Assembly: GCA_030429765.1 (NCBI GenBank)
Contig: JAUIER010000003.1
Location: 80,402 to 144,401 of the forward strand
Source: a bacterium
GTDB lineage: Bacteria; Omnitrophota; Gorgyraeia; Zapsychrales; Zapsychraceae
DNA length: 64,000 nt
Reading direction: 5' to 3'
In this document: positions 1-64,000 of the stretch, one piece after another
How the letters are laid out: every line of letters begins with the position of its first letter
How positions within the stretch are numbered: the first letter of the stretch is position 1
The notes under the pieces: generated by a model
Databases searched by the model: none
What the model was told of the DNA's origin: nothing
What the model saw: only the letters and a program-made list of their open reading frames with translations
Translations under genes and position numbers: made by a program

Positions 1-474
1 CTGATCCGTCAGGTATCCGAAGCGGCCCAGGGACTGAATGCCGAAGTTTTTGTCACCACGTCGAGACGGACGCCACCGGCCATTGATCAATATCTCTTCC
101 GAAAGGTCAAGAAGGATCCAAGGTTTCCGTTGCTGATTCTGCCGAACCGTGAAGATGTACCCGAGGCCGTCGGCGGCATATTAGGACTGTGTGATATCCT
201 TATCGTGTCGGGCGACAGCATTTCGATGGTCTCGGAAGCGGCGAGTTCGGGAAAGAAGACTATCGTGTTTTTACCTAAGTTCCGTGATCCGTCCAGCCGA
301 AAATCATCCAAGCATTTCAAATTTGTAGAAGGACTGAACAAGCAAGGTTTTATCTTGTCCTCACGGACCAAGGACATCGGACAGGCCATCTTTGATATTG
401 CCAAGCAAAAGATCCACACACGTCCGCTCGATGAAAGTCCGCCCATTCTTGAATCCTTAAGAAAACTGATTTAA
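1..474 (+). CDS. 3' part of a gene entering from upstream of the window; GT-B-fold C-terminal region, resembling ELM1/DUF1022-type (alternatively LpxB/WaaA-like) glycosyltransferase-fold proteins
   Basis: Frame 1 is open from nt 1 to the stop at 472-474. Translation is ...LIRQVSEAAQGLNAEVFVTT...ILIVSGDSISMVSEAASSGKKTIVFLPKF... The ORF track shows only the internal-Met version (130..474). Confidence 0.35.
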   Translation: MIRQVSEAAQGLNAEVFVTTSRRTPPAIDQYLFRKVKKDPRFPLLILPNREDVPEAVGGILGLCDILIVSGDSISMVSEAASSGKKTIVFLPKFRDPSSRKSSKHFKFVEGLNKQGFILSSRTKDIGQAIFDIAKQKIHTRPLDESPPILESLRKLI

Positions 475-489
475 TCAGGAGAGAAGTGC

Positions 490-2583
490 ATGCGCGTTCT
501 ACAGATTTTACCCGAGCTCAATGTCGGGGGTGTAGAAACCGGAACCGTGGATTTTGCCGCCTACCTGGTTAACCACGGACACAAATCAGTGGTGATCTCT
601 AACGGCGGATCGATGGTTGAACGCCTGGAGGCGGAAGGATCCCGGCACTATCAGCTGCCAGTTCATCGCAAATCTTTTTTTACGGTCAGAAAAATGATCC
701 GGGCGGTCCGTGAGATTATCCGTCAGGAAAAGATTCAGATCGTACATGCCCGTTCGCGTATTCCGGCCTGGATCGCGTATTTTGCCTGCCGCAGCACGCG
801 AGCTTCCTTTATCACGACATGTCATGGATTTTATAGCAAGCCGATCTACAGTCAGGTGATGGGATGGCCCAAGCTGATCATTGTCCCGAGTGAGGTGATT
901 GCCCGGCATATGATCGAGACGTATAAAGTGTCGGCGGATCGTATTCGATGCATTCCGCGCAGTGTTGATCTCGAACGTTTCAAGGCGCCGCGTCGCCCGG
1001 AACGAAAGGACGGCAGCTGCACGATTGCGATTGTGGGGAGGATCACGGCCTTAAAAGGCCACACGTATTTTCTGCAGGCCATGGCCAAGGTTGTGCGGCA
1101 TATTCCTTATGCAAAGATATGGATTATCGGGGATGCGCCGAAAAAGAAATTGGCGTATCGAGAAGAATTGGAAACGCTGGTGAAACGATTGGGGTTGAGC
1201 CAGAATGTCGAGTTTTTGGGAAATCAACAGGATGTGCCGGGTTGTTTGAAGAAGGTTGATGTCCTGTGTTTCTCATCAACAGAGCCGGAATCATTCGGAC
1301 GCGCGATTGTCGAGGCGCAGGCGATGCGTGTTCCCGTTGTGGCCACGAGTGTGGGAGGCGTGGTGGATATTATTGAAGACGGACGAACCGGTTTTTTGGT
1401 GTTGCCCAAGGACCCGGACGCCATGGCGGACCGTGTGCTGAAGCTGGTGAACGATAAGGCGTTGGTCAAAAAGATGACCTCGGCGGCGCTCAAGAAGGTT
1501 CGGGAAAAGTATACCGTTGAACAGATGTCGGAGAGCACCCTGGCCGTCTACAAGGAGCTGCGGCGTTCATTTAATATACTCGTCATCAAGATCAGTTCGA
1601 TAGGTGATGTTGTCCTGGTGACGGCCTCCTTGAAGGCGCTCCGTGCAAAATTTCCTAAGTCGCCCATCAGTGTGTTTGTCGGACGGGAGTCCCGACGGAT
1701 ACTGGCCCAATGCCCGTATGTCGATGAAATAATTCCGTTCGATCACAAAGGCAAGCAAAAAGGATATCTGGAGCTGTGGCGGATGGGAAAGAAACTGCGC
1801 CGCATGCATTTCGACAAGGTTGTCGATTTTCAGAACAATCGAAAAAGTCATTTGCTGAGTTTTCTGACCATGGCCCCAGAAGCCTATGGATTTGACAATA
1901 AGAAATGGTCCCGGCTGCTGACCAATCCATTGAAGGATTATCGCAACGATATCCCGGCCGTGGAACATCAGTTTCAAATACTCAAGCGGTTGGGAATTGA
2001 ATATGATGACGATGTCCGGCTTGAACTGTGGCCGACAAAGACAGACGATGAGCATGTGCAGAAATTATTGGACCAGGAGTGGCTGGGCAACGCCAAGCAA
2101 ATCGTGGGGATAAATGTGTCGGCTTCCGAAAAATGGCCGAGTAAAAACTGGCCGGTTGAACACATTGTTGAGCTGTGTGACCGATTGGGGGCAGAGAATA
2201 TCAGAGTGGTGCTAACAGGTATGAAAAAGGATCGCGAAGTGGCCAAGGCGGTAAACACCAAGGCCAAGTCACGCCCGGCGAATCTCGCCGGACAGACGGA
2301 TATGATGCAGCTCGCGGCCCTGGTCCGTCGCTGTAATGTCTTTGTCACGCCGGATTCCGCGCCGCTGCATGTCTCGGCGGCCGTGGAGACACCTGTTGTG
2401 GCCTTATTCGGTCCGACTGATTCTGCACGTCATGTGCCGCCGGCCGATCAAATCAAGGTGTTGGAGACGCGTCCGGAATGCGCGCCATGCTACAGCGGGC
2501 AATGCCGTGTGAAAACGCATGTCTGCATGAAAGAAATCACCGTCGACGATGTCTATCGTGAGATTAAAAAATTAATGGCCTGA
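490..2583 (+). CDS. Bidomain glycosyltransferase: N-terminal GT4 (RfaG-like) domain fused to a C-terminal GT9 (ADP-heptose:LPS heptosyltransferase-like) domain
   Basis: 697-aa ORF. GT4 hallmark ...ESFGRAIVEAQAMRVPVVATSVGGVVDIIEDGRTGFLV (EX7E) lies in the first half. The GT9 N-terminal signature NILVIKISSIGDVVLVTASLKAL begins directly after the GT4 C-terminus. An SD-like AAGGAG (1552-1557) sits at the domain junction. Confidence 0.8.
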   Translation: MRVLQILPELNVGGVETGTVDFAAYLVNHGHKSVVISNGGSMVERLEAEGSRHYQLPVHRKSFFTVRKMIRAVREIIRQEKIQIVHARSRIPAWIAYFACRSTRASFITTCHGFYSKPIYSQVMGWPKLIIVPSEVIARHMIETYKVSADRIRCIPRSVDLERFKAPRRPERKDGSCTIAIVGRITALKGHTYFLQAMAKVVRHIPYAKIWIIGDAPKKKLAYREELETLVKRLGLSQNVEFLGNQQDVPGCLKKVDVLCFSSTEPESFGRAIVEAQAMRVPVVATSVGGVVDIIEDGRTGFLVLPKDPDAMADRVLKLVNDKALVKKMTSAALKKVREKYTVEQMSESTLAVYKELRRSFNILVIKISSIGDVVLVTASLKALRAKFPKSPISVFVGRESRRILAQCPYVDEIIPFDHKGKQKGYLELWRMGKKLRRMHFDKVVDFQNNRKSHLLSFLTMAPEAYGFDNKKWSRLLTNPLKDYRNDIPAVEHQFQILKRLGIEYDDDVRLELWPTKTDDEHVQKLLDQEWLGNAKQIVGINVSASEKWPSKNWPVEHIVELCDRLGAENIRVVLTGMKKDREVAKAVNTKAKSRPANLAGQTDMMQLAALVRRCNVFVTPDSAPLHVSAAVETPVVALFGPTDSARHVPPADQIKVLETRPECAPCYSGQCRVKTHVCMKEITVDDVYREIKKLMA

Positions 2584-2584
2584 T

Positions 2585-3679
2585 ATGAAGATATTGATAC
2601 TATCCACACACGTCAATACCGGCGGTATCACCAGTTATTTACTGACATTGTGCCAGGGCCTAATCAGGCAAGGGCATCAAATCTGGCTTGTGTCGAGCGG
2701 CGGCGATTGCGAGTCACGGTTTACGTCGATGGGGGTGACGATGATCCAGATGGATATTCGGACCAAGTCGGACTTGAGTCCAAAGATTTACGCGGCGGCT
2801 CCTAGGATTCGTCAATTGGTTGTCGATAACGGTATCGACATTCTCCACGCGCAGACGCGTGTCACCCAGGTGCTGGCGCGGCTGGTTCAGCGCTCAACGC
2901 AATGTGTGTATGTAGCCACCTGTCATGGATATTTCAAACGCCGCCTGAATCGACGCATCGCACCGTGCTGGGGTGATATGACCATCGCGATCAGCACCGC
3001 CGTGTATGAACATTTACTGGATGATTTTGAACTGGTCAGCGAACGTGTGTGCCTGATCGAGAATGGTATTGACACCGAGTATTATGCGCCGCTCTGTGAT
3101 GAACGCAAATCTCAGCAACGTCAGGCACTGGGACTTGATAACAGGAGGGTCGTCGGGACAATCGCGCGCCTCTCGGATGTCAAAGGGATCGATATTTTGA
3201 TCGAAGCCATGCCGCAGATTATGGATGCCGTTCCGGATGTGCATTGTGCCATCTTTGGACAAGGCAAAGAAGACGCCCCGCTTAAGGCGCTATGCCGTTC
3301 CCGGGGATTAGAGGACCGGATCACATTTTTTGACACGGTCAATGATACGGTGCAGTCTATGGGCGCGATCGATGTGTTTGTCATGCCCTCCCGACAGGAA
3401 GGATTAGGGTTGTCGGTGATGGAGGCACAATCCTGCGGTTGTCCGGTGGTGGCGACCAATGTCGGAGGTCTGCCGAGCCTTGTGATCGACGGACAAACAG
3501 GATTGCTTATTGAACCCGAGAGTCCGGAGGCGGTGGCGAATGCCGTGATCAAGCTGTTTAAAGATGACGATCTGTCCCAACGTCTCAGCGATAACGGACG
3601 GGATTTTATCCAAGCCAAATTTTCGGCCCGAGGGATGGTCGATAAAACGGCCGACTTGTATGCGAGGCTTTGCGCGTAA
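2585..3679 (+). CDS. GT4 family glycosyltransferase (RfaG/WaaG-like)
   Basis: MKILILSTHVNTGGITSYLL... and ...EGLGLSVMEAQSCGCPVVATNVGGLPSLVIDGQTGLL (EX7E motif); 1-nt spacing from the upstream gene. Confidence 0.85.
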   Translation: MKILILSTHVNTGGITSYLLTLCQGLIRQGHQIWLVSSGGDCESRFTSMGVTMIQMDIRTKSDLSPKIYAAAPRIRQLVVDNGIDILHAQTRVTQVLARLVQRSTQCVYVATCHGYFKRRLNRRIAPCWGDMTIAISTAVYEHLLDDFELVSERVCLIENGIDTEYYAPLCDERKSQQRQALGLDNRRVVGTIARLSDVKGIDILIEAMPQIMDAVPDVHCAIFGQGKEDAPLKALCRSRGLEDRITFFDTVNDTVQSMGAIDVFVMPSRQEGLGLSVMEAQSCGCPVVATNVGGLPSLVIDGQTGLLIEPESPEAVANAVIKLFKDDDLSQRLSDNGRDFIQAKFSARGMVDKTADLYARLCA

Positions 3680-3680
3680 C

Positions 3681-4703
3681 ATGAAAAATCTACTGGTGGT
3701 GAATGTTAACTGGTTAGGGGATGTGATTTTTTCCTCGCCTGTCTTTCGAGCGTTAAGAAAGTCATACCCTGACGCGCGAATCAGTTGTCTGGCCGTGCCG
3801 CGTGTGCGTGAGATCCTCGAATCCATTCAGGAGATTGATGACATCATCATCTATGACGAGGATGGACGTGACCGCAATCTGCTGTCCAAGTTTAGAATGG
3901 TGGGACGGCTGCGTCGGGAAAATTTTGATGCTGTCTTTTTACTATCGAAATCACGTTCACGCGCGTCGATGATGAAGTTGGCCGGCATTCCGGTCCGCGT
4001 GGGGTATGAAAATAAGAATCGAGGTCGCCTGTTGTCACATATTGCCGCGGGAGATGTGAACAGCATGCATCGAAGTGATTATTATCTAGGCGTTATTGAA
4101 GCGTTTGGTGTGGCTGTGGAAGATCGGAGCACCATCCTTGAAGCACGGGAGGAAGATTGTCACACAGTTCAACAAATGCTTAGCGATCAAGGACGTGATC
4201 CGTCGAAAAAATTGATTGCTCTCAACCCGGGGGGGAATTGGGATCTGAAGCGATGGCCGGCCGAAAATTTTGCGCGGCTCGCGGAACGTTTGAGTACCGA
4301 CAAGGAATTACAATTGGTCTTTACCGGCGCGGATAAAGATCGACCGCTGGTGGAGGATATTTTTCGGACAGCTAGTTTCGAAAGTAAGCCGATCAAACTA
4401 ACCGGACAGATGACTTTAAAGCAGCTGACGGCCTTGATGACATGTCTGGATGTCTTTGTCACCGCAGACTCAGGGCCGCTTCACATGGCCACAAGCGTTG
4501 GGTGCCCGACCGTGAGCGTCTTTGGGCCGACACGTCCGGAAATCACTGGTCCTCGCGGCACGGGACAAAATGTCACACTTCAGAAGGATGTCGGGTGCAA
4601 TCGCCGGGCCTGTTATCACTTGGAATGCCGAAACAATATCTGCATGCAGGCCGTAACCGTTGAGAACGTATATGAAGCCATTAAATCCATCCAGGATTCG
4701 TAG
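3681..4703 (+). CDS. GT9 family glycosyltransferase (heptosyltransferase-like)
   Basis: MKNLLVVNVNWLGDVIFSSPVFRALRKSYPDARISCLAVP... is the typical GT9 N-terminus. The ORF-track version (3564..) starts inside the previous gene. ATG at 3681 is the first start after the upstream stop (3677-3679). Confidence 0.8.
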   Translation: MKNLLVVNVNWLGDVIFSSPVFRALRKSYPDARISCLAVPRVREILESIQEIDDIIIYDEDGRDRNLLSKFRMVGRLRRENFDAVFLLSKSRSRASMMKLAGIPVRVGYENKNRGRLLSHIAAGDVNSMHRSDYYLGVIEAFGVAVEDRSTILEAREEDCHTVQQMLSDQGRDPSKKLIALNPGGNWDLKRWPAENFARLAERLSTDKELQLVFTGADKDRPLVEDIFRTASFESKPIKLTGQMTLKQLTALMTCLDVFVTADSGPLHMATSVGCPTVSVFGPTRPEITGPRGTGQNVTLQKDVGCNRRACYHLECRNNICMQAVTVENVYEAIKSIQDS

Positions 4704-5664
4704 AATTCTGATTATTTCATTGTCGAATATCGGTGATGTGATCTTGACGCTGCCGGTTGCTGATATATTACGCCGTGATTTCCCGGACGCGAAAATCTCG
4801 ATTGTCGTCGGGCCCAAGGTGAAGTCGTTGTTTAAGAATACGCAGGCCTTTGAACATGTGATCCCCTACAATAAACATCAATCTGTCGGCGAGAAGTTTA
4901 AGTGGATCATGAAACTGCGCAAATACCGATTTGATCTGGTGGTGGACTTGAGAAACTCGGCGATTCCATTTTTACTGTCACCCAAATATCGAACGCCTGT
5001 GGATATTTCATCCAAAAAATCCATACATATGCGGCTCAAGCATCTGAAGCGATTACGAACAGTTCATCCATTTACCGATGATCGTGCGCAGCCCCAAAGT
5101 CTTTACGTCTCAGACGACGACCGGCAGTTTGTGGATGAGACGTTGGAAAAATATGTGGGAGCGTCCAAACCTTTCGTGGTGATGTCGCCTGGATCAGCCG
5201 ATCAGGCCAAGCGCTGGTCCAAGAAGGGATTCGCCGAGGTTGCTGAATTCCTGACGCAGGAACACGGATTAAAAACCGTCTTCGTCGGTGATCGGGAGGA
5301 TCGGCAGGTTGTGCAGGCGATACGCAAACTTATGGACAGCGAACCGGTGGATTTATGCGGCCGCACGACGCTGATTCAAACAGCCGAGATTGTCCGTCGC
5401 AGCCGGATGGCTTTGGTCAACGATAGCGCTGTGCAACATTTGGCCAGTTATCTGGATGTGCCGGTGTTGGCCATTTTTGGCTATACCGATCCGCTCAAGT
5501 ATGGACCGTGGGGAACCCGCGGCGGATATCTGCAACCCCATGGCGTGGCCGGCAAAACTGAAGGGACGACCGAGGAGCGCGTGGCCTTAATCGAGAGTGT
5601 TCGGCCGGCGGATGTGATCCGCTGCATACAAATGCGCGAATCGGGTGTCAGGTTTTTGTTATGA
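4672..5664 (+). CDS. GT9 family glycosyltransferase (heptosyltransferase-like)
   Basis: MKPLNPSRIRRILIISLSNIGDVILTLPVADILRRDFPDAKISIVVGP... An alternative start at 4660 is possible. The gene overlaps the upstream GT9 gene end. Confidence 0.75.
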   Translation: MKPLNPSRIRRILIISLSNIGDVILTLPVADILRRDFPDAKISIVVGPKVKSLFKNTQAFEHVIPYNKHQSVGEKFKWIMKLRKYRFDLVVDLRNSAIPFLLSPKYRTPVDISSKKSIHMRLKHLKRLRTVHPFTDDRAQPQSLYVSDDDRQFVDETLEKYVGASKPFVVMSPGSADQAKRWSKKGFAEVAEFLTQEHGLKTVFVGDREDRQVVQAIRKLMDSEPVDLCGRTTLIQTAEIVRRSRMALVNDSAVQHLASYLDVPVLAIFGYTDPLKYGPWGTRGGYLQPHGVAGKTEGTTEERVALIESVRPADVIRCIQMRESGVRFLL

Positions 5665-6707
5665 CGCAGACGTTCAAGAATATTTTAATCATCCGGACGG
5701 ATCGTATCGGAGATGTGGTCCTGACAACACCATCGATCAAGGCGGTGCGAAAGGCCTATCCCGACGCTCGACTGTGTGTTCTGCTGGCACCTTTAACCTA
5801 TGATCTGCTAAACGGGATTGGTTTTGTCGACCGGCTATTCGTCGATGATCGACGGGGAGAGCACGCGGGAAATCTAGGTTTTTTCAAATTGGTCCGAAAA
5901 ATTCGACGGGAACGATTTGACCTGGTGATTAATTATCACACCAAGAAGCGTACAAATTTGATGGCGTTTCTGGCGGGCGTTCCGTACCGGTTGGGTTATC
6001 GCAACAACAAATGGGGCTTTTTATTGAATCATCCCGTCGAAGATTATCGTCATGAAGGTTTAAAGCACGAGGCCGCCTACTGTTTAGACCTGCTTAATGA
6101 GATCGGCATCAGCGATGCTGAATTAACTCCCGAAATCGCCTTGCTCGACGAATCCGTGGCCTGGGTCGATGATTTTCTGGGGCTTAACCAGATTGACGCG
6201 GGGGACAAGCTGATCGTGATTCATCCGTCGGCCAGCGATCCGGCCAAACAGTGGCCCGCCGAAAATTTTGTTGAACTGATCAACACCCTGGGAACGCGCA
6301 ACGCCGAACTCAAATTTGCCGTGATTGGAACGGCGGCCAATAGATCGCTGGCTGCTTCGATCGTCAAAGGCACCCGGCCGAAGGTGCTCGACACCACGGG
6401 TCTGCTGTCACTTAGCCAGATGGTCGCGCTCCTCAAGCGGGCCGATCTGCTGATATCCAATGATTCAGGGCCGGTTCATGTGGCCGCCGCCCTTCAAACA
6501 CCGGTGATATCCATCTTTACCCGGAATCAACCCGGGATCAATCCCACACGTTGGCAACCGCTTGGAGAGAGGTCGGCGTACGTAAGTGTTGATGCCGATC
6601 ACTCCAAATCCTTCAAAAAAGCCCAGAATTACGACCCAAAATCCATGCAACCGATTGCCGTTCAGACGGTTTTGCAAGCAGTTGACGCCCTTTGTAAACT
6701 ATGCTAG
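5661..6707 (+). CDS. GT9 family glycosyltransferase (heptosyltransferase-like)
   Basis: MTQTFKNILIIRTDRIGDVVLTTPSIKAVRKAYPDARLCVLLAP...; 4-nt overlap with the upstream gene. Confidence 0.8.
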   Translation: MTQTFKNILIIRTDRIGDVVLTTPSIKAVRKAYPDARLCVLLAPLTYDLLNGIGFVDRLFVDDRRGEHAGNLGFFKLVRKIRRERFDLVINYHTKKRTNLMAFLAGVPYRLGYRNNKWGFLLNHPVEDYRHEGLKHEAAYCLDLLNEIGISDAELTPEIALLDESVAWVDDFLGLNQIDAGDKLIVIHPSASDPAKQWPAENFVELINTLGTRNAELKFAVIGTAANRSLAASIVKGTRPKVLDTTGLLSLSQMVALLKRADLLISNDSGPVHVAAALQTPVISIFTRNQPGINPTRWQPLGERSAYVSVDADHSKSFKKAQNYDPKSMQPIAVQTVLQAVDALCKLC

Positions 6708-6769
6708 AATCGTTAGTTTCTTCATATCTAAATACCTAATTTTATTATAAATACTAGTAGCGCAAGCAG

Positions 6770-7798
6770 ATGAGCACCTTCAGGACAATTCTATCCAAGT
6801 TTAATCAGCAATCAATTCTCGTCGTTGGAGATTTAATCCTCGATCAGTACCTCCAGGGGTCGGTCAGCCGGATTTCGCCTGAGGCGCCGGTGCCGGTGGT
6901 TCTGCAGAAGAAGGCCTTCAACACTCCCGGCGGGGCGGCCAATGTGGCCAATAACCTGGCCGGACTCAAGGCCAAGGTCTCTATGCTCGGGATCGTGGGG
7001 GACGATGCCGAGGGGAAGTTGCTGGTCCAGTCCCTGAAGAAGAAAAAAATCCGTGTCCAGGCGATCTATACTGATTCCAATCGTCCAACCATCACCAAGA
7101 CGCGCGTGTTGGCTCAGAATCAGCAAATCGTGCGAATCGACAAAGAAGATATCGACAAGCCGATCCACAAAAACATCACCAAGAAATTGTTTGATTATCT
7201 GACTCGAAACATCGAGAAATTTGATGCGGTGATCCTGTCTGACTACGGCAAGGGACTGCTAACACCGGAATTGTCGCAGCATGCGGTCTCACTCGCGCTT
7301 AAGCATAAAAAAATTGTGACGGTTGATCCCAAGGTTGAGCATTTTGGTTACTATCGTCATGCGACGGCAATTACGCCGAACCTGGCCGAGACAGAGAATG
7401 CCATTCGCAGCATTAAAGTCACATCACCTCAACTATCCGCCAAGCTGGGCGTCGATTCGGATAAACTCAAAACTGATGAACAGATTGACCTGGCCGGCAA
7501 AGAGCTATTGAAATGTCTGGATCTTGATTCACTATTGGTTACATTGAGCGAACGCGGGATGCGGTTATTTGAACGCGGTAAAAAGCCGGTCTCCATCAAG
7601 ACCAAGGCCAAGGCCGTCTATGACGTGACCGGGGCGGGCGATGCGGTTATTTCAGTTTTTACATTGGCCATGGCCGCCGGGGCCACAAAACATCAGGCCG
7701 CCGATTTGTCGAATTTCGGCGCGGGTATCGTTGTTGGCAAGTTAGGGGCCGTCGCCCTCGAGAAGAAAGAACTGGCAGAGGCCGTTAAGGGACATTAG
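6770..7798 (+). CDS. hldA: D-glycero-beta-D-manno-heptose-7-phosphate kinase (RfaE domain I, pfkB-family sugar kinase; kinase domain only)
   Basis: ...ILVVGDLILDQYLQGSVSRISPEAPVPVVL...NTPGGAANVANNLAGL... plus the C-terminal GAGDAV motif. The 342-aa length matches the kinase half of HldE only. Confidence 0.8.
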   Translation: MSTFRTILSKFNQQSILVVGDLILDQYLQGSVSRISPEAPVPVVLQKKAFNTPGGAANVANNLAGLKAKVSMLGIVGDDAEGKLLVQSLKKKKIRVQAIYTDSNRPTITKTRVLAQNQQIVRIDKEDIDKPIHKNITKKLFDYLTRNIEKFDAVILSDYGKGLLTPELSQHAVSLALKHKKIVTVDPKVEHFGYYRHATAITPNLAETENAIRSIKVTSPQLSAKLGVDSDKLKTDEQIDLAGKELLKCLDLDSLLVTLSERGMRLFERGKKPVSIKTKAKAVYDVTGAGDAVISVFTLAMAAGATKHQAADLSNFGAGIVVGKLGAVALEKKELAEAVKGH

Positions 7799-8530
7799 AT
7801 GCGCACGATTGCGGTAATACCGGCACGGTATCATTCCACCCGTTTTGAAGCCAAGGTTTTGGCGATCATCGACGGGAAACCGATGATTCAGCATGTGTAC
7901 GAACGGACGCGGCAATCCCAGCGCGTCGATGATGTGATCATTGCGTGTGATCATCCGGACGTTCAGCAAGCGGCCGAAGCGTTCGGCGCGCGAGCGGTGA
8001 TGACCGATCCCAACCATGCGTCGGGATCCGATCGAATTGCTGAAGCCGTGAAAAACATTTCGTGTGACGTGGTCGTCAATGTTCAGGGAGACGAACCGCT
8101 GATCCAGCCGCAAGTGATCGATGCATTGGTCGACGCGATGTCCGGCAAGGACAATCACGTGATGGCCACGGTGGTGACCGCGATCCGTGACGATGCCGAG
8201 ATTGATGATCCGAATGTGGTCAAAGCTGTTATCAATGCAAAAGGCGAGGCGCTCTATTTTTCGCGATCCCGTATTCCGTATCAACGGAATGCCGTGGGCC
8301 AGATATACTACAAACATTTAGGCATTTATGCCTACACCAGGGAATTTCTTTTAACGTACACACAAATGCCCAAGTCTAAACTGGAGCTCACCGAATCGCT
8401 CGAGCAGCTGCGGGTCTTGGATGCCGGATACCGAATCAAAACCATCGAGACGGACCAATCATCAATCGGCGTTGATTGTCCCGAAGATTTAGTCAAAGTT
8501 GAAGCCGCCATCAGGAAGCAGGAGTCATGA
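7799..8530 (+). CDS. kdsB: 3-deoxy-manno-octulosonate cytidylyltransferase (CMP-Kdo synthetase)
   Basis: MRTIAVIPARYHSTRFEAKVLAIIDGKPMIQHVYERT...; start adjoins the hldA stop. Confidence 0.9.
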   Translation: MRTIAVIPARYHSTRFEAKVLAIIDGKPMIQHVYERTRQSQRVDDVIIACDHPDVQQAAEAFGARAVMTDPNHASGSDRIAEAVKNISCDVVVNVQGDEPLIQPQVIDALVDAMSGKDNHVMATVVTAIRDDAEIDDPNVVKAVINAKGEALYFSRSRIPYQRNAVGQIYYKHLGIYAYTREFLLTYTQMPKSKLELTESLEQLRVLDAGYRIKTIETDQSSIGVDCPEDLVKVEAAIRKQES

Positions 8531-9348
8531 CCAAACAGATCCAAATCCATAACGTCAAAATCGGACGTCGCAATCCATTTGTTTTAATCGCCGGACCATG
8601 TGTTATCGAGGGCCGGCAAATCACCATGAAGATCGCCGGTCGTCTGAAGAAGATCACCAGCAAACTGGGAATTCCGCTGGTCTTCAAGGCCAGTTATGAC
8701 AAAGCCAATCGTACATCGATCAATTCGCATCGCGGTCCCGGGATCAGTGAGGGGTTGGACATCCTAGCCGAGATCAAGGCTAAGTATGATGTCCCGATCG
8801 TGAGTGATGTGCATAACATCGGGGAGATCGATCAGGCCGCGAAGGTGCTGGATATCCTGCAGATTCCGGCCTTTCTGTGCCGGCAGACCGATCTGCTTGT
8901 ATGCGCGGGCAGCACCGGACGTGTCGTGAATATCAAAAAAGGACAGTTTGTGGCCCCGGAAAATATGAACCAGGCCGTGTCCAAAGTCGAGAGCACCGGC
9001 AACAAAAAGATAATGCTCACCGAACGCGGTGTGAGTTTCGGGTACAATGCGCTGGTCACCGATTTTCGGTCGATACCGATCATGCAGGAATTCGGCTATC
9101 CGGTGATCCTGGACGCGTCCCACAGTGTTCAGCAGCCCGGCGGATTGGGCAATGCGTCCGGCGGACGAAGTGAGTTCATTCCGATGTTTGCCCGATGCGG
9201 GGTCGCCGCGGGATGTGACGGGATATTTATGGAAGTGCACTCAGATCCATCCCAAGCCTTGTCGGATGGTCCCAATATGCTTCCACTTAACAAACTCGAA
9301 AAATTACTGGTCCAGCTCAAGGCGCTGGATCAAATCGTGAAAAAGTAA
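8527..9348 (+). CDS. kdsA: 2-dehydro-3-deoxyphosphooctonate aldolase (Kdo8P synthase)
   Basis: ...NPFVLIAGPCVIEGRQ...LVFKASYDKANRTS...; 4-nt overlap with kdsB. Confidence 0.9.
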   Translation: MTKQIQIHNVKIGRRNPFVLIAGPCVIEGRQITMKIAGRLKKITSKLGIPLVFKASYDKANRTSINSHRGPGISEGLDILAEIKAKYDVPIVSDVHNIGEIDQAAKVLDILQIPAFLCRQTDLLVCAGSTGRVVNIKKGQFVAPENMNQAVSKVESTGNKKIMLTERGVSFGYNALVTDFRSIPIMQEFGYPVILDASHSVQQPGGLGNASGGRSEFIPMFARCGVAAGCDGIFMEVHSDPSQALSDGPNMLPLNKLEKLLVQLKALDQIVKK

Positions 9349-9352
9349 ACAG

Positions 9353-10309
9353 ATGCTGGATAAAGCCAAAGAAGTGATCAAGATCGAAGCGCAGGCCCTC
9401 ACGCAATTCGCCAGGCGTCTGGATGATAACTTCATTCAGGCGGTGGACCTGATTGCCCGGTGCCGCGGGCGTGTGATCATTTCTGGAATGGGCAAAGCCG
9501 GTCTGGTGGGGAATAAAATTGCGGCCACGTTATCCTCAACGGGAACGCCGAGTATCTCGATGCATAGCGCCGACGCGGTGCATGGTGATTTGGGGCAGGT
9601 CACCCGGAAAGACATTCTGATACTGATCTCCAATAGCGGTGAAACGGACGAGACCAAGCGTTTGATCCCGCTCATCAAAAAGATTGGGTCCAAGATCATC
9701 GCCATGACGGGAAATCCCCAATCCAACCTGGCCAAGCACAGCGACATGGTCCTCAATGTCTCGGTCAAGAAAGAGGGATGTCCGCTTGGATTGGCGCCGA
9801 TGGCCTCGACCACGACGATGCTGGCCTGCGGTGATGCACTGGCCGCCTGCTTAATCGAACGCAAAGGCTTTCAGCAAAAAGATTTCGCCTTTTATCATCC
9901 GGCCGGTTCGCTGGGACGCAAGCTTCATATGCGGGTGGAGGATATTATGCGAAAGGACGATGATTTTCCCCGGGTGACAGCCGACACAACCGTCAAGAAT
10001 GTCCTGTTGGCGATTACCCGCAGCCGATGCGGATCGGCCTGTGTGCTTGATAGCCGCGGACGGTTTATCGGGATTTTTACCGATGGAGATCTGCGCCGTC
10101 ACATCGAAAGCGATCCGGATTTGTTGAATCGCGAGGTCAAGAAAGTCATGACCCGCAAGCCGATTACGATCAATAAAGATAAACTGGCCGTTGAGGCTCT
10201 CGAATTGCTCAACAGGCGTCAGATCGATGAAATTCCGGTGGTCAACGGCCAAAATCAGCTGGTCGGATTGCTGGACATTCAGGATCTGCTTAAGGTGGGT
10301 TTACTATGA
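9353..10309 (+). CDS. kdsD: Arabinose-5-phosphate isomerase (SIS domain plus tandem CBS domains)
   Basis: ...RVIISGMGKAGLVGNKIAATLSSTGTPS...ILISNSGETDE... followed by a CBS pair. Confidence 0.88.
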   Translation: MLDKAKEVIKIEAQALTQFARRLDDNFIQAVDLIARCRGRVIISGMGKAGLVGNKIAATLSSTGTPSISMHSADAVHGDLGQVTRKDILILISNSGETDETKRLIPLIKKIGSKIIAMTGNPQSNLAKHSDMVLNVSVKKEGCPLGLAPMASTTTMLACGDALAACLIERKGFQQKDFAFYHPAGSLGRKLHMRVEDIMRKDDDFPRVTADTTVKNVLLAITRSRCGSACVLDSRGRFIGIFTDGDLRRHIESDPDLLNREVKKVMTRKPITINKDKLAVEALELLNRRQIDEIPVVNGQNQLVGLLDIQDLLKVGLL

Positions 10310-10833
10310 ATAAATCGTTGAAAGATAAGGCCAAAAAGGTTAAACTGCTAGTTCTCGATGTGGATGGTATCCTTTCGGACGGGAAAATTATCGTCTCCGA
10401 CCAGGGGCATGAGATCAAGCATTTCAATGTCTACGACGGTTTCGGAATTGTCCTGTTCCAGCGACAGGGATTTAAAGTGGCCATCATTTCCGCAAGAGAA
10501 TCGGAAGCGGTGAAAGCTCGCGCCAAGGATCTGAAAATCAGCAGGGTCTATCTCAACGCACGTAACAAACTCAAGGTCTACCAGCGACTTGTCAAAAGCC
10601 TAAAGCTCAGCGACGAGGAAGTATGTTTTATGGGGGACGATTTGCCGGATCTCTCTGTCTTTCAGACAGTGGGCCTGGCGGTGACCGTCCCAAATGCCCG
10701 AGAGGAAATCCGGACGATTGCTCATCATGTTACCAAGACGGCCGGTGGCCAGGGAGCGGTTCGCGAGGTGGTAGAGATGATCCTCAAACACAAAGGGATG
10801 TGGGATTCCGTGGTGAAGGAGTATTCCGTATGA
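10306..10833 (+). CDS. kdsC: Kdo-8-phosphate phosphatase (HAD superfamily)
   Basis: ...VKLLVLDVDGILSDGKI...VYDGFGIVLFQRQGFKVAIISARESEAV...FMGDDLPDL... Confidence 0.88.
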   Translation: MNKSLKDKAKKVKLLVLDVDGILSDGKIIVSDQGHEIKHFNVYDGFGIVLFQRQGFKVAIISARESEAVKARAKDLKISRVYLNARNKLKVYQRLVKSLKLSDEEVCFMGDDLPDLSVFQTVGLAVTVPNAREEIRTIAHHVTKTAGGQGAVREVVEMILKHKGMWDSVVKEYSV

Positions 10834-11657
10834 ATGCACATAGATTTCTGATCGGTTTGATCGCGGTTTTGTTGTCGGCCGGACCAGTTCTGGCGGAGGA
10901 CAATGTGGAACAGCAGTTCCAGGGATTCAATCTTCAGGGGTATACCGACGAGGGCGACAAGGCCTGGGATGTCGAGGGTGATACGGCGGACATCAACGGT
11001 ACAGAAATTACCCTGACCAATGTTGTGGCCAACAGCTATGGCGACCGTCAGATGAACGTGACGGCCGAGATGGGCAAGGTTGATCAGGTCAATGGCCACA
11101 TGCAGCTCGAGAAAGATGTTGTGATCACCAGCGACGACGGGTCCAAACTGATGTCGGACTTTATTGAATGGGACAAAGAGAGCGATACCGTAAGTTCCAG
11201 CGAGGAAGTCTACATCAGGAGCGACGCGTTCAGCGCCACGGGAACAGGCATGAAGGCCCGGCCCGGACTCAAAAGCGCGCAGATCGATAAAGATGTGACC
11301 GTGCGAGTGGAAACCGAAGAGGATACGGAACGGACCAAACAACTGACGGTGAGTAGTGACGGACCGATGATCCTGGACCAGTTGCTGCTCAAGGCCCGGT
11401 TCGAGGTCAACGTTATCGCCGAACAGGACGGTCAAATCCTCAAAGCGGATGTGATCGAGATCTACTTCAAAGAAGGCATGAAGGAAGTTGAGGAAATGAT
11501 CTGTGTGGGCAATGTCGAGATCATTCAGGGCGAGAACAAGACGTATGCCGACAAGGCGACCTATGATGCCGAGGAGCAAAAGCTGGTATTGTCAGGCCGC
11601 CCCAAACTGATTCTGGAAACCGGAGGAGATAGTGGCATTACATCTCTTGGAAACTAA
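10830..11657 (+). CDS. lptA: Periplasmic LPS-transport OstA-like beta-jellyroll protein (LptA-like; unusually long, possibly covering the LptC role)
   Basis: Signal peptide MNAHRFLIGLIAVLLSAGPVLA. C-terminal ...NKTYADKATYDAEEQKLVLSGRPKL is LptA-like. ATG at 10830 overlaps the kdsC stop (ATGA). It lies in the canonical kdsD-kdsC-lptC-lptA-lptB position, but only one gene is present. Confidence 0.65.
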   Translation: MNAHRFLIGLIAVLLSAGPVLAEDNVEQQFQGFNLQGYTDEGDKAWDVEGDTADINGTEITLTNVVANSYGDRQMNVTAEMGKVDQVNGHMQLEKDVVITSDDGSKLMSDFIEWDKESDTVSSSEEVYIRSDAFSATGTGMKARPGLKSAQIDKDVTVRVETEEDTERTKQLTVSSDGPMILDQLLLKARFEVNVIAEQDGQILKADVIEIYFKEGMKEVEEMICVGNVEIIQGENKTYADKATYDAEEQKLVLSGRPKLILETGGDSGITSLGN

Positions 11658-12360
11658 GGGATTAGTCAAGTCCTATGGCGGTCGACGGGTCGTCGACGGC
11701 TTGAGTATATCGGTGGGGCGATCTGAGATCGTGGGTCTACTTGGACCCAACGGGGCCGGTAAAACAACCACCTTTTACATGGCGGTGGGCATTGTTCAGC
11801 CCAGTGAAGGTCAGATTCTATTTGATAACGAAGATATCACCAAGAAATCGATTCATCAGCGTTGCCGCCTGGGAATGGGATATCTAGCCCAGGAAGCGTC
11901 GATCTTCAGAAAAATGACCGTTGCGGAAAATATCATGGCGATTCTGGAAACGCTGAATATCAGCCCGCGCGAACGCAAAAAACGGCTGGAATCGTTATTG
12001 GAAGAATTGAACATCGCGCATCTGGCTAAAAGCAAGGCGTATACGTTGTCCGGTGGAGAACGGCGTCGCTTGGAGATCACACGGGCGTTGGTGACGAATC
12101 CATCCTTTTTGTTGTTGGACGAGCCGTTTTCCGGTATTGATCCGATTGTTGTGTCGGAAGCCCAAGAAATTATCAAGGAACTGCGAAATCGGGGGCTTGG
12201 TATTTTGCTAACGGATCACAATGTTCGCGAAACTTTATCGATTACGGACCGTGCGTATCTCGTCGCCGACGGCAACATTCTCAAAGCCGGAACGGCCGAT
12301 GATCTGATCAACGATCCTGAAGCCCGGAAGATCTATCTAGGTGAAAAATTTAAAATGTAA
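11632..12360 (+). CDS. lptB: LPS export ABC transporter ATP-binding protein
   Basis: ...LLGPNGAGKTTTFYM... (Walker A), LSGGERRRLEITRAL (ABC signature), LLLDEPFSGIDP (Walker B). Confidence 0.88.
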   Translation: MALHLLETKGLVKSYGGRRVVDGLSISVGRSEIVGLLGPNGAGKTTTFYMAVGIVQPSEGQILFDNEDITKKSIHQRCRLGMGYLAQEASIFRKMTVAENIMAILETLNISPRERKKRLESLLEELNIAHLAKSKAYTLSGGERRRLEITRALVTNPSFLLLDEPFSGIDPIVVSEAQEIIKELRNRGLGILLTDHNVRETLSITDRAYLVADGNILKAGTADDLINDPEARKIYLGEKFKM

Positions 12361-12403
12361 ATGAAACAGTAGTGTGCATCGTTAAGAGAGGAACTAAACC
12401 AAA

Positions 12404-13291
12404 ATGAAACTTGATGTAAAGAAAGTCAGCAGTGTCGCACGGGAATTAAAATTCGAAATCCCCAAAGAAACCGTTACACCGAAATTTGATGAAGTCTACA
12501 AGGATATGTCCAAGACCGTGAAGGTCAAGGGATTCCGTCCGGGAAAGGTCCCACGCAATGTTTTGGAAAACCATCACCGCAAAGAAGCCGAGCAGGAAGT
12601 GATTCGCAAGGTTATTTCGGAAGCCTATGACGAAGCGTTGAAAAAGGAAAATCTCACGCCGATTGACATGCCGGAAATCCATGATGTTGAACTCAAAGAT
12701 GGAATCGTCAAATTCACGGCCAAGCTTGAGATCAAGCCGGAGTTTGAAGTCAAGAAATACAAGGGAATCAAGGTCAAGCGAAAAGCATCTGAAGTTACTG
12801 ACGCCGAGATCAAAAAGACCATGGAGATGTTCAAGCAGGGTCAAGGTAAAGACGACAAGACCAAGATCGACGACGCGTTCGCCAAAGGATTGGGATATCC
12901 GTCACTGGATGAGTTTAAAAAATCTTTAGCTCGTCAGATGGAAATCGAAAAGGACCGTCAGAATAAAACGGATGTTGAGAATCAGATTGTGGAAGATTTG
13001 CTCAAAAAGACAAAATTTGATGTACCTGAATCATTGGTGGAGAAACAATTGCACCGTCGACTTCACGATTACGGTCAACAGCTGGAAAAACAGGGGTTGG
13101 CCAAAGAAGAAGTCAACAAGAAGATCGAGGAGTCCCGGGATGAGCTCAAAGAAGCCGTCCGCAAAGACATTCAGGTTTATCTGATCTTAGACAAGATTGC
13201 GGAAGTCGAAAAGATTGAGATCGGACAAGGGGAAAACCTTCCGGCAAAGGTTATCGAATTTTTGCTGAAGGAAGCCGATTGGCAATCTTAA
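12404..13291 (+). CDS. tig: Trigger factor lacking the central PPIase (FKBP) domain
   Basis: N-terminal ...VKGFRPGKVPRNVLE... is the ribosome-binding-domain signature. The protein is 295 aa versus about 430 for canonical trigger factor. The C-terminal domain follows the N-domain directly. It lies upstream of clpP as in the canonical tig-clpP arrangement. Confidence 0.75.
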   Translation: MKLDVKKVSSVARELKFEIPKETVTPKFDEVYKDMSKTVKVKGFRPGKVPRNVLENHHRKEAEQEVIRKVISEAYDEALKKENLTPIDMPEIHDVELKDGIVKFTAKLEIKPEFEVKKYKGIKVKRKASEVTDAEIKKTMEMFKQGQGKDDKTKIDDAFAKGLGYPSLDEFKKSLARQMEIEKDRQNKTDVENQIVEDLLKKTKFDVPESLVEKQLHRRLHDYGQQLEKQGLAKEEVNKKIEESRDELKEAVRKDIQVYLILDKIAEVEKIEIGQGENLPAKVIEFLLKEADWQS

Positions 13292-13328
13292 ATCAGTTTA
13301 ATCCCAAATCAGAAAGGGGATCAGTTCC

Positions 13329-13934
13329 ATGGACGCACAAAATTCCATCTTAGTACCAATGGTTATTGAAAAAACCGGACAAGGTGAACGCTCATACGAT
13401 ATCTACTCCCGTCTGCTCAAAGAACGAATCATCTTTATCGGTACCGCGATTGATGATAACGTCGCCAATCTGATCATTGCTCAGCTGCTGTTTTTGCAGA
13501 GTGAAGATCCGAAAAAAGATATCCATGTGTACGTGAACTCGCCGGGTGGATCAGTAACCGCCGGTCTTGGAATTTACGACACAATGCAGTTTGTCAAACC
13601 CGATGTCTGCACCTATTGTATGGGGCAGGCCGCCAGTATGGGATCTTTGCTGCTGACCGCCGGGGCAAAAGGCAAACGGTACGCGTTGCCGTATTCACGG
13701 ATTATGATCCATCAACCGTGGGGAGGCGCCCAGGGAACGGCCAGTGATATTCATATCCAGGCCAAAGAAATCTTGAGGATGAAGGAGGAGCTGACCAAAT
13801 TGTTGGCGGACCATTCCGGTCAGTCGTTTGAAAAGGTCGAACAGGATTGTGACCGCGACTATTTCATGAGCGCCCAGGAAGCCAAGGATTACGGGTTGGT
13901 TGACGAGGTGCTGACGGCAGCTCCAAAAACTTAA
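13329..13934 (+). CDS. clpP: ATP-dependent Clp protease proteolytic subunit
   Basis: ...[41 protein letters not shown]...IMIHQP... Confidence 0.93.
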
Positions 13935-13950
13935 TCTCAATTTATATACG

Positions 13951-13977
13951 GAAGTTTAAACTTCTGGAAAGGTTTTT
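13951..13977 (+). terminator. Weak candidate intrinsic terminator downstream of clpP
   Basis: Perfect palindrome GAAGTTTAAACTTC followed after a few nt by GGTTTTT. The stem is AT-rich, hence low confidence. Confidence 0.25.
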
Positions 13978-13990
13978 AAAGGTAAGAAAG

Positions 13991-15127
13991 ATGGACACCA
14001 TTTTGTTAACTCCGGGACCCACCATGATTCTTGATGAAGCCAGAGAGGCGCTGGGACGGCCGATCATTCATCACCGTACACCGCAGTTTCAGGCCAATAT
14101 CAAGGAAGTCATTGAAGGGTTACAGTACGTCTACCAAACCAAAAATGATATCTACCTGATGACATGCTCGGGAACAGGCGCGATGGAAGCGACGGTCTGT
14201 AATTTGCTGTCGCCGGGTGATGAGGCTATCACGGTGAATGGAGGTAAGTTCGGTGAGCGTTGGGCGGAACTCTGTGAAGCGTATGACGCCAAACCAACCG
14301 TCATTGACGTGGAATGGGGACAGGCTGTCGATCCGGAAAAAATCCGCGAGCATCTTAAGGCGAATCCAAAGATCAAGGCTGTATTTGTCACGTTAAACGA
14401 AACATCTACCGGCGTAGTGTCTGACATTGAGGCGATTGGTAAGGTGGTTGCCGAGACAGACGCGGTGATGATCGTGGACGCCGTCAGTGGCTTGGGTGTG
14501 GTTGATTGTCAAACCGATAAATGGAAGGCCGATATGGTTGTCTCGGGTTCGCATAAAGGATTTATGCTGCCGCCGGGACTGGCCTTTATTTCGGCGTCCG
14601 AAAAAGCCATCAAGTTGATTAACAGTTCGACCAATCGTCGATTTTATTTTGATCTTCGTAAGTCTAAAAAGGCCTTTGAAGCGACGGATACTCCGTTCAC
14701 ACCGGCGATTGGAATCGTTATCGGAATGGTGGAGAGTCTCCGCTGGATGCGTGAGAAAGGAATTGAAAATCTTTTCGCCCACTATGAGCGGCTGGCGAAG
14801 GGATGTCGCGCGGCGGCCAAGGCCTTGGACCTTAAATTGTTGGCCGATGAGTCATGCATTTCGAATGTCCTGACAGCGATCCATATTCCCGAAGGCGTCG
14901 ACGGCGGAAAATTGGTCAAGACCATGCGAGACACGCATGGTGTCACCTGCGCCGGCGGTCAAGGGCACCTAAAGGGTAAGATTATCCGTATCGCCCATAT
15001 GGGGATCGTAAATGAAGATCACATCATTCGATGTCTGGAAACGTTCGAGCTGGTATTGAAAGAAATGGGATATTCGTTTACAGACCAGGCCGGTGTCAAT
15101 GCGGCCAAAGCTGTCTTTAATTCATAA
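13991..15127 (+). CDS. Class V aminotransferase, probably phosphoserine aminotransferase of the SerC/AGXT type (adjacent to serA)
   Basis: ...LLTPGPT...MTCSGTGAMEA...DAVSGLG...SGSHKGFMLPPGLAF... (PLP-lysine SxHK region); serA is the next gene. Confidence 0.75.
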   Translation: MDTILLTPGPTMILDEAREALGRPIIHHRTPQFQANIKEVIEGLQYVYQTKNDIYLMTCSGTGAMEATVCNLLSPGDEAITVNGGKFGERWAELCEAYDAKPTVIDVEWGQAVDPEKIREHLKANPKIKAVFVTLNETSTGVVSDIEAIGKVVAETDAVMIVDAVSGLGVVDCQTDKWKADMVVSGSHKGFMLPPGLAFISASEKAIKLINSSTNRRFYFDLRKSKKAFEATDTPFTPAIGIVIGMVESLRWMREKGIENLFAHYERLAKGCRAAAKALDLKLLADESCISNVLTAIHIPEGVDGGKLVKTMRDTHGVTCAGGQGHLKGKIIRIAHMGIVNEDHIIRCLETFELVLKEMGYSFTDQAGVNAAKAVFNS

Positions 15128-15147
15128 ACAACGATGAGGATGGACCG

Positions 15148-16731
15148 ATGAAAATTCTAATTAGTGATAAACTCGCCGAAGAAGGCGTTAATATACTGAA
15201 GGCCGAGAAGGATTTCGAAGTTGATGTCAAGACAGGGATGAGTCCTGACGAATTGAAATCTGTGATTGGAGACTACCACGCGATTATCATCCGCTCGGCA
15301 ACCACATTGACAGGTGATGTCATCGAGGCGGCGGACAATCTCAAGGTGATCGGAAGGGCAGGGGTCGGGCTGGACAACGTGGATCTCAAAGCAGCCACCA
15401 AAAAAGGGGTGGTGGCCATGAACACGCCGGCCGGTAATACGACGTCGACGGCCGAACACACGATGAGTATGATCCTGGCTGTTTCAAGAAATATTCCCCA
15501 GGCGTATTCAGCGATGAAGGCCGGACGCTGGGATCGATCCAAGTTCGGCGGCGTTGAACTTTACGGCAAGACACTTGGTGTTATCGGACTAGGCCGGATT
15601 GGCGCTACCGTGGCCAAGTTCGCCAAGGCCTTCGGAATGGACATCATCGCGTATGATCCATACCTGTCCAACGAGGCCATGGCTCAGAAAAATATCGAGT
15701 CGGTCACACTCGAGGATCTGTACAAACGATCCGACTACATCACGATTCATATTCCCAAGACAAACGAAACCAAGAATTTAATCTCCACCAAGGAGATCGA
15801 GATGATGAAGCCGTCCGTGCTGCTGATCAATTGCGCGCGCGGCGGTATTATCGATGAAGCGGCATTGGCCGAAGCCCTAGAAAACAAGAAGATCAAGGGA
15901 TGCGCGCTGGATGTGTACGATTCTGAACCGCTTGATCCATCATCACCGTTACTCAAATACGATAATTGTGTGGTCACGCCGCATTTGGGCGCTTCGACAT
16001 CGGAAGCGCAGATCAATGTGGCCATCGAGATTGCCGAGACAGTTCGGGATGCCTTGTTGGGACGAGGTATCGTGAATGCCGCCAACTTCCCATCGGTCGA
16101 CGCGGAAAGTTACAAGACGCTTGAGCCGTATGTCAATCTTGGACAAAGCATGGGGCAATTTGCCGGCCAACTGATTCATGGTCGTATCAGTGAGGTCAAG
16201 ATCACTTACAGCGGAATCCTGACGCAGCATAAAACAGCGCCGGTGACATTGTCGATCATCAACGGTCTGCTGACGCCGATTCTGGGTGAAGGTGTGAACT
16301 ACATCAATGCGCTGGATATCGCCAAGGATCGGGCGATCGATGTTCAAGATGTCAAGTCAACCAAGGTGGATGAATTTGTCAACTGCATCAAACTGGATGT
16401 TAAGACCGACAAAGATCCGTTTTCAATGTTGGGAACACTTTCAAGCAATTTGCAGCCGCGTATTGTCAAGATCGGCAGCATTTATATGGAAGCCGTTCCC
16501 AAAGGTCACATGTTGTTTATTCAGAACAACGACAAGCCCGGATTGGTTGGCGCGGTGGGTACGATCCTGGCGCAGGACAATATCAACATCGCCGGTATTA
16601 CGTTGGGCCGGGAAGCTGAACGCAAGACGGCGATCAGTGTGGTCAACGTAGATAATGAGGTGACTGATAAGACGATTCAGAAGCTCAAGGATACGGCGGA
16701 CGTTTTGTATGTCAAATCACTAAAGGTGTAA
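15148..16731 (+). CDS. serA: D-3-phosphoglycerate dehydrogenase (with C-terminal ACT domain)
   Basis: ...LKVIGRAGVGLDNVDL...LGVIGLGRIGATVA... The 527-aa length fits the long form with ASB/ACT domains. Confidence 0.88.
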   Translation: MKILISDKLAEEGVNILKAEKDFEVDVKTGMSPDELKSVIGDYHAIIIRSATTLTGDVIEAADNLKVIGRAGVGLDNVDLKAATKKGVVAMNTPAGNTTSTAEHTMSMILAVSRNIPQAYSAMKAGRWDRSKFGGVELYGKTLGVIGLGRIGATVAKFAKAFGMDIIAYDPYLSNEAMAQKNIESVTLEDLYKRSDYITIHIPKTNETKNLISTKEIEMMKPSVLLINCARGGIIDEAALAEALENKKIKGCALDVYDSEPLDPSSPLLKYDNCVVTPHLGASTSEAQINVAIEIAETVRDALLGRGIVNAANFPSVDAESYKTLEPYVNLGQSMGQFAGQLIHGRISEVKITYSGILTQHKTAPVTLSIINGLLTPILGEGVNYINALDIAKDRAIDVQDVKSTKVDEFVNCIKLDVKTDKDPFSMLGTLSSNLQPRIVKIGSIYMEAVPKGHMLFIQNNDKPGLVGAVGTILAQDNINIAGITLGREAERKTAISVVNVDNEVTDKTIQKLKDTADVLYVKSLKV

Positions 16732-16736
16732 AACAC

Positions 16737-18814
<2,078 letters not shown>

Positions 18815-18855
18815 TGTTGTATCTTGTTGTGCCATAGGGGTTTGTTATAATTTTC

Positions 18856-18884
18856 TTGACTTTAAATTACACTCATGATAATGT
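18856..18884 (+). promoter_or_regulatory. Candidate sigma70-type promoter for the OmpA-like gene
   Basis: TTGACT (18856-18861), then a 15-17-nt spacer, then GATAAT/TAATGT. A TATAAT-like box also lies further upstream (18846-18851). Confidence 0.35.
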
Positions 18885-18908
18885 GGGTTACAGTCAAAGG
18901 AGGAAGGT

Positions 18909-19544
18909 ATGTGGAAGCCGTTAAAACGAAGTTTTTTGATCATAACTCTGTTAACGAGTGTCGTTTCCTTAAGCGGTTGCACACTTATTTTCCAAAAAGG
19001 ACGTCGCGTTGATGTCGATAAAATTTCTACGCTGAAGAATGATCTTGCCGCGCTCGAGCGTGAAAAGTCAAACCTCGAAAAGGCCCAGGAACAGCTGCAG
19101 GGCCGTCTGAAAAACGAAATCAAAGATAGTGAAGTCAAGGTTGAAATGCTGGAACGTGGTCTGGTGATCACATTCGTGGCTGAAGTTCTATTTGACTCGG
19201 GTAAAGCCGAACTCAGACAGGGCACTCGGGAAAAACTCGATAAAGTCGCCCGTGTTTTGAACACCACCGTTAAAGATTTGAATGTCGGGATCGAAGGTCA
19301 CACCGACAATGTGCCCATCAAGCATTCCGGATGGAAATCCAACTGGGAACTTTCTACCGCGCGGGCGTTAAGTGTACTGCATAAAATGGTTAATGAACAT
19401 GGGGTGGATCCAACCCGGCTGTCGGCCACAGGATTTGGTGAATACAAACCGGTTGCCGGCAACGATACAGATGCCGGTCGGCAAAAGAACCGTCGGGTTG
19501 AAATTGTGATTCTGCCGGAAACCACCAAAGAAGGTCGGAAGTAA
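18909..19544 (+). CDS. OmpA/MotB C-terminal-domain lipoprotein (peptidoglycan-associated)
   Basis: Lipobox ...VSLSGC; ...GHTDNVP...NWELSTARALSV...NRRVEIVIL is the OmpA_C-like signature. Strong GGAGGAAGG RBS. Confidence 0.8.
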   Translation: MWKPLKRSFLIITLLTSVVSLSGCTLIFQKGRRVDVDKISTLKNDLAALEREKSNLEKAQEQLQGRLKNEIKDSEVKVEMLERGLVITFVAEVLFDSGKAELRQGTREKLDKVARVLNTTVKDLNVGIEGHTDNVPIKHSGWKSNWELSTARALSVLHKMVNEHGVDPTRLSATGFGEYKPVAGNDTDAGRQKNRRVEIVILPETTKEGRK

Positions 19545-19550
19545 GCAGCA

Positions 19551-19895
19551 ATGCGAATTTTCATTATGGTATTGGCCATCGTCCTCGCCGCGGCGGGCGG
19601 CGGATTGGCGTACCGTTACTACCAACAAGCTGCCGTGTCGGTGGGTGAGTTAGAAGAAGAGCGTTACAAACGCATGGTCGCTGAGGAAGACTACGAAAAA
19701 CAGCGCCAGAAGGCCAAAAGCCTGGAAAGCAAGCTCAAGAAATCAGAACAGCGCGTCACAAATCTGGAAAACAAAGTCGAAAAGATTTCAGCCATCAATG
19801 ATGACATGAAATTACGTCTTGAGAAGTCAGCCCAGATTCAGAAGCAGCTTGAGCAAAAAATCATTGAGTTCGAGGCATCATCTCCACAAATCTAG
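19551..19895 (+). CDS. Small membrane-anchored coiled-coil protein (hypothetical)
   Basis: N-terminal TM MRIFIMVLAIVLAAAGGGLAY followed by a charged, heptad-like K/E-rich region. Confidence 0.5.
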   Translation: MRIFIMVLAIVLAAAGGGLAYRYYQQAAVSVGELEEERYKRMVAEEDYEKQRQKAKSLESKLKKSEQRVTNLENKVEKISAINDDMKLRLEKSAQIQKQLEQKIIEFEASSPQI

Positions 19896-19925
19896 GGGAT
19901 GATCAATAGGGACAACAGTCGAACT

Positions 19926-19952
19926 TTTATATGATGGGGGATGAAAATCCCC
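19926..19952 (+). terminator. Rho-independent terminator
   Basis: GGGGGA-tgaaaa-TCCCCC stem-loop followed by ATTTTATTT. It lies between the coiled-coil gene and the real uppS start. Confidence 0.6.
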
Positions 19953-19972
19953 CATTTTATTTGTCAGATACC

Positions 19973-20713
19973 ATGAACAAAGATATTGATAAAGGTAAAA
20001 TTCCACAGCATGTCGCCATCATCATGGACGGCAACGGCCGCTGGGCGCAGCAACAGAATCTCTCGCGGACACAGGGGCATATCGCCGGGGTCAAGCGGGT
20101 CGAAGACATTATTGACTATGCGCAGGAGATCGGTATCAAAGTTTTGACACTCTATACGTTCTCATCGGAAAATTGGAACCGCCCGACCAATGAAGTGTCA
20201 ACGATCATGAATATCGTCACGGCCGTGCTTAACAGAAAGACCAAAAAGCTCAAAGGCGATAATATGCGCTTTGGTATGATCGGACGCGAAGACGGGCTGC
20301 CTGAATCGGCCTTGAACGCCATCAAGATGGTCATCAATGAGACCAGCAAGAATACCGGGTTGCTGATCAATCTGGCCTTTAACTACGGGGCCCGGCAGGA
20401 GATCCTCGACGCCATAAAGTCAATTTCCCAATCAGTTAAGGATGGTAAGCTCACGACGGATGATATTACCGAAGAGTTGTTCAGCCGGTCGCTATACACC
20501 AAGGACTTACCGGATCCTGATTTGCTGATTCGGACGTCCGGTGAAAAGCGGATCAGTAATTTTCTTTTGTGGCAATTATCGTATGCGGAGTTCTATTTTA
20601 CAGAGAAATTTTGGCCGGACTTTGATATTGCTGAATTCGAGAACGCACTGATGGATTATCAAAACCGGCAGCGAAGATTTGGTAACTTAATCTCTCAATC
20701 CCTGAATGAATAA
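19973..20713 (+). CDS. uppS: Undecaprenyl-diphosphate synthase (cis-prenyltransferase)
   Basis: ...HVAIIMDGNGRWA... and the ...ERISNFLLWQ...YAEFYF... motifs. Start moved to the ATG at 19973 because the ORF-track start (19931) would place the upstream terminator hairpin inside the gene. Confidence 0.88.
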   Translation: MNKDIDKGKIPQHVAIIMDGNGRWAQQQNLSRTQGHIAGVKRVEDIIDYAQEIGIKVLTLYTFSSENWNRPTNEVSTIMNIVTAVLNRKTKKLKGDNMRFGMIGREDGLPESALNAIKMVINETSKNTGLLINLAFNYGARQEILDAIKSISQSVKDGKLTTDDITEELFSRSLYTKDLPDPDLLIRTSGEKRISNFLLWQLSYAEFYFTEKFWPDFDIAEFENALMDYQNRQRRFGNLISQSLNE

Positions 20714-21524
20714 AGATCGTTGGTTTAGTTCAACCGTAATGATATCGCTGTCCATTGGCGCGCTCCTGTTTGACTGGGTGTTCCTGCTGGTATTGCTGGC
20801 GTTGACGATCGGCGGGTTGTATGAATTTTTTTATCTGATCAAGAAAAAAGGCATTCCAATTTATAGTTACACCGGAATTGCCATCGGCACGGTGATACCG
20901 TTGCTGGCCTTTTTTCAGATCGAGCCCACGAAAAAGTGGGATCTGTTCTTTATAGCCATGGCCCTGCTGACCATTTTCGGGCTGCAGTTGATGCGTAACG
21001 ACAATCGTAACGCGATCGTCGGTATTTCAACCACATTATTCGGTATTTTATATGTTTCATGGTTTTTCAGCTTTTTAGTTGAGATCAAGAATTTGCTGCC
21101 GGAGACACCATGGGCGGGTGAGAAGCTAGTCGGCTTTTTGCTGTTGGTTACCAAGTGTGGGGATATGGGGGCGCTGCTCATTGGGAAAAAATATGGCAAG
21201 AAGTTACTCGTTCCCAAGATCAGTCCCAAGAAGACGGTTGCCGGCGCATTTGGCAGTACCGCTTTCAGTGTGATTGCGGCTTTGCTGGCCTACAAACTGA
21301 TCCCGGCCCAATTGAATCTGCCGCTGTGGCATGTGGCTTTGATGGGTGCGATCTTCGGTGGTTTAGGGCAGCTAGGGGATATGTCAGAATCCATGATCAA
21401 ACGGGATTGCGGTGTGAAGGACTCCGGCAAGATGCTACCGGCCTTGGGCGGCGCATTGGATGCCATTGACAGCTTGCTGTTCTCGGCGCCGGTTTTCTAC
21501 TTTTATATTATTTCGTTATTGTAA
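20706..21524 (+). CDS. cdsA: Phosphatidate cytidylyltransferase
   Basis: Polytopic; ...SPKKTVAGAFGSTAFSVIAA... and C-terminal ...GGALDAIDSLLF are CdsA signatures. Confidence 0.85.
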   Translation: MNKDRWFSSTVMISLSIGALLFDWVFLLVLLALTIGGLYEFFYLIKKKGIPIYSYTGIAIGTVIPLLAFFQIEPTKKWDLFFIAMALLTIFGLQLMRNDNRNAIVGISTTLFGILYVSWFFSFLVEIKNLLPETPWAGEKLVGFLLLVTKCGDMGALLIGKKYGKKLLVPKISPKKTVAGAFGSTAFSVIAALLAYKLIPAQLNLPLWHVALMGAIFGGLGQLGDMSESMIKRDCGVKDSGKMLPALGGALDAIDSLLFSAPVFYFYIISLL

Positions 21525-21534
21525 CAGGATAGTT

Positions 21535-22689
21535 ATGGCGAGAAAGAATGTAGTCGTTTTGGGGTCGACCGGTTCGATCGGTATCAACACCCTGAAGGTC
21601 GTAGAGCGGTATCCTAAAGAATTTAATGTCGTCGGATTAAGCGCGTACAATAACGTCAAGCTCCTTGAGAAACAGATACAGCAGTTCCGTCCCAAATTTG
21701 TAGCGGTCAATTCAAAGGGGCGGGAGTATTTTCGAGATCGATTGAAGGCGCCGACAAAAATGTTGTCCGTTGATCAAGACCTCGAAGAGTTGGTCGCGCG
21801 GACAGACGTTCATGCCGTTGTCATCGGTATGCGGGGGGCGGCCGCCTTAAAGCCTTTTATCAGCGCGGTTCGAAATGGAAAGATCGTGGCGCCGGCGAAT
21901 AAGGAAGCGCTGGTGATTGCCGGAGAGATCATTATGAATTCGGCCCGGAGAAACAAGGCCACGGTGATCCCGGTTGACAGTGAACAAAGCGCTATCTTTC
22001 AATGTTTGCAAGGACAGAACCGACGGGAGCTCAAACGTGTGTTGCTGACTGCATCAGGCGGGACCCTGTTGAACGTTCCGGTCAGCCAATTTAATGAGTT
22101 GACGGTAGAGGAAATCCTCAAGCATCCGCGCTGGAAGATGGGACAAAAGATTACGGTCGATTCCGCCACGCTGATGAATAAGGGGTTTGAGTTTATCGAA
22201 GCGCTGCGTTTGTTTGACCTAGACATCGATCAGATTGAGGTTGTTATTCATCCGGAGGCGATCATTCATTCGATGGTGGAATACATGGATGGATCGATCA
22301 TCGCGCAGCTAGGTGTCACCGACATGCGCATTCCGATTCAATATGCACTGACCTATCCCAAGCGGTTGGATGTCGGCTTAAAGCCGATGGATTTTGCCAA
22401 GTTGGGATCATTGAATTTTCAGCGGCCGGATTACAAAAAGTTTCCGTCGTTGTCGTTATGTATTGACGTGGCCCGACAGGGAGGCACTTCTCCCAGTGTG
22501 TTGAATGCCGCGGATGAAGAGGCCGTGGAGGCCTTCTTAAAGCATGACATCCGGTTTTCGGATATTTATCCCGCCGTCGAAAAGATTGTTCGCCGGCATA
22601 AGGTTCAGCCGAAGCCAAACCTTAACCAAATTCTCGCGGCCGATCAGTGGGCCCGTGAGGAGACAAGAAAGGTAATATATAAGTTATGA
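21535..22689 (+). CDS. dxr: 1-deoxy-D-xylulose 5-phosphate reductoisomerase
   Basis: MARKNVVVLGSTGSIGINTLKVV... The ORF-track 5' extension overlaps cdsA; the ATG at 21535 follows the cdsA stop. Confidence 0.9.
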   Translation: MARKNVVVLGSTGSIGINTLKVVERYPKEFNVVGLSAYNNVKLLEKQIQQFRPKFVAVNSKGREYFRDRLKAPTKMLSVDQDLEELVARTDVHAVVIGMRGAAALKPFISAVRNGKIVAPANKEALVIAGEIIMNSARRNKATVIPVDSEQSAIFQCLQGQNRRELKRVLLTASGGTLLNVPVSQFNELTVEEILKHPRWKMGQKITVDSATLMNKGFEFIEALRLFDLDIDQIEVVIHPEAIIHSMVEYMDGSIIAQLGVTDMRIPIQYALTYPKRLDVGLKPMDFAKLGSLNFQRPDYKKFPSLSLCIDVARQGGTSPSVLNAADEEAVEAFLKHDIRFSDIYPAVEKIVRRHKVQPKPNLNQILAADQWAREETRKVIYKL

Positions 22690-24077
22690 TCGCTTTAGAC
22701 AGTATCCTGGGTGGATTTCAGAGCACGGCCGTGTTTATCGCCGTCCTGAGTATCCTGATCGTCGTGCATGAGTGGGGACATTTTATCACCGCCAAGTTGC
22801 AGGGCATCAAAGTCCATGAGTTTGCATTGGGATTTGGTCCGACGCTGTGGGCCAAGGAATACAATGAAACCAACTACATGCTGAAGCTTTTTCCGTTAGG
22901 CGGGTATGTTCGTATGGCGGGAGATGAGCGTGACAAATGCACCGGTGCTCCCTACGAGTTTTACAGTAAGTCGCCGGGGCAGCGGGCCGCGGTTGTTTTT
23001 AACGGACCATTGGTGAATTTTGTCCTGGCCTACTTTAGTTTTGTCCTGGTGTTTATGCTGGGCTATCCGGGAATGTCGACACAGATCACCGAGATCGTCA
23101 GTGATGGACCGGCAGTCGCGACATCCCTGCAGGCCAAGGATGAGGTGGTCGCGATCAACGGCAAGAAAATCTATGGATGGATGCATCTCGAACGCCTGTT
23201 GGAAGGGGAAAGCGTGGAGCCGATTGAGGTCACGGTGAACCGCGATGGTCAACAAATTTCCGCAACGGTCAATCCGACGATTGAGGAAAGGCCTAACCTG
23301 TTAGGTGTACCGACGATGTACCGGAATATCGGGATCGGATTCCTGCCGAACAAAGTCGGCGGTGTGGTCGAGGGGTATCCTGCCGATAAGGCCGGATTGA
23401 AGATGGAGGACGTCATCACCGAGATCGATGGTCAGAAGATTACCAATTGGATCTCGCTGCAGGAGGCCATCAGCAATTCCAAGGGCGCGACGATCAATAT
23501 CAAAGGCATCAGTGATGGTCAGCCATTTGAAAAAAATATTGAGCCGGTTATCGATATCAAGGAAGACGCGGACGGCAACAAGGTCGAAACGCGCAAGATC
23601 GGGCTGGGTCCCATGCAGGACTTTGGCAGCTTTAAATTTTCATTTGTGGAATCGCTTTACTACAGCTGGGATGAGCTGGCCTACATTACCCGTCTTACCT
23701 ACAAGTCGCTTTATCTGATGGTGCGTGGGACGGTCAAAGCCAAGGATTCAGTCACCGGACCGGTCGGAATCTTTTACATTGTGAAGGGCGCGGCCGAGGC
23801 CGGAATGGCGCATTTGTTATTCATTCTAGGTGTCATTAGTGCTAGTTTGGCGATCTTCAATCTGCTGCCGATGCTGCCGCTGGACGGCGGACATCTGACG
23901 CTGTTGGCCATTGAGAAGATACGGGGTAAACCGCTGCCGGCGAAGGTTGATGATTTTGTGGCGCGCATCGGTTTTTCATTTATTATTCTGCTCGCGCTTT
24001 TCGTGTTTTACAACGATTTTGCCAATTTCGGCATCTTTGATGGAATCAAGAATCTTTTTTCTAAAATAACGGGATAA
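22686..24077 (+). CDS. rseP: Site-2 zinc metalloprotease (regulator of sigma-E protease), PDZ-containing
   Basis: ...VVHEWGHFITAKLQGIKV (HExxH), a central PDZ region and C-terminal ...LNLLPMLPLDGGH... Confidence 0.88.
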   Translation: MIALDSILGGFQSTAVFIAVLSILIVVHEWGHFITAKLQGIKVHEFALGFGPTLWAKEYNETNYMLKLFPLGGYVRMAGDERDKCTGAPYEFYSKSPGQRAAVVFNGPLVNFVLAYFSFVLVFMLGYPGMSTQITEIVSDGPAVATSLQAKDEVVAINGKKIYGWMHLERLLEGESVEPIEVTVNRDGQQISATVNPTIEERPNLLGVPTMYRNIGIGFLPNKVGGVVEGYPADKAGLKMEDVITEIDGQKITNWISLQEAISNSKGATINIKGISDGQPFEKNIEPVIDIKEDADGNKVETRKIGLGPMQDFGSFKFSFVESLYYSWDELAYITRLTYKSLYLMVRGTVKAKDSVTGPVGIFYIVKGAAEAGMAHLLFILGVISASLAIFNLLPMLPLDGGHLTLLAIEKIRGKPLPAKVDDFVARIGFSFIILLALFVFYNDFANFGIFDGIKNLFSKITG

Positions 24078-24101
24078 CTTCTTTAAACAAGAGGGACAAA
24101 C

Positions 24102-25370
24102 ATGGCATCCGAAGATTTAAGAGAAAAAGTAAACAGGTATATGATCAACAACACGGAGTTCTTGAAGGTCAAGGACACCATGAACGAGGATCAACTGAGG
24201 ATGTTCGTCAATCGGGCCATCGAGGATATGATGGACGAGAAAAATATCGAAATCCCCTTTGAACAGCGGGCGGAGCTGATCAAGTCGCTGGTCAGCGCGG
24301 TGATGAGCTTAGGGCCATTGCGTCCACTGATGGAAGACGAGACGATCACCGAGGTCATGATCAATGGATGCGATACCATTTACATCCAGCGTTACGGAAA
24401 GATTGAGAAGGTTGATATCAAGTTTGACAGCAACCAGCACTTAGCCCACACGGTGCAGAAAATTCTTGCCGGTTCGCAGAGTAATAAGCGTGTTGATGAG
24501 TCATCGCCGTATGTTGATTTCTCTTTGCCTGACGGATCACGGGTCAACGTTATTCTTCCGCCATGTTCGACGATGGGGCCGGTCGTTACGATCCGAAAAT
24601 TTAAGGATGATATCGGAACTGTTGAGCATTTGCTGGATGTTAAGGAGCTCAACGAGGAGATGGCCACGTTGCTAATTGCCGCGATGAAGGCCAAATTCAA
24701 TGTTATATTTTGCGGGGCGACGGGTTCGGGTAAGACAACCTGTATGAATGTGTTTTCGACACATATTCCAGAAGAAGAACGGATTATCACGATTGAGGAT
24801 ACCCCGGAGTTAAATCTCCGTCAGGATCATGTTGTGTCGCTGCAAACCAAGCCGGCTAACATCGAAGGCAAGGGTGAGATTACCATGGCTGAGTTGTTTA
24901 CCAATTCGCTTCGTATGCGTCCGGACCGGATCATCATTGGTGAGATTCGTGGCGAGGAAATGCTGGATTTAATCCAGTCGATCAGTTCCGGTCACAGTGG
25001 GTCGCTCGCTATCGTTCACGCGGAGTCACCGCTGGATTGTTTTGACCGGATGGTGACCATGATGCTGCTCACGGGAATTCGATTGAGCACCCAGGAGATC
25101 CGCCGTCAGGTGGCCCGAGCGGTGGATATTATTGTGCACATCGAGCTTTTCAATGACGGGGTTCGCCGCATCCAGAACATCACTGATATTGTCTGGAATG
25201 ACGAGAAGAAGGAAGTGGAGTTGGTCGATATATTCCGGTTTGATCAAACTGGACGGATTGTCGACGGGATCGTTGAGGGTGACTGGACCAAGAATCGAAA
25301 GCCGCCGTCATTTATGTCTAAATTTGCCAAGCACAGGGTGGAACTCCCGGAAGGATATTTCGATAAGTAA
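24102..25370 (+). CDS. CpaF/TadA/VirB11-family secretion ATPase (orphan in this window)
   Basis: ...VDESSPYVDFSLPDGSRVNVILPP...IRKF...; Walker A GATGSGKTT; Walker B ...ITIEDTPEL; His box GHSGSLAIVHA. Confidence 0.8.
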   Translation: MASEDLREKVNRYMINNTEFLKVKDTMNEDQLRMFVNRAIEDMMDEKNIEIPFEQRAELIKSLVSAVMSLGPLRPLMEDETITEVMINGCDTIYIQRYGKIEKVDIKFDSNQHLAHTVQKILAGSQSNKRVDESSPYVDFSLPDGSRVNVILPPCSTMGPVVTIRKFKDDIGTVEHLLDVKELNEEMATLLIAAMKAKFNVIFCGATGSGKTTCMNVFSTHIPEEERIITIEDTPELNLRQDHVVSLQTKPANIEGKGEITMAELFTNSLRMRPDRIIIGEIRGEEMLDLIQSISSGHSGSLAIVHAESPLDCFDRMVTMMLLTGIRLSTQEIRRQVARAVDIIVHIELFNDGVRRIQNITDIVWNDEKKEVELVDIFRFDQTGRIVDGIVEGDWTKNRKPPSFMSKFAKHRVELPEGYFDK

Positions 25371-25372
25371 TC

Positions 25373-26566
25373 ATGTATTGGTCTAAATATTTTATACCCA
25401 CACTCAAGGAAACGCCCGGCGGAACCGAGGCCATCAGTCATCAACTGCTGTTGCGGGCCGGTCTGGTGCAGATGCTCACGTCCGGGGTCTATTCGTATCT
25501 TCCGCTCGGATTACGCGTACTGTCGAATATCGAAAATATCATTCGTGAGGAGATGAACGCAGCGGGCGCAAATGAATTGTTATTGCCCAGTCTGCATCCG
25601 CTGGATATATGGAAGCAGACGGGACGGGATGAAACGCTCAAGGACGTGATGATTTCGTTTAAAGACGGCAAGGGACGCGATATGTGTCTGGGGCCTACGC
25701 ATGAAGAAATTATTACGGATGTTGTTCGGAATCACGTGCAGTCTTATCGACAGCTGCCGGTGACGCTGTATCAGATTCAGACCAAGTTCCGCGATGAACT
25801 GCGGCCGCGGTTCGGCATTGTGCGGGCGTGTGAGTTTATCATGAAGGACGCTTACAGCTTTGATCGTGATGTCGAAAGCATGCAAAAAAATTATCAGATC
25901 ATGTACGAGGCGTATCAGAAAATTTTCAAGCGGCTCGAGCTGGATGTGGTGATTGTTGAGGCCGATTCCGGCGCGATGGGCGGAGATATTTCCCACGAGT
26001 TTATGGTCCCCGCGGCGATTGGTGAGGATGAGGTCGAGGTCAACGGTCAAAAGCAGGTGGCGATGGAGCTGGGTCATATTTTTCAATTAGGGACCAAATA
26101 CAGCCAATCGCTCGGCGCTAATTTTCTGGATGAAAACGGCAAGAGTCAGCCGATTATTATGGGATGTTATGGTATCGGCGTCAGCCGGGTAATCGCCGCG
26201 ATTATCGAGGTGATGCACGACGAGAACGGTATTATTTGGCCGTCACAGGTCGCGCCGTTTCAGGTCGAACTCCTGCCGATTTATAAATCGGAATCCGATG
26301 AGGCCATGCAGCTGGCGCGGCAGTGTTATGACGAGTTAACGGCTGCCGGAGTTGATGTTTTATGCGACGATCGCGATGAGACCGCTGGTAAAAAGTTTAA
26401 AGACGCTGATTTGATCGGTATTCCGTTGAGGGCAACGTTCGGCAAGCGAAATTTGGCGGAGGGTAATGTCGAGCTGAAGTTTCGTAAGTCAGGTGAGACG
26501 GTGATGATTGACAAATCATCGGCAGCTGCGAAGATCCTGGATGTTCTCAAGCAAGGCCATGCATAA
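25373..26566 (+). CDS. proS: Prolyl-tRNA synthetase, short form lacking the INS editing domain
   Basis: Class II motifs ...FRDELRPRFGIVRACEFIMKDAYSF... and ...GCYGIGVSRVIAAIIE... The 397-aa length is about 170 aa shorter than INS-containing bacterial ProS. Confidence 0.85.
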   Translation: MYWSKYFIPTLKETPGGTEAISHQLLLRAGLVQMLTSGVYSYLPLGLRVLSNIENIIREEMNAAGANELLLPSLHPLDIWKQTGRDETLKDVMISFKDGKGRDMCLGPTHEEIITDVVRNHVQSYRQLPVTLYQIQTKFRDELRPRFGIVRACEFIMKDAYSFDRDVESMQKNYQIMYEAYQKIFKRLELDVVIVEADSGAMGGDISHEFMVPAAIGEDEVEVNGQKQVAMELGHIFQLGTKYSQSLGANFLDENGKSQPIIMGCYGIGVSRVIAAIIEVMHDENGIIWPSQVAPFQVELLPIYKSESDEAMQLARQCYDELTAAGVDVLCDDRDETAGKKFKDADLIGIPLRATFGKRNLAEGNVELKFRKSGETVMIDKSSAAAKILDVLKQGHA

Positions 26567-27014
26567 AGAGCTTCTCGTTCATATTCGGCCGCTGGTGGAA
26601 CACGCGTTAACCGAACATCTGGTGGATCTAGTGGACATGACGATTAAATCGGATGGCCGGGGATACAACATTGAGATCCTGGCGGATAAACCTGAAGGCG
26701 GCATTACGATTGACGTGTGCGCGGAGTTAAACCGGGTCATCGGAGATCAGCTTGAACAGGATGTGCTCCTGGACCGGGCGTTTACGGTGAATGTCAGTTC
26801 CCCCGGTGTGGATCGTCCTTTGCGAATCGCCAAGGATTTTCGACGGGTAATCGGACGGGCGGTGCGCGTTCATTTGAATGACAAAATTGAGGACAAGATT
26901 GAACATATGGGTACTGTAAAGACAGTAACGGACGATATGGTAACGTTGGAAGCCAAGGCTGGATTGATTGACATACCCTTTATAAAAATTAACAAGGCCA
27001 TTCAGGTCATCTAG
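26559..27014 (+). CDS. rimP: Ribosome maturation factor RimP
   Basis: MHKELLVHIRPLVEHALTEHLVDLVDMTIKSDGRGYNIEILADKP...VSSPGVDRPL... Immediately upstream of nusA-infB. The start overlaps the proS end. Confidence 0.8.
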   Translation: MHKELLVHIRPLVEHALTEHLVDLVDMTIKSDGRGYNIEILADKPEGGITIDVCAELNRVIGDQLEQDVLLDRAFTVNVSSPGVDRPLRIAKDFRRVIGRAVRVHLNDKIEDKIEHMGTVKTVTDDMVTLEAKAGLIDIPFIKINKAIQVI

Positions 27015-27038
27015 ACAGAACAAGAGAGAGGTAAGAAG

Positions 27039-28271
27039 ATGGAAAGTAGTGAATTGCTAACTATTTTGGAACAACTGGAGCGCGACAAGGGAATCGACAA
27101 GGATGTTCTGATTGAAGCGGTAGAAGCCGCCGTGGCTTCGGCCGCCAAAAAATTGTGGACCGTCGACAAGGAGCAGGATGTCACGGTCAAGCTTGATAAA
27201 ATGACCGGTAAACTCACCGCCTACGCCGGTGACGAAGAGATCCGCTCCGGTGAGTTCGGCCGTATCGCCGCGCAAACGGCCAAGCAAGTGGTCATCCAAA
27301 AGATTCGTGAGGCGGAAAAAGACGTTGTTTACGAAGAGTATCAAAAGCGGATTGGTGAGATCATCAGCGGAAGCGTTTATCGTTTTGAACGCGGTAACAT
27401 CATTATTGATTTAATCAAGTCAGAAGCGATTGTTCCTCGACGTGAACAGTCATCCAAGGAAGAGTTTAAACAAGGTGACCGGATCCGGGCCTATGTGTTG
27501 GACGTAAAGCGTGAAAACCGCGGTCCGCAAATTATTCTTTCCCGCGCGCATCCGCAGTTTGTGAAACGCCTGTTTGAGCTGGAAGTTCCCGAAATTCTGG
27601 AAGGGATCGTTGAGATCAAGTCGATTACGCGGGACGTAAGTGAGCGGACCAAGATCGCTGTACATTCCAAAGACGAGAAGGTGGATTCGGTTGGCGCGTG
27701 CGTTGGTATGCGTGGAAGCCGGGTGAAAAATATCGTCAATGAGCTGCAGGGCGAGAAGATCGACATCGTACGGTATTCACCGGATATCAAGGAATACATC
27801 CAGGCGGCGTTATCTCCCGCGGAAATTTCTCAGATTCAGCTGAACTTCGATGAGAAGAAGGCCAATATCATTGTGGCCGATGATCAGTTGTCGTTGGCCA
27901 TCGGTAAGCATGGTCAAAATGTCCGTTTGGCCAGTCAGCTGGTGGGTTGGGAGCTGGATTTGTTCTCGTTTGATCAGTGGAAGGAATATCAGGACAAACT
28001 CGACGGTGAAGAAGCACCCGCCGAGACTGACGCCGAGGCAACGGAGGAGTACGAAGAAGAGGAAGTCATTGAAGAGGTCACCATCGCGGACCTTTCCGGT
28101 GTGGGTGAAAAGATGATCGCCGAGCTTGAGGAGAAAGGGCTTGGAACGCTGGATGTGATTGCCGAAGCAAGTGTTGATGATTTGACACAGATCAAAGGAT
28201 TAGGTAAAATCAAGGCCCAAAAAATGATTGACGAGGCGAAACAAATACTCGAGGAATGTGAAGAAGAATAG
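27039..28271 (+). CDS. nusA: Transcription termination/antitermination factor NusA
   Basis: S1 and KH regions (...GMRGSRVKNIVNEL.GEKIDIV...) plus a C-terminal acidic repeat. Confidence 0.92.
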   Translation: MESSELLTILEQLERDKGIDKDVLIEAVEAAVASAAKKLWTVDKEQDVTVKLDKMTGKLTAYAGDEEIRSGEFGRIAAQTAKQVVIQKIREAEKDVVYEEYQKRIGEIISGSVYRFERGNIIIDLIKSEAIVPRREQSSKEEFKQGDRIRAYVLDVKRENRGPQIILSRAHPQFVKRLFELEVPEILEGIVEIKSITRDVSERTKIAVHSKDEKVDSVGACVGMRGSRVKNIVNELQGEKIDIVRYSPDIKEYIQAALSPAEISQIQLNFDEKKANIIVADDQLSLAIGKHGQNVRLASQLVGWELDLFSFDQWKEYQDKLDGEEAPAETDAEATEEYEEEEVIEEVTIADLSGVGEKMIAELEEKGLGTLDVIAEASVDDLTQIKGLGKIKAQKMIDEAKQILEECEEE

Positions 28272-28298
28272 CGAGTAGTTAATAGAGAAAAGAGATAT

Positions 28299-30725
28299 AT
28301 GAAAGTATCCGAACTGGCCAAAGAGCTAAAAACAAATGATGAAACCATCCTGGCTACGCTCAAGAATTTGAAGCTGAAGGCGAAGGATAGTGATCAAGAT
28401 CTGAATGTCGCGGTTGTATCCGTTCTGAAAAGCGCGTTCAAAAAGGGGAATATCGTCAAGGTTGAAACCCCTAAGGCGCCGAAGAAGCGGGCGACCAAGA
28501 AAGCCGTCGCGGACAAAGAACCCGAGTCAACGACCAAAAAGAAGGCCGTGAAGAAGAAAGCGGCCGTTAAGAAAAAAGTGGTCAAGAAGAAGGCGGCATC
28601 CACGACCAAGTCAGAGGACACGGAAAAGGAAGCTGACAAGCCTCGCAAGCGCGTTGTCAAACGCAAGGTCAAGAAGGTGGTCCGAAAGGCCGTCAAAAAG
28701 GCGGATGACACGGACAAGGCCGCAACAACCAAGAAGACGGCGGCCAAGAAAACTGACGCCAAACCAGCGAAGGTCGAGGTCCCGGCCAAGCCCAAGAAGA
28801 AGGCTCAGGAGCCGGTTATCACGCTCAAACCACTTTCCCGCAAGCGTCGAAAGTCCTATAAAGACGACCGCAGGGATCAGCCGAGCGGCAATGACATGCT
28901 AAATGTCGAACCGGCCGCGGCGGATGCGTCGACGGCAACAGCGGCCGAACCGGTTTTTAATGAGAATCTCCCCGAGATCGAAGTCAAGGTGCCGATCACG
29001 GTCAAGGAATTTGCCACGACGATTCAGCAGAAGCCGAGCGTTGTTTTAACGCGCCTCATGAAGATGGGGATGCTGGCTCACATCAATCAGAGCCTCGGTG
29101 AGGAATTAGTCCGTAAATTGACGTTGGAGTTTGGATATAATCTGGCCAAGATTCGGACACAGGAAGAAGTTGTCATTGACGATCACAAGGTTGAGGAGGA
29201 CGACGCGGCTGAACTAAAATCACGAGCGCCGGTGATTACATTTATGGGACACGTTGATCACGGAAAAACGTCCTTGCTTGACCGAATCCGTTCATCGAAG
29301 ATCACCGACCGTGAGCACGGCGGGATCACACAGCACATCGGGGCCTATTCCGTGTCGATGCCCAAAGGGCGGATCACATTGCTCGACACGCCTGGTCACG
29401 AGGCGTTTACGGCGATGCGCGCGCGTGGCGCGCACATTACAGATATTGTTGTTCTGGTTGTAGCCGCGGACGAAGGGATTATGCCGCAGACCGAAGAAGC
29501 AATCGATCACGCCCGGGCCGCGGGTGTCCCGATTGTCGTTGCCTTAAATAAGATGGACCGTCCCGGTGCCAATCCGGACAAAGTCAAGCAGCAGCTGGCC
29601 GAGCATGATCTGGCCTCTGAAGACTGGGGTGGCAAGACAGTTGTGGTCGGTGTGTCGGCGATGACCGGAGAAGGAATTGATGAGCTTTTAGAATTGATCC
29701 TGCTGGAATCCGAATTGCTTGAACTCAGGGCTAATCCGAACAAACGGGCGACAGGGCTAGTTGTCGAAGCGCATCTCAGTCAAGGCAAAGGAACAGTTAC
29801 GACATTGATCGTGCAGAGTGGAACATTAAAGGAAGGCGACTTCCTGATCATGGGACCGTATTACGGCAAGGTCAAGGCCATGTTTGATGATCACGGACGT
29901 GCGATCAAGGAAGCCGGTCCGTCCATGCCCGTCGAGATCCTGGGGATTTCCAATGTCCCTGGAGCCGGTGAGATCTTTTATGTCGTCGAAGATGAACGAC
30001 AGGCCAAAGAGATATCCACTGCGCGTCTGGAGAAGATCAAGAACAAAAAGATGCAGGCATCGTCGGCCATCTCGCTTGATGATTTGTATTCGCAAATTCA
30101 AGAGGGTGCGATTAAGGAGCTGAATGTCGTGTTAAAAGCGGATGTGCAGGGATCGCTCGAGGCGCTGAAGGATTCCTTGGAGAAAATCCCAAGCGACAAG
30201 GTTAAGATCAAGTTCATTCACAGCGGCGTCGGTGAGGTCAACACATCGGATGTGCTTTTGGCTGTGGCGTCGAAGGCGATTATCATCGCGTTTCATGTGG
30301 GGATCAATCCCAAGGCCAAGAAGGCGCTGGAGCAGGATCCCGTCGAGGTTCGCGAGTATCGGATTATCTACGACGCTGTCAACGACATGCGTCAGGCGCT
30401 GGAAGGTCTACTGGAAGCCAAGAAGAAAAAGAACTACTTTGCCAAGGTGGAGATCCGTCAGGTCTTCAAATTATCCAAACAGGGGATTGTCGCCGGGTGT
30501 TATGTGACCAAAGGCCGGGTCAAGCGAAAGGCCGAAGTGGATTTGGTCCGTGACGGCGAGGTGATTCATTCCGGCAAGATTGGTTCTTTAAAACGTTTCA
30601 AGGAAGACGTGAAGGAAGTCACCGAAGGTATGGAATGCGGGGTCGTCCTGGAAGGTTTTGACAAATATGAAGTCGGCGACATGCTGGAAGTCTATGACGT
30701 TGAAATCATTTCGCAGAAACTCTAA
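28299..30725 (+). CDS. infB: Translation initiation factor IF-2
   Basis: K/A-rich N-terminal region; GTPase motifs [24 protein letters not shown]. Confidence 0.93.
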
Positions 30726-30770
30726 GGGCGAAAACGTAAAAGTCTAAAGTAATCTTTTCCAAACATTCTC

Positions 30771-31751
30771 ATGAAAAAAACCGTTTTTAGCGCAATGCGT
30801 CCGACCGGTAAACTGCACTTGGGCCACCTGGTTGGTGCGTTGCATAACTGGACGGAACTTCAAAAATCTCACCAATGTATTTTTTCGATTGTGGACTGGC
30901 ACGCCTTGATGGGCGAGTACGAACAAAGCGCGGCCATTCGCGGTAATGTACTGGACATGGCGCTTGATTGGCTGGCCTGCGGCATCGATCCCAAGCAGTC
31001 GGTTATTTTTGTTCAGTCGGACGTACCCGAACATCTTGAACTTCAGATGATCTTTTCCTGCATCACCCCGCTGGGCTGGCTTGAGCGTAATCCCACATAT
31101 AAAGAGCAATTACGCGAGATTGAAAAGCGTGATCTTCAAACCTACGGCTTTCTGGGATATCCGGTGCTGCAGGCGGCGGACATTCTATTGTATAAAGCCA
31201 ATGCCGTGCCGATCGGCGAGGATCAATTGCCGCATCTGGAGCTGACCAGGGAGATCTCCCGCCGTTTTAATCACATTTTTAAGACCGAATTCTTCGAGGA
31301 TTGTGAGGCGATCCTGACACAGACACCGCGATTGCTAGGACTGGACGGCCGAAAAATGAGCAAAAGCTACAACAATGCCATCAACCTTAGTGATACGCCC
31401 GAGGAGATCCAGAAAAAGGTCAAGACCATGTTTACGGATCCCAAGCGTCTGCGGCTCAAGGACCCCGGTCATCCCGAGGACTGTAACGTATACAGTTATT
31501 ATAAAGTTTTTGCCCCGCAGCAGTGTGAGGCGGTATATAATTGGTGTACGGCCGCCGAGAAGGGATGCACGGACTGTAAGAAGATATTTGCTGATCATCT
31601 GATCGACCATCTCAGTGAAATAAGTGCAAAACGTGAAAGTCTCAGTAAGGATCGTGATACAATAAAGGATATTCTTCAGGAAGGCCGAAAAAAGGCGCAG
31701 GCGATTGCCCGCCAAACCATCGAAGAGGTCAAAGAGGTTATATTTGCATGA
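30771..31751 (+). CDS. trpS: Tryptophanyl-tRNA synthetase
   Basis: ...TGKLHLGHLVGAL... (HIGH) and ...KMSKSYNN... (KMSKS). Confidence 0.9.
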   Translation: MKKTVFSAMRPTGKLHLGHLVGALHNWTELQKSHQCIFSIVDWHALMGEYEQSAAIRGNVLDMALDWLACGIDPKQSVIFVQSDVPEHLELQMIFSCITPLGWLERNPTYKEQLREIEKRDLQTYGFLGYPVLQAADILLYKANAVPIGEDQLPHLELTREISRRFNHIFKTEFFEDCEAILTQTPRLLGLDGRKMSKSYNNAINLSDTPEEIQKKVKTMFTDPKRLRLKDPGHPEDCNVYSYYKVFAPQQCEAVYNWCTAAEKGCTDCKKIFADHLIDHLSEISAKRESLSKDRDTIKDILQEGRKKAQAIARQTIEEVKEVIFA

Positions 31752-32557
31752 GCTATAAACTAAGACTTGAGGTATTCGAAGGTCCGCTTGATCTTTTGCT
31801 TTATTTGATCAAGAAGAATGATATCGATATCAAGGACATCCCGATTGTGGAGGTCACCGAACAGTATATGGAGTATATCGATATGATGAAGATGCTGGAC
31901 CTGGATATCGTCGGCGATTTTCTGGTCATGGCAGCGACCTTGATCCAGATCAAGTCAAAGATGCTGTTACCGCCTGAGGTCTCCGAAGAGGATGAGGAAG
32001 AAATCGATCCGCGCGATGAGCTGGCCCGTCGACTACTGGAGTACAAAAGATTCAAGGAGATCGCCAATACGCTTGAAGAGCACGAGATTCATCGAAAAGA
32101 TTACTTTCCGCGCATTCTCGACGAGGAATCCCTGGATCAGATCAAGAAAGACTCGAAGGAGGTTATCTTTGAGGCCAATTTGTTTGATTTGATCAATGCC
32201 TTTTCCGAGGCTCTCAAACGTACGCCTGAAGAGATTATTCATGAGATTGTCCAGGAAGAGTTTACTGTCGAGGACAAGATACATTATATCCTGCACGAGC
32301 TGATCAATACGGAAGAGCTTTGCGTGAATCGTTTATTTGAGAAGTGCCGTTCCAAGCCGGAAATAATTGTTTCCTTTATCGCCGTACTTGAATTGATCCG
32401 GCTTAAGGAAATCAAGGTTTCCCAGAAGGATATTTTCGGTGACATCAATATCACCCGCAACAAAGAACCAATTGATCGGGATGCCGTGGCTCCCGAGCCT
32501 GAGCCCCAACCTGAAGCGTCAGTTGAGGGCGATCTCGAAGTCGAAGAGCAACTTTAA
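31748..32557 (+). CDS. scpA: Segregation and condensation protein A
   Basis: ...FEGPLDLLLYLIKKNDIDIKDIPIVEVTEQY...; C-terminal acidic tail. Confidence 0.85.
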   Translation: MSYKLRLEVFEGPLDLLLYLIKKNDIDIKDIPIVEVTEQYMEYIDMMKMLDLDIVGDFLVMAATLIQIKSKMLLPPEVSEEDEEEIDPRDELARRLLEYKRFKEIANTLEEHEIHRKDYFPRILDEESLDQIKKDSKEVIFEANLFDLINAFSEALKRTPEEIIHEIVQEEFTVEDKIHYILHELINTEELCVNRLFEKCRSKPEIIVSFIAVLELIRLKEIKVSQKDIFGDINITRNKEPIDRDAVAPEPEPQPEASVEGDLEVEEQL

Positions 32558-32565
32558 AATATGTT

Positions 32566-33597
32566 ATGGACGAACATCGTAAAATCATTTTCAGCCAGGA
32601 AACCGAAGACGATGAAGTCTACAGTTTGTCACTGCGTCCCGCCTTACTTGATGACTTTGTAGGTCAGCAAGATCTCGTCGAGAATCTTAAAATATCTATA
32701 CAGGCCGCTAAACTGCGCGGCGAACCGCTGGAGCATTTATTGTTTTCCGGACCGCCGGGGCTGGGGAAGACCAGTCTGGCGAATATCGTCGCGAATGAAA
32801 TGGGATCGCGTATCACCGTTACATCGGGACCGGCGATTGACCGGGCGGGAGATTTGATCGGGATTCTGACGGGTTTGGAAAAGGGGGATATCTTATTTAT
32901 TGACGAGATCCATCGATTATCCAAGGTGGTGGAGGAATTTTTATACCCGGCGATGGAAAATTTCAAGATCGATTTTATTGTCGATAAAGGTCCGTACGCC
33001 AAGACCATAAATTTTAACCTCAAGCCGTTCACATTGATCGGGGCGACGACCCGTAGCGGATTGTTGGCCTCACCGCTAAGAGACCGCTTCGGGATCTTTC
33101 ATCACCTGGAGTTCTATAACACTGAAGAGTTGGGACGCATCGTGTCGCGTTCCGCCGAGAAACTGGGGATGGAGTTGACCGACGATGCATCGATTGAATT
33201 GGCGCAGCGCTCGCGCGGGACACCACGAATCGCTAATCGATTGCTGCGGCGGGTGCGGGATTATGCGCAGGTCAAAAGCAACAGCAGCTGTGCGACGCGT
33301 GAAACGGTTCATGAGTCCATGCGCACCCTGGGGATTGATCCCCGAGGACTGGATGACGCCGACCGCCGGCTGCTCAAGGTCATCAAAGAACATTACAAGG
33401 GCGGCCCCGTCGGTATTGAAACGTTGGCCGCGACCTTAAACGAAGAGGTGGATACGCTTGTCGATGTCATCGAGCCGTATCTGCTGAAGATTGGTTTTCT
33501 AAACCGAACTCCGCGTGGGCGAGAGCTCACCAGTTCTTCCCGCCAGCATATCGAGCAATCGAACCGTCCGGAACAATCTTTCAACGACATAGATTAG
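32566..33597 (+). CDS. ruvB: Holliday junction branch-migration ATPase RuvB
   Basis: ...LLFSGPPGLGKTSLANIVANEMG...FIDEIHRL... Confidence 0.92.
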   Translation: MDEHRKIIFSQETEDDEVYSLSLRPALLDDFVGQQDLVENLKISIQAAKLRGEPLEHLLFSGPPGLGKTSLANIVANEMGSRITVTSGPAIDRAGDLIGILTGLEKGDILFIDEIHRLSKVVEEFLYPAMENFKIDFIVDKGPYAKTINFNLKPFTLIGATTRSGLLASPLRDRFGIFHHLEFYNTEELGRIVSRSAEKLGMELTDDASIELAQRSRGTPRIANRLLRRVRDYAQVKSNSSCATRETVHESMRTLGIDPRGLDDADRRLLKVIKEHYKGGPVGIETLAATLNEEVDTLVDVIEPYLLKIGFLNRTPRGRELTSSSRQHIEQSNRPEQSFNDID

Positions 33598-33609
33598 GAG
33601 AACGGGCTG

Positions 33610-33816
33610 ATGGCGCGAACATTGATCATCATCGGAATCGTGTTTATTGCTTTGGGGATTGTTGTGTCGATGCTGGGCCGTTTACCGGGACTCCCCAGGC
33701 TGCCGGGTGATATTTACATCAAGAAAGAGAACACGACCATTTATGTGCCGATCGTCAGCTGTCTGGTTTTGAGCTTAATCATTAATTTTATTCTGTATCT
33801 GATAAATTCAAAATGA
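33610..33816 (+). CDS. Small two-TM membrane protein (DUF2905-like)
   Basis: MARTLIIIGIVFIALGIVVSMLGRLPGLPRLPGDIYIKKENTTIYVPIVSCLVLSLIINFILYL. Confidence 0.6.
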   Translation: MARTLIIIGIVFIALGIVVSMLGRLPGLPRLPGDIYIKKENTTIYVPIVSCLVLSLIINFILYLINSK

Positions 33817-34952
33817 AAAAAATATTGCTGATCATCCTAAGTTTATTATTGATTCCCTCGACGGGCATGGCGCGGGATGCGTTGATCCGGGTGGCCGTGC
33901 TTAAGGACGCGGAAACATTCGTTATATCAGTCCGAGGGGCGTATGAAATTATCGATTTAAATGACGGAGAGATTATTCAGACGGGACGACGGCTCAAACG
34001 TTCACAAGTTAAAAGGCATACCTCCGGATTGACGATTGGTAAGCAATTATTCATGACCGGGAAGTTGCGCATCATCACTCAGAAGGATATCACGATCTAT
34101 TCTAAACGAAAGCGCAAACAGTATCGCGGCGCGTTGGACATCCGGGTCCAGCCCGACGGTAAGCTGCTGGCGATCAATCGGCTGGATGTGGAATCATACG
34201 TCCGCGGTGTTTTGTATCATGAAATTTCGGATCGTTGGCCGATGGAGGCCACCAAGGCGCAGGCGGTGGCTACCCGAACATATGCCTTATACAAGATGGA
34301 AGAGAGCCGTGGTAAATTATTTGATGTCACGAGCGATATCTATTCTCAGGTGTATGGCGGAAAAAGTGCTGAACGTTTTCGCACGGACATCGCCGCCAAT
34401 TACACGGAAGGTGAGGTGATGATCTATCAAGGCAAGATCATTCCGGCGTTTTTTCATTCGAACAGCGGAGGTCATACCGAGGACGCGAATCAGGTGTGGG
34501 GGATCAATTCGCCGCCGCTGCGGGGGGTGGAGTCTCCCTTCAGCCGAGGGATGCCGCATTATACCTGGACGCGCAACTATCAATCTCGCGAGATCCAACA
34601 AAAGCTCAATGATGGCGGGATCAGCGTCGGGATGATTAAAGACATTAAAGTCGCCGAACGCACAGCCAGCGGTCGGGTCCGCGACCTGATCATCGAAGCC
34701 CGTGACGGTAAAAAAACGCGTATATCCGGTAAAAAGTTCAGAGATGTCGTCGGTCCGAACCTGATTAAGAGTAATATGTATGAAGTGCGGATGAAGGGGT
34801 ATTATTTTGACCTGGTCGGCCGCGGATGGGGCCACGGTGTCGGAATGTGTCAGTGGGGCGCACACAGCATGGCCCGCAAAAGGTACAATTATGAAGAGAT
34901 TCTCAATTATTATTATCCCGGCATGGAGATTGTCCGGGCGGATACTCGATAG
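33813..34952 (+). CDS. SpoIID/LytB-domain protein (amidase-enhancer-like)
   Basis: Signal peptide; ...RGWGHGVGMCQWGA... Confidence 0.75.
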   Translation: MKKILLIILSLLLIPSTGMARDALIRVAVLKDAETFVISVRGAYEIIDLNDGEIIQTGRRLKRSQVKRHTSGLTIGKQLFMTGKLRIITQKDITIYSKRKRKQYRGALDIRVQPDGKLLAINRLDVESYVRGVLYHEISDRWPMEATKAQAVATRTYALYKMEESRGKLFDVTSDIYSQVYGGKSAERFRTDIAANYTEGEVMIYQGKIIPAFFHSNSGGHTEDANQVWGINSPPLRGVESPFSRGMPHYTWTRNYQSREIQQKLNDGGISVGMIKDIKVAERTASGRVRDLIIEARDGKKTRISGKKFRDVVGPNLIKSNMYEVRMKGYYFDLVGRGWGHGVGMCQWGAHSMARKRYNYEEILNYYYPGMEIVRADTR

Positions 34953-34957
34953 GTGAT

Positions 34958-35971
34958 ATGCGATTAAGTGATTTTCAATATGATTTGCCGGACGATTTGA
35001 TCGCGCAGTATCCACTGGAGCGACGGGAAGACGCGCGGCTGATGGTGTTGGACCGTGAACGTCAGACGATCACGCATGATGTCTTCCAGAATTTTGCGCA
35101 GCACATTCCCAAAGACGCTATGCTGGTCATGAATAACAGCCGGGTTGTCCACGCACGACTGAAAGGGCAACGGGCCGGCAGCGGCGGACAGATTGAAGTT
35201 TTTTTACTCAAGCGTGTGATTGACGATTATCATTACGAAGTATTGATGAAACCGATGAAGCGTTTAAAGAACGGTGACCGTATCGAATTTGCCGGCGATG
35301 CCAAGATTTTCGCTGAGATCATCGACCGTGAAGAGCGAATTGTGCGGTTTAACCGGAAGAACCTGGACCGATTTCTCAAGGATCACGGTCATATTCCGCT
35401 GCCGCCGTATATCAAACGTGCGGACGAAGCGATTGACCGCACCCATTATCAAACCGTTTACGCCAAACAGGCTGGTTCTGTCGCGGCGCCGACGGCGGGA
35501 TTGCATTTTAGTAAAGCGGGATTGGAGCTTTTAAAAAAGAAGGGGCACGAGCTTAAGGAAGTGACGCTGCACATTAATTACGGAACATTCAAACCCGTTG
35601 AGGTCAATGACATCCGCCAGCATCAGATGCACACGGAAAGTTATTGCATTGAGCCGAATGTGTATGAAGATATTGTCGAGCAGCGTCAGGGAAACGGGCG
35701 GATCCTCGCCGTGGGGACGACAAGCGCCCGGGTCCTGGAGTCCGTGGCGCGCAGTGAAACGCTGCAAGGCGACACGGATATCTTTATGTATCCCGGATTT
35801 GACTTCAAGCTGGTCGACACATTACTCACAAATTTTCATCTACCCGGCAGTACATTGCTGATGCTGGTCAGCGCGTTCGGCGGGATGGACCTGATCCGTG
35901 ACGCCTATCGAGAGGCGGTGAAGGAACGGTATCGATTTTTCAGTTACGGCGACGCTATGTTAATCAAATAG
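34958..35971 (+). CDS. queA: S-adenosylmethionine:tRNA ribosyltransferase-isomerase
   Basis: MRLSDFQYDLPDDLIAQYPLERREDARLMVLDRE... Confidence 0.9.
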   Translation: MRLSDFQYDLPDDLIAQYPLERREDARLMVLDRERQTITHDVFQNFAQHIPKDAMLVMNNSRVVHARLKGQRAGSGGQIEVFLLKRVIDDYHYEVLMKPMKRLKNGDRIEFAGDAKIFAEIIDREERIVRFNRKNLDRFLKDHGHIPLPPYIKRADEAIDRTHYQTVYAKQAGSVAAPTAGLHFSKAGLELLKKKGHELKEVTLHINYGTFKPVEVNDIRQHQMHTESYCIEPNVYEDIVEQRQGNGRILAVGTTSARVLESVARSETLQGDTDIFMYPGFDFKLVDTLLTNFHLPGSTLLMLVSAFGGMDLIRDAYREAVKERYRFFSYGDAMLIK

Positions 35972-35983
35972 GATTCAAAATTT

Positions 35984-37114
35984 ATGTACAAATTGATCAA
36001 GACCGACAAACACAGTAAAGCGCGTTTGGGAACGATTCAGACGGCGCACGGAGAGATTCAGACACCGTTCTTTATGCCCGTCGGGACCAACGGGACGGTC
36101 AAGTCATTGACATTCAGTGATCTGAATTCGATAGGGGCTCAGTTGATGTTGTCTAACACCTATCATCTTAATCTTCGCCCGGGAATGAAGATTCTCGAGA
36201 AGGCCGGAGGGCTGCACAATTTTTCAGGTTGGCACAAACCGATCCTCACCGATAGCGGCGGATATCAGGTGTTCAGCCTGGCCAAGCTGCGCAAGATGAG
36301 TGACGACGGCGTGGAGTTCCGTTCGCATCTCGACGGATCCAAACATTATCTGACACCCGAAAGTGTGATGGAAATCGAAAAGACGATTGGTTCAGACATG
36401 GTGATGCCGCTCGATGAATGCGCGCCGTATCCGTGTTCGTATGAGGATGCCGAAAAGTCGGTGGAGCGGACCACGGCCTGGGCCCGTCGAAGTAAAGATC
36501 ATTTTTATGACACTAAAATGACTGAGAATCAAAAGCTCTTCGGGATTATTCAAGGGTCAATTTACGAAGATCTGCGCGAACGATCCGCGAAGGAGTTATT
36601 GGAGATCGGTTTTGACGGATATGCGATAGGCGGGGTCAGCGTGGGGGAGACGGTGAAGGAAATGTTTGATGCGTTACGATGGGTGGAACCATTGCTGCCG
36701 TCGGACAAACCGCGTTATTTTATGGGTATCGGTTATCCCGATCAGATTGTGAAAGCCGTGGGTGAAGGTATCGATATGTTTGATTGCGTGTTGCCGACGC
36801 GTTTCGGCCGGCATGCCACGGCGTTCACTCGGCGGGGACGAGTTGTCGTCAAGAATGCTCAATACGCGGAAGATTTTTCACCTTTGGATCCCGATCGGGA
36901 TATCCCGTTTTGTCAGGAATATTCCAAGGCGTATCTCCGGCATTTGGCGATGCAGGGCGAGATTACGGCGCTGCACGTGATATCGTATGCGAATGTTCAT
37001 TTTTATGTTAATCTAATGCATCAGATGCGCGAGGCGATTAAAGAGGATCGTTTTGTGGAGTTTGAACGGGAGTTCCTGGAAGAATTTAATTCGGAGTTAA
37101 GGCATGCGATTTGA
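35984..37114 (+). CDS. tgt: Queuine tRNA-ribosyltransferase
   Basis: ...FFMPVGTNGTVK...TDSGGYQVFSL...; adjacent to queA. Confidence 0.9.
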   Translation: MYKLIKTDKHSKARLGTIQTAHGEIQTPFFMPVGTNGTVKSLTFSDLNSIGAQLMLSNTYHLNLRPGMKILEKAGGLHNFSGWHKPILTDSGGYQVFSLAKLRKMSDDGVEFRSHLDGSKHYLTPESVMEIEKTIGSDMVMPLDECAPYPCSYEDAEKSVERTTAWARRSKDHFYDTKMTENQKLFGIIQGSIYEDLRERSAKELLEIGFDGYAIGGVSVGETVKEMFDALRWVEPLLPSDKPRYFMGIGYPDQIVKAVGEGIDMFDCVLPTRFGRHATAFTRRGRVVVKNAQYAEDFSPLDPDRDIPFCQEYSKAYLRHLAMQGEITALHVISYANVHFYVNLMHQMREAIKEDRFVEFEREFLEEFNSELRHAI

Positions 37115-37784
37115 TGTGATAACGATTTTTCCCAATGTGATTGAACCGATGGTCAACGAGTCTATTCTCAAACGGGCCCAGGACAAAAAGTTGGTCAAGA
37201 TTCAGGCGCACGACCTGCGGGATTACACGGAGGACAAGCATCGCAAGGTGGATGACCGTCCGTTCGGGGGAGGGCCGGGCATGGTGATGTGCTGTCAGCC
37301 GATTTTCGACGCGGTCAAGAAGATCCGGGGGCGTCGCAAGGCCCATGTGGTCATGACCTGTCCGCGCGGCAAGACTTTGACGCAAAAGCGGGCAAAGCGG
37401 TTGACAAAGCATAAAAATATTATTATTATATGCGGTCATTACGAGGGAATCGATGAGCGGATCTATGACGAGCTGGTCGATGAGAGCGTTTCCATTGGTG
37501 ACTATGTCCTGACCGGAGGCGAGATTCCGGCTTTGGTCATTATGGATGCCGTAACTCGTTTAATACCAGGCGTTTTGGGGAAGGAAGAGTCCCTGGATTC
37601 AGAGTCGTTTGACCAGAATCGGCTCGATTTTCCACAATATACCCGCCCGGCAGATTTTCGTGGTAAAAAAGTACCGGATGTGCTATTATCTGGGCATCAT
37701 AAAGAGGTTGAACAGTGGCGAAAAGCTCAGGCATTGGCCCTAACGAAGAAGCATCGTCCTGATTTATTGAAAGATTCAAAATAG
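37104..37784 (+). CDS. trmD: tRNA (guanine37-N1)-methyltransferase
   Basis: MRFDVITIFPNVIEPMVNESILKRA...GGGPGMVM... Confidence 0.9.
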   Translation: MRFDVITIFPNVIEPMVNESILKRAQDKKLVKIQAHDLRDYTEDKHRKVDDRPFGGGPGMVMCCQPIFDAVKKIRGRRKAHVVMTCPRGKTLTQKRAKRLTKHKNIIIICGHYEGIDERIYDELVDESVSIGDYVLTGGEIPALVIMDAVTRLIPGVLGKEESLDSESFDQNRLDFPQYTRPADFRGKKVPDVLLSGHHKEVEQWRKAQALALTKKHRPDLLKDSK

Positions 37785-37805
37785 AATGGTATTGGAGGAA
37801 GGCAA

Positions 37806-38168
37806 ATGGCCACTAACATTGGAGCAACATTAAGCAATATCGAAGCAAAATATCTCAAGCAGGATATGCCTGACTTTGATGTTGGTGATACGGTAAAAAT
37901 GCGTATCAAAGTACAAGAGGCGGACAAGGTTCGCGTCCACCCGTTTGAAGGAACGATTATCCGGAAAACCGGTCGCGGATTGAACGGAACATTTACGGTC
38001 CGTAAAATTTCTTATGGTGAAGGCGTTGAAAAGATGTTTCCACTGCATTCACCGGTGATTGAAAATCTTTCGGTCACGAGTAAAGGGATCGTCAAGCGGG
38101 CGAAACTTTACTATCTTCGAGATCGCGTTGGTAAAAAAGCGCGTGTTAAGCGGCAACAAACTCAGTAA
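37806..38168 (+). CDS. rplS: 50S ribosomal protein L19
   Basis: ...PDFDVGDTVKMRIKVQEADKVRVHPFEGTIIRK... Confidence 0.92.
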   Translation: MATNIGATLSNIEAKYLKQDMPDFDVGDTVKMRIKVQEADKVRVHPFEGTIIRKTGRGLNGTFTVRKISYGEGVEKMFPLHSPVIENLSVTSKGIVKRAKLYYLRDRVGKKARVKRQQTQ

Positions 38169-38201
38169 GTCGCTGATTTTCTCACACTGATCATATTTCA
38201 G

Positions 38202-38235
38202 CATCAAGGGTTTCCCGTCCGGGAGATCCTTGATG
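38202..38235 (+). promoter_or_regulatory. Long imperfect stem-loop between rplS and rnhB (terminator/attenuator-like, no U-tract)
   Basis: CATCAAGGGTTTCCCG-tc-CGGGAGATCCTTGATG has an 8-bp perfect outer stem and a 5-bp inner stem. TTGACA (38261-38266) lies downstream. Confidence 0.35.
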
Positions 38236-38278
38236 CGACCATCCAAATCAGCATTTCAATTGACAATTTAATGTCTTC

Positions 38279-38902
38279 ATGATCAATTTCGAACAATCTA
38301 TTTTGAACGAAGGATACCGGTTTATCGTCGGCGTGGACGAAGCCGGCCGAGGTCCTTTAGCCGGGCCCGTCGTGGCGGCGGCTGTTGCGGTCAAAGACTA
38401 TGACTTTTCGTCGAGGATTGCTGATTCAAAAAAGATGACACCCCGTCAGCGTCAGCTGGCCTTCGTTGAGATTTATGACAAGGCGTACGTCGGTGTCGGG
38501 ATCATCAATGAAGTGGTGATCGATCGGGACAATATCCTCGAGGCGACATACATGGCGATGACCAATGCCATTCATCAGGTCGTGGCGTCGTTGCCGGAAG
38601 CCATGAATTCGCAGGCGGTCTTGCAGTCGCAGATGTGTTTGCTGATCGACGGCAACCGTTTCAAGAGCGATCTGCCATACCCGTATCGGACGGTGATCAA
38701 AGGCGACAGCAAAGCCTTCAGTATCGCCTGCGCCTCGATTGTGGCCAAGGTGATTCGCGACCGCATCTTATTGACATATGACAAGATTTTTCCCGAATAC
38801 GGGTTTAAACAGCATAAAGGATATCCGACGGCCAAACACAAAGAGGCGATCCGGAACCATGGTCCTTCGCTGATCCATCGACAAACTTTCATTCATTTAT
38901 GA
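38279..38902 (+). CDS. rnhB: Ribonuclease HII
   Basis: ...IVGVDEAGRGPLAGPVVAAAV... and ...SIACASIVAK... Confidence 0.9.
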   Translation: MINFEQSILNEGYRFIVGVDEAGRGPLAGPVVAAAVAVKDYDFSSRIADSKKMTPRQRQLAFVEIYDKAYVGVGIINEVVIDRDNILEATYMAMTNAIHQVVASLPEAMNSQAVLQSQMCLLIDGNRFKSDLPYPYRTVIKGDSKAFSIACASIVAKVIRDRILLTYDKIFPEYGFKQHKGYPTAKHKEAIRNHGPSLIHRQTFIHL

Positions 38903-39273
38903 CACAGGACATTGATCAATCTAATCTAGGCGCGGTGGGCGAGCAGCTGGCGGTTGAGCATCTCGAGCGCGAAGGATATCAGATTATCAAGCGCAATTAC
39001 CGACATCCGATCGGTGAGATCGATATCATCGCTTTGCAGGACGGGGTGATCTGTTTTGTCGAGGTAAAGATGCGGGCCAATACCGATCAGGGCCACCCGA
39101 TTGAATCAATCACACCTTTAAAGCAACGGAAGATCAGCCGGACGGCGCTGGCCTATCTGCAGGAGCAAGAGGCGACGGAGCGGCCATGCCGTTTCGACGT
39201 GGTTTCTATCCTGTATGAATGGGGTGATTACCAGATCGAACTATGCACGAATGCCTTTGAAAGCGTCTATTAG
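38899..39273 (+). CDS. yraN: YraN-family endonuclease (UPF0102)
   Basis: ...GEQLAVEHLEREGYQIIKRNYR...GEIDIIA...VCFVEVK... (PD-(D/E)xK fold). Confidence 0.8.
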   Translation: MTQDIDQSNLGAVGEQLAVEHLEREGYQIIKRNYRHPIGEIDIIALQDGVICFVEVKMRANTDQGHPIESITPLKQRKISRTALAYLQEQEATERPCRFDVVSILYEWGDYQIELCTNAFESVY

Positions 39274-39406
39274 CGTGGATCCAAATATTGGATGAAAGGA
39301 TTGAAAACAAAATTTCTTTGGGGTATCATAAACTATACTTTCGGGCGGAAAATCATTTCATAAAACATCATTTCCCAGCTTCATTGTCGAATCATTTTCA
39401 ACAGTC

Positions 39407-39892
39407 ATGGCGAAGCGTTTAAAAAATCACACGTTAGACCAGTATCTTGATGTCTTATCGCAGAAACGGCCAACGCCCGGAGGCGGTTCCGCGGCGGCAT
39501 TGACCGGGGCCTGCGGCGCGGCTCTGCTCTCGATGGTGGCAAATTATTCGTTGGGTAAGTCTGATTCCCAGGCCGTTGAACGGCGGCTGCAGTCGAACCT
39601 GAAAAAATCAGAGGAGATCCGGCAGCGTTTAACTGAATTGGTTGATCTGGACGCCGATGCGTATATGAAGGTGGTCAAGGCTCGTAAGGGCACCAAGGCC
39701 GAACAGCGCGCCGCTCAGCGGGCGGCCGAAAAAGTGCCGCTTGAGGTCGGGCGACTGTGCTACAAAGCGGTGCAGTTAGCACCTTATCTTGTTGAAAAAG
39801 GTAACAAATATCTCATCGCTGACGTTGAAATCGCGGTCGAAATGCTGGCCAGTGCGTACAAGTCAGCCTTAATCCTACAGGACCAATCATAA
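39407..39892 (+). CDS. Cyclodeaminase/cyclohydrolase-family protein (FtcD C-terminal-domain-like; methenyl-THF cyclohydrolase-like)
   Basis: ...PTPGGGSAAALTGACGAALLSMVANYS... is typical of this family. It sits immediately upstream of folD. Confidence 0.7.
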   Translation: MAKRLKNHTLDQYLDVLSQKRPTPGGGSAAALTGACGAALLSMVANYSLGKSDSQAVERRLQSNLKKSEEIRQRLTELVDLDADAYMKVVKARKGTKAEQRAAQRAAEKVPLEVGRLCYKAVQLAPYLVEKGNKYLIADVEIAVEMLASAYKSALILQDQS

Positions 39893-39894
39893 AG

Positions 39895-40761
39895 ATGAAA
39901 ACTATGGCAAAACTTCTGGATGGAAAACAACTGGCGCAGGCGATCAAAGATGATCTAACGCAGCAAGTGGCCGAGATGAAATCCCGGCTCAACAAGGTGC
40001 CGCGGCTGGTCAATGTGATGATCGGTCATGACAGCGGCTCATGCGCGTATGCCAACTCTCAAAAACGCGTCGCCGAGCAGATCGGCATTGAGTACGAACT
40101 AAAGAATTTTCCTGAGACCATTTCGCAGCAGGATTTCCGCCAGGCAATTATTGATCTCAACAAAGATCCCGACGTCAACGGCATTATGTTACACAAGCCG
40201 GTGCCAAAGCATATTGACTATCATACAGTCGCAAATTTGGTGGGCATCGAAAAGGATCTGGAAGGGATTAATGTCGCCAACATTGGAAAGATGCTGCTAG
40301 GTGAGACCAATATTATTCCATGCACGCCGCAGGCCGTCATGGAACACATCCGTTCGACAGGAGTGTCGATCCGCGGGAAAGAGGCCGTGATTGTCGGCGC
40401 CAGCGGTATCGTCGGCAAGCCGTTGAGTATTCTGCTTGTGGAACAGCTGGCCACCGTGACTGTATGTCATATTGCCACCAGCGAGGCCGGCCGTTTGCAG
40501 GAACATGTCGGACGTGCGGATATTTTGATTGTGGCGGTAGGCAAGGCGCGATTGATTCCGGGCAGCTGGATCAAACCCGGCGCGATTGTCATCGATGTCG
40601 GTATCAACCGGGTGGACGGAAAGATCGTTGGGGATGTGGATTTTGACAGTGCCCAGGAACAGGCGTCGTTTATCACACCGGTTCCCGGTGGAGTCGGGCC
40701 GGTGACCGTTGTCATGCTGATGAAAAATGGGGTTGAGGCGTTCAAGTTACAAAACTCATAG
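39895..40761 (+). CDS. folD: Bifunctional methylene-THF dehydrogenase / methenyl-THF cyclohydrolase
   Basis: ...AKLLDGKQLAQAIKDDL...GIMLHKPVPKHID...VIVGASGIVGKPL...PVPGGVGPVT... Confidence 0.92.
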   Translation: MKTMAKLLDGKQLAQAIKDDLTQQVAEMKSRLNKVPRLVNVMIGHDSGSCAYANSQKRVAEQIGIEYELKNFPETISQQDFRQAIIDLNKDPDVNGIMLHKPVPKHIDYHTVANLVGIEKDLEGINVANIGKMLLGETNIIPCTPQAVMEHIRSTGVSIRGKEAVIVGASGIVGKPLSILLVEQLATVTVCHIATSEAGRLQEHVGRADILIVAVGKARLIPGSWIKPGAIVIDVGINRVDGKIVGDVDFDSAQEQASFITPVPGGVGPVTVVMLMKNGVEAFKLQNS

Positions 40762-40783
40762 ATGATCAGGGGATATAAGCTTC

Positions 40784-42061
40784 ATGAAGAAATTATTTGT
40801 GTTGGGTAACTCTATTGCAGCCGTCAAGGCGGTGGAATTGATACAATCAAACAGCAATGACTACGCGGTCACGTTGTTGCCGGTCGACGATCATCTGCCT
40901 TTAGACCGCCAATTATTTCCGGACCAGATTGCCAATCAGACGCGCGTGACAGATTTGCTCTATCGTCCTGCCGCGTACTATAAAGAAAAAAATATCAAGA
41001 TCCTCGCCGACAAGAAAGTCACACGGGTGAACGTCACCCGTAATCGTGTCCACTTTGAAGACCGCTCGCAAACAGATTTTGACGCGCTGATCATTGCCGA
41101 TACACCTGAACATCGGTCGAGTGACATAAAGGGCGCGCAGAAGACCGGGGTCTTCGGGTTTAAAAAGATTAAGGACATCGAACAGATCTCGACCCTGGCG
41201 GCAATCAGTGAGACTGTGATTATCCAGTCCGATCAGTGGTGGGGGCTGGGTCTGGCGTTGCGCTTGGCGCGTAAAGGCAAAGAGATTATTCTATGCATGT
41301 CGTCGAGAACAGCCTTGCTTCACGGCTGGGATGAGGACGCCTCCGGTGCCGTGGTGAAGTTGCTGGAAGAGCAAGGAGTCAAACTGTTGATCGATAATCC
41401 CGTCACCGAGTTTCTGGGTGACGCTGAGCTCAAGGCTGTCCGCGTGTCGACGGGAAAAGTTTACGCCACCGGCATGGCGATTGTGGATGATACACGGCTT
41501 GATACGCGGGTCTTTAATGACGCGCTGGAGATCCTGGAAGATCAGTGTATCGTGAATGAGTTTTTTCAAAGCAACATCGAGCATGTGTTTGTCGTGGATC
41601 ATGCCGCGCAGCGCAGTTACGAAAATTGGGAGAGTTACGGGCCGTCGGCGGCGACGCTGGAGCGGCAAGGTGAAATCGTTGCGTCCCGGATCCTGGGTCA
41701 GGACATTGAGCCGACTCATGTCACGCCGCGTTATACGATCGAACAAGATCAGTTTAAGTTTATGAGTGCCGGTCAAACCCGGGAGAGCCGGGGGGTCGAG
41801 GTTATCAAGAAATTCGATGTACCGACCGGTATGATGGTTAAGTTGTATGAAAAGCAGGGGCGTGTCATTGGTCTGAGCGTGTTGAATTTTGATGTCGCGC
41901 TGTCCGAGGCCATTGGATGGATCGAGCAATCAGCCGAAATAGGCGCCGTGGCCGGGCAAGTGCTGGCCGCCTTTGATGAGCAGCGCGACCATCGTTTGCG
42001 GATGATCGAGACGGCCGAAACCGAAGCCGCCGAAACCGCTGTCAGCGACGCACAGACTTAG
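40784..42061 (+). CDS. Pyridine-nucleotide-disulfide-oxidoreductase-like protein with degenerate dinucleotide-binding motifs
   Basis: Two-Rossmann topology like the FAD/NAD(P) oxidoreductase family, but the glycine-rich loops are replaced (VLGNSIAAV... and ...SDQWWGLGLA...). Confidence 0.45.
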   Translation: MKKLFVLGNSIAAVKAVELIQSNSNDYAVTLLPVDDHLPLDRQLFPDQIANQTRVTDLLYRPAAYYKEKNIKILADKKVTRVNVTRNRVHFEDRSQTDFDALIIADTPEHRSSDIKGAQKTGVFGFKKIKDIEQISTLAAISETVIIQSDQWWGLGLALRLARKGKEIILCMSSRTALLHGWDEDASGAVVKLLEEQGVKLLIDNPVTEFLGDAELKAVRVSTGKVYATGMAIVDDTRLDTRVFNDALEILEDQCIVNEFFQSNIEHVFVVDHAAQRSYENWESYGPSAATLERQGEIVASRILGQDIEPTHVTPRYTIEQDQFKFMSAGQTRESRGVEVIKKFDVPTGMMVKLYEKQGRVIGLSVLNFDVALSEAIGWIEQSAEIGAVAGQVLAAFDEQRDHRLRMIETAETEAAETAVSDAQT

Positions 42062-42118
42062 GATGTCCGACGACTTGAGAAACCCTATTTTTACTTGTCA
42101 AACCGGATTTTATAAGTT

Positions 42119-42964
42119 ATGCTTAAGACTAAGAACAACGTAAATAACGCCGCAATTAAATTATTTACTCTTCTGTTTGTCATTTCCATTATTACCTTTC
42201 ATTCGGATTCATTAGCCGGTTCCAAAAAGAAATTGTACCAGGAGTACCGTAATGCCGGCTATGCAGAGCAGAAAAAAGGTAATTACATAGATGCTTTAAC
42301 GTATTTTTCCAAAGCTGTTTCGCTGTATGAGGATGACCCGAAAGTGCTCAATGACATGGGCGTCATTTATGAGCAGATCGGGATGCTGAGCAAGGCCGAA
42401 CTTCACTATTCCAAGGCCATCAACAAGGATCCCAATTATCTGCCGTCTTACAGCAACCTGGCTTTGATGTATCTGAACAATGGATATCCGGACAAGGCAT
42501 TTCCATACTTTAAAAAACGATTTCTTCTAGCCAAGCCCGGCGACGCATGGGGTGAAAAGGCCAAAGAAGAATTGCTGAAAATCAGGCCCGAGTTTCATTC
42601 CTGGGTTGTACAGCTTGAAGCGGAACGTTTGAACGAACTGATAGTTAAGCGAAATCGGGACAAATTTATTGAGACGGTAAAGCGCGCGAATGAACATTAC
42701 GAAAAGGGAGTCAAGCACGCCCGGCGTCAGAAGCTCCGCATTGCTTTGAATGAATTCGATCAGGCATTGAAGTTAACTCCGGACAATCCGAAGATAGTCA
42801 ATGCCCGTAAGGAAATCATCAAGCAAATGACTAATGAACAGATCAAACAGCGGACAGACACGGCCATCAGACAGCTCAACGCGGGGGATACGCGGGCGGC
42901 CAGGCGTGAACTTCAAAAAATGCTTTCCAATTTTCCTGACGATTCGTTACTGAATTCAAAGTAA
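42119..42964 (+). CDS. Secreted tetratricopeptide-repeat protein
   Basis: Signal peptide; TPR units (...AEQKKGNYIDALTYFSKAV..., ...AELHYSKAINKDPNY...). Confidence 0.7.
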   Translation: MLKTKNNVNNAAIKLFTLLFVISIITFHSDSLAGSKKKLYQEYRNAGYAEQKKGNYIDALTYFSKAVSLYEDDPKVLNDMGVIYEQIGMLSKAELHYSKAINKDPNYLPSYSNLALMYLNNGYPDKAFPYFKKRFLLAKPGDAWGEKAKEELLKIRPEFHSWVVQLEAERLNELIVKRNRDKFIETVKRANEHYEKGVKHARRQKLRIALNEFDQALKLTPDNPKIVNARKEIIKQMTNEQIKQRTDTAIRQLNAGDTRAARRELQKMLSNFPDDSLLNSK

Positions 42965-43036
42965 AAAAGTCTTATGAGATTTCCGTCATAGCGGCGCAGG
43001 AATTCATCAATTCAAAAAATTTATCAAAGCAGATTA

Positions 43037-45592
43037 ATGGACAAATTGTTTCTCATCGACGGGCATGCATTGTGTTATCGGTCCTTCTACGCGATCCGTG
43101 AGCTCATTGCCAGTAACGGACAGGCCACAAACGCCGTATTCGGATTTGTGAACACCATGCGAAAGATATTTCGCGAATTTGATCCCAAATATATGGCCGT
43201 CTGTTTTGATTCCAAGGAAAAGACATTCCGCGCCGAGAAGTTTGCTGATTACAAGATCCAGCGTCCGAAAATGCCCGAACAGTTGATCAGTCAGATCCCG
43301 ATCATCAAAGAAGTTATTCAGGCGTACAACATACCGATTTTTGAAGTGCCCGGATATGAGGCTGACGATATTATCGCGACGCTCAATCGAAAGGCCAATG
43401 ATCAGAAGATTGATGTCACGATCGTGACCGAAGACAAGGATATGTTTCAATTAAGCGGCGCCAAGACGAGCTTTTTCAGCGCGCGTAAAGACGCCGTGCT
43501 GGAATATAAGGATGTCGAAACGAAATTGGGATTTGAACCGATACGGATTATTGATTTTATCGCGTTGGCCGGAGACAAGGCTGACAACATTCCCGGTGTC
43601 GCCGGTGTCGGCGAAGTGACGGCCAGAAAACTGATCGACGCCTATGGCGATCTCGAGGGAATTTATGCGAATGTCGAACAGATTGACAAGGTTAAGGTAA
43701 AGGAAAAATTAATGGCGCAAAAGGATATCGCGTTTTTGAGCAAGGAACTGGCTATTCTGGATATGGATGTTCCGGTGGAGCTTGACCTGGAGTCGCTGAA
43801 GGTCAGCGATCCCGACGGAGATAAGCTTTATGATCTGTTCAAGGAACTCGAGTTTAAACGCTTTGCTGAAGAGTATGCCGATGGTCAGGCCGAGGAGCAT
43901 GTCATCACGCTCAAAACGGTTACTGACCGCAAAGGACTGAAAGATGTGACCCAGGCGATCCGAAAAGCCGGACGATTGGCCTATCTCGTGAGCCGGTCGG
44001 AGGACACCTTGTTCGAGGAATTCTATGTGGCCACGGGCGAGGCAACGGTATGGACGATGCCGGTGGACATGATCGATGGTCTCAAAGAACTCTTCGCCGA
44101 CCCGTCATTGGTCAAGATCACCCACAACTGTAAAGAGATGTTCAAATTTCTCGACCGTCACGCGATCACGACGGAGGGAGAGACATTTGATGTGTTGCTT
44201 GCCGGTTATCTGCTCACGCCTAACACCAACTCATACGATCCCAAGGAACTGGCCTGGAATTTTTTCAAGATCTCGTTAAACGATGAGAATTTACGCGCCA
44301 AAGAAACGGATATCGTTTTCAAACTATACGACAAACTTCAACGACAGCTCGAAGAAAAAAAGCTCAAGGATTTGTATGAAAAGATCGAACGTCCGCTGTC
44401 GTACGTGCTTTACAAAATGGAAACACAGGGCGTATGTTTGGATGAGGCCTTCCTGAAACAGATGAGCCGCGATTGTCAGGCCAAAATCGAAGAAATATCC
44501 AAACGTCTGTACGAGATGGCCGGTGAGGAGTTTAATCTGAATTCACCCAAACAATTAGGCAAGATCTTATTTGAGCGGCTGGAATTACCGGTGCAGAAGA
44601 AGACCAAGACCGGTTACTCAACGGATGAAGGCGTGCTGACCAAGTTGAGCGAAATGCATGAATTTCCGTCGATGATTCTCGAATACCGTCAGCTGGCCAA
44701 GCTTAAGTCAACATACATTGACGCGCTGCCCAAACTTGTCGATCCCAAAACGCACCGGATTCACGCGGAGTTCAATCAAATCGGCGCGGAGACCGGCCGG
44801 TTGAGCTCCCGTCATCCCAATCTTCAGAATATCCCGATTCGTACCGAGTTGGGGCGTCAGGTACGTAAGGCCATCATTCCATCAGCCAATATGACTATGC
44901 TCGCCGCTGACTATTCACAGATTGAGCTGCGTATTCTCGCGCATCTATCCAAAGATAAAGCCTTAACCGAGGCATTTAACAATGACGAGGACATTCACAA
45001 TTATACCGCGTCGCTGATATTTGATGTCGAACAGAAAGACGTGGATTATCACATGCGGGATACCGCGAAACGTGTGAATTTCGGGATTGTCTACGGCATG
45101 AGCGGATTTGGCCTGGCCAAAGATCTGGGGATTTCCCAGAAAGAGGCACAGGCCTTCATCGATCGTTATTTCGAGCGCTATCCGGGAGTGAAGACTTTTA
45201 TGGATGAGCAGATTGATTTTTGTCAGACCAATGGCTACGTCCTGACGCTGTTTGACCGACGACGTTACATTCCGGAGATCAACAGTAAGAACAACGGCAT
45301 CCGTCAGTTTGCCCAGCGCCAGGCGATCAACACGCCGGTGCAGGGTTCAGCGGCCGATCTGATGAAGATGGCCATGATCGATGTACAGTCGGAACTGGAA
45401 GCCAAGAAATACAAGTCACGTATGCTCATCACGGTTCACGATGAGCTGGTTTTTGAAGTCGATGCCAAGGAGAAATCAAAACTGCCGACGAGAGTCAAAC
45501 AGATTATGGAACAGACGGTTGATCTGAGTATTCCGATCAAAGTCGATGTCAAGGTGGGCAATAATTGGCTTGAAATGGAGCGCCTTAAATGA
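43037..45592 (+). CDS. polA: DNA polymerase I (5'-3' exonuclease + polymerase; 3'-5' exonuclease motifs degenerate)
   Basis: N-terminal ...LIDGHALCYRSFYA...; polymerase motifs ...RRYIPEINS..., ...QGSAADLMK..., ...VHDELVFE... Exo I region reads ...YLVSRSEDT... rather than DxE. Confidence 0.9.
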   Translation: MDKLFLIDGHALCYRSFYAIRELIASNGQATNAVFGFVNTMRKIFREFDPKYMAVCFDSKEKTFRAEKFADYKIQRPKMPEQLISQIPIIKEVIQAYNIPIFEVPGYEADDIIATLNRKANDQKIDVTIVTEDKDMFQLSGAKTSFFSARKDAVLEYKDVETKLGFEPIRIIDFIALAGDKADNIPGVAGVGEVTARKLIDAYGDLEGIYANVEQIDKVKVKEKLMAQKDIAFLSKELAILDMDVPVELDLESLKVSDPDGDKLYDLFKELEFKRFAEEYADGQAEEHVITLKTVTDRKGLKDVTQAIRKAGRLAYLVSRSEDTLFEEFYVATGEATVWTMPVDMIDGLKELFADPSLVKITHNCKEMFKFLDRHAITTEGETFDVLLAGYLLTPNTNSYDPKELAWNFFKISLNDENLRAKETDIVFKLYDKLQRQLEEKKLKDLYEKIERPLSYVLYKMETQGVCLDEAFLKQMSRDCQAKIEEISKRLYEMAGEEFNLNSPKQLGKILFERLELPVQKKTKTGYSTDEGVLTKLSEMHEFPSMILEYRQLAKLKSTYIDALPKLVDPKTHRIHAEFNQIGAETGRLSSRHPNLQNIPIRTELGRQVRKAIIPSANMTMLAADYSQIELRILAHLSKDKALTEAFNNDEDIHNYTASLIFDVEQKDVDYHMRDTAKRVNFGIVYGMSGFGLAKDLGISQKEAQAFIDRYFERYPGVKTFMDEQIDFCQTNGYVLTLFDRRRYIPEINSKNNGIRQFAQRQAINTPVQGSAADLMKMAMIDVQSELEAKKYKSRMLITVHDELVFEVDAKEKSKLPTRVKQIMEQTVDLSIPIKVDVKVGNNWLEMERLK

Positions 45593-46998
45593 TGAAGGTG
45601 TTGTTTTGTGCGTCAGAGGTTTTTCCATTTGCCAAGACGGGCGGACTGGCCGACGTTAGCGGATCCTTGCCGCCTGAGCTGGCCAAGCAGGATGTACAGA
45701 TCAAGGTGGTGATGCCGCGATATCGCACGGTTAGCGACGAGGAGTTTGAGATCGAGGAAATCAACAATCAGTTCTCCCGTGCGAAGTTGTCGGATAACGT
45801 CACGATCTACTTTGTTGAGCAGCCGGAGTATTTTGACCGGGACGGATTGTACGGCGACGAACAGGGCGATTACACGGATAATCTCGCCCGTTATCGATTT
45901 TTTTGTCAGCGCGTCTTCAAGTTGATGAAGACATTGGATTGGCAGGCCGATATCATCCATTGCCATGACTGGCATACGGCGCTGATCCCGGTCCTGCTGA
46001 AAAACAAGTATCATGACGATCCGTTTTTTCAGGGTGTGCGGACGGTATTGACCGTCCATAACCTGGCGTTTCAGGGATTGTTTGCGCTGGAAGAATATCC
46101 GCAGCTGGATCTGCCGGATACGTTGTTGTCGGACGAGGGATTTTTGTTTTATGAAAAGGTCAACCTGTTGAAGGCGGGGATTTTGTCGGCGGATGCCATC
46201 ACAACGGTATCACCGCAGTATGCCCGAGAGATTCAAACCCCGCAACACGGATGCGGTCTGGAGAAAGAGCTGGAGCGACGAGGTGTGACAGGCATTCTCA
46301 ACGGATTAGATTACACTTACTGGAATCCCGAGGCGGATCCGTATCTGATCAAGTCATACAACACTCAAACGCGGTTGGAAGGAAAGCTTGAAAACAAGAT
46401 CGGATTGATGAAGAGTGTCGGGCTGAAGATGGATATCGATCGGCCGCTATACGGTTTCGTCGGTCGTATCTCGCATCAGAAAGGGATGGAGTTGATTATC
46501 GAGGCGATCAAAACGTTGAAGAGCGATGATCTGGCTATGGTGATACAAGGGCAGGGAGATCCGGACTACCAGGAACAGCTTCAGATTTTGTCGGACGATG
46601 CCAATCAGAATCTGTCGGTGATCTTCGACTACGATGAGCGGCTGGCCCATATGATTTACGCGGGAAGTGATTGGTTTATGATGCCGTCGCAATTTGAACC
46701 ATGCGGGCTGACGCAGATGATCAGCATGCGTTACGGCACGCCGCCGATTGTGTTTCGAACCGGCGGGCTCGCCGATACCGTGGAGCCGTTTAGTGCAGAC
46801 ACCCATCGCGGCAACGGGTTGATGTACGCGGAGAATTCGGCTGAGGCATTGGTGGAAGAGATCCGCCGGGCGGCCAAGATTTTCGGGAACAAAAAAGATT
46901 ATTATCAAGTCGCGGCCAACGCGATGGAAACACGGTTTCCATGGACCGAGTCGGCCGCGCAGTACAAACAGCTTTACGAATGCTTATTATCGGATTAA
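45589..46998 (+). CDS. glgA: Glycogen synthase (ADP-glucose type, GT5)
   Basis: MMKVLFCASEVFPFAKTGGLADVSGSLP... and ...VGRISHQKG... Overlaps the polA stop. Confidence 0.88.
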   Translation: MMKVLFCASEVFPFAKTGGLADVSGSLPPELAKQDVQIKVVMPRYRTVSDEEFEIEEINNQFSRAKLSDNVTIYFVEQPEYFDRDGLYGDEQGDYTDNLARYRFFCQRVFKLMKTLDWQADIIHCHDWHTALIPVLLKNKYHDDPFFQGVRTVLTVHNLAFQGLFALEEYPQLDLPDTLLSDEGFLFYEKVNLLKAGILSADAITTVSPQYAREIQTPQHGCGLEKELERRGVTGILNGLDYTYWNPEADPYLIKSYNTQTRLEGKLENKIGLMKSVGLKMDIDRPLYGFVGRISHQKGMELIIEAIKTLKSDDLAMVIQGQGDPDYQEQLQILSDDANQNLSVIFDYDERLAHMIYAGSDWFMMPSQFEPCGLTQMISMRYGTPPIVFRTGGLADTVEPFSADTHRGNGLMYAENSAEALVEEIRRAAKIFGNKKDYYQVAANAMETRFPWTESAAQYKQLYECLLSD

Positions 46999-47588
46999 CC
47001 GGCGGCCTCAAGACGGGTAAGACCACCGTGGCCAAAATGTTTCGTCGGCTCGGCGCTCATGTGATTGACGCCGACGCGATCGTGCATGAAAGTTTATCCG
47101 TGAACGGGGCATGCGTCAAAGCCGTCAAAGCTCAATTCGGGGAACGGGTCTTAACGAGGGGAGGCTCAGTTAACCGCAAGGCCCTGGCCGAGATCGTCTT
47201 TCAGGATGACTCACGCCTGCGCGACCTTGAAAAAATTATCCATCCTCATGTGCGTCGCGTGATGCGCGCGCAAATATCCGAATACAAACGGACGGATCCC
47301 GACGGGGTGATTGTTTTAGATGTTCCGCTCTTGTTTGAGTCGGGGCTCGACAAACTGGCTGACATCACCGTCACCGTTAAGGCCACAAGGGCCCTGCAGG
47401 TCGAACGGGCCATGCGGGACTTGGGGATCAGTCAGGCACAAGCATTAAAACGAATCCGGCAGCAGATGCCGATGACAGAAAAAGTCAGACGATCTGACGT
47501 CGTGATTGACAATAGATCTAGTAAATCAGAAACTCAAAAAAAGGTAAAACAAATATGGCAAAAACACCTACCAAATCCAAAGCAGTAA
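46980..47588 (+). CDS. coaE: Dephospho-CoA kinase
   Basis: [34 protein letters not shown]... The ATG at 46980 is chosen over the ORF-track start at 46941. It overlaps the glgA end. Confidence 0.82.
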
Positions 47589-48949
47589 AATCCAAGTCAA
47601 AAGAGACATCGAAAACCACCGCGGCCAAAAGCAAAAGCTCGGCGGAGAAAAAGGCGGATAAGCCCAAAGAGGCCAACGGCGCCAACGGGACGGATTCGAT
47701 TGATATCACCAGTTTGAAAGAAATGAAGATGACCGAGCTGAACAATTACGCCAAAGATCTGGGGATCACCGGAGTCAGCGGTCTTAAGAAGCAGGACTTG
47801 ATCTTCAAGGTCCTGCAGGCGCAGGCGGAACGTGAAGGTCAGATGTTCGGCGGCGGCACGCTTGAAATTCTATCAGAAGGATTTGGTTTTCTACGCAGTT
47901 CCAATTACAACTACTTACCGTGTCCGGATGACATTTATATCTCTCCGTCGCAGATCCGTCGTTTTGATCTGAAAACCGGCGACAGTGTCAGCGGACACAT
48001 CCGGCCGCCCAAAGAGGGTGAGAAGTATTTCGCGTTGCTTAAAGTGGAAGCCGTGAACTTTGAAAACCCGGAAAAATGCAAAGACAAAATATTTTTTGAC
48101 AACTTAACGCCGCTATATCCGAAAGATCGCATCCTGCTTGAAACCGAGCAGAAAGAATTGTCGACGAGGATTATGGACATGCTGACACCGTTGGGTAAAG
48201 GTCAGCGGGCGCTGATCGTGGCTCCGCCTTTCAGTGGTAAGACGGTTCTCCTGCAGAAAGTGGCCAACTCCATCATGCAGAATCAGCCGGATGTCATCCT
48301 GATGGTGCTGTTAATCGATGAGCGTCCCGAAGAGGTGACGGATATGCAGCGTAACGTCAAGGGCGAGGTCATCGCTTCAACATTTGATGAGCCGGCCGAA
48401 CGTCACGTACAGGTGGCGGAGATGGTCCTGGAAAAAGCCAAGCGTTTGGTGGAGCATCAACGTGATGTCATTATTCTCTTGGACAGTATCACCCGATTAG
48501 CGCGCGCCTATAATACGGTTGTGCCACATAGTGGAAAGATTCTCTCCGGTGGGGTTGACTCCAACGCGCTTCACAAGCCAAAGCGATTCTTTGGGGCCGC
48601 CCGGGCGGTTGAAGAAGGCGGCAGTCTGACCGTTATCGCGACGGCCCTGGTTGAAACAGGCAGCCGTATGGATGAAGTCATCTTCGAGGAATTCAAGGGG
48701 ACGGGTAACATGGAGCTGCAGCTTGACCGGAATCTGTTCCAGCGCCGTATCTATCCGGCGATCGATATCAAGCGTTCCAACACGCGTCATGAAGAGTATC
48801 TGATCCCGGATGACGATCTGCAGCGCATCTGGCTGCTGCGCAAGGCCATCAATGATCTCAATTCAGCCGAGGCGATGGAGCTGTTGATCGACCGTATCGG
48901 AAAGTACAAATCAAACAGGGAATTTCTGGATAATCTGAATAATATGTAG
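47555..48949 (+). CDS. rho: Transcription termination factor Rho with a Lys-rich N-terminal extension
   Basis: ...[18 protein letters not shown]... (N-terminal domain); ...[15 protein letters not shown]... Walker A; about 50 aa K/A/S-rich leader. Confidence 0.92.
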
Positions 48950-49010
48950 TCGAGATTCATAAGGCATTCGATACCAGTCATTTACGCTTTAAATTGCTGT
49001 TTGTAATAAA

Positions 49011-49038
49011 TTGTACTATTTGAGATTTGTGCTATAAT
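49011..49038 (+). promoter_or_regulatory. Candidate sigma70 promoter for rpmE
   Basis: TTGTAC, then 16 nt, then TGcTATAAT (extended -10), about 55 nt upstream of the rpmE ATG in the AT-rich rho-rpmE spacer. Confidence 0.45.
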
Positions 49039-49093
49039 TGACAGTCTTAACGACAGGAGTTTAACTAAGGTGTATTCATAACCGAGGAGTAAT

Positions 49094-49297
49094 TTGATGA
49101 AAGCTGACATTCATCCTGAATATGTTGAAACGACGATTAATTGTGTTTGCGGGGCCTCGATTAAAACACGTTCCACGGTACAAAATATCCGTGTAGAGAT
49201 TTGTTCGAAGTGTCATCCATTTTTCACTGGTGAGAAGAAATTCGTTGATACCACCGGTCGAATCGAACGCTTTAAGAATCGTTACAAGAAAAATTAA
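49094..49297 (+). CDS. rpmE: 50S ribosomal protein L31
   Basis: [28 protein letters not shown]...[10 protein letters not shown]... Confidence 0.92.
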
Positions 49298-49309
49298 GAA
49301 TTTCCTTAT

Positions 49310-49329
49310 GGGCCGCATTATTGCGGCCC
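49310..49329 (+). terminator. GC-rich hairpin downstream of rpmE (possible partial terminator/attenuator; no U-tract)
   Basis: GGGCCGCA-ttat-TGCGGCCC, a perfect 8-bp stem. Confidence 0.3.
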
Positions 49330-49345
49330 AAAGTGTGTATAGACC

Positions 49346-50410
49346 ATGAAGCTAGAGAAATACGAGAAACTACAGGAGCGTTTTAAAGAGCTTGAGGGTC
49401 TGCTTGCCGATCAGAATATCATCTCCGATCAAAGTCAATATCAAAAGCTAGCCAAAGAATATTCCGACATCACGCCGGTGGTCAACCTGTTCGGCGAGTA
49501 TCAGGATGTCGTGCATCAAATTGATGATTTGAAGAAGCTGCTGTCTGAAAAGCCCGACAAGGAATTTGTCGAGTTGGCCGAGGCCGAGCTGTCTGAGCTT
49601 AACGAGAAGGTCGGTCAGCTGGAAGAGGAGCTGGACGATCTCACCAATCCCAAAAAGCAGGGGCAGAATCGCAATCTGATCTTCGAGATCCGGGCGGGGA
49701 CCGGCGGTGAGGAGGCAAGCCTGTTTGCCTCGGATCTGTTCCGGATGTACTCCAAATATTGCGACAAGAAAGGCTGGGTCCTCGAACCGATCAACTCCAA
49801 TCCGTCTGAAACCGGCGGGTTCAAGGAAATTATTTTCAGTATCAGTGGCGACGGCGCGGAAAAACATTTAAAATGGGAAAGTGGCGCGCACCGGGTTCAG
49901 CGTGTTCCCGCCACCGAGGCGTCCGGGCGGATCCACACTTCTGCCGCGACGGTCGCGGTGCTGTTTGAGGCCGAAGACGTTGAGCTTGAGATCGATCCCA
50001 ATGATTTGAAAATAGATATCTTTCGTTCGTCGGGCCCGGGCGGTCAGAGTGTGAATACCACTGATTCGGCGGTTCGCATCACTCATTTACCGACGAATAC
50101 GGTTGTCATCTGTCAGGACGAACGCTCACAGCTAAAAAACAAATATAAGGCGATGCGGGTTTTGAAGGCGCGGATCCTCGACAAGATGAAACGGGACAGC
50201 ATGGAGCAGGAATCGGCCGACCGCAAGCTCAAGGTCGGCAGCGGCGACCGCAGCGAGAAGATCCGCACATATAATTTTCCGGACCGGCGCGTCACCGATC
50301 ATCGCATCGGGTTTACGTCCCACAAACTGCAGTATATCCTGGACGGTGATATGGACGAATTAACCGAGGCCCTGATTCAGGCCGAGCATGAGGACAATCT
50401 CAATGAATGA
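49346..50410 (+). CDS. prfA: Peptide chain release factor 1
   Basis: ...RVPATEASGRIHTS... (PxT = PAT, RF1-type) and ...SSGPGGQSVNTTDSAVRITHLPT... (GGQ). Confidence 0.92.
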   Translation: MKLEKYEKLQERFKELEGLLADQNIISDQSQYQKLAKEYSDITPVVNLFGEYQDVVHQIDDLKKLLSEKPDKEFVELAEAELSELNEKVGQLEEELDDLTNPKKQGQNRNLIFEIRAGTGGEEASLFASDLFRMYSKYCDKKGWVLEPINSNPSETGGFKEIIFSISGDGAEKHLKWESGAHRVQRVPATEASGRIHTSAATVAVLFEAEDVELEIDPNDLKIDIFRSSGPGGQSVNTTDSAVRITHLPTNTVVICQDERSQLKNKYKAMRVLKARILDKMKRDSMEQESADRKLKVGSGDRSEKIRTYNFPDRRVTDHRIGFTSHKLQYILDGDMDELTEALIQAEHEDNLNE

Positions 50411-51221
50411 ACGTGAACAAATGCTGACCTCCGTACTGAATTGCCGGCGCGTTGATCTGTATGTGGATCGCAAGGAATTGAACCCGGTCCAGCAGAAACA
50501 ATATCGTCAGATGCTCGACCGCCGCGCTCAAGGCGAACCGCTGCAGTACATCATCGGTCATTGTGAATTTCTGAACACCAAATTATTTGTCAACAAACAT
50601 GTGTTGATCCCGCGGCCGGAAACAGAATTACTCGTCGAGATGGCGGTTGAAAAGGCGCGGATGATGCCGAACCGACCGGTACGGATCCTGGATCTGGGGA
50701 CCGGGTCCGGTAATATCGCGATCGCGTTGGCCAAACGGGTGCATGATTGTCATGTTGTCTCAGTCGATATTTCCCGCGAGGCGATCATGGTGGCCACGGA
50801 GAATGCCCGCAAAAATTTTGTGGCGGACAAGACCACCTTTGTATGGTGCGATATGTTCCGCTTTTTATCTATCGACGAGGAATTGGGCCGCAAATTTGAT
50901 ATGATTATTTCCAACCCGCCGTACATCAAGGCGGGGGATATTGACAATCTGCCGAATGACGTTCAGCGTGAACCGCACATCGCGCTCAACGGCGGACAGG
51001 ACGGATTGATGTTTTACCGCGAGATTCTAAAACGCGCGCATCATTTTTTACGCGAGGAAGGGTGTATTTTATTTGAGATTGGTGAGGATCAGGCGCAGGA
51101 TATTACGCAAATATTTGAGCAGTACCCGTATTTCCGGAACACCTTTGTGTTCAGGGATTACGCGGACCGCGACCGCTTTATGTGTTCCCAGCTCTCGGCA
51201 TTGAGCGCTGTCGTCAACTAA
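50388..51221 (+). CDS. prmC: Release-factor glutamine N5-methyltransferase
   Basis: ...ILDLGTGSGNIAIALA... (motif I) and ...IISNPPYI... (NPPY). Start may be the ATG at 50406 (MNEREQML). Overlaps the prfA end. Confidence 0.85.
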   Translation: MRTISMNEREQMLTSVLNCRRVDLYVDRKELNPVQQKQYRQMLDRRAQGEPLQYIIGHCEFLNTKLFVNKHVLIPRPETELLVEMAVEKARMMPNRPVRILDLGTGSGNIAIALAKRVHDCHVVSVDISREAIMVATENARKNFVADKTTFVWCDMFRFLSIDEELGRKFDMIISNPPYIKAGDIDNLPNDVQREPHIALNGGQDGLMFYREILKRAHHFLREEGCILFEIGEDQAQDITQIFEQYPYFRNTFVFRDYADRDRFMCSQLSALSAVVN

Positions 51222-51243
51222 CCGTTACGATCACACATCATTC

Positions 51244-52506
51244 ATGGAAAAACTCGTTATTGAAGGCGGACTCCCGCTTTCCGGTGAAGTCAAAATCAGT
51301 GGATCAAAGAACGCCGCGCTGCCGATTCTCGCAGCCAGTCTTTTGACCGACGAACCCGTCATCCTCCGTAATGTCCCGATTCTGCGCGATACGACGACGA
51401 TGATCAAGCTGCTCAAGTCATTGGGTAAGATCGTTGAGATCGACGGAGACCGCGTCAAGATCACCAGCAACGGCAAGACACGTCACGTGGCGGAATACAA
51501 ACTGGTTTCGACGATGCGCGGTTCGTTTTGTGTACTCGGACCGTTGTTGGCCAAGCTCGGCAAGGCCAAGGTGTCATTGCCCGGCGGGTGTGTGATTGGA
51601 ATCCGTCCGGTCGATCTTCACCTTAAAGGAATAAAGGCGTTGGGCGCCAAGATTCAGATCGACGGCGGATATGTGATTTCCCGCGCCAAGAAGCTCAAGG
51701 GAACGCATATCTATCTCGGCGGAGTGTTTGGATCGTCCGTACTCGCGACGGCGAATGTGCTGATGGCGGCGGTGCTGGCGGAAGGCGAGACCGTGATCGA
51801 GTCGGCGGCGTGTGAACCCGAGATTGAAGATTTGAGCAATATGCTCAGGGCCATGGGCGCGCGTATTCGCGGCGTGGGCTCGCCGCGCTTGACGATTACC
51901 GGCGTAAAACGTTTACGCGGTGTTTCTTATCGCGTCATTCCTGATCGTATTGAAGCGGGAACTTATATTTTGATTGGAGCCGCAACGCGCAGCGATATCA
52001 AACTGCGCGGCGCAGATATCACCCATTTAATGGCGCTGACGGACAAGCTCAAGGAAGTCGGGGTCAAGGTCACGGCCAAGCGCGATGTCGTGAAGGTCAA
52101 ATGTAAAAAGAATTACAACCCGGTGAGTATCACGACGTATCCGTATCCGGGATTTCCGACGGATCTGCAGGCGCAGTTTATGGCGTTGATGACGATTGTC
52201 GAAGGCGTGAGCGTGATCACGGATAAAGTTTATCCGGACCGCTTTATTCACATCGCGGAATTGAATCGCATGGGCGCTAACATCCGCCGCGAAGGGATCA
52301 ACGCGATTGTGCAGGGAGTCAAAAAACTCAAAGGCGCGCAGGTGATGGCGTCGGATCTGCGGGCCTCGGCGGCGCTGGTAATCGCGGGCTTAGCGGCCAA
52401 AGGCCGGACCGAGATTCATCGGATTTACCATTTGGAACGGGGTTACGAATTATTGGATAAGAAATTGACGGCGTTGGGCGCGAAGGTTTGGCGGGAACGG
52501 GAATAG
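51244..52506 (+). CDS. murA: UDP-N-acetylglucosamine 1-carboxyvinyltransferase
   Basis: MEKLVIEGGLPLSGEVKISGSKNAALPILAASLL...LPGGCVIGIRPVDLH... Confidence 0.92.
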   Translation: MEKLVIEGGLPLSGEVKISGSKNAALPILAASLLTDEPVILRNVPILRDTTTMIKLLKSLGKIVEIDGDRVKITSNGKTRHVAEYKLVSTMRGSFCVLGPLLAKLGKAKVSLPGGCVIGIRPVDLHLKGIKALGAKIQIDGGYVISRAKKLKGTHIYLGGVFGSSVLATANVLMAAVLAEGETVIESAACEPEIEDLSNMLRAMGARIRGVGSPRLTITGVKRLRGVSYRVIPDRIEAGTYILIGAATRSDIKLRGADITHLMALTDKLKEVGVKVTAKRDVVKVKCKKNYNPVSITTYPYPGFPTDLQAQFMALMTIVEGVSVITDKVYPDRFIHIAELNRMGANIRREGINAIVQGVKKLKGAQVMASDLRASAALVIAGLAAKGRTEIHRIYHLERGYELLDKKLTALGAKVWRERE

Positions 52507-52527
52507 CGACGAGATAGTGGAGCGCAT

Positions 52528-53091
52528 ATGATCTTAATGATAGACAACTACGATTCATTCACCTACAACCTGGTGCAGTATTTCGGTGAGCTGGGCGCGA
52601 ATCTCAAGGTGTACCGTAATGATATGATTTCGATTGAGGACATCCGCCGGATGCGGCCCAAAAAGATTGTGGTGTCGCCCGGGCCGAGTAATCCGGACCA
52701 TGCCGGGATTTCATTGGACGTCATCGACACGTTTAAAGGCAAGATTCCGATCCTCGGGGTATGTCTCGGACATCAATGTATGGGGCAGGCCTTCGGCGGC
52801 AAGATCATCCGGGCCAAAAAATTGATGCACGGTAAAACTTCAAAAATTAAACACGACGGCCAAGATTTATTCAAAGGCCTGGACAATCCGTTTGAAGCCA
52901 CGCGGTACCATTCGCTGGTGATCGAGCGCAAAAGCTGTCCCAAGTGTTTTGAGATTACGGCCTCGAGTGAAGACGGTGAGATTATGGGGATCCGTCATAA
53001 AGACTATCCGATGTGGGGCGTACAGTTTCATCCCGAGTCGATTTTGACCAAGGCGGGCAAACCGCTCTTGGGTAATTTTCTCAAACTATAG
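52528..53091 (+). CDS. trpG: Anthranilate/aminodeoxychorismate synthase glutamine-amidotransferase component
   Basis: MILMIDNYDSFTYNLVQYFGELG...ILGVCLGHQCMGQAFGG... Confidence 0.85.
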   Translation: MILMIDNYDSFTYNLVQYFGELGANLKVYRNDMISIEDIRRMRPKKIVVSPGPSNPDHAGISLDVIDTFKGKIPILGVCLGHQCMGQAFGGKIIRAKKLMHGKTSKIKHDGQDLFKGLDNPFEATRYHSLVIERKSCPKCFEITASSEDGEIMGIRHKDYPMWGVQFHPESILTKAGKPLLGNFLKL

Positions 53092-53103
53092 GATGGGATC
53101 CAA

Positions 53104-54129
53104 ATGAGCCATACGATTCGTTCATACGTGGACAAGATCCACAATCATGAGAATTTGACGCAGGACGAGATCGAAGTTGTCATGCAGGACATCATGTCCG
53201 GCGAGTCCAACCGCGAAGATATTGCCAGTTTTTTGTTGGCGCTGCGCGAGAAAGGCCCGACGATCGATGAGATTACCGGGGCGGCCCGGATTATGCGCCG
53301 GCATCTGGTCGGCGTGAATACCGTACACAAAGATATTCTTGATACGTGCGGGACCGGCGGTGACAAGACCAATACGTTCAATATCTCGACGGTGACGGCC
53401 CTGGTGGTGGCCGGAGCGGGGGCGGTCGTGGCCAAGCACGGAAATCGGTCGGTGTCGAGTAAGTGCGGTTCGGCCGATATTCTCGAAGCGCTCGATGTCA
53501 ATCTGGATATGGATACCTCCCGTCTGAACGCGTGTCTGGACGAAGTCGGCATCGCTTTTCTGTTTGCGCAAAAACTGCATCCGGCGATGAAGAATGTCGC
53601 GCCTGTGCGTAAGGAATTGGGTGTCGAGACGATCTTTAATCTGCTTGGGCCGTTGACGAATCCGGCCAATGCCACGCATCAGATGATCGGTGTGTACGCG
53701 CGTAAATATGTCAAGCCGATGGTGCAGGTGTTGAAGAACCTGGGATCCAAACGGGCATTGGTTGTGCATGGCGCGGACGGACTGGATGAGATCACAACGA
53801 CCGACAAGACATTTATCTGTGAGTACAACGGCGAGGAGATTTTTTCGTACGATATCGATCCCGACGAATTAGGCATACCGTTCGCCAAGCCTGAAGATCT
53901 CAAAGGCGGTCATCTGGAAGACAATGTCAGAATTGTCCGCGAGATCCTCGACGGAGCGCCCGGACCGAAAAGGGATATCGTTCTGTTGAATTCGGCGTAC
54001 GCGTTGTATATCAGCGAGAAGGCGGCGAATATTGAAGATGGTTTACAGATGGCGCGTGATTCGATCGACAGTGGAAAGGCCAAGGCCAAGCTGGCACAAC
54101 TAAGGGATTTTACCCATGAGCGGACATGA
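53104..54129 (+). CDS. trpD: Anthranilate phosphoribosyltransferase
   Basis: ...[52 protein letters not shown]... Confidence 0.9.
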   Translation: [341 protein letters not shown]

Positions 54130-54907
54130 TTTTCTGCAGGAGATCGTCGAGTACAAAAAAGAATGCAACCGCTTAAAGGCGGAGTACTACACGGCGATTC
54201 GCAACAAGATTGATCTCTCCGAATACTGCCGTTACGGGGTCTTTGCCAAGTCGGTGGGACGCGAAGGGCAGGTTAATCTGATCGCTGAGATCAAGAAGGC
54301 CTCGCCGTCCAAAGGGGTGATCCGTGAGCCGTTTGATGTGCTCGAGATCGCCAAGACATACACCGAACACAAGGCGGCGGCCATCTCTGTTCTCACCGAA
54401 GACAAATATTTTTTAGGACGACCGGATTACGTCAAGAAGGTCAGCGAACAGTTTACGGTGCCGGTCCTGATGAAGGACTTTTTCATTCATGAAAACCAGA
54501 TCTACGAGGCGCTGGTCAAGGGGGCCAGTGCGATCCTGCTGATTTGCGCGATACTCTCCGATGAGCAGTTAAAGCAATTATTGTCGGTGGCGAACGCTTT
54601 GGACCTGGACTGTCTGGTCGAGACGCATGATGAGACCGAGGTCAAGCGGGCGATTGACGTCGGCGCCGAGATCATCGGGGTGAACAATCGCGATCTACAT
54701 ACATTTGAGGTGTCGATGCAGACGAGTCTGGATTTGATCCCCAAGATTCCCCGGGATCGAATCGCGGTCGCCGAGAGCGGGATCCGGACCAACGCGGACA
54801 TTCGGCAGCTCAAAGAGGTGGGGGCCAAGGCGGTTTTAATTGGAGAAACATTTATGCGCGCAGAGGACATCGGCGCCAAGGTTGACGAGATTATGTCAGG
54901 CGGCTAA
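54116..54907 (+). CDS. trpC: Indole-3-glycerol-phosphate synthase
   Basis: ...LIAEIKKASPSKGVI... and ...IIGVNNRDL... Confidence 0.9.
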   Translation: MSGHDFLQEIVEYKKECNRLKAEYYTAIRNKIDLSEYCRYGVFAKSVGREGQVNLIAEIKKASPSKGVIREPFDVLEIAKTYTEHKAAAISVLTEDKYFLGRPDYVKKVSEQFTVPVLMKDFFIHENQIYEALVKGASAILLICAILSDEQLKQLLSVANALDLDCLVETHDETEVKRAIDVGAEIIGVNNRDLHTFEVSMQTSLDLIPKIPRDRIAVAESGIRTNADIRQLKEVGAKAVLIGETFMRAEDIGAKVDEIMSGG

Positions 54908-54922
54908 CACGGAGGAAGAGGA

Positions 54923-55537
54923 ATGACGATGAAAGTTAAGATGTGTGGGATTACCAATCATGAAGACGCGCAGAAGGCGGTTTATTACGGGGCCTATGCC
55001 GTCGGATTTATTTTTCATAAAAAAAGTCCGCGCTACGTATCACCGAGTAAAGCGCGAAAATTAATCGAAGGATTGCCGCCGTTTATCGTGCCGGTCGGTG
55101 TCTTCGTTGATCTCAAGGAAAAGGCGGTGCGGGATATCTGCAAGTTCACCCGGATCAAGACGGTCCAGTTTCACGGTGATGAAAAGCCGATCTACTGCAA
55201 GCGCTTTTCCGATTACAAGATCATCAAGGCCTTTCGGGTCAATGACATGTTTGATTTTGTCGGCGTCAAGAAGTACAAGGTCGACGCCTATCTGTTTGAT
55301 ACCTACCAGGAAAATGTCCTTGGGGGGACGGGAAAGACGTTCAACTGGGACCTGCTCAAAGGGCATAAGTTTGATAAACCCGTCATTCTCTCCGGCGGAT
55401 TGACCTCATCCAATGTGGCCGAAGGGATCGCCGCGGTGGATCCGTACGCCGTGGATGTCTCCAGCGGCATCGAGAAGTCGCCGGGGATCAAGGATCCCCG
55501 CAAAATCCGGGCGTTCATGAAGGCCCTGGACGTCTAA
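54923..55537 (+). CDS. trpF: Phosphoribosylanthranilate isomerase
   Basis: MTMKVKMCGITNHEDAQKAVYYGAYAVGFIFHKKSPRYV... Confidence 0.88.
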   Translation: MTMKVKMCGITNHEDAQKAVYYGAYAVGFIFHKKSPRYVSPSKARKLIEGLPPFIVPVGVFVDLKEKAVRDICKFTRIKTVQFHGDEKPIYCKRFSDYKIIKAFRVNDMFDFVGVKKYKVDAYLFDTYQENVLGGTGKTFNWDLLKGHKFDKPVILSGGLTSSNVAEGIAAVDPYAVDVSSGIEKSPGIKDPRKIRAFMKALDV

Positions 55538-55659
55538 ATCCCCGCACACTATCTGTTTTGTATTGATCCGATGGATCGGTCCGTCGAGGTATCCCGGACT
55601 GTCCCGGACACATTTTTGAAGCATAGTTGAAAGCTACTCATTTGTAATGACTTACAGGC

Positions 55660-55687
55660 TTGTCCCCTGTGGATAACTATGTTATAT
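55660..55687 (+). promoter_or_regulatory. Candidate promoter positioned to start the ncRNA candidate
   Basis: TTGTCC (55660-55665), 16-nt spacer, TTATAT (55682-55687). The predicted +1 is about 55694-55696, exactly where the 12-nt closing-stem arm begins. Confidence 0.4.
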
Positions 55688-55694
55688 TTGAATT

Positions 55695-55927
55695 AAGCCG
55701 ATAAAGGTAAACCCGGGGAAACCCGGGGACTTTCGAGTCTTACCGACTTGGAACTGCGCGGTTATGAGGCGCGCGGACAAAACCAACAGACCTAAATTGT
55801 TAACGACTACGAGGCCCGTTCGGGCGTTCAGCGCCGGGGCACACAATCCAAGCAGAAGAGTCTAGGACAAGATGGTGGCTGGGTTGCCGAAGTGCGGTGA
55901 GGGAGACATCCTCATCTTTATCGGCTT
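55695..55927 (+). ncRNA. Structured non-coding RNA candidate of unknown class (about 233-nt core closed by a 12-bp helix)
   Basis: 5' AAGCCGATAAAG (55695-55706) is perfectly complementary to CTTTATCGGCTT (55916-55927). The interior is rich in local hairpins (CGCGG-ttatgagg-CGCGCG, GCCCG-ttc-GGGC, GGCG-ttcag-CGCC, TGAGG-gagacat-CCTCA) and carries a duplicated ACCCGGGGA. No ORF of meaningful length covers it. It is bracketed by a candidate promoter and an intrinsic terminator. Confidence 0.5.
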
Positions 55928-55946
55928 ATTTTTCTCTCTTACCCAT

Positions 55947-55978
55947 ACCGTAAAAACACCCGTTTTTGCGGTTTTTTT
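55947..55978 (+). terminator. Rho-independent terminator downstream of the ncRNA candidate
   Basis: CCGTAAAAAC-accc-GTTTTTGCGG stem followed by TTTTTTTGTG. Confidence 0.65.
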
Positions 55979-56105
55979 GTGTCTACGGTGTTGGTTCTGG
56001 TAGAATAGTAGGAATTAACTGCGCGGGGCTTCACGAACTTCCAATCCTGCAGCAGTTTTTCCAGTGTGATTAAGCAAGCAAAATTAAGAAATATTTCGAT
56101 TGTAA

Positions 56106-56492
56106 ATGACTAACAATTCAATATTTTCATTTCCTCCTGATTTTGAAGTGGAGTATAAATTTTTGACAGTGGACGAGGCCGGTAGAAAAACTGGAACTCC
56201 CTTTCAGGGTTACCGGAGCAATTGGCTATATGAAGGGGATGACCCAATTGCCGACGGCATTTATATGATTCATCCTGAATTTCTGGATGAAGACGGAAAA
56301 AGTTTTCAAAAGAATAGGAAGGTTCCTGCAAAAGGCCTGGCCAGAATGGTAGTAGTCAATCCAGCTAAGAGACCTTATCATCAAAAGAAAATAAAAGTTG
56401 GAACAAGAGGTTTTTTTGTCGAGGGAAATCGGAAAGTGGCAATGGCAACCGTAACGAAGGTGCTTGGTTTGCATACCAATAAAACAACTTAG
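56106..56492 (+). CDS. Hypothetical protein (128 aa) in AT-rich islet
   Basis: ORF MTNNSIFSFPPDFEVEYKFLTVDEAGRKTG... with no recognisable motif. Local AT-richness differs from the flanks. Confidence 0.4.
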   Translation: MTNNSIFSFPPDFEVEYKFLTVDEAGRKTGTPFQGYRSNWLYEGDDPIADGIYMIHPEFLDEDGKSFQKNRKVPAKGLARMVVVNPAKRPYHQKKIKVGTRGFFVEGNRKVAMATVTKVLGLHTNKTT

Positions 56493-56542
56493 TAGAAAAT
56501 TCTCATTCCATAACAGGGATAGGATTTTTCAAAGATAATTGA

Positions 56543-57247
56543 ATGACGTATATTAGAATTTTTGCCTTGGTGCTTAGCGTTATTTTAACGGCCGGGTGTG
56601 CTACCGTTGTTCGGGATCAATTACCGGCAGTCCAAAAATTTTCGACATCTGAGGAAGCTTTCAGCGTATACGTGCTGAATCATGGATGGCATACAGGACT
56701 GGTGATCAGGCGTTCTGATATCCCTGACCATCTTTGTCCCGAAAGTGAAGATTTTGCTAAGTATGAGTATCTCGAAATTGGATGGGGCGATCAAGGTTTT
56801 TACCAGGCTCAGAAAATCACTTTGGGTATTACTATCCGGGCGATCTTTTGGCCGTCCAAAAGCGTACTACATGTGGTGGGATTTAATGGGTCAGTTGAGG
56901 CATATTTTGAAACCAGTGATATTGTACGAGTTGATCTTTCGGAACAGGGATTTAACAAAATATGCATGTTTATTCATGAAACGTTCAAGAGGGAGCAGGT
57001 TGATCTACGAGCTTCGTCTATCGGACCGGGTTTGTACGGGGATAGTAAATTCTACAGAGCTCGCGGGAGATACTACTTTCCTAAAACGTGTAATGTTTGG
57101 ACCGCAAGGGCCCTACGTAAAGGTGGTTGTCCGATAACACCTATTTACGCTGTGACATCCGGCAATACGCTGAATCAGACCAAGAAGTTTGGAGTAATTG
57201 TTAGGGAGTTCCTAGAGTCGTATAAAGCTTCAGGTAGAAAAAAATAA
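56543..57247 (+). CDS. Lipoprotein of unknown function (DUF2459-like)
   Basis: Lipobox ...LTAGC; ...NHGWHTGLVI... motif; 234 aa; AT-rich codon usage like the neighbouring ORF. Confidence 0.5.
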   Translation: MTYIRIFALVLSVILTAGCATVVRDQLPAVQKFSTSEEAFSVYVLNHGWHTGLVIRRSDIPDHLCPESEDFAKYEYLEIGWGDQGFYQAQKITLGITIRAIFWPSKSVLHVVGFNGSVEAYFETSDIVRVDLSEQGFNKICMFIHETFKREQVDLRASSIGPGLYGDSKFYRARGRYYFPKTCNVWTARALRKGGCPITPIYAVTSGNTLNQTKKFGVIVREFLESYKASGRKK

Positions 57248-57398
57248 GTGGATGGTCGAAGTCTCTCCAATCTTGAAAGAATTGGTATCAGAAATCCCTA
57301 AAGTAAAGCAGGGCATAAGTTTAGGTCGTAATTCATTATATTAGCGAAGAGGCCTGTCCCTTTTCGGGGACTGTCCCCTTTGGGGGAGCCGTTCGGGC

Positions 57399-57427
57399 TT
57401 GCCTATAATACTAATATATCGTATAAT
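57399..57427 (+). promoter_or_regulatory. Candidate sigma70 promoter for the giant ORF
   Basis: TTGCCT (57399-57404), 17 nt, TATAAT (57422-57427), about 50 nt upstream of the ATG at 57478. Preceded by overlapping alternative hairpins (57354-57386). Confidence 0.45.
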
Positions 57428-57477
57428 TAGTGTATTACTGGTTCCCCACCGTAAGCTTTAGTTTCCACCCATAGTCT

Positions 57478-60400
57478 ATGTTGATTTCAATCAAACGGCA
57501 TTTCCGTCATCCGTTGTTTTGCGCGTTGGTGTCGATGCTGACATGTCAGTTATCATTTGCTGTCCCTGGCGTTGCGTCTACGCAAGCCTCGCAGGGAGTG
57601 GCTCTGCCTGAACCCGGCACGCTGGTGATGCCGAGCGCCGATTTTTATGCCCCGGTCCTCAAAGGGGTTCAAATCCATCCCGACCAGCCGTTTCATTTTG
57701 AATTTATTGTCGATCAGGGCGATCAGTCGATTTCCTTAAGCCAACTGGAGGCCGAGTCGTATCGCTTGATCAAATATTTTATGGCCGCCCTGGCCGTGCC
57801 TGAGCAGGACATGTGGGTGAACTTATCGCCCAATGATCATGATCGGGCGATCCCCGACAAATTCGCCCTGACCGCTATGGGACGTGATCTGCTCGCGCAG
57901 GATTATCTGCTCAAACAATTATCGGCGTCGATGATGTATCCCGAACATCGGCTTGGTGAAGATTTCTGGCAACGCGTGCGGCACTTGGCCCATCAACGCT
58001 TGGGCGTGACCGACATTCCCGTCAACACATTCAATAAAGTCTGGATCGTACCCGAACGGGCCGTGGTGTATCAAGACGGATATACCGCGTATGTGTCCGA
58101 AGGCCGGCTCAAGGTCATGCTGCAGTCGGACTATCAAGCCAGCGCATCCAGCCCGATGGGCGCGGGCAATCCCGACGATTCCACCGACCGGTTAGCCCAG
58201 GACATTTATCGTGAAGTGATTATTCCGGAACTGGAGCGAGAGGTGAATACCGGTCGACAGTTTGCCCGTTTGCGCCAGATCTATCATTCGTTGATTCTCG
58301 CGACGTGGTATCGCGAAGTCCTTGAGGACAGTTTGATCAATCAAGTGTATGCCGGACAGAATAAGATCCATGGCATTGAGATCGACGATCCCCGGGCCAA
58401 AGACGCGATCTATCAGCAATACATGGACGCGTTTCGCAAGGGCGTCTACAACTACATCCGCGAAGACTATGATCAATTGAAGGATCAGGTGATCCCGCGG
58501 CAGTACATGTCGGGCGGGATGCAGATCGTGCCGCGGATAGAGATTACCGACGACGCGCGCTCCGTCCGCACGCGCGGAGATCTGGCGATGGTCTCCACGC
58601 AACTGAATCTGCGCGGTGCCAACCGCACGATTGAGATCGCGGCGGATCTCGACGACAGTATCTTTGCCGGGATGCGAAAGAACGGCCGGCCCAAGGTTCA
58701 GTTAACGCATGCGGATCACGCCGAGCTCAAGGGATACCGTCCGGATGGAGAGACGGTCACACTTTTTACCTCACTACGTCAGCGGGTATACGGCCTGGAA
58801 ATTTCCGATGAGGGCGAACTCACGCACGTTTATCCTAACAATAAAAAAGACAAACCGGTGGCTTGGGCCTGGATTCGTGACGACGCCGGCCGGCGGACCG
58901 GAATTGTCGTCGGAGACAAGCGGACGCACGCGTCGCTGGGATACGGAACAAGTGCGGTCAAGATTAACGGGTGGATCGACACGCCGATTATAGCAAGTCA
59001 GCAGCGGCAGGACGCGGCCTTGATCCGCATCGGTCCACAGGCCCTGGGTAAACGACAACTCTTTGCGGTGTTGCCGCCGGATGCGGCCGGCGAAACATTG
59101 GCGGTGCGCTATGAAGACGGTTTTCCGACGGCAGTTCGTCTGAGAGACGGGACCGTTGTTCCTGTTGGTCTGATCCGGAATCAGTATAATCAGGTGATCA
59201 AAGCCACGAACGGTTCGGCCGGTTTTGTTAAGCCGGATCGTGAGACAGCCACCAGCTACGAAAATATCCGAACGGATGCAGAGGGCATAGCGCGTTTGGG
59301 ATTCCGTCTCGAGCGAGTGGCCGACGGGGCCGGCTGGGCCAGTCTCCTGGTTGACCAATCAGTGGTGATCGCTCATGATATTTTTGATCAGCCGCGTCAC
59401 CAAACCTACGGACACGTGATCCGCAATCACCATGATGTCATCATTGCCGCCGCGTGGCGGGAACCCGACCAAGACCAACGGGAGGTAAACCCCAAGCCGT
59501 TGATGATCGTTCGCGATCTCCAAACACACCGGCCGAAGTACTCGGCGGCACCAACCAAATTCAAAGACACCGGCGACGCGATCGTGACCGGACGTCGTTT
59601 ATCGAAACACGGCAAGATTTATATCGGCGGACATTCGCTGAGTTTGGGGGCGACGTATGCCGATGCGCCGGTGGAATTGCTATGGCTGCCCAGCCAGGGT
59701 TATCTGCTGGTCGATGTCTTAAGTGAACGTGATCGTGAGGCGTTTGTGTTTGACTTGAATCGTGACGAAACCGTCACCGCCGAACAGCTAACTCTCGTCG
59801 ACAAATACCTGTCTGAGCTTGGGCTGGAATGGTATCTGGATCCGGCAGAGAAGGCGTATCGTTATGATCTCATCAATGAGTTGATGTCGGATCCGTTGTT
59901 CGCACAGCTGAATTTAAGATTATTTTCAACGCATCCGGCGGATTTACAGACCATTCAGTCTCAGTTGACTGTGCGCCGTCACATGCCGGTCAGGATTTGG
60001 GATCAGGCCCTGGATATCGCCGCCCGACGGATCGATCAATATAAACGCGATTATCCCGATCAGGTCGTCAACGGCAAGATTCCGATGCGGATCAAGCAGT
60101 CGATCATTCGCGATGTGTCGGACGAGGCCTGGTTGATGATCAATGCCGAACGTCCGCTGACGGAGAGCCCATCGGCTCAAATCTTTGAATCGTCGTCAAA
60201 CGAAACCGATGCGGCCATGACCAGCGATGGACCCACGCGGGCTGATATCGAACGGCTGTTCAAGGCGATTCTGGAAATTTACCGGTCCTACGCCGACGGT
60301 GAATTGGAGGACTATCCCACGGCGATGCGCCGGCTGGAGGCATTGGCCGAGCAGACCGCGTCGAATCCGGTCCTGCAGAGTTTTGTCCATGACCGGAAGA

Positions 60401-63400
60401 ATCCCATCCACGTGATTGAGTTCGGACTGGATGGTCAGTTGGTGGCGCGCGATAAGCTCGCGCAGTCCCTTCAGGATGACATCCGCGATATGGAGCTGGC
60501 CCTGGCCGGACTTCGATCGCTCGACGACACCGACCCCGCCCCGGTGACGGATGCGTATCCGGCCGAGATCAAATATTTTGAGTTAATCAATAAAGGACGC
60601 GGTTCGACGGATTCAGATGCCGCGATGGCGGGTATCGATACTTTTGTGGCTGAGCGGATCACACAATTGCAGGACGCGGTGACGGAACGTGAACAGGTGA
60701 CACCCAACACGGTTCGGCATGTCGCGGGGCTTTGGCTAAAAGCCCTCATCCAGGAGTGGGATTACGGCCGGAACATCGTTCACACACGGGCCGAGGCCGT
60801 CGAGATAGGGGAACGCCTGAACCGGGCGTGGAAGGCCGCCGGGTTCGACAAGGTTCGTTCATGGCCGGCGCAGGTGATGCTCATGGGCTCTCTGCAGGTT
60901 TCGGAAGACAAGTACTTTCAATTTGAAGATATGCAGGAGGCCTTGATCGAACATGCCACGCGGGAGGAAAAGATCTTGGCTTACTGGACCAAGGCGGTGC
61001 GCTCTGTCAGTCATCTCAGATATTACGGCAATCATCCGGAAGATGAATTTGAGGATCCGCTCGTCGATCAAACCGTCATTCAGGATACGGCGCGCAAATA
61101 CATCACCTTGCTGCTGGAAGACGCGCCCGAGAAGGCCACTCAAGATCAGCTGTGGGGATTGATCGTTTTGCTCGATCCGTTCATCTATCATCCTGACTTT
61201 TTAATTGATCAGTGGGCCAAGCATGCCTATAAGCAACCCAACGATCATGTCATGACCGCCAAGGTCCTCGACATTCTGAAGGATCTCAACGCGGAACAGC
61301 GGCAGCGATTCCAACAACTCGCCCGACGGGCGTTTGCGATATCGGATGACGAATGGGCGGCGGCTGGATTCCGGTCGCCGTACACAGACTTTATCATCCA
61401 TACCTTTAATGAACGACTGGACCACATGATGACTCAGATGTCGATCAAGTCCTCGAGTGAGTTCAGCGGGGATCACGTGCAGCTGATGGCCCGGTCCGAA
61501 GAATTTTTCGACGCCCATGTGGGATGGTATGCCTTAACGCGCGATCCCAGGGCGGTGCGCGAGATGATGTTCTCCAATAAACGGCATGCCCGTTATCCGG
61601 AGGCCGGTTTTCTGGGGCTGCGTCAGGCCATCGTCAAACGGCGATTGTTCAAGGCGATGGAACAAGATCCGCGGCATTACTATCGACGGGTCTTCGCGCA
61701 TCCATTGCTGGCGGATTCACCTAACTGGGGATTTTTAAGTGAGTTGTTGAGCGACGAGGCGATGATGGCCGATCCCGATGATATGACCGAACAGTTCCGT
61801 CGACGAATTGATCTAGCCATTGCTCAGGTGGGTTATCCTGGAATATCTGTATCCGAACAGGCTGCTCAAGATTTGCTTGCTGACTATGAACAGGGTTTTG
61901 ACGTGACGGAACGGATTGCCATTCCACGGATCAGCGTCTGGCTGATGCGTCACCAGATTCCTGTGTTTCAGTCTTATGAAATGCTAGCGGCCATCCACGT
62001 CGCCGCCGACAAGTGGCGAGCCAATTTCAATCAGACAGTGGAGCTTGAGGTTGGTGCCTTGATGAGCTTTACGAATGTGGTGGGGCTACCGATGTTTGGA
62101 TTTGAAGGATCGTGGACAGATGCGGAAGTGCAGACCGTTCGACGGATTATGGGGTGGTTGGATGGGGAAAAAGTCTCTACATTGAAAGGGTTGCAAGCTC
62201 GATTGTTGACATCTTCGGTAACATTTAAAAAGCGCGGCAGGGGATTCAGAGGCATTGCGGAGATCATACAAGGGATCATGCCGGCCGGTCCCCGTATACC
62301 TGGCGATAGACGCACAAACGCGATTCAGCTCGTCGACATTGATACAAGCTGGTTTACAGGGAATATCACATTCCCGATGATTCAGATTCTCAAGGAATTA
62401 TTGCTGGATCGGACGCAGGACAAGGATGTCATTGATGAAGACTACTTTGACTCACGAATTGCGGTGTTGGCCAAGATACAAGAGTTGTTAGAGCGGCTTG
62501 TCCTTCGGGAGCAGTCATTAATTGAAAACTTTGCGACAGCCTATCGCGCGCAATTGCAGGAAGAGCGTAGAACGTTGTTGTATACATGGCTGACCATGAT
62601 GCGCGGTGACGAAGAAATTTTAGATCTGGAACCTGATGATTTGTCGCACAGATTTACACTTTCAACGGATGATGTTTTGAAGGTATTAAGAGATTACTCT
62701 GAAGAGATCGATGACCGAGATCACGCGATGAAAGCCGGTGAGGCGTTTGAGAACAATCCGTATCATGAACCGCATTTTGATCTGATTGACAATCTGGAAC
62801 TGGCCGAGCGGTCGAATATCGTGATGATCGGGGCGGCGGAAAATCCGCAGGCCGGTTTGGCCTTCGCGATGCGCGGACATCATGTCAGGTCCATCACCAA
62901 GGATATCAAGGGGCCGACCGTGGAGGCGGCGCTGCAGGAGTCACTTGAGGCCGATATTTCCGGTCGGGGCGGACGGTATGTCACCAATCGGGAGACCGAC
63001 TATCTGGATGTCGACATCGACGCCGAATCGGTGGATGTGTATGTGGTGCCGGCGGTGCTCGACGATCCGCGCACCGTGCAGCAGGATTTGATGCTGGATA
63101 AAATGCTGCGCGAATTGCGGCCGGGCGGTCATCTGGTGCTGTCGTTTATCATCAATGCGTCGGGATGGGAGCGCTATGTCGAGCGGTTCGCGGCGTCACG
63201 CGGGTTTGAACTGGAGAAGACGTATGATTATACCGTGTCGGACGCGGCGGTGATCTATCGCGTTGTGCCGGATGCGGCCAGACAGCTGGCCGCCATGGCG
63301 TCGGAGATCGGCGCGGCCAATGATGAGGCCATGCTGGCGTTCAGTGAGTTTGACAACAAGATCGGGATCGATCCATTTTCCGGTCGTTTATCGGTGCTGT

Positions 63401-64000
63401 CCGATGAGCCGGTGTTTGTGCCGGCGTTTGAGTTATGGGCGGTGCGTCACGGTGAGACCGCCGGTAATGTTCAGCGCATCTTTCAAGGGGCGACGGACAC
63501 GTCGATCAATCAGTTGAATCAACGCGGACGCGAGCAGGCCGCAGAAGCGGCGCGCCTGATGTTTGAACAGCTCGAGGCCAAACTCAGGGCCGGTGATCAC
63601 GTTGTTATATTGACCAGTGAGTTCGCGCGGGCGAAAGAGACGGCGCAGGCCTTTGTGGATTTTGTTGAGGCTCAATTGGGGGATGCATCGAACTTAACCA
63701 TCGTCGAAGATGCCGGGGTCAATGAGATTGATTTCGGCGAACTCAACAATCTGTCCGAACAGGATGAGTTAACGGATCGTCAGCGCACGTTTATCGATCA
63801 GTATCGGTATCAGAAAAACGCGCGCGCGAAACCGGCCGGCGGCGAAAGCTATCTGGAATTGACCCAGCGGGTCCACCGATGGCTCAAAGAATTGAATCAG
63901 CGCTACGCGGACCAAACCGTGGTGATGTTTGGTCACGGTACATTTTTATCGGCCGTTCGGATGTTGACGGGGGATACGTCGATGAACGACGCCAGCGGTC
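57478..64000 (+). CDS. Giant secreted multidomain protein, 5' partial (at least 2174 codons, continues past the window end). The C-terminal visible part has a degenerate SAM-methyltransferase-like Rossmann region and a histidine-phosphatase (PGM/SixA branch) domain
   Basis: Reading frame 57478+3n contains no stop codon to nt 64000, verified by reading codon by codon. An in-frame TAG at 57472-57474 lies immediately upstream of the ATG. N-terminus MLISIKRHFRHPLFCALVSMLTCQLSFAVPGVASTQA is a signal peptide. Residues ...NIVMIGAAENPQAGLAFAMRGHHVRSI... and ...LRPGGHLVLSFI... (about 62.8-63.15 kb) resemble class-I MTase motifs I and III. ...ELWAVRHGETAGN... (63.44 kb) and ...VVMFGHGTFLSAV... (63.93 kb) are the RHGE and HG catalytic motifs of histidine phosphatases. 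It is absent from the supplied ORF track because no stop occurs in the window. Confidence 0.8.
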   Translation, partial: MLISIKRHFRHPLFCALVSMLTCQLSFAVPGVASTQASQGVALPEPGTLVMPSADFYAPVLKGVQIHPDQPFHFEFIVDQGDQSISLSQLEAESYRLIKYFMAALAVPEQDMWVNLSPNDHDRAIPDKFALTAMGRDLLAQDYLLKQLSASMMYPEHRLGEDFWQRVRHLAHQRLGVTDIPVNTFNKVWIVPERAVVYQDGYTAYVSEGRLKVMLQSDYQASASSPMGAGNPDDSTDRLAQDIYREVIIPELEREVNTGRQFARLRQIYHSLILATWYREVLEDSLINQVYAGQNKIHGIEIDDPRAKDAIYQQYMDAFRKGVYNYIREDYDQLKDQVIPRQYMSGGMQIVPRIEITDDARSVRTRGDLAMVSTQLNLRGANRTIEIAADLDDSIFAGMRKNGRPKVQLTHADHAELKGYRPDGETVTLFTSLRQRVYGLEISDEGELTHVYPNNKKDKPVAWAWIRDDAGRRTGIVVGDKRTHASLGYGTSAVKINGWIDTPIIASQQRQDAALIRIGPQALGKRQLFAVLPPDAAGETLAVRYEDGFPTAVRLRDGTVVPVGLIRNQYNQVIKATNGSAGFVKPDRETATSYENIRTDAEGIARLGFRLERVADGAGWASLLVDQSVVIAHDIFDQPRHQTYGHVIRNHHDVIIAAAWREPDQDQREVNPKPLMIVRDLQTHRPKYSAAPTKFKDTGDAIVTGRRLSKHGKIYIGGHSLSLGATYADAPVELLWLPSQGYLLVDVLSERDREAFVFDLNRDETVTAEQLTLVDKYLSELGLEWYLDPAEKAYRYDLINELMSDPLFAQLNLRLFSTHPADLQTIQSQLTVRRHMPVRIWDQALDIAARRIDQYKRDYPDQVVNGKIPMRIKQSIIRDVSDEAWLMINAERPLTESPSAQIFESSSNETDAAMTSDGPTRADIERLFKAILEIYRSYADGELEDYPTAMRRLEALAEQTASNPVLQSFVHDRKNPIHVIEFGLDGQLVARDKLAQSLQDDIRDMELALAGLRSLDDTDPAPVTDAYPAEIKYFELINKGRGSTDSDAAMAGIDTFVAERITQLQDAVTEREQVTPNTVRHVAGLWLKALIQEWDYGRNIVHTRAEAVEIGERLNRAWKAAGFDKVRSWPAQVMLMGSLQVSEDKYFQFEDMQEALIEHATREEKILAYWTKAVRSVSHLRYYGNHPEDEFEDPLVDQTVIQDTARKYITLLLEDAPEKATQDQLWGLIVLLDPFIYHPDFLIDQWAKHAYKQPNDHVMTAKVLDILKDLNAEQRQRFQQLARRAFAISDDEWAAAGFRSPYTDFIIHTFNERLDHMMTQMSIKSSSEFSGDHVQLMARSEEFFDAHVGWYALTRDPRAVREMMFSNKRHARYPEAGFLGLRQAIVKRRLFKAMEQDPRHYYRRVFAHPLLADSPNWGFLSELLSDEAMMADPDDMTEQFRRRIDLAIAQVGYPGISVSEQAAQDLLADYEQGFDVTERIAIPRISVWLMRHQIPVFQSYEMLAAIHVAADKWRANFNQTVELEVGALMSFTNVVGLPMFGFEGSWTDAEVQTVRRIMGWLDGEKVSTLKGLQARLLTSSVTFKKRGRGFRGIAEIIQGIMPAGPRIPGDRRTNAIQLVDIDTSWFTGNITFPMIQILKELLLDRTQDKDVIDEDYFDSRIAVLAKIQELLERLVLREQSLIENFATAYRAQLQEERRTLLYTWLTMMRGDEEILDLEPDDLSHRFTLSTDDVLKVLRDYSEEIDDRDHAMKAGEAFENNPYHEPHFDLIDNLELAERSNIVMIGAAENPQAGLAFAMRGHHVRSITKDIKGPTVEAALQESLEADISGRGGRYVTNRETDYLDVDIDAESVDVYVVPAVLDDPRTVQQDLMLDKMLRELRPGGHLVLSFIINASGWERYVERFAASRGFELEKTYDYTVSDAAVIYRVVPDAARQLAAMASEIGAANDEAMLAFSEFDNKIGIDPFSGRLSVLSDEPVFVPAFELWAVRHGETAGNVQRIFQGATDTSINQLNQRGREQAAEAARLMFEQLEAKLRAGDHVVILTSEFARAKETAQAFVDFVEAQLGDASNLTIVEDAGVNEIDFGELNNLSEQDELTDRQRTFIDQYRYQKNARAKPAGGESYLELTQRVHRWLKELNQRYADQTVVMFGHGTFLSAVRMLTGDTSMNDASG

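Follow-up and report, generated by a model that had tools for sequence, protein, structure and literature searches.

A single 697-aa ORF in the window (the whole stretch of 64,000 nucleotides that was analyzed) likely encodes a genuine bifunctional glycosyltransferase of the LPS inner core. Judging from sequence comparisons, two neighbouring genes of the operon, whose translation was coupled, probably became joined in frame in the Omnitrophota lineage, which has retained the fusion ever since. The same comparisons indicate that the ORF at 490–2583 is real, free of error, and conserved across the uncultured phylum Omnitrophota. The fusion points to neither new chemistry nor a new kind of system. 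The features of the cluster are summarized in Table 1.

Table 1. Features of the glycosyltransferase cluster and their positions in the window.
Feature	Position	Strand	Basis
3′ portion of an ORF cut by the left window edge; LpxL-ELM1 fusion protein, ELM1-like GT-B domain	1–474	+	PF06258; frame open from base 1
Fused GT4-GT9 glycosyltransferase, 697 aa	490–2583	+	ORF call, Pfam, NCBIfam, homologues, AlphaFold
GT4 half, residues 1–358; retaining GT-B enzyme, EX7E motif E267...E275	490–1563	+	PF13439, PF00534
Domain junction Y354–I363: end of GT4 C-terminal helix, three loop residues, first GT9 strand	1549–1578	+	Orthologue alignment, AlphaFold
AAGGAG hexamer, codons K355–E356; not a conserved ribosome-binding site	1552–1557	+	Sequence, orthologue comparison
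GT9 half, residues 359–697; D373, Lys, D622; Cys4/His cluster 664–679	1564–2583	+	PF01075, TIGR02195
GT4b, second GT4 glycosyltransferase; starts 1 base past the fusion stop	2585–3679	+	Pfam; syntenic in relatives
GT9b; probable start ATG 3681, 1 base past the GT4b stop	3681–4703	+	TIGR02195, 170.8 vs 134.6 bits
GT9c; start TTG 4660 or ATG 4672; overlaps the GT9b end	4660–5664	+	PF01075, 103.9 bits
GT9d; ATGA start/stop overlap with GT9c	5661–6707	+	PF01075, 134 bits
D-glycero-β-D-manno-heptose-7-phosphate kinase, HldE domain I alone	6770–7798	+	TIGR02198, 361.4 vs 345 bits; syntenic
kdsB, kdsA, kdsD/kpsF, kdsC (CMP-Kdo synthesis)	7799–10833	+	Above the TIGR00466, TIGR01362, TIGR00393 and TIGR01670 cut-offs
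LptC/LptA-like protein	10827–11657	+	Pfam LptC and LptD_N
LptB	11632–12360	+	TIGR04406, 356 vs 240 bits

The fused protein consists of a complete GT4 domain (residues 1–357) and a complete GT9 domain (residues 362–696) in the same frame. Domain HMM searches, which the original prediction had proposed, confirmed both families with Pfam and NCBIfam. The N- and C-domains of GT4 were found at residues 12–335, with scores of 99.2 bits for PF13439 and 131.4 bits for PF00534 (gathering thresholds of 28.5 and 26.4, respectively), and GT9 was found at residues 430–675, with 142.1 bits for PF01075 (threshold of 22). These scores place the two halves in GT4 and GT9, and the NCBIfam TIGR02195 match spans residues 362–696. 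The AlphaFold model of the fused protein gave a pLDDT of 92.2 and a pTM of 0.85, and Foldseek searches with this model retrieved 3TOV (TMt 0.88) and 1PSW (TMt 0.81), which indicates a GT-B fold like that of solved GT9 enzymes. A protein 100% identical to the ORF product is present in NCBI. The ORF coordinates, the covalent GT4-GT9 fusion and the GT4, GT9, GT9, GT9 order after it had all been proposed from the DNA alone, and each was borne out.

The absence of a linker also proved correct. The HMM envelope of GT4 stops at residue 357 and that of GT9 begins at 362; in the model, a helix (residues 343–359) and a strand (residues 363–367) are separated by three residues, with a pLDDT of 93–95. Y354 is invariant across the relatives and E356 is nearly invariant at the protein level, and K355–E356 belong to the helix that closes the GT4 domain.

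Relatives of the fused protein are encoded by 366 GTDB species representatives, and the best 80 of these, all from Omnitrophota, were used for a detailed comparison of the loci. The same fusion, which the original prediction had suggested looking for in relatives, was found in all 80: each gave one uninterrupted HSP in a single frame that covered residues 1–696/697 without a stop at the junction. The junction length was the same in 79 of the 80, and the remaining orthologue had a 1-residue deletion. The gene order around the fusion was also common to these best 80 loci. Moreover, more than 120 full-length proteins (685–720 aa, 57–73% identical) from NCBI, JGI, ENA, and Logan all contained both the GT4 and GT9 Pfam domains. 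A further 40 clusters (50% identity) represented orthologous GT4-GT9 (F4-F9) fusions, down to about 35% identity, with domain envelopes 2–7 residues apart.

These comparisons bear on two alternative explanations of the junction. The neighbouring genes of the operon lie 1 base apart or overlap, and a single indel could join two frames, so a missed stop or frameshift near 1555–1575 might have merged two ordinary genes by sequencing or assembly error. The original prediction had named such an error as its refutation. This explanation has virtually no chance of being correct and is refuted by the comparative data, since the same frame is open through the junction in 80 of 80 independent loci from different MAGs and studies, and the full-length proteins come from NCBI, JGI, ENA, and Logan. 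The other explanation, that AAGGAG at 1552–1557 drives internal initiation and so yields an additional, separate GT9 half, is extremely improbable. The hexamer is a true Shine-Dalgarno type in this genome (10816–10821 is 5 nt before ATG 10827), and residue 361, 12 nt past the hexamer position, is Met or Leu (ATG/TTG) in many orthologues, which could be a vestige of an old start codon. However, no in-frame ATG, GTG, or TTG occurs between codons 355 and 366 of the fused ORF in the window, where residue 361 is Phe (TTT), and the next in-frame GTG falls only after the catalytic GD motif; an internal start yielding a separate GT9 product, as had been envisaged, was thus not found in this interval. 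The hexamer is also absent in 73 of the 81 orthologues. Its position had been given correctly, but its reading as a relic of a gene boundary found no support: of the 81 orthologues, 8 had a 6-base Shine-Dalgarno match at the junction and 28 had a 5-base match, against backgrounds of 3% and 17% within the same genes, and this enrichment is accounted for by conserved purine-rich codons.

Three further alternatives concern what the two halves do. Tandem glycosyltransferase fusions with one inactive module exist in polysaccharide synthesis, and one half might likewise be catalytically dead, its role being limited to scaffolding the other or anchoring it to the membrane. We consider this improbable because both halves score as full-length family members and, throughout the phylum, their catalytic and donor-binding residues show little or no variation. 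In the E267-x7-E275 motif of the GT4 half, compared across 122 sequences, E275 never varies and the conservation of E267 is 90% or more. All 21 fused GT9 halves that were compared retain the equivalents of D13, K192, and D261 of WaaC, residues whose roles are reportedly known from published WaaC work. The same D, K, and D occur in GT9b, GT9c, and GT9d, with K replaced by R in 4 of 21 GT9d sequences. It is also unlikely, though less so, that the GT9 half of the fusion, perhaps along with others of the four GT9 domains, has a function other than heptosyl transfer and uses another donor or a non-LPS acceptor. The assignment to HepI, HepII, or HepIII fails outside Proteobacteria, with two paralogues passing the HepII model and two passing none, and a Cys4 cluster absent from the E. 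coli enzymes is present in both the fused half and GT9b. Against this, the residues for ADP-heptose binding and catalysis are kept, and most of the loci that extend far enough downstream include a heptose-7-phosphate kinase in the same operon. Finally, the name "GT4 family glycosyltransferase PelF", given to some database entries, would suggest that the cluster builds another glycoconjugate such as a Pel-like exopolysaccharide. The GT4 half scored 104.6 against a cut-off of 100 for the PelF model NF038011, but this match barely passes and covers residues 148–354 only. In nearly all relatives the gene lies between waaA-lpxK-lpxL and hldE-kdsBADC-lptCAB, and the window and nearly all 80 loci showed LPS neighbours and no other pel gene of a pelA-G operon near the fusion. 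That the cluster builds a glycoconjugate other than the LPS core, Pel-like or not, is very improbable.

We examined which heptosyltransferase the GT9 half resembles most. The fused GT9 half formally passed the HepII model TIGR02195 (169.4 against 134.6); GT9b passed it as well, so this model does not discriminate here. The fused half fell below the enteric RfaF model NF008162 (119.2 against 569) and below the HepI models TIGR02193 (99.8 against 185.3) and NF008204 (49.5 against 437). All four GT9s stayed below the cut-offs of the HepI and the enteric RfaF, RfaC, and RfaQ models. The other three GT9 genes scored 104–134 bits with PF01075; GT9c was below every NCBIfam equivalog cut-off and forms a separate orthogroup. 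A GT9 phylogeny had been proposed for assigning HepI, HepII, and HepIII clades, and the neighbour-joining tree gave no one-to-one match to the E. coli enzymes. In regard to GT4, the GT4 half is not close to WaaG (23% identity over 189 residues, E = 2e-9), and GT4b is 22% identical to WaaG over 379 residues. Between GT4b and the GT4 half, identity is 26%.

The cluster extends beyond 490–6707, downstream to 12360. The conserved operon reads waaA, lpxK, lpxL-ELM1, the GT4-GT9 fusion, GT4, GT9, GT9, GT9, hldE-kinase, kdsBADC, lptC/A, and lptB; in the relatives it begins with waaA, lpxK, and the LpxL-ELM1 fusion, upstream of the portion in the window. Nearly all loci have the LpxL-ELM1 gene immediately before the fusion gene, and the LpxL-ELM1 orthologue in L001 (8004–9986, 660 aa) contains the lipid A acyltransferase domain PF03279 at residues 13–294 and PF06258 at 310–657. 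The kinase is the only gene of the ADP-heptose pathway within the window. The start of GT9b is most likely ATG 3681 rather than 3564.

Several known systems come close to this cluster. E. coli WaaF and WaaC (PDB 1PSW and 2GT1/2H1F) belong, like the GT9 half, to GT9 and have the GT-B fold, the Asp of the GD motif, Lys192, and Asp261, and in both systems the genes lie in an LPS core operon beside heptose and Kdo genes. WaaF and WaaC are single-domain proteins of 319–348 aa, whereas the Omnitrophota GT9 domain, about 25% identical to them, is fused to GT4 and bears an extra Cys4/His cluster near the C-terminus. The best PDB matches of the GT9 half were 1PSW (WaaF, 3e-29) and 3TOV from Veillonella parvula (1e-28); the latter, a single-domain protein whose PDB entry bears the family name only and no assigned activity, was also the best solved match of GT9c and GT9d. 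Among solved structures, the GT4 half is closest to the Rickettsia africae glycosyltransferase 7MI0 (4e-59, residues 3–357, TM 0.83), which has the same N-terminal P-x-L-x-x-GGVE-x-GT motif and C-terminal YKE[LI]. 7MI0, a deposited crystal structure for which a full-text literature search for "7MI0" gave no paper, stands alone and ends six residues past YKEI, whereas the Omnitrophota protein runs on into GT9. A PDB structure search with the fused model retrieved no solved structure spanning a GT4-GT9 pair. The four GT9 domains had been taken as a sign of an unusually heptose/Kdo-rich core or a non-canonical acceptor; this is not supported, because the waa cluster of E. coli K-12 has the same inventory of four GT9 (waaC, waaF, waaQ, and waaU) and two GT4 (waaG and waaB). 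The E. coli genes are all separate and accompanied by GT8 enzymes, kinases, and a ligase, whereas the Omnitrophota operon also contains lipid A, Kdo, and Lpt genes.

Based on family membership and operon context, the fused enzyme would act on Kdo-lipid A at the inner membrane, on its cytoplasmic side. There the GT9 half would use ADP-heptose to transfer L,D-heptose, and the GT4 half would add a hexose from a nucleotide sugar. By analogy, the two steps probably follow one another or lie close together in the pathway. In a GT-B enzyme, the C-terminal helix packs back on the N-terminal, acceptor-binding domain of the same enzyme, and the linker-less join would therefore set both acceptor-binding domains side by side. 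The predicted rigid arrangement would fix a 1:1 stoichiometry, and the lipid-anchored intermediate may pass from one site to the other; with such a join, the two active sites are predicted to be fixed in their geometry. Such fusions suggest a functional or physical partnership, which here would be one of two enzymes acting on the same intermediate. The public names "LPS heptosyltransferase II" and "PelF" each describe half of the protein only, and the latter is contradicted by the context; a question of annotation is thereby settled. Being shared across the phylum, the architecture can serve as a marker of LPS core synthesis in Omnitrophota, a lineage represented in these data by metagenome-assembled genomes only.

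Standalone counterparts of both halves were found, in line with an origin by fusion. GT4 proteins of 355–363 aa (40–43% identical) from one Omnitrophota MAG, Ratteibacteria, and Bdellovibrionota stop at residue 357, 7MI0 stops six residues past the shared YKE[LI] motif, and GT9 proteins of 335–345 aa begin at residue 362. The close spacing or overlap of the operon genes also speaks for this origin, as do metagenomic proteins in which further neighbours of the operon are joined (GT9c-GT9d, GT4b-GT9b, and GT4b-GT9b-GT9c). These fusions, in operon order, and the phylum-wide linker-less GT4-GT9 fusion are what an assembly-line reading draws on. It is possible, though rather doubtful, that the LPS-core glycosyltransferases of Omnitrophota form a physically coupled assembly line and that the fusions are snapshots of a complex that is non-covalent in model bacteria; if so, the fused protein would offer a rigid scaffold with two sites, made by nature, on which to study the passage of a lipid-anchored core oligosaccharide between successive Waa enzymes. 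The premise that GT9 and GT4 enzymes are normally separate polypeptides holds for model organisms but not for metagenomic protein space, where GT4-GT9, GT9-GT9, and GT4-GT4 fusions are common. A Thermodesulfobacteriota protein (P0367/P0270, 738 aa) has GT4 followed by GT9 in one chain; it is non-orthologous (about 29% identity), with its GT9 half closest to GT9b/d, and contains a linker of about 40 residues, whereas the Omnitrophota class has none.

The open reading frames, that of the fused protein included, were located exactly where the original prediction had placed them, and the AAGGAG hexamer was present at 1552–1557, where it forms codons K355–E356. The GT4 domain ends at residue 357 and the GT9 domain starts at residue 362, which indicates that the two domains abut. 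TIGR02195, the full-length NCBIfam model for heptosyltransferase II, aligned with residues 362–696.

Features of the fused glycosyltransferase gene and its surroundings (window coordinates unless fusion residues are stated)
Feature	Position	Strand	Basis
ELM1-like, C-terminal 158 residues of ORF cut by window start	1–474		PF06258
GT4-GT9 fusion, 697 aa	490–2583	+	
GT4 N-domain	fusion residues 12–163	+	Pfam PF13439
GT4 C-domain	fusion residues 167–335	+	Pfam PF00534
GT9 domain	fusion residues 430–675	+	Pfam PF01075
Second GT4 gene (GT4b)	2585–3679		
Second GT9 gene (GT9b)	3681 (probable start)–4703		GT9
Third GT9 gene (GT9c)	4660–5664		
Fourth GT9 gene (GT9d)	5661–6707		
Heptose-7-phosphate kinase (hldE-kinase)	downstream of GT block, tightly packed	+	TIGR02198, 361 bits (cut-off 345)
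kdsB, kdsA, kdsD/kpsF, kdsC	downstream of kinase, tightly packed	+	curated cut-offs
LptC/LptA-like protein (276 aa), then lptB	downstream of kdsC	+	curated cut-offs or Pfam

NCBI holds a protein 100% identical to the fusion ORF. More than 120 proteins of 685–720 aa showed full-length identities of 57–73% to the fusion; both the GT4 and GT9 Pfam domains were found in all of them, and their named sources were Candidatus Omnitrophica/Omnitrophota MAGs. When one genome was scanned for each GTDB species, 366 species had a relative. The best 80 of these 366 relatives all aligned from residue 1 to 688–697, each as one stop-free HSP (80/80 loci), and the junction had the same length in 79, the remaining locus carrying a one-residue deletion. 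Their record titles were mostly Omnitrophota, with others such as "uncultured Planctomycetales". Because of these stop-free alignments and the near-constant junction length, a sequencing error joining two ordinary adjacent genes is excluded; the covalent GT4-GT9 fusion is real and recurs in relatives. These results indicate that the gene fusion is real, ancient and well conserved; the LPS operon that carries it, from an uncultured phylum, is ordinary although unusually complete. When a profile built from 17 highly divergent GT4-GT9 fusions was searched against a word-indexed database, most hits were generic GT4 proteins. Literature searches returned no paper on the GT4-GT9 fusion and nothing specific on it or on Omnitrophota LPS.

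The AlphaFold2 model of the whole fusion (122 sequences) had a mean pLDDT of 92.2 and a pTM of 0.85, with no stretch below 50. At the junction, the pLDDT was 93–95, and a predicted helix (343–359) was followed by a three-residue loop and a strand (363–367). The structure search gave no PDB chain spanning both halves, the top query-normalised TM score being 0.47.

The hexamer had been regarded as the relic of a Shine-Dalgarno (SD) sequence, and an internal start at the junction as a possible source of a separate GT9 product. In the 36-nt stretch preceding the GT9 domain, 6-base and 5-base matches to the SD consensus occurred in 8 and 28 of 81 orthologues, respectively, against backgrounds of 3.2% and 17% for windows of that length elsewhere in these genes. 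This enrichment is real but modest, and it is explained by purine-rich codons, those of Glu356 (nearly invariant) and of the Lys/Glu/Gln before it. The SD-like site is absent in most orthologues, and AAGGAG is rarer than expected in the window (15 copies vs 25.7 expected, both strands). The hexamer may be vestigial, but neither conservation nor function was seen for it. Codons 355–366 of the window gene contain no in-frame ATG, GTG or TTG, which indicates that the GT9 half is made only within the fusion and argues against the internal start. Position 361, before the GT9 domain, is Phe here and Met or Leu in many orthologues (pattern S-M-N-I-L-V-I-K); this Met/Leu could be a remnant of a former start codon.

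Standalone counterparts of both halves were obtained when 1.84 billion cluster representatives were searched exhaustively. Standalone GT4s (355–363 aa) were 40–43% identical to the fusion and aligned over residues 1–357, and the alignment of standalone GT9s (335–345 aa) began at residue 362. The named standalone GT4s came from one Omnitrophota MAG, Candidatus Ratteibacteria and Bdellovibrionota. Among solved structures, the one nearest to the GT4 half is 7MI0 from Rickettsia africae, which is likewise standalone and ends six residues past the common YKE[LI] motif.

To survey related fusions, the 150 best representatives at the 50% identity level were classed by their nearest window domain. Orthologous GT4-GT9 fusions accounted for 40 of the 150, down to approximately 35% identity, with domain envelopes 2–7 residues apart. 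The same 150 included GT9c-GT9d fusions in 8–10 clusters (one from a named Omnitrophota MAG), two GT4b-GT9b fusions, one GT4b-GT9b-GT9c protein of 1081 aa, and many further GT4-GT4 or triple-GT4 proteins. The GT9c-GT9d, GT4b-GT9b and GT4b-GT9b-GT9c proteins indicate that operon neighbours have fused repeatedly, always in operon order. Metagenomic proteins with neighbour fusions, from other lineages, were P0212, P0213, P0223, P0224, P0175, P0208 and P0156. An apparent GT4b-GT9b fusion in a related locus, L044, was rejected; the two genes share a frame and are separated by a stop codon. A 738-aa GT4-GT9 protein from a Thermodesulfobacteriota MAG (P0270/P0367) is non-orthologous, has a linker of approximately 40 residues, and seems to have arisen by a separate fusion of these two families. 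The architecture is therefore neither unique nor limited to one phylum.

The identity of the neighbours places the GT4-GT9 gene centrally within a super-operon of lipid A, Kdo, core and Lpt genes. The order ELM1-like, fusion, GT4b, GT9b, GT9c, GT9d, hldE-kinase, kdsB, kdsA, kdsD, kdsC, lptB recurred in most loci of adequate length, and approximately one-fifth of the loci had other genes after the GT block. In nearly all of the 80 loci, the ELM1-like C-terminal end lies directly 5′ of the fusion gene. The context upstream of the window start was taken from related loci such as L001, in which lpxK and waaA precede a gene (8004–9986) for a 660-aa protein combining an LpxL-type acyltransferase (PF03279, residues 13–294) with an ELM1-like GT-B domain (PF06258, 310–657). 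The gene upstream of the GT4-GT9 fusion is thus also a fusion, the full LpxL-ELM1 protein being seen in L001 only.

One-base gaps separate the fusion from GT4b (TGAtATG, 2581–2587) and GT4b from GT9b (TAAcATG, 3677–3683), and GT9b/GT9c and GT9c/GT9d overlap (4660–4703 and ATGA at 5661–5664, respectively). No recognisable SD sequence precedes GT4b or GT9b, which, together with the spacing, suggests translational coupling along the operon. Such spacing invites coupling, and a small indel could easily fuse two of the genes.

The 276-aa protein (10827–11657) matched LptC (residues 23–160) and LptA/LptD_N (189–261) in Pfam, and there is no separate lptA ahead of lptB; the protein may be either a fusion of LptC with LptA or an LptC with an extension. 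Its ATG (10827), which overlaps the kdsC end, is preceded by AAGGAG at 10816–10821. Between 12.4 and 57 kb, the window contained only housekeeping genes and no further heptose-pathway genes; nearly all family-matching ORFs of at least 150 aa at 12000–57000 lie on the + strand.

We examined which core steps the enzymes might catalyse. The HepII model (cut-off 134.6 bits) was passed by the fused GT9 half (169) and GT9b (171) alike; GT9c and GT9d passed no NCBIfam equivalog model, and none of the four GT9s approached the HepI or enteric models. In a neighbour-joining tree without support values, each of the four Omnitrophota GT9 groups was monophyletic, which indicates old paralogues; GT9c was nearer WaaQ/WaaU and the other three were nearer WaaF/WaaC. 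This tree with four E. coli GT9s gave no usable assignment to HepI/II/III clades. WaaG is only a distant relative of the GT4 half. The HepII and PelF models are the source of the fusion's two public names, "LPS heptosyltransferase II" and "GT4 family glycosyltransferase PelF"; the PelF cut-off was exceeded by 4.6 bits over residues 148–354, and the gene context contained no pel genes. Four GT9 domains had been taken to imply an unusual core, but the waa region of E. coli K-12 has the same inventory, namely four GT9 (waaF, waaC, waaU, waaQ) and two GT4 (waaG, waaB).

The C-terminal helix of GT-B enzymes folds back onto the N-terminal, acceptor-binding domain. Given this packing and a join of three residues to the strand that opens the next N-domain, the two acceptor-binding domains should adjoin and would be held adjacent. 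The data establish the domain content, the conserved residues, the constrained junction and the gene context; donors, acceptors, step order and geometry are our inference. The fusion would be peripheral to the inner membrane and have two active sites, the GT4 site adding a hexose and the GT9 site a heptose from ADP-heptose onto the Kdo-lipid A-anchored core, with a fixed 1:1 stoichiometry and a short hand-over path. The recurrent fusions of neighbours might reflect an assembly line in which core glycosyltransferases are physically coupled, a tentative and rather unlikely proposal; it is the more interesting of the open readings, the fusion by itself being of modest interest.

The GT4 EX7E motif (E267, E275) was conserved over 122 sequences. 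In an alignment including E. coli WaaC, WaaF, WaaQ and WaaU, residues equivalent to WaaC Asp13, Lys192 and Asp261 were present in 21/21 sequences of each Omnitrophota GT9 group, the only exception being four GT9d sequences in which Arg replaces the Lys. A Cys-x2-Cys-x4-Cys-x4-His-x-Cys cluster (residues 664–679, window 2479–2526) was invariant in the fused GT9 half; neither GT9c, GT9d nor the four E. coli proteins in the alignment have it. It may be a zinc site, as the AlphaFold confidence falls to 73–82 there. GT9b has a similar four-Cys pattern near 4600–4650 (CNRRACYHLECRNNIC).

The insertions within the cluster in four related loci (L023, L036, L066, L072) are unrelated genes (RNase II, flavodoxin, AbiE toxin-antitoxin and others). 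In L023, from one Omnitrophota genome, an AbiEi/AbiEii toxin-antitoxin pair (14458–16120) lies between GT9b and GT9c, and the unrelated insertions in other loci sit at different gene boundaries within the cluster.

Follow-up and report, generated by a model that had tools for sequence, protein, structure and literature searches.

A gene for a stand-alone secretion ATPase of the CpaF/TadA type lies directly upstream of proS in a 64-kb stretch of Omnitrophota DNA (the window, that is, the whole stretch that was analysed), and the same junction is present in 22 of 22 related Omnitrophota loci from two deep clades. The proS-adjacent ATPase is a conserved feature of this lineage and not a one-off oddity, and the initial annotation, which had described an unusual orphan, is not sustained in this respect. 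The reading that we favour, with a probability of roughly 45%, is that the product is a functional hexameric CpaF-type motor, a stand-alone paralog that acts in trans on TadB/TadC-type platforms for Flp-type pili, beside a TadZ::CpaF fusion that also occurs in Omnitrophota. The protein combines ordinary biochemistry with an unusual, fixed housekeeping context, and is a well-defined lead rather than a new mechanism.

CpaF/TadA is the ATPase that powers the tight-adherence (Tad/Flp) pilus, a hexamer that is needed for both the extension and the retraction of Flp pili. Its gene is usually a neighbour of tadB and tadC (T2SSF) within a tad/flp locus, mostly together with tadZ, rcpA/C, and flp. Omnitrophota are abundant, uncultured, and ultra-small bacteria that are thought to be predators or parasites, a view for which Tad-like pili supply one of the main genomic arguments.

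The assignment to this family, already proposed from the sequence, holds at several levels. The product matches Pfam PF00437 (T2SSE) with an E value of 2.3e-50. Its top PDB sequence relative is CpaF of Caulobacter crescentus (8RKD/8RJF/9E24; phmmer E 5e-85 over query residues 37-394), and the other PDB sequence matches are far weaker (VirB11, 3e-37; archaeal GspE/FlaI, 1e-34 to 3e-34). An AlphaFold2 model built on an alignment of 20 relatives (mean pLDDT 82) predicts an N-terminal helical bundle followed by an NTD and a RecA-like CTD. When this predicted model was compared with the PDB by Foldseek, CpaF again came first (416 columns, TM 0.72, E 3e-41), with weaker matches to archaeal GspE/FlaI (1e-26) and PilT (1e-14). 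Across the NTD and CTD, the ATPase is nearer to CpaF than to VirB11, FlaI, PilB/PilT, or GspE in both sequence and predicted fold, and neither comparison revealed an extra domain or a deviation from CpaF.

Curated family models place the protein less precisely. None of the NCBIfam models reaches its cut-off: the top model, TIGR03819 (TadA-family), gives 275.5 bits where 373 are required, the VirB11 model TIGR02788 is second with 219 bits against 250, and TrbB scores 169 bits against 305. The PilB/PilT/GspE models match the P-loop core only (E 1e-8 to 1e-16) and stay far under their cut-offs. NCBI labels the relatives generically as "CpaF family protein". By sequence, fold, and motifs the product is a member of the CpaF/TadA family; it departs from CpaF/TadA in two respects, as it is not linked to tadB/tadC and falls below the curated equivalog thresholds.

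The catalytic boxes were described at the outset as intact, and this was confirmed. The Walker A, Asp, Walker B, and His boxes (Table 1) are invariant both in the 20-sequence alignment and in a set of 162 CpaF-type sequences. D132 and E133 of Loop 8 are likewise invariant among the 20 sequences, and 157 of the 162 CpaF-type sequences have an Asp at the Loop-8 position. D132 and E255-G256-x-G258 are kept in both stand-alone clades. In Caulobacter CpaF, mutation of the Loop-8 residue D208 or of the central-loop residues E331/G332/S333/G334 abolishes function, and D208 and the central loop have been modelled at the interface with the CpaG/CpaH platform (PMC11300603). Judged by sequence conservation only, the window ATPase has the residues that would be expected to contact a platform, namely the Loop-8 Asp and the central E-G-x-G. 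The C-terminal tail motif was considered as a mark specific to the clade and was rejected, as it is common to CpaFs generally.

Table 1. Positions of the ATPase gene, its motifs, and its neighbours in the window
Feature	Position	Strand	Basis or remark
Housekeeping block uppS-cdsA-dxr-rseP-ATPase-proS-rimP-nusA-infB-trpS-scpA-ruvB	19931..33597	+	Same strand, tight packing
rseP (site-2 protease), upstream neighbour	22686..24077	+	TIGR00054, E 4e-88
Shine-Dalgarno-like AGAGGGA, 5 nt before the ATPase ATG, within the 24-nt rseP-ATPase spacer	24090..24096	+	Sequence reading
CDS, 422-aa stand-alone CpaF/TadA-type secretion ATPase	24102..25370	+	ATG-to-stop ORF, Pfam, PDB, alignment, model
N-terminal helical bundle, aa 1-78			
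NTD, ~aa 79-180			
RecA-like CTD, ~aa 181-400, followed by the C-terminal tail			
"Loop 8" region KRVDESSPY (aa 129-137)	24486..24512	+	D132 aligns with C. crescentus CpaF D208
Walker A / P-loop GATGSGKTT (aa 205-213)	24714..24740	+	Alignment
Asp box ERIITIEDTPEL (aa 226-237), holds the catalytic Glu	24777..24812	+	Alignment
"Central loop" EGKG (aa 255-258)	24864..24875	+	Aligns with CpaF E331-G332-S333-G334; second predicted platform-contact element
Walker B region RPDRIIIGEIRG (aa 273-284)	24918..24953	+	Alignment
His box SGHSGSLAIVHAES (aa 296-309)	24987..25028	+	Alignment
proS, 397 aa, without INS editing domain	25373..26566	+	PRK09194, 573 bits, above cut-off

The placement of the gene between rseP and proS was also verified, as both neighbours are firmly identified (Table 1). 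The ATPase gene follows the rseP stop after 24 nt, and its own stop is 2 nt from the start of proS. This spacing is the sole basis for assuming co-transcription with the housekeeping genes. The block from uppS to ruvB is probably transcribed as a single long unit or as a few of them, in which the ATPase gene is probably translationally coupled to proS, so that its product would be made constitutively. Promoter-like and terminator-like matches occur at chance level, and the sole strong terminator-like hairpin on the plus strand near the block start (19933-19956) lies just before the real uppS start.

The rest of the window bears out the claim that the ATPase stands alone among housekeeping genes. 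The identified genes encode LPS-core glycosyltransferases, an OmpA/Pal-like protein, a SpoIID-like protein, and an enzyme of the EPSP-synthase fold, and include kdsA/kdsB, lptC/A/B, tig, clpP, serC, serA, purA, queA, tgt, trmD, rnhB, folD, polA, glgA, coaE, rho, prfA, prmC, and trpG/D/C/F. All listed ORFs of at least 150 aa are on the plus strand, short antisense overlaps excepted, and G+C content and skew at the ATPase match the rest of the window. The Pfam scan covered nearly all ORFs of at least 150 aa, sizes above those of Flp pilins (under about 114 aa); within this scope there is no secretin, T4SS, or recognisable tad-family gene in the 64 kb, and there are no helicase genes near the ATPase. 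The remaining large ORFs (at least 150 aa) are housekeeping genes or encode large unknown proteins, among them an ORF of at least 2174 aa located 32 kb downstream of the ATPase. Rfam gave no match over the window.

To search for linked platform genes, a T2SSF profile was seeded with 86 ORFs that immediately follow the ATPase gene in 47 other metagenomic CpaF loci, and sampled members were confirmed by Pfam. With this HMM, no platform gene was detected among ORFs of at least 70 aa in the window, and the Omnitrophota-synteny loci were negative throughout (0/24, counting the whole window and overlapping contig copies). As a control, the same HMM was applied to 74 CpaF loci without this synteny; 49 were positive, and most of the remaining loci lacked a downstream flank. 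A further stand-alone CpaF-like gene without tad neighbours (P0143) occurs outside the Omnitrophota-synteny group.

Comparison of relatives shows how stable the position is. The nearest database relatives of the ATPase are 63-78% identical and are named as CpaF-family proteins of Candidatus Omnitrophica/Omnitrophota. In relatives whose ATPases are 76% and 64% identical, the genes between purA and queA keep their order, and the ATPase again lies between rseP and proS. In the 22 related loci, proS follows the ATPase directly; the two often overlap, and otherwise no more than 85 nt separate them. It is the only neighbour that is constant throughout. A contig scan with the single window protein, for which the peptide patterns were too specific, returned 5 loci. 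Of 80 CpaF-type loci obtained by a scan of metagenomes, nine show the Omnitrophota ATPase-proS synteny, and proS is near none of the 71 loci outside this lineage.

These loci fall into two groups. In a clustered library of 1.84 billion proteins (clusters at 50% identity), the group that contains the window ATPase, clade A, is represented by one full-length protein and two fragments, and the next single-domain match, P0134, is 44% identical. This protein heads a second tight Omnitrophota group, clade B, with internal identities of 62-82%; the stand-alone ATPases of the two clades are about 43% identical. The possibility that the P0134-like group was a paralog from a Tad locus was rejected: it occupies the rseP-ispG-ATPase-proS position and is an ortholog in another order. 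The gene order in clade B is uppS-cdsA-dxr-rseP-ispG-ATPase-proS-rimP-nusA-infB-trpS-scpA-ruvB, with ispG between rseP and the ATPase, and in clade A rseP is the immediate upstream neighbour. The evidence on the stand-alone ATPase covers two orders of one class, Velamenicoccia (Koll11 in GTDB). In Table S1 of Seymour et al., one named clade A member is assigned to Velamenicoccia/Zapsychrales, and the named clade B members to Velamenicoccia/Gygaellales/Profunditerraquicolaceae.

The ATPase has diverged at about the rate of its housekeeping neighbours. From the closest relatives through more distant members of clade A to clade B loci, identities are 76%, 64%, and 42-44% for the ATPase, 79%, 65%, and 55-58% for ProS, 71%, 63%, and 48-50% for Dxr, and 61%, 49%, and 38-39% for RseP. 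In a neighbour-joining tree, clades A and B each received 200/200 bootstrap replicates; the tree also unites them, with 30/200 only. Because this support is weak, their orthology rests mainly on synteny and on intermediate sequences, of which two (L018, L019) share 58-62% of their residues with clade A and 44-49% with clade B, and a third (L022) is 51-54% identical to clade B. The stand-alone ATPase is most likely a vertically inherited, lineage-specific paralog of Omnitrophota that is present in at least two orders, Zapsychrales and Gygaellales.

A Tad-like module with its own CpaF-type ATPase also occurs in Omnitrophota. At one such locus (L059), a Rotamase_2 PPIase, RcpC, and a secretin with a C-terminal TonB_C domain are followed by a TadZ::CpaF fusion of 721 aa (about 722 aa in general), in which a CpaF ATPase carries an N-terminal ParA/MinD-like (TadZ-type) domain. 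Next come another T2SSE ATPase, which is short, then numerous small ORFs, and a TadE/G-like protein. The fusion family is large and is assigned to Omnitrophota by NCBI, and the four-gene PPIase-RcpC-secretin-fusion module is also present in the complete 1.82-Mb genome CP070807.1 and in other assemblies. L059 matches the conserved "type II secretion-like" locus that West-Roberts et al. describe as lying upstream of the giant genes of Omnitrophota, and published work places T2SS/Tad-like loci and GspF pairs next to such genes.

In the CpaF part of the fusion, the four catalytic boxes (Walker A, Asp, Walker B, and His) are retained together with the Asp of Loop 8 and the EGxG loop; the idea of a catalytically dead fusion ATPase was rejected on these motifs, which suggest a competent enzyme. 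In the short second ATPase, which accompanies the module in some genomes, Loop 8 is lost. The fusions form a separate clade (198/200 bootstrap replicates, neighbour-joining) and are 40-46% identical to the stand-alone groups in their CpaF part. Since the module has an intact ATPase of its own in a separate clade, the stand-alone gene of the window represents a distinct paralog, and the view of it as an orphan gives way accordingly.

The fusion module is itself apart from platform genes, with no T2SSF detected by the HMM within 10 kb at L059, L098, L099, and L102-L107. A protein of 474-520 aa encoded after the fusion was considered as a divergent platform protein and was rejected, as it has no hydrophobic segment and no T2SSF-HMM signal. 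An ATPase gene separate from its platform genes is thus normal in these genomes. With neither ATPase linked to T2SSF and Tad genes dispersed, linkage cannot assign either of them to a platform. No stand-alone gene and fusion could be matched to one genome by proximity of NCBI accessions, assembly or contig identity, or G+C and tetranucleotide similarity. The KEGG entry for CpaF/TadA is K02283. In the accessible part of the KO sheet of Seymour et al., which holds the value 1 throughout, even for KOs that usually have several copies, and so apparently records presence/absence, K02283 is recorded in two genomes and is missing from the list of one.

Under the favoured reading, the stand-alone CpaF would form a hexamer that cycles ATP by analogy with the standard CpaF mechanism, which we propose because the platform-contact residues are conserved and the protein has no additional domain. 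The Loop-8 Asp and the central EGxG loop would dock on a TadB/TadC-type (T2SSF) platform encoded elsewhere, and the conformational change passed to this platform would drive the assembly and/or retraction of a Flp-type pilus by a dispersed Tad-like apparatus. Placement in the proS-nusA-infB operon would provide steady expression, and the protein would work beside the TadZ::CpaF fusion and not in its place. These ultra-small bacteria, presumably attached to a host or prey, may use such an apparatus for attachment. The earlier suggestion that other pilus components are encoded elsewhere remains the best reading, and a comparison of synteny in relatives found the family to be routine at the proS position; neither a known partner set nor any other partner was found for it.

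The distribution of Tad genes bears on this proposal in two ways. TadB/TadC/RcpA are given for 74 of 116 Velamenicoccia species in PMC10066038, and according to Seymour et al. some Velamenicoccia families lack Tad complexes, as do some Profunditerraquicolaceae, the family to which clade B members belong. If the stand-alone gene persists in genomes without Tad, a Tad-independent role is implied. Moreover, one Caulobacter CpaF serves both extension and retraction (PMC6920026); as the Tad-like module comes with an intact CpaF-type ATPase, in some genomes with a second, short one as well, and one suffices in Caulobacter, a further motor is not obviously needed.

Other readings share parts of this evidence. 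The stand-alone protein could be the main canonical TadA motor of a scattered Tad system, with the fusion mainly localising or assembling the secretin module in the manner of TadZ/CpaE. Its standard CpaF architecture and platform-contact residues suit such a role, its gene is conserved to the level of aminoacyl-tRNA synthetases, and linkage gives the fusion no advantage, since neither ATPase is linked to T2SSF; the fusion, however, adjoins RcpC and the secretin, the usual tad context, and looks equally competent from the catalytic and contact motifs of its CpaF part, and we regard this arrangement as unlikely. An improbable but still serious alternative is that the ATPase powers a system other than Tad, such as a separate, minimal machine of the type-IV-filament kind that would serve DNA uptake, the export or handling of giant surface proteins, or another envelope process. 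The lack of linked tad genes at 24 Omnitrophota-synteny loci and in the window would fit, as would the reported absence of Tad complexes from part of the lineages that hold the clade of the gene, the existence of P0143, and the large ORF in the same window. Nevertheless, the conserved contact residues would favour a T2SSF-type partner, and the protein has neither extra domains nor deviations from CpaF. We know of no member of the CpaF family that works without a platform protein.

The conserved position itself might reflect a functional tie to RseP proteolysis, to ProS, or to the NusA/IF2 genes instead of operon hitch-hiking. The ATPase-proS junction, invariant in all 22 loci and often overlapping, is what speaks for such a tie; yet the whole block from purA to queA is collinear, so that any ancestral insertion would persist, the upstream neighbour changes from rseP to ispG between the clades, and proS is near none of the 71 CpaF loci outside the lineage. 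No biochemical link between T2SSE ATPases and prolyl-tRNA synthetase is known to us, and we consider a tie of this kind very unlikely. Nothing beyond the isolation from tad genes suggests that the gene was inserted recently by horizontal transfer, is a remnant in decay, or was wrongly annotated, and these options can be practically dismissed: G+C and skew fit the surroundings, frame and motifs are intact, and the conservation of position and sequence over two orders refutes them.

Returning to the favoured reading of a stand-alone motor acting in trans, one can speculate further on how two motors would share the work. The Tad-like apparatus of Velamenicoccia may run on two CpaF paralogs, one constitutive and stand-alone in the proS/nusA/infB operon and the other TadZ-fused in the secretin module, with the work perhaps split between extension and retraction or by platform set; alternatively, the stand-alone copy may have been recruited to an essential non-pilus envelope or export process. 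This proposal is speculative, and we hold it to be quite unlikely in this specific form.

The finding has consequences for how Tad systems are counted and viewed in Omnitrophota. A CpaF paralog that is conserved like tRNA synthetases and sits in an operon of essential genes places a filament motor in the core gene set and not in an accessory adhesion island. Counts of "TadA/CpaF" matches overestimate the number of Tad systems in this phylum, and cluster-based detectors undercount Tad genes, which are dispersed here. Two or three CpaF-type motors per genome, if true, would contrast with the single bifunctional CpaF of Caulobacter. The accessible portion of the Omnitrophota literature on Tad genes (TadB, TadC, RcpA, gspD/E/F) makes no mention of a conserved stand-alone CpaF beside proS.

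Among known systems, the TIGR03819 proteins (a "helicase/secretion neighbourhood" TadA-family of Actinobacteria) and the VirB11 ATPases of T4SS resemble the window ATPase to the extent of its best and second-best NCBIfam scores. Unlike in those systems, the protein lies under both cut-offs and has no helicase or T4SS genes nearby, and VirB11 structures match only its CTD, and less well. With the TadZ::CpaF fusion it shares the phylum, the ATPase family, intact motifs, and the separation from T2SSF; in contrast, the fusion has an N-terminal ParA/MinD-like domain, RcpC and secretin neighbours, and a clade of its own. In the T2SS-like loci beside giant genes described by West-Roberts et al., the gene called "gspE" is the counterpart of the fusion. 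In general, the window ATPase is about 40-45% identical to the other CpaF-type proteins compared. Unlike CpaF/TadA genes in their usual loci, it stands apart from tadB/tadC, tadZ, rcpA/C, and flp and is fixed between rseP (or ispG) and proS. Caulobacter CpaF is the closest known counterpart in architecture: the domain order of helical bundle, NTD, and RecA-like CTD, the catalytic boxes, the Asp of Loop 8, the EGxG of the central loop, and the motif in the C-terminal tail are all shared, whereas the disordered N-terminus of about 80 aa is missing from the window ATPase, the first hinge glycine is replaced by Ser in clade A, and the lineage has a second CpaF-type ATPase.

The proS gene that directly follows the stand-alone ATPase of the window encodes a short enzyme. 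Two separate stretches of the protein align to the bacterial ProS models, the INS editing domain is absent, and the ProS of relatives is likewise 393-424 aa long. Near the start of the uppS...infB housekeeping block that holds the ATPase, a terminator-like hairpin coincides with the nominal beginning of the ORF for uppS, in which the Pfam match begins at residue 31. This hairpin probably closes the pal-like unit before it and forms the boundary at which the block starts. Two conserved syntenic ORFs without a Pfam match are also found in the window (see table). The shorter one comes after the OmpA/Pal-like gene in every relative from clade A, the sequence group of the window ATPase, and shows 27-54% identity among these relatives.

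Coordinates of the features described in this part
Feature	Location	Strand	Size	Remark
Conserved syntenic ORF	window 16737..17513	+	258 aa	no Pfam match
Conserved syntenic ORF	window 19551..19895	+	114 aa	no Pfam match
Terminator-like hairpin	window 19933..19956	+	10-bp stem	followed by T-run
proS	window 25373..26566	+	397 aa	bacterial ProS models
Large ORF	window 57478..64000	+	at least 2174 aa	continues past window 3' end
CpaF-like ATPase P0143	L016 6207-7466 (GCA_030428825.1)		419 aa	stand-alone
Secretin, Tad-like module	L059 7281-8891
Secretin, Tad-like module	L098 8263-9891
Secretin, Tad-like module	L099 8331-9908
Secretin, Tad-like module	L102 8241-9854
gyrA/topoisomerase IV subunit A gene	L102 1-1010			contains intein
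Triple-CpaF gene	L101 1527-5003 (GCA_034417895.1)

In a neighbor-joining tree, the library protein P0143 was placed among the closest kin of the Omnitrophota stand-alone clades. Its gene has no tad neighbours and adjoins genes for a NosD/beta-helix protein and a methyltransferase. The separate Tad-like module of Omnitrophota has a constant order at the four compared loci (L059, L098, L099, and L102), in which a Rotamase_2 PPIase and RcpC are followed by the secretin and then by a TadZ (ParA-like)::CpaF fusion of ~722 aa. At all four loci, the secretin carries a TonB_C domain at its C-terminus. On the Omnitrophota contig L102, the gyrA/topoisomerase IV subunit A gene is also interrupted by an intein, which includes a LAGLIDADG endonuclease domain.

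A further arrangement is the fusion of several CpaF ATPase domains, with three or four in tandem per polypeptide (1148-1605 aa) in P0121, P0122, P0415, P0462, and the L101 protein. A hexamer could be built from two chains of this kind. Downstream of the triple-CpaF gene of L101 are two genes for VWA proteins, genes for a TadB/TadC pair, and TadE-like genes; the G+C content of this locus (0.59) differs from that of the Omnitrophota loci.

The large ORF at the 3' end of the window has a signal-peptide-like N-terminus, and its sole strong Pfam match is His_Phos_1 (aa 1986-2161). Upstream of it are trp genes and a gene for a DUF2459 protein, with no Tad/T2SS-like locus there. The ORF is similar to the large or giant ORFs that are typical of Omnitrophota.

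Follow-up and report, generated by a model that had tools for sequence, protein, structure and literature searches.

In the 64-kb stretch of Omnitrophota DNA analysed here (the window), about 1.4 kb of foreign DNA carrying two unrelated passenger genes has probably been inserted between a riboswitch-like RNA, which follows trpF, and the promoter of a large gene. One passenger encodes a 128-aa protein and the other a DUF2459 lipoprotein. An earlier note on this DNA had taken the whole of positions 55538–57477 for an AT-rich, gene-poor islet of acquired or fast-evolving accessory DNA. That reading suits the part that contains the two ORFs; the limits given to the islet were wrong, because the ancestral part includes the RNA as well as the region of its promoter, which leaves an inserted part of only ∼1.4 kb.

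Composition and synteny of the locus

The compositional break is real. The GC content of 55538–57477 is 0.435, compared with 0.505 across the whole window, which makes it the 11th lowest of 6206 sliding windows of 1940 nt (the GC minimum is at 55611). With the 54 other ORFs of the window as reference (GC3 of 0.600 ± 0.047), GC3 was 0.349 in the 128-aa ORF (z = -5.4) and 0.404 in the DUF2459 ORF (z = -4.2). The sliding-window and codon-usage analyses that had been proposed as a check, run here on the window, set both the stretch and its two ORFs apart from the other genes. The long spacers that had been remarked upon measure 568, 50 and 230 nt; to call the stretch gene-poor was an overstatement, as ∼70% of it is occupied by the two ORFs and the structured RNA. 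The region of the RNA (55695–55985) has a GC content of 0.515, and the left ∼400 nt of the stretch are not AT-rich foreign DNA.

We compared the locus with its counterparts in relatives that are distant, at ∼70% amino-acid identity. In five Omnitrophota relatives belonging to three lineages (L009, L010, L018, L019 and L021), this structured RNA likewise comes next after trpF, and window positions 44914–55525 are collinear with L009 and L010. Judged by the identity of TrpD+C+F, there are three roughly equidistant lineages at ∼70%, with L021 at 63–67%, and the insert is absent from all five relatives. An orthologous large gene comes after the RNA in L009, L010, L018 and L019, where the distance from the end of the RNA to the start of the large gene is 129–136 nt, compared with 1538 nt in the window. 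Neither ORF was present at the syntenic locus of any of the five relatives, in which the flanks are conserved. The earlier note had asked whether trpF leads straight to the giant gene elsewhere; in the relatives the RNA intervenes, and the two ORFs are absent. The insert thus combines deviant composition and codon usage with absence from the syntenic locus of relatives. Other changes at this locus were also seen: L009 carries another insertion, L020 a replacement, and L021 is without the large gene.

The extra DNA lies within 55932–57398, with junction positions that are uncertain by tens of nucleotides. We estimate from these comparisons that the foreign part would be about 1.4 kb long, extending roughly from 55,932/55,986 to 57,350/57,398. 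The features of the locus are collected in Table 1.

Table 1. Features between trpF and the large gene, in window coordinates.
Feature	Position	Strand	Basis
Tandem TCCCGGAC repeats, 10 nt apart, with left GGACTGTCC copy	55592..55609	+	Alignment to L009/L010
Sigma-70-like promoter of the RNA (TTGTCC, 17-nt spacer, TATATT, with TG)	55660..55688	+	Consensus scan only
c-di-GMP-I (GEMM-I)-type riboswitch-like RNA, predicted; ancestral	55691..55931	+	Conservation, Rfam, covariation, folding
Intrinsic terminator, 11-bp stem then T7, directly 3' of the RNA	55947..55979	+	Terminator scan
Inserted AT-rich DNA, core	55986..57350	+	RNA-to-large-gene distance compared with relatives; GC3 z-scores
128-aa protein, EF-Tu-domain-3-like fold, probable orphan immunity gene	56106..56492	+	AlphaFold2, Foldseek, homologue loci
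DUF2459 lipoprotein (signal peptide, Cys19), permuted papain-like cysteine-hydrolase fold	56543..57247	+	PF09601
Two tandem GC hairpins from a 17-nt direct repeat, with right GGACTGTCC copy	57351..57384	+	Repeat search, positional comparison
Promoter (TTGCCT, 17-nt spacer, TATAAT) and leader (TTCCCCACCGTA) of the large gene, ancestral	57399..57477	+	Promoter scan, conservation

The conserved flanks of the insert

The RNA on the left of the insert is, as far as can be predicted from sequence and folding, of the c-di-GMP-I (GEMM-I) riboswitch type and ancestral to the locus. Its identity was recognised from the orthologues, not from the Rfam matches of the window itself. The L021 orthologue scores 61.5 bits against RF03167, above the gathering score of 59, and that of L018 scores 52.4 bits; L010 reaches 34.3 bits against RF01051 (threshold 35). 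The window copy scores 25.2 bits (gathering 59) and covers part of the model, the window as a whole gave no Rfam match at gathering thresholds, and a permissive search gave weak matches alone. Among these, we rejected a match to the ‘trpB motif’ (28.5 bits, E 0.48), judged to be mostly terminator, and one to U4, judged to be noise. By blastn the RNA is 76% identical to that of L009/L010 and 68% identical to that of L018/L019; an exact 22-mer from its conserved 3' block had no match in a metagenome scan. The folding z-score is -3.9. In the proposed structure 97.7% of cells pair, with compensatory changes in five pairs compared with 0–3 in slid controls, and all six sequences retain P2 (6 bp + GAAA) and P3 (10 bp), each helix having one compensatory pair.

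Several features are shared with c-di-GMP-I riboswitches (CL00126; RF01051/RF03167). P2 is a hairpin capped by a GAAA tetraloop, P3 is conserved with compensatory changes, the junction sequences (AAAGG..AAACC, GGGGAC, ACAAAAC and GGUUGCCGAAG) fit the consensus, the L021 orthologue passes the gathering score, and the RNA lies upstream of a gene for a large secreted protein. GEMM-I riboswitches are typically associated with such genes. Unlike those riboswitches, the P3 helix here bears a large inserted domain of 75–95 nt, P2 contains two extra hairpins in the window, L009 and L010 (in the window a 46-nt insertion in the P2 internal loop), and the RNA is closed by an invariant long-range helix of 11 bp (up to 16 nt), the distal strand of which pairs with the P1/J1-2 strand. 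Between RNA and gene there are also a terminator and a separate promoter, and the window copy scores just 25 bits. Whether the window copy binds c-di-GMP is uncertain, because its 46-nt insertion adjoins the junction.

Promoter hexamers similar to those upstream of the RNA were read by eye 5' of the RNA in L018 and L021. The terminator at the 3' side of the RNA differs in each relative; the one in the window is the ancestral terminator or, alternatively, the beginning of the insert. On the right, the hairpins listed in Table 1 occupy the position of the terminator of the RNA in L009 and L010. They are followed by the promoter of the large gene (10/12 matches in the promoter scan) and its leader, a block conserved in L009, L010, L018 and L019, and the large gene begins with an ATG at 57478.

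The 9-mer GGACTGTCC had been described as an inverted repeat near each edge of the islet. A motif search in the 64-kb window found exactly two copies (55596 and 57368), where 0.37 are expected by chance and where at least two copies occurred in 3 of 100 shuffles. The two copies do exist; they are not the edges of the insert, as the left one is upstream of the conserved promoter of the RNA, with 340 nt between it and the left junction. It is contained in the tandem TCCCGGAC repeats, which are located ∼55 nt upstream of this promoter and align with TATCCCGGACACACCCGGACA in L009 and L010. In these two relatives the element around the left copy is kept as TATCCCGGAC..CCCGGACA without the 9-mer, which is replaced by GGACACACC. 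The window has five TCCCGGAC sequences compared with 2.5 expected. By the alignment, this tandem element is ancestral and no boundary of the insert.

The two passenger genes

The 128-aa protein was modelled by AlphaFold2 with a pLDDT of 91.7, and the model has the fold of EF-Tu domain 3 (GTP_EFTU_D3, PF03143): in a Foldseek search of the PDB, all of the top 50 matches were to EF-Tu (E 1.7e-5, probability 1.0), with a TM-score of ∼0.55 over 113–118 columns. The likeness includes the β-barrel and two short end motifs that resemble FE.E.Y.L..EGGR and EG.R.V..G.V.KVLG. Unlike EF-Tu, the protein is a stand-alone chain without GTPase domain or domain 2, and has an extra helix at residues 86–95; sequence similarity is insignificant (phmmer E 2.7 against EF-Tu in the PDB, with no match to PF03143). 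Searches of Pfam (E ≤ 0.01), NCBIfam, PADLOC and PHROGs gave no match, nor did a comparison with phages.

This ORF had been called an orphan. It belongs to a family with 44 homologues in a first search and at least 489 cluster representatives in a profile search, the best homologue being 55% identical. In 9 of 61 informative loci (15%), an Rhs toxin gene is directly followed, after a gap of 2–41 nt, by that of a family member, and these toxins have one common C-terminal domain of ∼115 aa (L007, L022, L059, L060, L075, L080, L083, L088 and L090). In L083 the toxin is followed by two tandem family copies; the L022 toxin, beside the closest homologue, shows only weak relatedness to the other toxins (E 0.005, reached after iteration). 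Nothing in Pfam, NCBIfam or the PDB sequences matched the toxin domain. Other members of the family occur as integron cassettes that have attC sites, wedged inside operons, or on Leptospira plasmids, and in four of the five other genomes checked the family gene is AT-richer than the host locus. Ten longer, fused members contain no informative Pfam domains, and one longer member looks like a mis-called fusion to the N-terminus of UDP-glucose dehydrogenase.

From gene order alone, we infer that the family provides the cognate immunity protein of these Rhs toxins. The toxin is absent from the 64-kb window, and the window gene is thus most likely an orphan immunity gene, its putative role being suggested by the homologues that adjoin Rhs toxins. 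It resembles the orphan immunity genes of polymorphic (Rhs/CDI/T6SS) systems, including acquired interbacterial-defence clusters, in being small and compositionally foreign, in having homologues whose genes immediately follow Rhs C-terminal toxin domains, and in that most family copies lack a toxin and reside in integron cassettes, on plasmids or scattered over chromosomes. It differs from them in that both the immunity family and the toxin domain are missing from Pfam, NCBIfam and PADLOC, in its EF-Tu-domain-3-like fold, and in its Omnitrophota host with no toxin in 64 kb; neutralisation is putative. Since several polymorphic toxins, CdiA-CT(NC101), Tse6, TreTu and Rhs2-CT, use EF-Tu, the fold of the immunity candidate hints at an immunity mechanism in which a target or cofactor is mimicked. 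It is conceivable, although we regard it as doubtful, that the protein mimics EF-Tu domain 3 and confers immunity to a new Rhs toxin that docks on or modifies EF-Tu by decoying the binding surface, with the window copy perhaps under c-di-GMP control.

The assignment of the second ORF to a DUF2459-like lipoprotein was borne out by a PF09601 match of 137.8 bits (E 3.9e-40, cutoff 27); the narrower TIGR02117 equivalog was not reached (113.8 compared with 131). The protein has a papain-like core, in which Cys and His are conserved, and is probably an envelope-located cysteine hydrolase. Its sequence identity to permuted papain-like/NlpC-P60-related cysteine hydrolases (TseH, YiiX/DUF1105, PPPDE, LRAT-like) is ∼11%, and it differs from them in being a lipoprotein rather than a secreted effector. 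Identity to the nearest homologues does not exceed 57%; those that are named belong to other phyla, with no Omnitrophota among them. PHROGs gave one insignificant match (E 0.041) and PADLOC none. We considered a linked module of the two genes and rejected it, as DUF2459 was not adjacent in any of the five inspected loci of the 128-aa family (L002, L004, L007, L008 and L022), and L023, the nearest DUF2459 locus, lacks a gene of that family.

Origin of the insert and its significance

Insertion of foreign DNA had to be weighed against four other explanations. The pair might be functionally integrated: it would now be the first cargo of the c-di-GMP riboswitch transcript and would share its regulation with the large secreted protein, or help it. 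The insert does lie between riboswitch and large gene on the same strand, it encodes a secreted lipoprotein, and a promoter scan revealed no convincing promoter between 55985 and 56105. We nevertheless consider this unlikely, since a strong terminator follows the RNA, the large gene retains its own conserved promoter, orthologous large genes work without the pair in four relatives, and homologues of the two ORFs were never found together in the loci inspected elsewhere. The functional link to the giant protein that had been suggested earlier found no support; homologues of both ORFs also occur in unrelated contexts in other phyla. Alternatively, both genes could be ancestral and have been deleted in other lineages, low GC then reflecting weak expression or relaxed selection. 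With relatives ∼70% identical in TrpD+C+F, several independent losses are conceivable, and the locus is unstable, as the rearrangements in L009, L020 and L021 indicate. This is quite improbable all the same: at least three independent losses would be needed (one in each of the clades L009/L010 and L018/L019, and one in L021), the GC3 of 0.35–0.40 is 4–5 sd below every other gene, other short genes included, the named DUF2459 homologues are from outside the Omnitrophota, and the 128-aa family is AT-richer than its surroundings in four of the five other genomes checked.

The GGACTGTCC inverted repeats could also be taken for the termini of a small mobile element, for instance a miniature transposon, an integron cassette or the remnant of an IS. 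The 9-mer does occur exactly twice, and the 128-aa gene has homologues elsewhere that are true integron cassettes. We believe that there is very little chance of this. The left copy is outside the insert, on the far side of the conserved RNA, and L009/L010 lack the 9-mer. No attC-like site above the shuffled null was found anywhere in the window, in a test that recovered sites in L004, L046, L053 and six other homologue loci; there is no integrase or transposase ORF at the locus between trpF and the large gene, neither insert ORF being a recombinase, and no tRNA in the 64-kb window. The real junctions have no target-site duplication, no terminal inverted or direct repeats and no flanking repeats, and the insert DNA did not match plasmids. 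The earlier decision not to call the islet a mobile element was therefore sound. Least credible of all, we think, is a junction created artificially during metagenome assembly or binning, with ORFs from another organism, as their low GC would allow. The Logan contig L001 is 100% identical to the window over 46543–57379, so that this independent assembly contains the trp genes, the RNA and both ORFs together with 27 nt of the right flank, and both flanks of the insert are homologous to the contiguous locus of relatives. L001 ends at 57379, inside the right junction, which is compatible with an artefact and may leave room for strain heterogeneity there. The 128-aa ORF was not called by the Logan gene caller in L001, and the contig index holds no exact record of it.

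We thus favour the insertion of foreign DNA. The ancestral order would have been the trp genes ending in trpF, a promoter, the c-di-GMP-I-type RNA with its terminator, a second promoter and the gene for the large secreted protein. In this genome alone, ∼1.4 kb of low-GC foreign DNA would have entered between the RNA and the promoter of the large gene, likely by illegitimate or flank-guided recombination and not as a self-mobile element. Because no junction signature was found, the junctions are placed only to within tens of nucleotides. One passenger would be an orphan immunity gene that protects against the toxins of neighbours, and the other encodes a DUF2459 lipoprotein of the permuted papain-like (TseH/YiiX-like) type with a Cys/His site. 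Because no convincing promoter of their own was found, expression of both genes may rely on read-through from the riboswitch unit.

The insert itself is routine, a small gene transfer that brought two uncharacterised passengers into a variable intergenic hotspot, and the locus downstream of trpF would be a recombination hotspot in this lineage. The GEMM-I-type variant with large insertions offers a handle on the possible regulation of genes for large secreted proteins in an uncultured phylum, the Omnitrophota. The homologues of the 128-aa gene define an unannotated toxin–immunity pair, in which a ∼115-aa Rhs C-terminal domain is accompanied by an EF-Tu-domain-3-like immunity candidate.

Extent of the extra DNA after trpF

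Throughout the 64 kb window, which has 50.5% GC, every sizeable ORF lies on the plus strand. An earlier note had drawn an AT-rich islet of 1.9 kb between trpF, which ends at 55537 (PRAI domain PF00697, E 1.6e-44), and a downstream 'giant' gene. Its account of composition was correct: 55538–57477 has a GC content of 0.435 and ranks 11th lowest among 6206 sliding windows of 1940 nt, the minimum starting at 55611. The unit so drawn is nevertheless heterogeneous, as the RNA-containing part, 55695–55985, is host-typical at 51.5% GC. The GC drop is mostly that of two ORFs, whose GC3 lies far below that of the 54 other ORFs of the window (mean 0.600 ± 0.047; Table).

A TrpF-based scan with one genome per species gave two Candidatus Omnitrophota MAGs, L009 and L010 (86–87% TrpF identity), and protein searches with contig look-ups gave four further relatives (L018 and L019, 81–82%; L020, 79%; L021, 74%). 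L009 and L010 are collinear with the window over 44914–55525. After trpF, L010, L018 and L019 have a spacer of 440–605 nt and then an orthologous gene of 1725–1933 aa; L009 has the L010-like arrangement plus its own low-GC insertion between trpF and the RNA. The order in these relatives is thus trpF, RNA and large gene, without the two ORFs, homologues of which are absent from the post-trpF locus in all six relatives. The distance from the end of the RNA to the start of the large gene is 1538 nt in the window compared with 129–136 nt in relatives, and approximately 1.4 kb of DNA is therefore extra. It lies within 55,932–57,398, with a safe core of 55,986–57,350; beyond it, the −35/−10 promoter, the TTCCCCACCGTA leader and the large-gene start (57399–57480) align in all four relatives carrying the gene. 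The islet accordingly shrinks from 1.9 to ∼1.4 kb, as both RNA and repeats are ancestral.

The 9-mer GGACTGTCC, proposed as an inverted repeat near the islet edges, occurs exactly twice in the window, at 55596 and 57368 (chance expectation 0.37), a count reached in 3 of 100 shuffles. The left copy arises from two TCCCGGAC repeats spaced 10 nt apart (55592–55609), well outside the insert and ∼55 nt before the RNA promoter; in L009 and L010 the element is conserved as TATCCCGGACACACCCGGACA and lacks the 9-mer. The right copy lies within two tandem GC hairpins (57351–57384), at the position of the RNA terminator in relatives. The 9-mers are therefore not the insert termini. At the real junctions, terminal repeats, target duplications and attC-like sites are all absent, and no tRNA was found in the 64 kb window. 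The view that this is acquired accessory DNA and not a classical mobile element holds, given the GC3 outliers and ORFs without counterpart at the relatives' locus.

An assembly chimera is argued against by an independent Logan contig, L001, which is 100% identical across 46543–57379. This contig stops at 57379, after 10.8 kb of identity, within the tandem GC hairpins of the right junction; this may be due to a mixture of strains with and without the insert or to a break in the assembly graph. Loss from the relatives would have to have occurred three times: in TrpD+C+F the window, the L009/L010 clade and the L018/L019/L020 clade stand ∼70% apart mutually, with L021 at 63–67%. By parsimony a single gain in the window lineage is preferred, and the unameliorated GC3 is concordant with such a gain. 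In this lineage the post-trpF region is a hotspot of recombination, with differing content in L009, L020 and L021 (Table).

Features of the window and of comparison loci
Feature	Location	Strand	Details
Riboswitch-like RNA	window 55695–55940		
Two extra hairpins in P2 internal loop, beside ligand-binding junction	window 55737–55782		Window, L009, L010
128-aa EF-Tu-domain-3-like ORF	window 56106–56492	plus	GC3 0.349 (z = −5.4)
DUF2459 lipoprotein ORF	window 56543–57247	plus	GC3 0.404 (z = −4.2)
Large gene	window 57478–63999	plus	
L009 insertion, 527-aa membrane protein ORF, C-terminal TPR repeats	L009:10796–12379	minus	GC3 0.53 versus flanks 0.72–0.79
L021, spacer but no large gene; RNA retained, then 99-aa ORF and M20 peptidase	L021:10631–12577		
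L020, two small ORFs and unrelated WD40 beta-propeller gene	L020:10640–20639		Propeller gene >6139 aa; replace riboswitch and orthologous large gene
Toxin domain, ∼115 aa, Rhs C-terminus (alignment A3)	L007:7640–7984		Also L088, L059, L060, L075, L080, L083
128-aa family members inside standard operons, gaps 2–40 nt	L002:8001–8387; L008:2597–2986		pntA/pntB; moxR/DUF58

The riboswitch-like RNA

The ncRNA candidate had been counted as islet content, yet by blastn it is 76% identical to its counterparts after trpF in L009/L010 and 68% in L018/L019, and it aligns in blocks with L021. This conservation indicates that the RNA is ancestral and not part of the insert. It is tied to the post-trpF position, because L021 retains it without the large gene. 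At gathering thresholds Rfam gave zero matches in the window, and under permissive settings the match to c-di-GMP-I-GGC was only partial, with 25 bits. The orthologues matched RF03167 at 61.5 bits in L021 (gathering 59; E 4e-12) and 52.4 bits in L018, and RF01051 at 34.3 bits in L010 (gathering 35). Common to the six RNAs are a GAAA-tetraloop P2 hairpin, a 10-bp P3 helix, junction strings, a large conserved domain in the P3 loop and a 3′ hairpin, and in all six the P1/J1-2 strand pairs with an invariant distal helix of 11 bp. The two hairpins added inside P2 explain why the window copy scores low; the RNAs of L018, L019 and L021 are smaller forms with neither. The loop UUAUGAGG is common to the window and L009/L010 RNAs, but in different hairpins.

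In the proposed structure 97.7% of cells pair and five pairs are compensatory, versus 0–3 in slid controls; with n = 6 sequences, this covariation is supportive, not decisive. By consensus alignment, the three ligand-contacting positions of the Vc2 structure are presumably retained. A promoter-like site of its own precedes the RNA, and a terminator follows it in every genome. At 55896–55983 the riboswitch 3′ end and terminator overlap a weak hit of the 'trpB ncRNA motif' (RF04312, 28.5 bits, E 0.48), which may be coincidental. The site is where trpB would come after trpF in a classical trp operon, and L018 has a PALP (TrpB-like) gene ∼9 kb further downstream.

The two inserted genes and the large gene

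The second inserted ORF is, as suspected, a DUF2459-like lipoprotein (PF09601, 137.8 bits; below cutoff for TIGR02117), with a signal peptide ending ...LTAGC and invariant Cys19, H50, E78, H110 and C183. Its model (pLDDT 89.4) found no PDB match by Foldseek; a published survey also counts DUF2459 as papain-like (PMC10318531). Identity to the nearest homologues does not exceed 57%; the named homologues are from Rokubacteria, Nitrospiria, Tectomicrobia and Gammaproteobacteria.

The 128-aa ORF had been called an orphan, and searches of Pfam, NCBIfam, PADLOC and PHROGs gave no match to it. It does, however, have 44 homologues at 40–59% identity, and a profile search gave 489 cluster representatives; the family has twelve invariant columns. 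With its AlphaFold2 model (pLDDT 91.7), the best 50 Foldseek matches in PDB are all EF-Tu, over domain 3 (E 1.7e-5), and weak phmmer matches fall in the same region.

The closest homologue (L022, 55% identity) starts 2–14 nt, depending on the start codon chosen, after a 563-aa RHS-repeat/PT-TG protein. In Ca. Thiodiazotropha (L007) the gene ahead of the family member encodes a cadherin/Rhs protein of 4251 aa, in which a variable C-terminal domain comes after an Rhs core ending in DPSGH. We surveyed eighty metagenome loci by phmmer and jackhmmer with the C-terminal 115 aa of this protein. In L059, L060, L075, L080, L088 and L090 the ORF immediately preceding the family gene has this domain at its extreme C-terminus; L083 has the toxin followed by two family copies in tandem. 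Among the 61 loci with 400 nt or more of sequence upstream, 9 have the toxin there; that of L022 is only weakly related. The domain (consensus TVDLxRAVED.ELAS...KQFFHT.AEA..FG...GIGPIVTVP.GLLPAFN) has no match among Pfam, NCBIfam or PDB sequences, and the EF-Tu-domain-3-like gene always comes next after it.

Elsewhere, family members occur as integron cassettes, accompanied by clear attC sites and an intI gene, or lie on Leptospira plasmids beside an RHH–PIN pair. Those in L002 and L008 are markedly AT-richer than their hosts, and the family gene was AT-richer than the host locus in four of five loci checked. Such contexts bear the signature of a predicted family of polymorphic-toxin immunity proteins, many of whose copies are orphans. 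Because no A3-type toxin occurs in the 64 kb window, its copy would be such an orphan, a putative immunity gene. The two inserted genes are not a recurrent module, as their homologues have separate contexts at the loci inspected, including L023, the locus of the best DUF2459 homologue, where there is no EF-Tu-domain-3-like gene. Since binding or modification of EF-Tu has been described for several polymorphic toxins (PMC5737660; PMC9825190; bioRxiv 10.1101/2025.10.28.685041), mimicry of an EF-Tu surface is an attractive mechanism by which the predicted immunity protein might work.

The large gene encodes a signal peptide at its start and a histidine-phosphatase domain (residues 1986–2161). Its orthologues in relatives are of only 1725–2154 aa, so that it is large, not giant, and nothing supports the suggested functional tie to the insert. 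Both inserted genes may be expressed by read-through from the riboswitch unit. The feature as a whole is of a known kind. Likewise, the immunity family, the toxin paired with it and the riboswitch variant all belong to known kinds, as uncharacterised members.

Follow-up and report, generated by a model that had tools for sequence, protein, structure and literature searches.

The aptamers of c-di-GMP-I (GEMM-I) riboswitches (Rfam family RF01051, clan CL00126), such as Vc2 of Vibrio cholerae, are built as a three-helix junction in which a GAAA-capped P2 docks on a P3 receptor of the 11-nt type. In crystal structures of Vc2, the nucleotides that contact the ligand are G20, A47, and C92. Two described members of the class are of particular relevance here: (i) Bc1 of Bacillus thuringiensis, which has two terminators, the first of which (T1) unfolds with c-di-GMP while the second (T2) stays intact and masks the ligand response, an arrangement that its authors describe as rarely seen (PMC11218506), and (ii) merRNA of Bdellovibrio bacteriovorus, a massively expressed c-di-GMP riboswitch RNA of 445 nt that has no downstream ORF and has been proposed to store c-di-GMP (PMC3627812).

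Here, we analyzed an RNA from a member of Candidatus Omnitrophota that resembles each of these systems in part. It lies in the window, by which we mean the whole 64-kb stretch of DNA that was analyzed; all coordinates refer to the window, and all features described are on the + strand. With RF01051, the RNA shares the three-helix junction, the GAAA-capped P2 with its 11-nt-type P3 receptor, the junction strings AAAGGYAAAC, GAC-RC-AAA, and GCUGRGUUGCCGAA, and equivalents of G20, A47, and C92. It differs from RF01051 in a 46-nt insertion in the P2 loop, an extension of ~66 nt in P3, and a model score that is split into two pieces of 25 and 11 bits, as well as in an expression platform whose downstream tail pairs with the aptamer on its 5′ rather than its 3′ side, which would place the aptamer inside a terminator stem. 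As in Bc1, two intrinsic terminators lie 3′ of the aptamer, separated by a few tens of nucleotides, and here T1 is predicted to be ligand sensitive and T2 ligand independent. However, T1 of Bc1 is a local hairpin of the ordinary kind within a long expression platform, whereas here it would be a long-range helix between 5′ and 3′ strands, and Bc1 belongs to the phylum Bacillota rather than Omnitrophota. The RNA class itself is already known, and the finding is a structural variant of the c-di-GMP-I riboswitch; what is new are the expansions that hide the aptamer from Rfam and a nested-aptamer, dual-terminator platform found across many Omnitrophota loci.

The RNA and its genomic context

The TrpF protein encoded next to the RNA is 86–87% identical to proteins of two Candidatus Omnitrophota MAGs, and its further homologues are labeled as Omnitrophota, too. 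Upstream of the RNA lie aroA, trpG, trpD, trpC, and trpF, the last of which ends at 55537. Downstream, an islet of low GC content, which holds a 128-aa ORF and encodes a DUF2459 protein, is followed by an open frame of >2,175 aa, a giant surface-type protein that continues past the window edge.

The 284-nt stretch from 55695 to 55978 has a folding energy of −106.9 kcal/mol (z = −4.3), a value that was not reached by any of 200 shuffled sequences. An earlier note on this DNA had considered the region noncoding, and we came to the same view: the stretch holds only frames of 43 and 54 aa, neither of them credible, and relatives of the RNA differ by non-triplet indels, which speaks against coding, so that coding potential was rejected. 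The −35/−10 pair that the note had described was also found, as a promoter-like site at 55660–55688 (−35 TTGTCC, a 17-nt spacer, and a TG-extended −10 TATATT) whose predicted +1 (~55695) falls on the first base of a 12-nt arm. Its core, TGnTATAnnT, is kept in all nine aligned orthologues, and the site presumably acts as the RNA's own promoter. The RNA is present in both of the close MAGs (L002:6703-6936 and L003:4851-5084; designations of this kind denote individual loci), where the core is 100% identical to that of the window (37 + 43 nt) while the flanks diverge, and where two internal hairpins are altered in sequence with their pairing kept. The RNA is real, conserved, under selection, structured, and noncoding, with a putative promoter and terminator of its own.

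Assignment to the c-di-GMP-I class

An Rfam scan of the window at gathering thresholds (35 bits for RF01051) returned no match. At E ≤ 10, the c-di-GMP-I clan gave a match split into two partial pieces on either side of the insertion, one of 25.2 bits (55697–55748) and one of 11 bits (55757–55892), both to c-di-GMP-I-GGC (RF03167), the former over the 5′ half of the window copy. The DNA around more distant TrpF proteins (68–82% identity) was searched with nhmmer profiles, and the RNA was found downstream of trpF, in the same orientation, in L011/L012, L014/L015, L016, L017, L018, and L019; in one further trpF locus, L013, it was missing altogether. Against RF01051, these orthologues scored 72.3 (L017), 72.1 (L016), 63.0 (L019), 59.9 (L011), and 57.3 bits (L018), and L014 scored 61.5 bits against RF03167. 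In all six, the match to the model is full length, with an insertion of 65–73 nt in the P3 loop. L068, a locus with the architecture of the window copy (an insertion at the same site together with a P3 extension), reaches 42.5 bits, which is above the gathering score. Furthermore, an nhmmer profile of the window clade matches L011 on both sides of the insertion (E = 5.7e-31 and 1.8e-7), and an unbroken series of homologues leads from the window copy to compact matches to the 87-nt model at 77–80 bits. Judged by this homology and by its conserved features, the window copy is almost certainly a c-di-GMP-I riboswitch aptamer.

The earlier note had left the class unknown, with a novel small RNA as its main suggestion and a long 5′ leader or riboswitch as its alternative; the alternative named the right kind of object. 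It had also pointed to covariance models, and to homologues with compensatory changes, as ways of deciding. Confident model matches in the orthologues, together with the split matches of the window copy to the same clan, leave no room for a novel family, even though the window copy itself stays below the threshold, and both homologues and compensatory changes (in the helix, the P2 stem, and the inserted hairpins) were found in related loci. A new class of small or housekeeping RNA, with only a superficial likeness to GEMM-I, would account for the missing match at the gathering threshold and for a size (~233 nt) and paired ends that resemble those of stable RNAs. It is contradicted by the continuous homologue series, and no similarity to 6S, RNase P, SRP, or tmRNA was seen in Rfam even at E ≤ 10, in keeping with the absence of their signatures reported before; moreover, the predicted fold is a multibranch junction, not the 6S rod with a central bubble. 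We therefore give a new class next to no probability.

Several other candidates were set aside. T-box and cobalamin riboswitches, considered because of sequence resemblance, had no Rfam support at E ≤ 10, nor did the lysine riboswitch (L-box) give any match at that level. The interior GAGGCGCGC, which had been likened to a lysine-riboswitch element, is indeed present, but it sits in a clade-specific inserted hairpin (55754–55776) that is absent from most orthologues. A retron msr/msd or another RNA with flanking inverted repeats was rejected, as no reverse transcriptase or partner gene lies nearby. The trpB motif (RF04312) matched 55896–55983 with 28.5 bits (E = 0.079), which is under its 59-bit threshold, derives mainly from T2, and would be in the wrong phylum; this motif, described in Firmicutes and Fusobacteria, precedes trpB or transporter genes and has two hairpins, of which the second is a terminator (PMC11109978). 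The idea that synteny with trpF points to the function (an aromatic amino acid riboswitch, with a DAHP synthase downstream in L016/L017) was dropped once the Rfam matches had given the class.

The window aptamer has the GAAA tetraloop, its receptor, equivalents of the three ligand-contact nucleotides, and the conserved consensus nucleotides. These are distributed over J1/2 and P2 (GAUAAAGGUAAAC, a 6-bp stem, GAAA, and GAC), an AC-AA-AACC junction, the receptor CCUAAA/GAUGG, and the 3′ strand GGUGGCUGGGUUGCCGAAG. The GNRA-capped P2 with its AAA/GAC internal loop lies at 55709–55730 (AAA, CCCGGG-GAAA-CCCGGG, and GAC); the ACCCGGGGA that had been read as a duplication occurs as described, but it forms the two sides of one palindromic 6-bp hairpin (55712–55727). 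The tetraloop receptor in P3 is formed by CCTAAA (55791–55796) and GATGG (55871–55875). Its counterpart in the orthologues, CCUAAG/UAUGG, aligns to the RF01051 columns CUAAg/uAuG and is what we take to be the classical 11-nt receptor. Aligned through the orthologues to the Rfam consensus, onto which we infer the placement of the Vc2 numbers, G20, A47, and C92 correspond to G55707, A55780, and C55887. RF03167, which belongs to the same clan, is the top model for the 5′ half of the window copy, L014, and L055; however, its consensus has a G (GC-G-AA) where the window family has an A (AC-A-AA), as does canonical RF01051, so that a canonical c-di-GMP pocket would be expected. This A, together with the G at the G20 position, suggests that the ligand would be c-di-GMP rather than cGAMP.

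Parts of the aptamer

The sensor, a fold of the c-di-GMP-I class, would extend from 55697 to 55892. At its 5′ end, within 55695–55706, are the 5′ strand of P1 (C55699 and G55700) and the J1/2 strand (55701–55706), where the orthologues align to positions 1–10 of RF03167 and RF01051; P1 has only 2–4 bp. P2 (55707–55730) comprises the paired G55707 and T55708, the loop AAA, a stem (55712–55717/55722–55727) that covaries among relatives and is capped by GAAA (55718–55721), and GAC (55728–55730). Between this internal loop and the closing AC of P2 (55777–55778), the 46-nt insertion (55731–55776) adds two hairpins, at 55731–55753 and 55754–55776. The segment 55777–55800, assigned by homology, then completes P2 with the AC, supplies the AA of J2/3, which includes A55780, and continues as the P3 5′ strand with AACC (55781–55784), CAGACC (55787–55792), TAAA (55793–55796), and TTGT (55797–55800). 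The AACC/GGTT helix of P3 shows one compensatory change, from C-G to U-A.

The peripheral extension of P3 (55801–55866, ~66 nt) consists of the nested helices GAC(T)/(A)GTC and GGCCC.../...GGGC at a site where the family consensus has a loop of 3–4 nt. The P3 3′ strand and the 3′ end of the aptamer (55867–55892) hold, in order, ACAA, the receptor half GAT, GGT, the bulge GG, CTGGGTT, and GCCGAAG, with C55887 and the P1 nucleotides C55888 and G55889; the 21-mer ATGGTRGCTGRGTTGCCGAAG within this segment is invariant in nine orthologues. A spacer hairpin (55899–55913, GAGGG-AGACA-TCCTC) separates the aptamer from the tail. Its stem is changed in sequence with pairing kept in L018 and L019, and it is replaced by structured inserts of 50–90 nt in L014, L016, and L017. 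Another predicted hairpin, GCCG-AAGUG-CGGU (55886–55898), was dropped because it is not conserved (L011 and L019) and would use up the C92-equivalent and P1 nucleotides.

Expansions and the Rfam threshold

That the window copy falls below the Rfam threshold can be attributed to the 46-nt insertion in the P2 loop and the ~66-nt P3 extension, both of which incur insertion penalties. The hairpins at 55731–55776 are missing from L011, L014, and L016–L019; since both are absent from all of these more distant copies, the insertion is specific to the window clade. Insertions of one or two hairpins at the same site occur in other lineages (L045, L068, L085/90, L091, L099, and L120). When metagenomes were scanned with the 21-mer, 103 loci were recovered, and the family proved to be modular, with compact members, members with a P3 extension of 65–94 nt, members with two hairpins in the P2 5′ strand, and members with one or two hairpins at exactly the window site. 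Rfam scores drop with these expansions, from 77–80 bits in compact members to 38.6–52 bits in those with an insertion in the P2 region, whether or not P3 is extended as well. L068 carries both and is still recognized at the score given above, and no Rfam match was obtained for the doubly expanded L002, L045, and L085. In a consensus fold of 21 relatives, the P3 extension of the window type has a conserved nested-helix structure with some compensatory pairs.

One could argue that the window copy is a decaying relic, a former c-di-GMP riboswitch disabled by the insertion beside its binding pocket. Indeed, the copy scores below the gathering threshold, and the insertion separates the P2 internal loop from the P2-closing pair, only 2 nt from the A47 equivalent. 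Against decay, however, (i) the core is identical to that of L002/L003 while the flanks diverge, (ii) compensatory changes between the window and L002/L003 keep both inserted stems paired, (iii) insertions of two hairpins are found at this site in unrelated lineages, some of which still pass Rfam (L068, L091, L099, and L120), and (iv) all consensus contact positions are kept. We regard a relic as highly improbable.

A closing helix that would compete with the aptamer

The 5′ arm of the closing helix, AAGCCGATAAAG (55695–55706), doubles as the P1 5′ strand and J1/2 of the aptamer, and its exact reverse complement, CTTTATCGGCTT (55916–55927), forms the 3′ arm, or tail, which begins 23 nt past the aptamer, after the spacer hairpin. 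The inverted repeat is exact over 12 nt and extends to 16 nt at 94%. At up to one mismatch, these are the only two matches to the arm in the 64-kb window, with 0.29 expected by chance. The earlier note had recognized the perfect 12-bp repeat but took it to close the structure; its role would rather be that of an alternative pairing which competes with the sensor fold. A second inverted repeat (55778–55788/55989–55999) was discarded, being near chance level and absent from L002/L003.

The pairing is widespread among the relatives and bears the marks of selection. In 80 nonredundant loci with both flanks available, a duplex of the 5′ strand and the tail at ≤ −15 kcal/mol was predicted in 65, against 0.25% of shuffled controls and 0% for the next 130 nt; compact aptamers are among the loci that have it. 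The 10-bp core is ~100% paired, and over the 17 pairs tested the figure is 79.7%, compared with 29–48% in slid-register controls; tails were chosen by similarity, which favors pairing, whereas double changes are independent of that choice. Such changes are GCCG.../...CGGC to ACCG.../...CGGT, AAAG/CTTT to AAGG/CCTT, and GATA/TATC to GAAA/TTTC (as pairs, G-C to A-U, A-U to G-C, and U-A to A-U), and the lineage of the L023 type has GAUA/UAUC changed to GACA/UGUU (U-A to C-G). The helix is otherwise nearly invariant in sequence, as would be expected if the 5′ arm is held by aptamer function and the ligand pocket and the tail must follow.

The 5′ arm corresponds to model positions 1–10, assigned to P1 and J1/2 by the Rfam structure line, and runs on into the base of P2. 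Therefore, the helix and the ligand-bound pocket are expected to be mutually exclusive. By this alignment, the 12-bp helix lies outside the aptamer and belongs to the expression platform, not the sensor, and the closing helix is well supported as the ligand-free alternative structure. In nearest-neighbor energies, the closed form is favored over the aptamer secondary structure by 21.5 kcal/mol, an advantage so large that the choice between them must be kinetic. Riboswitches of the c-di-GMP-I class have slow off-rates. The KD of ~1 nM cited for the class fits kinetic control (PMC3627812).

Terminators and proposed mechanism

Directly 3′ of the closing helix lies a U-rich run, TTATTTTTCTCTC (55926–55938), which had gone unremarked in the earlier note. 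Across 71 loci, the 9 nt after the tail contain on average 6.1 T, compared with 2.5 in flanking controls, and at least six T are present in 70% of the loci versus 4% of the controls. The strongest U-runs belong to loci without a second terminator (L014, L016, L017, L020, and others). Because intrinsic terminators are recognized by a GC-rich helix base with an adjoining U-run, we propose that the two form T1, with the whole aptamer as its loop, and the closing helix and U-run are likely to act as a regulated terminator. Such a design, in which the 5′ junction strand pairs with the downstream tail and the arms of the stem are ~210 nt apart, would be unorthodox, as it places the whole aptamer within the terminator stem. 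The tail of some compact relatives can also fold into a small local hairpin just ahead of this U-run, which might bring about termination regardless of ligand.

T2, a canonical intrinsic terminator at 55947–55979 (an 11-bp stem at 55947–55972 with a 4-nt loop, then a T-run), is the one reported in the earlier note, with the correction that it begins 19 nt after the helix. A second terminator is found in 53 of the 71 related loci. When the post-aptamer segment was folded alone (window, L011, L018, and L019), T2 persisted; together with hand-built tail/T2 pairings that were weak and not conserved, this led us to reject the tail as an antiterminator of T2. T2 is thus predicted to form in either state of the aptamer, and transcripts that read through T1 may never reach a gene.

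The following mechanism could connect these elements. Transcription would begin from the RNA's own promoter, with the 12-nt arm transcribed first, and c-di-GMP would be clasped at the junction by the equivalents of G20, A47, and C92. When bound during transcription, c-di-GMP would lock the 5′ strand in the pocket and leave the tail free, and the polymerase would pass the U-run. In its absence, the tail would capture the 5′ strand, and the resulting helix of 12–14 bp and the U-run would stop transcription at ~55930–55938. c-di-GMP would then be an ON signal for read-through to the downstream genes (the islet and the giant surface-type protein in the window; ancestrally, a ~100-aa Cys-rich protein), with T2 limiting or modifying the output of T1 read-through. 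A c-di-GMP-I riboswitch of this kind, an ON switch whose aptamer-containing terminator forms without ligand, is in our view the best explanation and a reasonably probable one, although we infer every step of the mechanism.

Downstream genes and alternative outputs

The genes directly downstream of the RNA vary among orthologous loci, but certain families recur: GH1 beta-glucosidase, a ~100-aa Cys-rich protein, a 93-aa Cys-rich protein, and giant proteins. At least three or four paralogous groups of the RNA exist, each tied to one downstream family (GH1 beta-glucosidase, the ~100-aa protein, or the 93-aa Cys-rich protein). In the orthologous group of the window, the ancestral neighbor is the ~100-aa protein, as in L014, and the giant gene (window and L011/L012) or other genes were later inserted between the RNA and the gene for this protein. 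An ORF on the same strand follows the RNA in 73 of 79 loci, a point weakened by the strand bias of these genomes. The recurrent link with particular genes argues for regulation in cis, whereas the second terminator and separate promoter-like boxes argue for some autonomy.

These boxes are seen in many related loci, where a TGnTATAAT box precedes the start of the next gene by 7–10 nt, an arrangement suggestive of a separate promoter and a leaderless mRNA. In the window, a site below the scan criteria at 55977–56006 (TTGTGT, an 18-nt spacer, and a TG-extended TAGAAT), which overlaps the end of T2, may tentatively be read as the next promoter. The 3′ arm of T2 (TTGGGA) in the GH1 group is at the place of a −35 element, 17–19 nt upstream of TATAAT, with the start codon 7–10 nt after TATAAT. 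In the group with the ~100-aa protein, the gap from T2 to TATAAT is ~80–100 nt, or T2 is absent.

The RNA might instead be autonomous, a complete c-di-GMP-binding small RNA that controls no read-through and serves either as a store or sponge of the ligand or as a small RNA that exposes its tail only as the long, ligand-bound isoform. Its strong-looking promoter and two terminators would suit this role, as would a T2 that is independent of the aptamer state, the promoter-like boxes at the start codons of the next genes, and the turnover of downstream genes, with new ones inserted after the unit. The precedent is merRNA (PMC3627812), with which the RNA, as predicted from sequence, shares a c-di-GMP-I aptamer in a discrete, independently transcribed noncoding RNA. 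However, merRNA has no conserved downstream ORF and owes its status to measured expression, while here a gene on the same strand lies ~60–260 nt away in nearly all loci. Omnitrophota may share a predatory or host-dependent lifestyle with Bdellovibrio. As a sponge, the RNA would be poorly designed, since at equilibrium the full-length form strongly prefers the closed, nonbinding state; in addition, the paralogous groups tied to downstream families are a pattern typical of cis-regulators, a same-strand ORF follows at most loci (with the caveat on strand bias given above), and no conserved seed was seen outside the tail. We consider an autonomous small RNA unlikely.

A second alternative is transcriptional interference under riboswitch control, in which ligand-dependent read-through from T1 to T2 would occlude the next promoter and repress the often leaderless gene. 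The spacing of the T2 3′ arm and TATAAT in the GH1 group and the overlap of the TTGTGT-18 nt-TG-TAGAAT site with the end of T2 in the window are what such interference would lead one to expect. Nevertheless, the overlap of T2 and promoter is found mainly in one orthologous group, the two being far apart or T2 lacking in the group with the ~100-aa protein, and the idea is entirely inferential, with no precedent found in the literature searched; we hold it to be very unlikely. A broader version, which appears to us somewhat doubtful as well and quite unlikely, would see an autonomous, c-di-GMP-gated unit across Omnitrophota that yields either a short, closed RNA ending at T1 or a longer RNA with an exposed tail ending at T2, its output being a trans-acting or ligand-storing RNA or regulated promoter occlusion. 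The ON switch with an aptamer-containing terminator remains the reading that we prefer.

Implications for c-di-GMP signaling in Omnitrophota

Nothing in these findings overturns the present understanding of riboswitches. They do indicate that hairpin insertions are tolerated in or near P2, 2 nt from the adenine that intercalates with the ligand, in addition to long P3 extensions, and such expansions are useful for considering how an aptamer with very tight binding and kinetic control is tuned by peripheral elements. Aptamers of the c-di-GMP-I class that are doubly expanded (window, L002, L045, and L085) escape Rfam though clear homologues pass it. Because expanded aptamers of this kind fall below the threshold, c-di-GMP regulons in Omnitrophota are likely to be under-annotated. 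In an uncultured phylum, the loci described here link c-di-GMP signaling to giant surface-type proteins, GH1 beta-glucosidase, and a small Cys-rich protein.

Genes flanking the riboswitch unit

All plausible genes in the 64-kb window lie on the + strand (window 1-57250); therefore, the presence of a same-strand gene downstream of the expanded c-di-GMP-I riboswitch is weaker evidence for cis-regulation. The tryptophan genes are split, and the run aroA-trpG-trpD-trpC-trpF (window 51244-55537) ends immediately upstream of the riboswitch. At L011, a locus around a more distant TrpF homologue, a PALP-domain protein (L011:19625-20615), which is possibly trpB when judged by family alone, is encoded only after a giant gene, a peptidase gene, and a 307-aa ORF.

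Downstream of the riboswitch, a giant open frame occupies window 57475-64000 on the + strand as a single frame of >2175 aa, cut by the window end, and its first 1483 aa had no Pfam match. The 1933-aa protein encoded at the same position in L011 shares 52% identity with the N-terminal ~400 aa of the window protein, and the equivalent position in L013, another such relative, holds a WD40/beta-propeller-rich protein of >6139 aa. Between the riboswitch and the giant frame lies a low-GC islet (window 56000-57400; 39-45% GC versus about 52-55% in the surroundings), which contains a 128-aa ORF, to which no family was assigned, and a DUF2459 protein gene. The two close Omnitrophota loci, L002 and L003, have no islet, and there the giant gene begins about 110 nt past the terminator of the riboswitch RNA. 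The islet thus looks like a recent insertion separating the riboswitch unit from the giant gene.

A second inverted repeat, CAAAACCAACA (window 55778-55788) and TGTTGGTTCTG (window 55989-55999), complementary at 10 of 11 positions, would join the J2/3-P3 strand of the aptamer with the region past the second terminator. This candidate was rejected, as its complementarity is roughly what chance would give and neither L002 nor L003 shares it.

Riboswitch-associated genes in relatives

The commonest gene after a riboswitch of the window type encodes a conserved, ~100-aa Cys-rich protein (L014:11102-11401, L012:13150-13452, and L019:17854-18156; 48-53% identity among loci), whose sole family match, to a double-zinc-ribbon, was sub-threshold; an M20/M28 peptidase gene usually comes next. 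The post-riboswitch gene starts (e.g., metagenome loci L028, L041, L055, L083, and L096, and L014:11080-11104) have a TGnTATAAT box 7-10 nt upstream and no Shine-Dalgarno sequence, an arrangement like that of leaderless mRNAs. Where the downstream gene encodes a GH1 beta-glucosidase, TTGGGA, the 3' arm of the second terminator, lies 17-19 nt upstream of this box, the expected place of a -35 element.

The riboswitch RNA is absent at L013:10640-11400, in a relative whose TrpF is 79% identical. The same promoter-like TATGGTATATTTGAAG is kept there and is followed by two small ORFs of 112 and 99 aa, which look like a toxin-antitoxin pair.

The L018 contig carries two more compact c-di-GMP-I-GGC riboswitch matches (L018:16820-16897 and L018:20065-20142; 64.8 and 67.6 bits). 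Both have a separate terminator, and an NHL-repeat protein gene is located downstream of one of them. Therefore, these relatives have several c-di-GMP riboswitches per genome.
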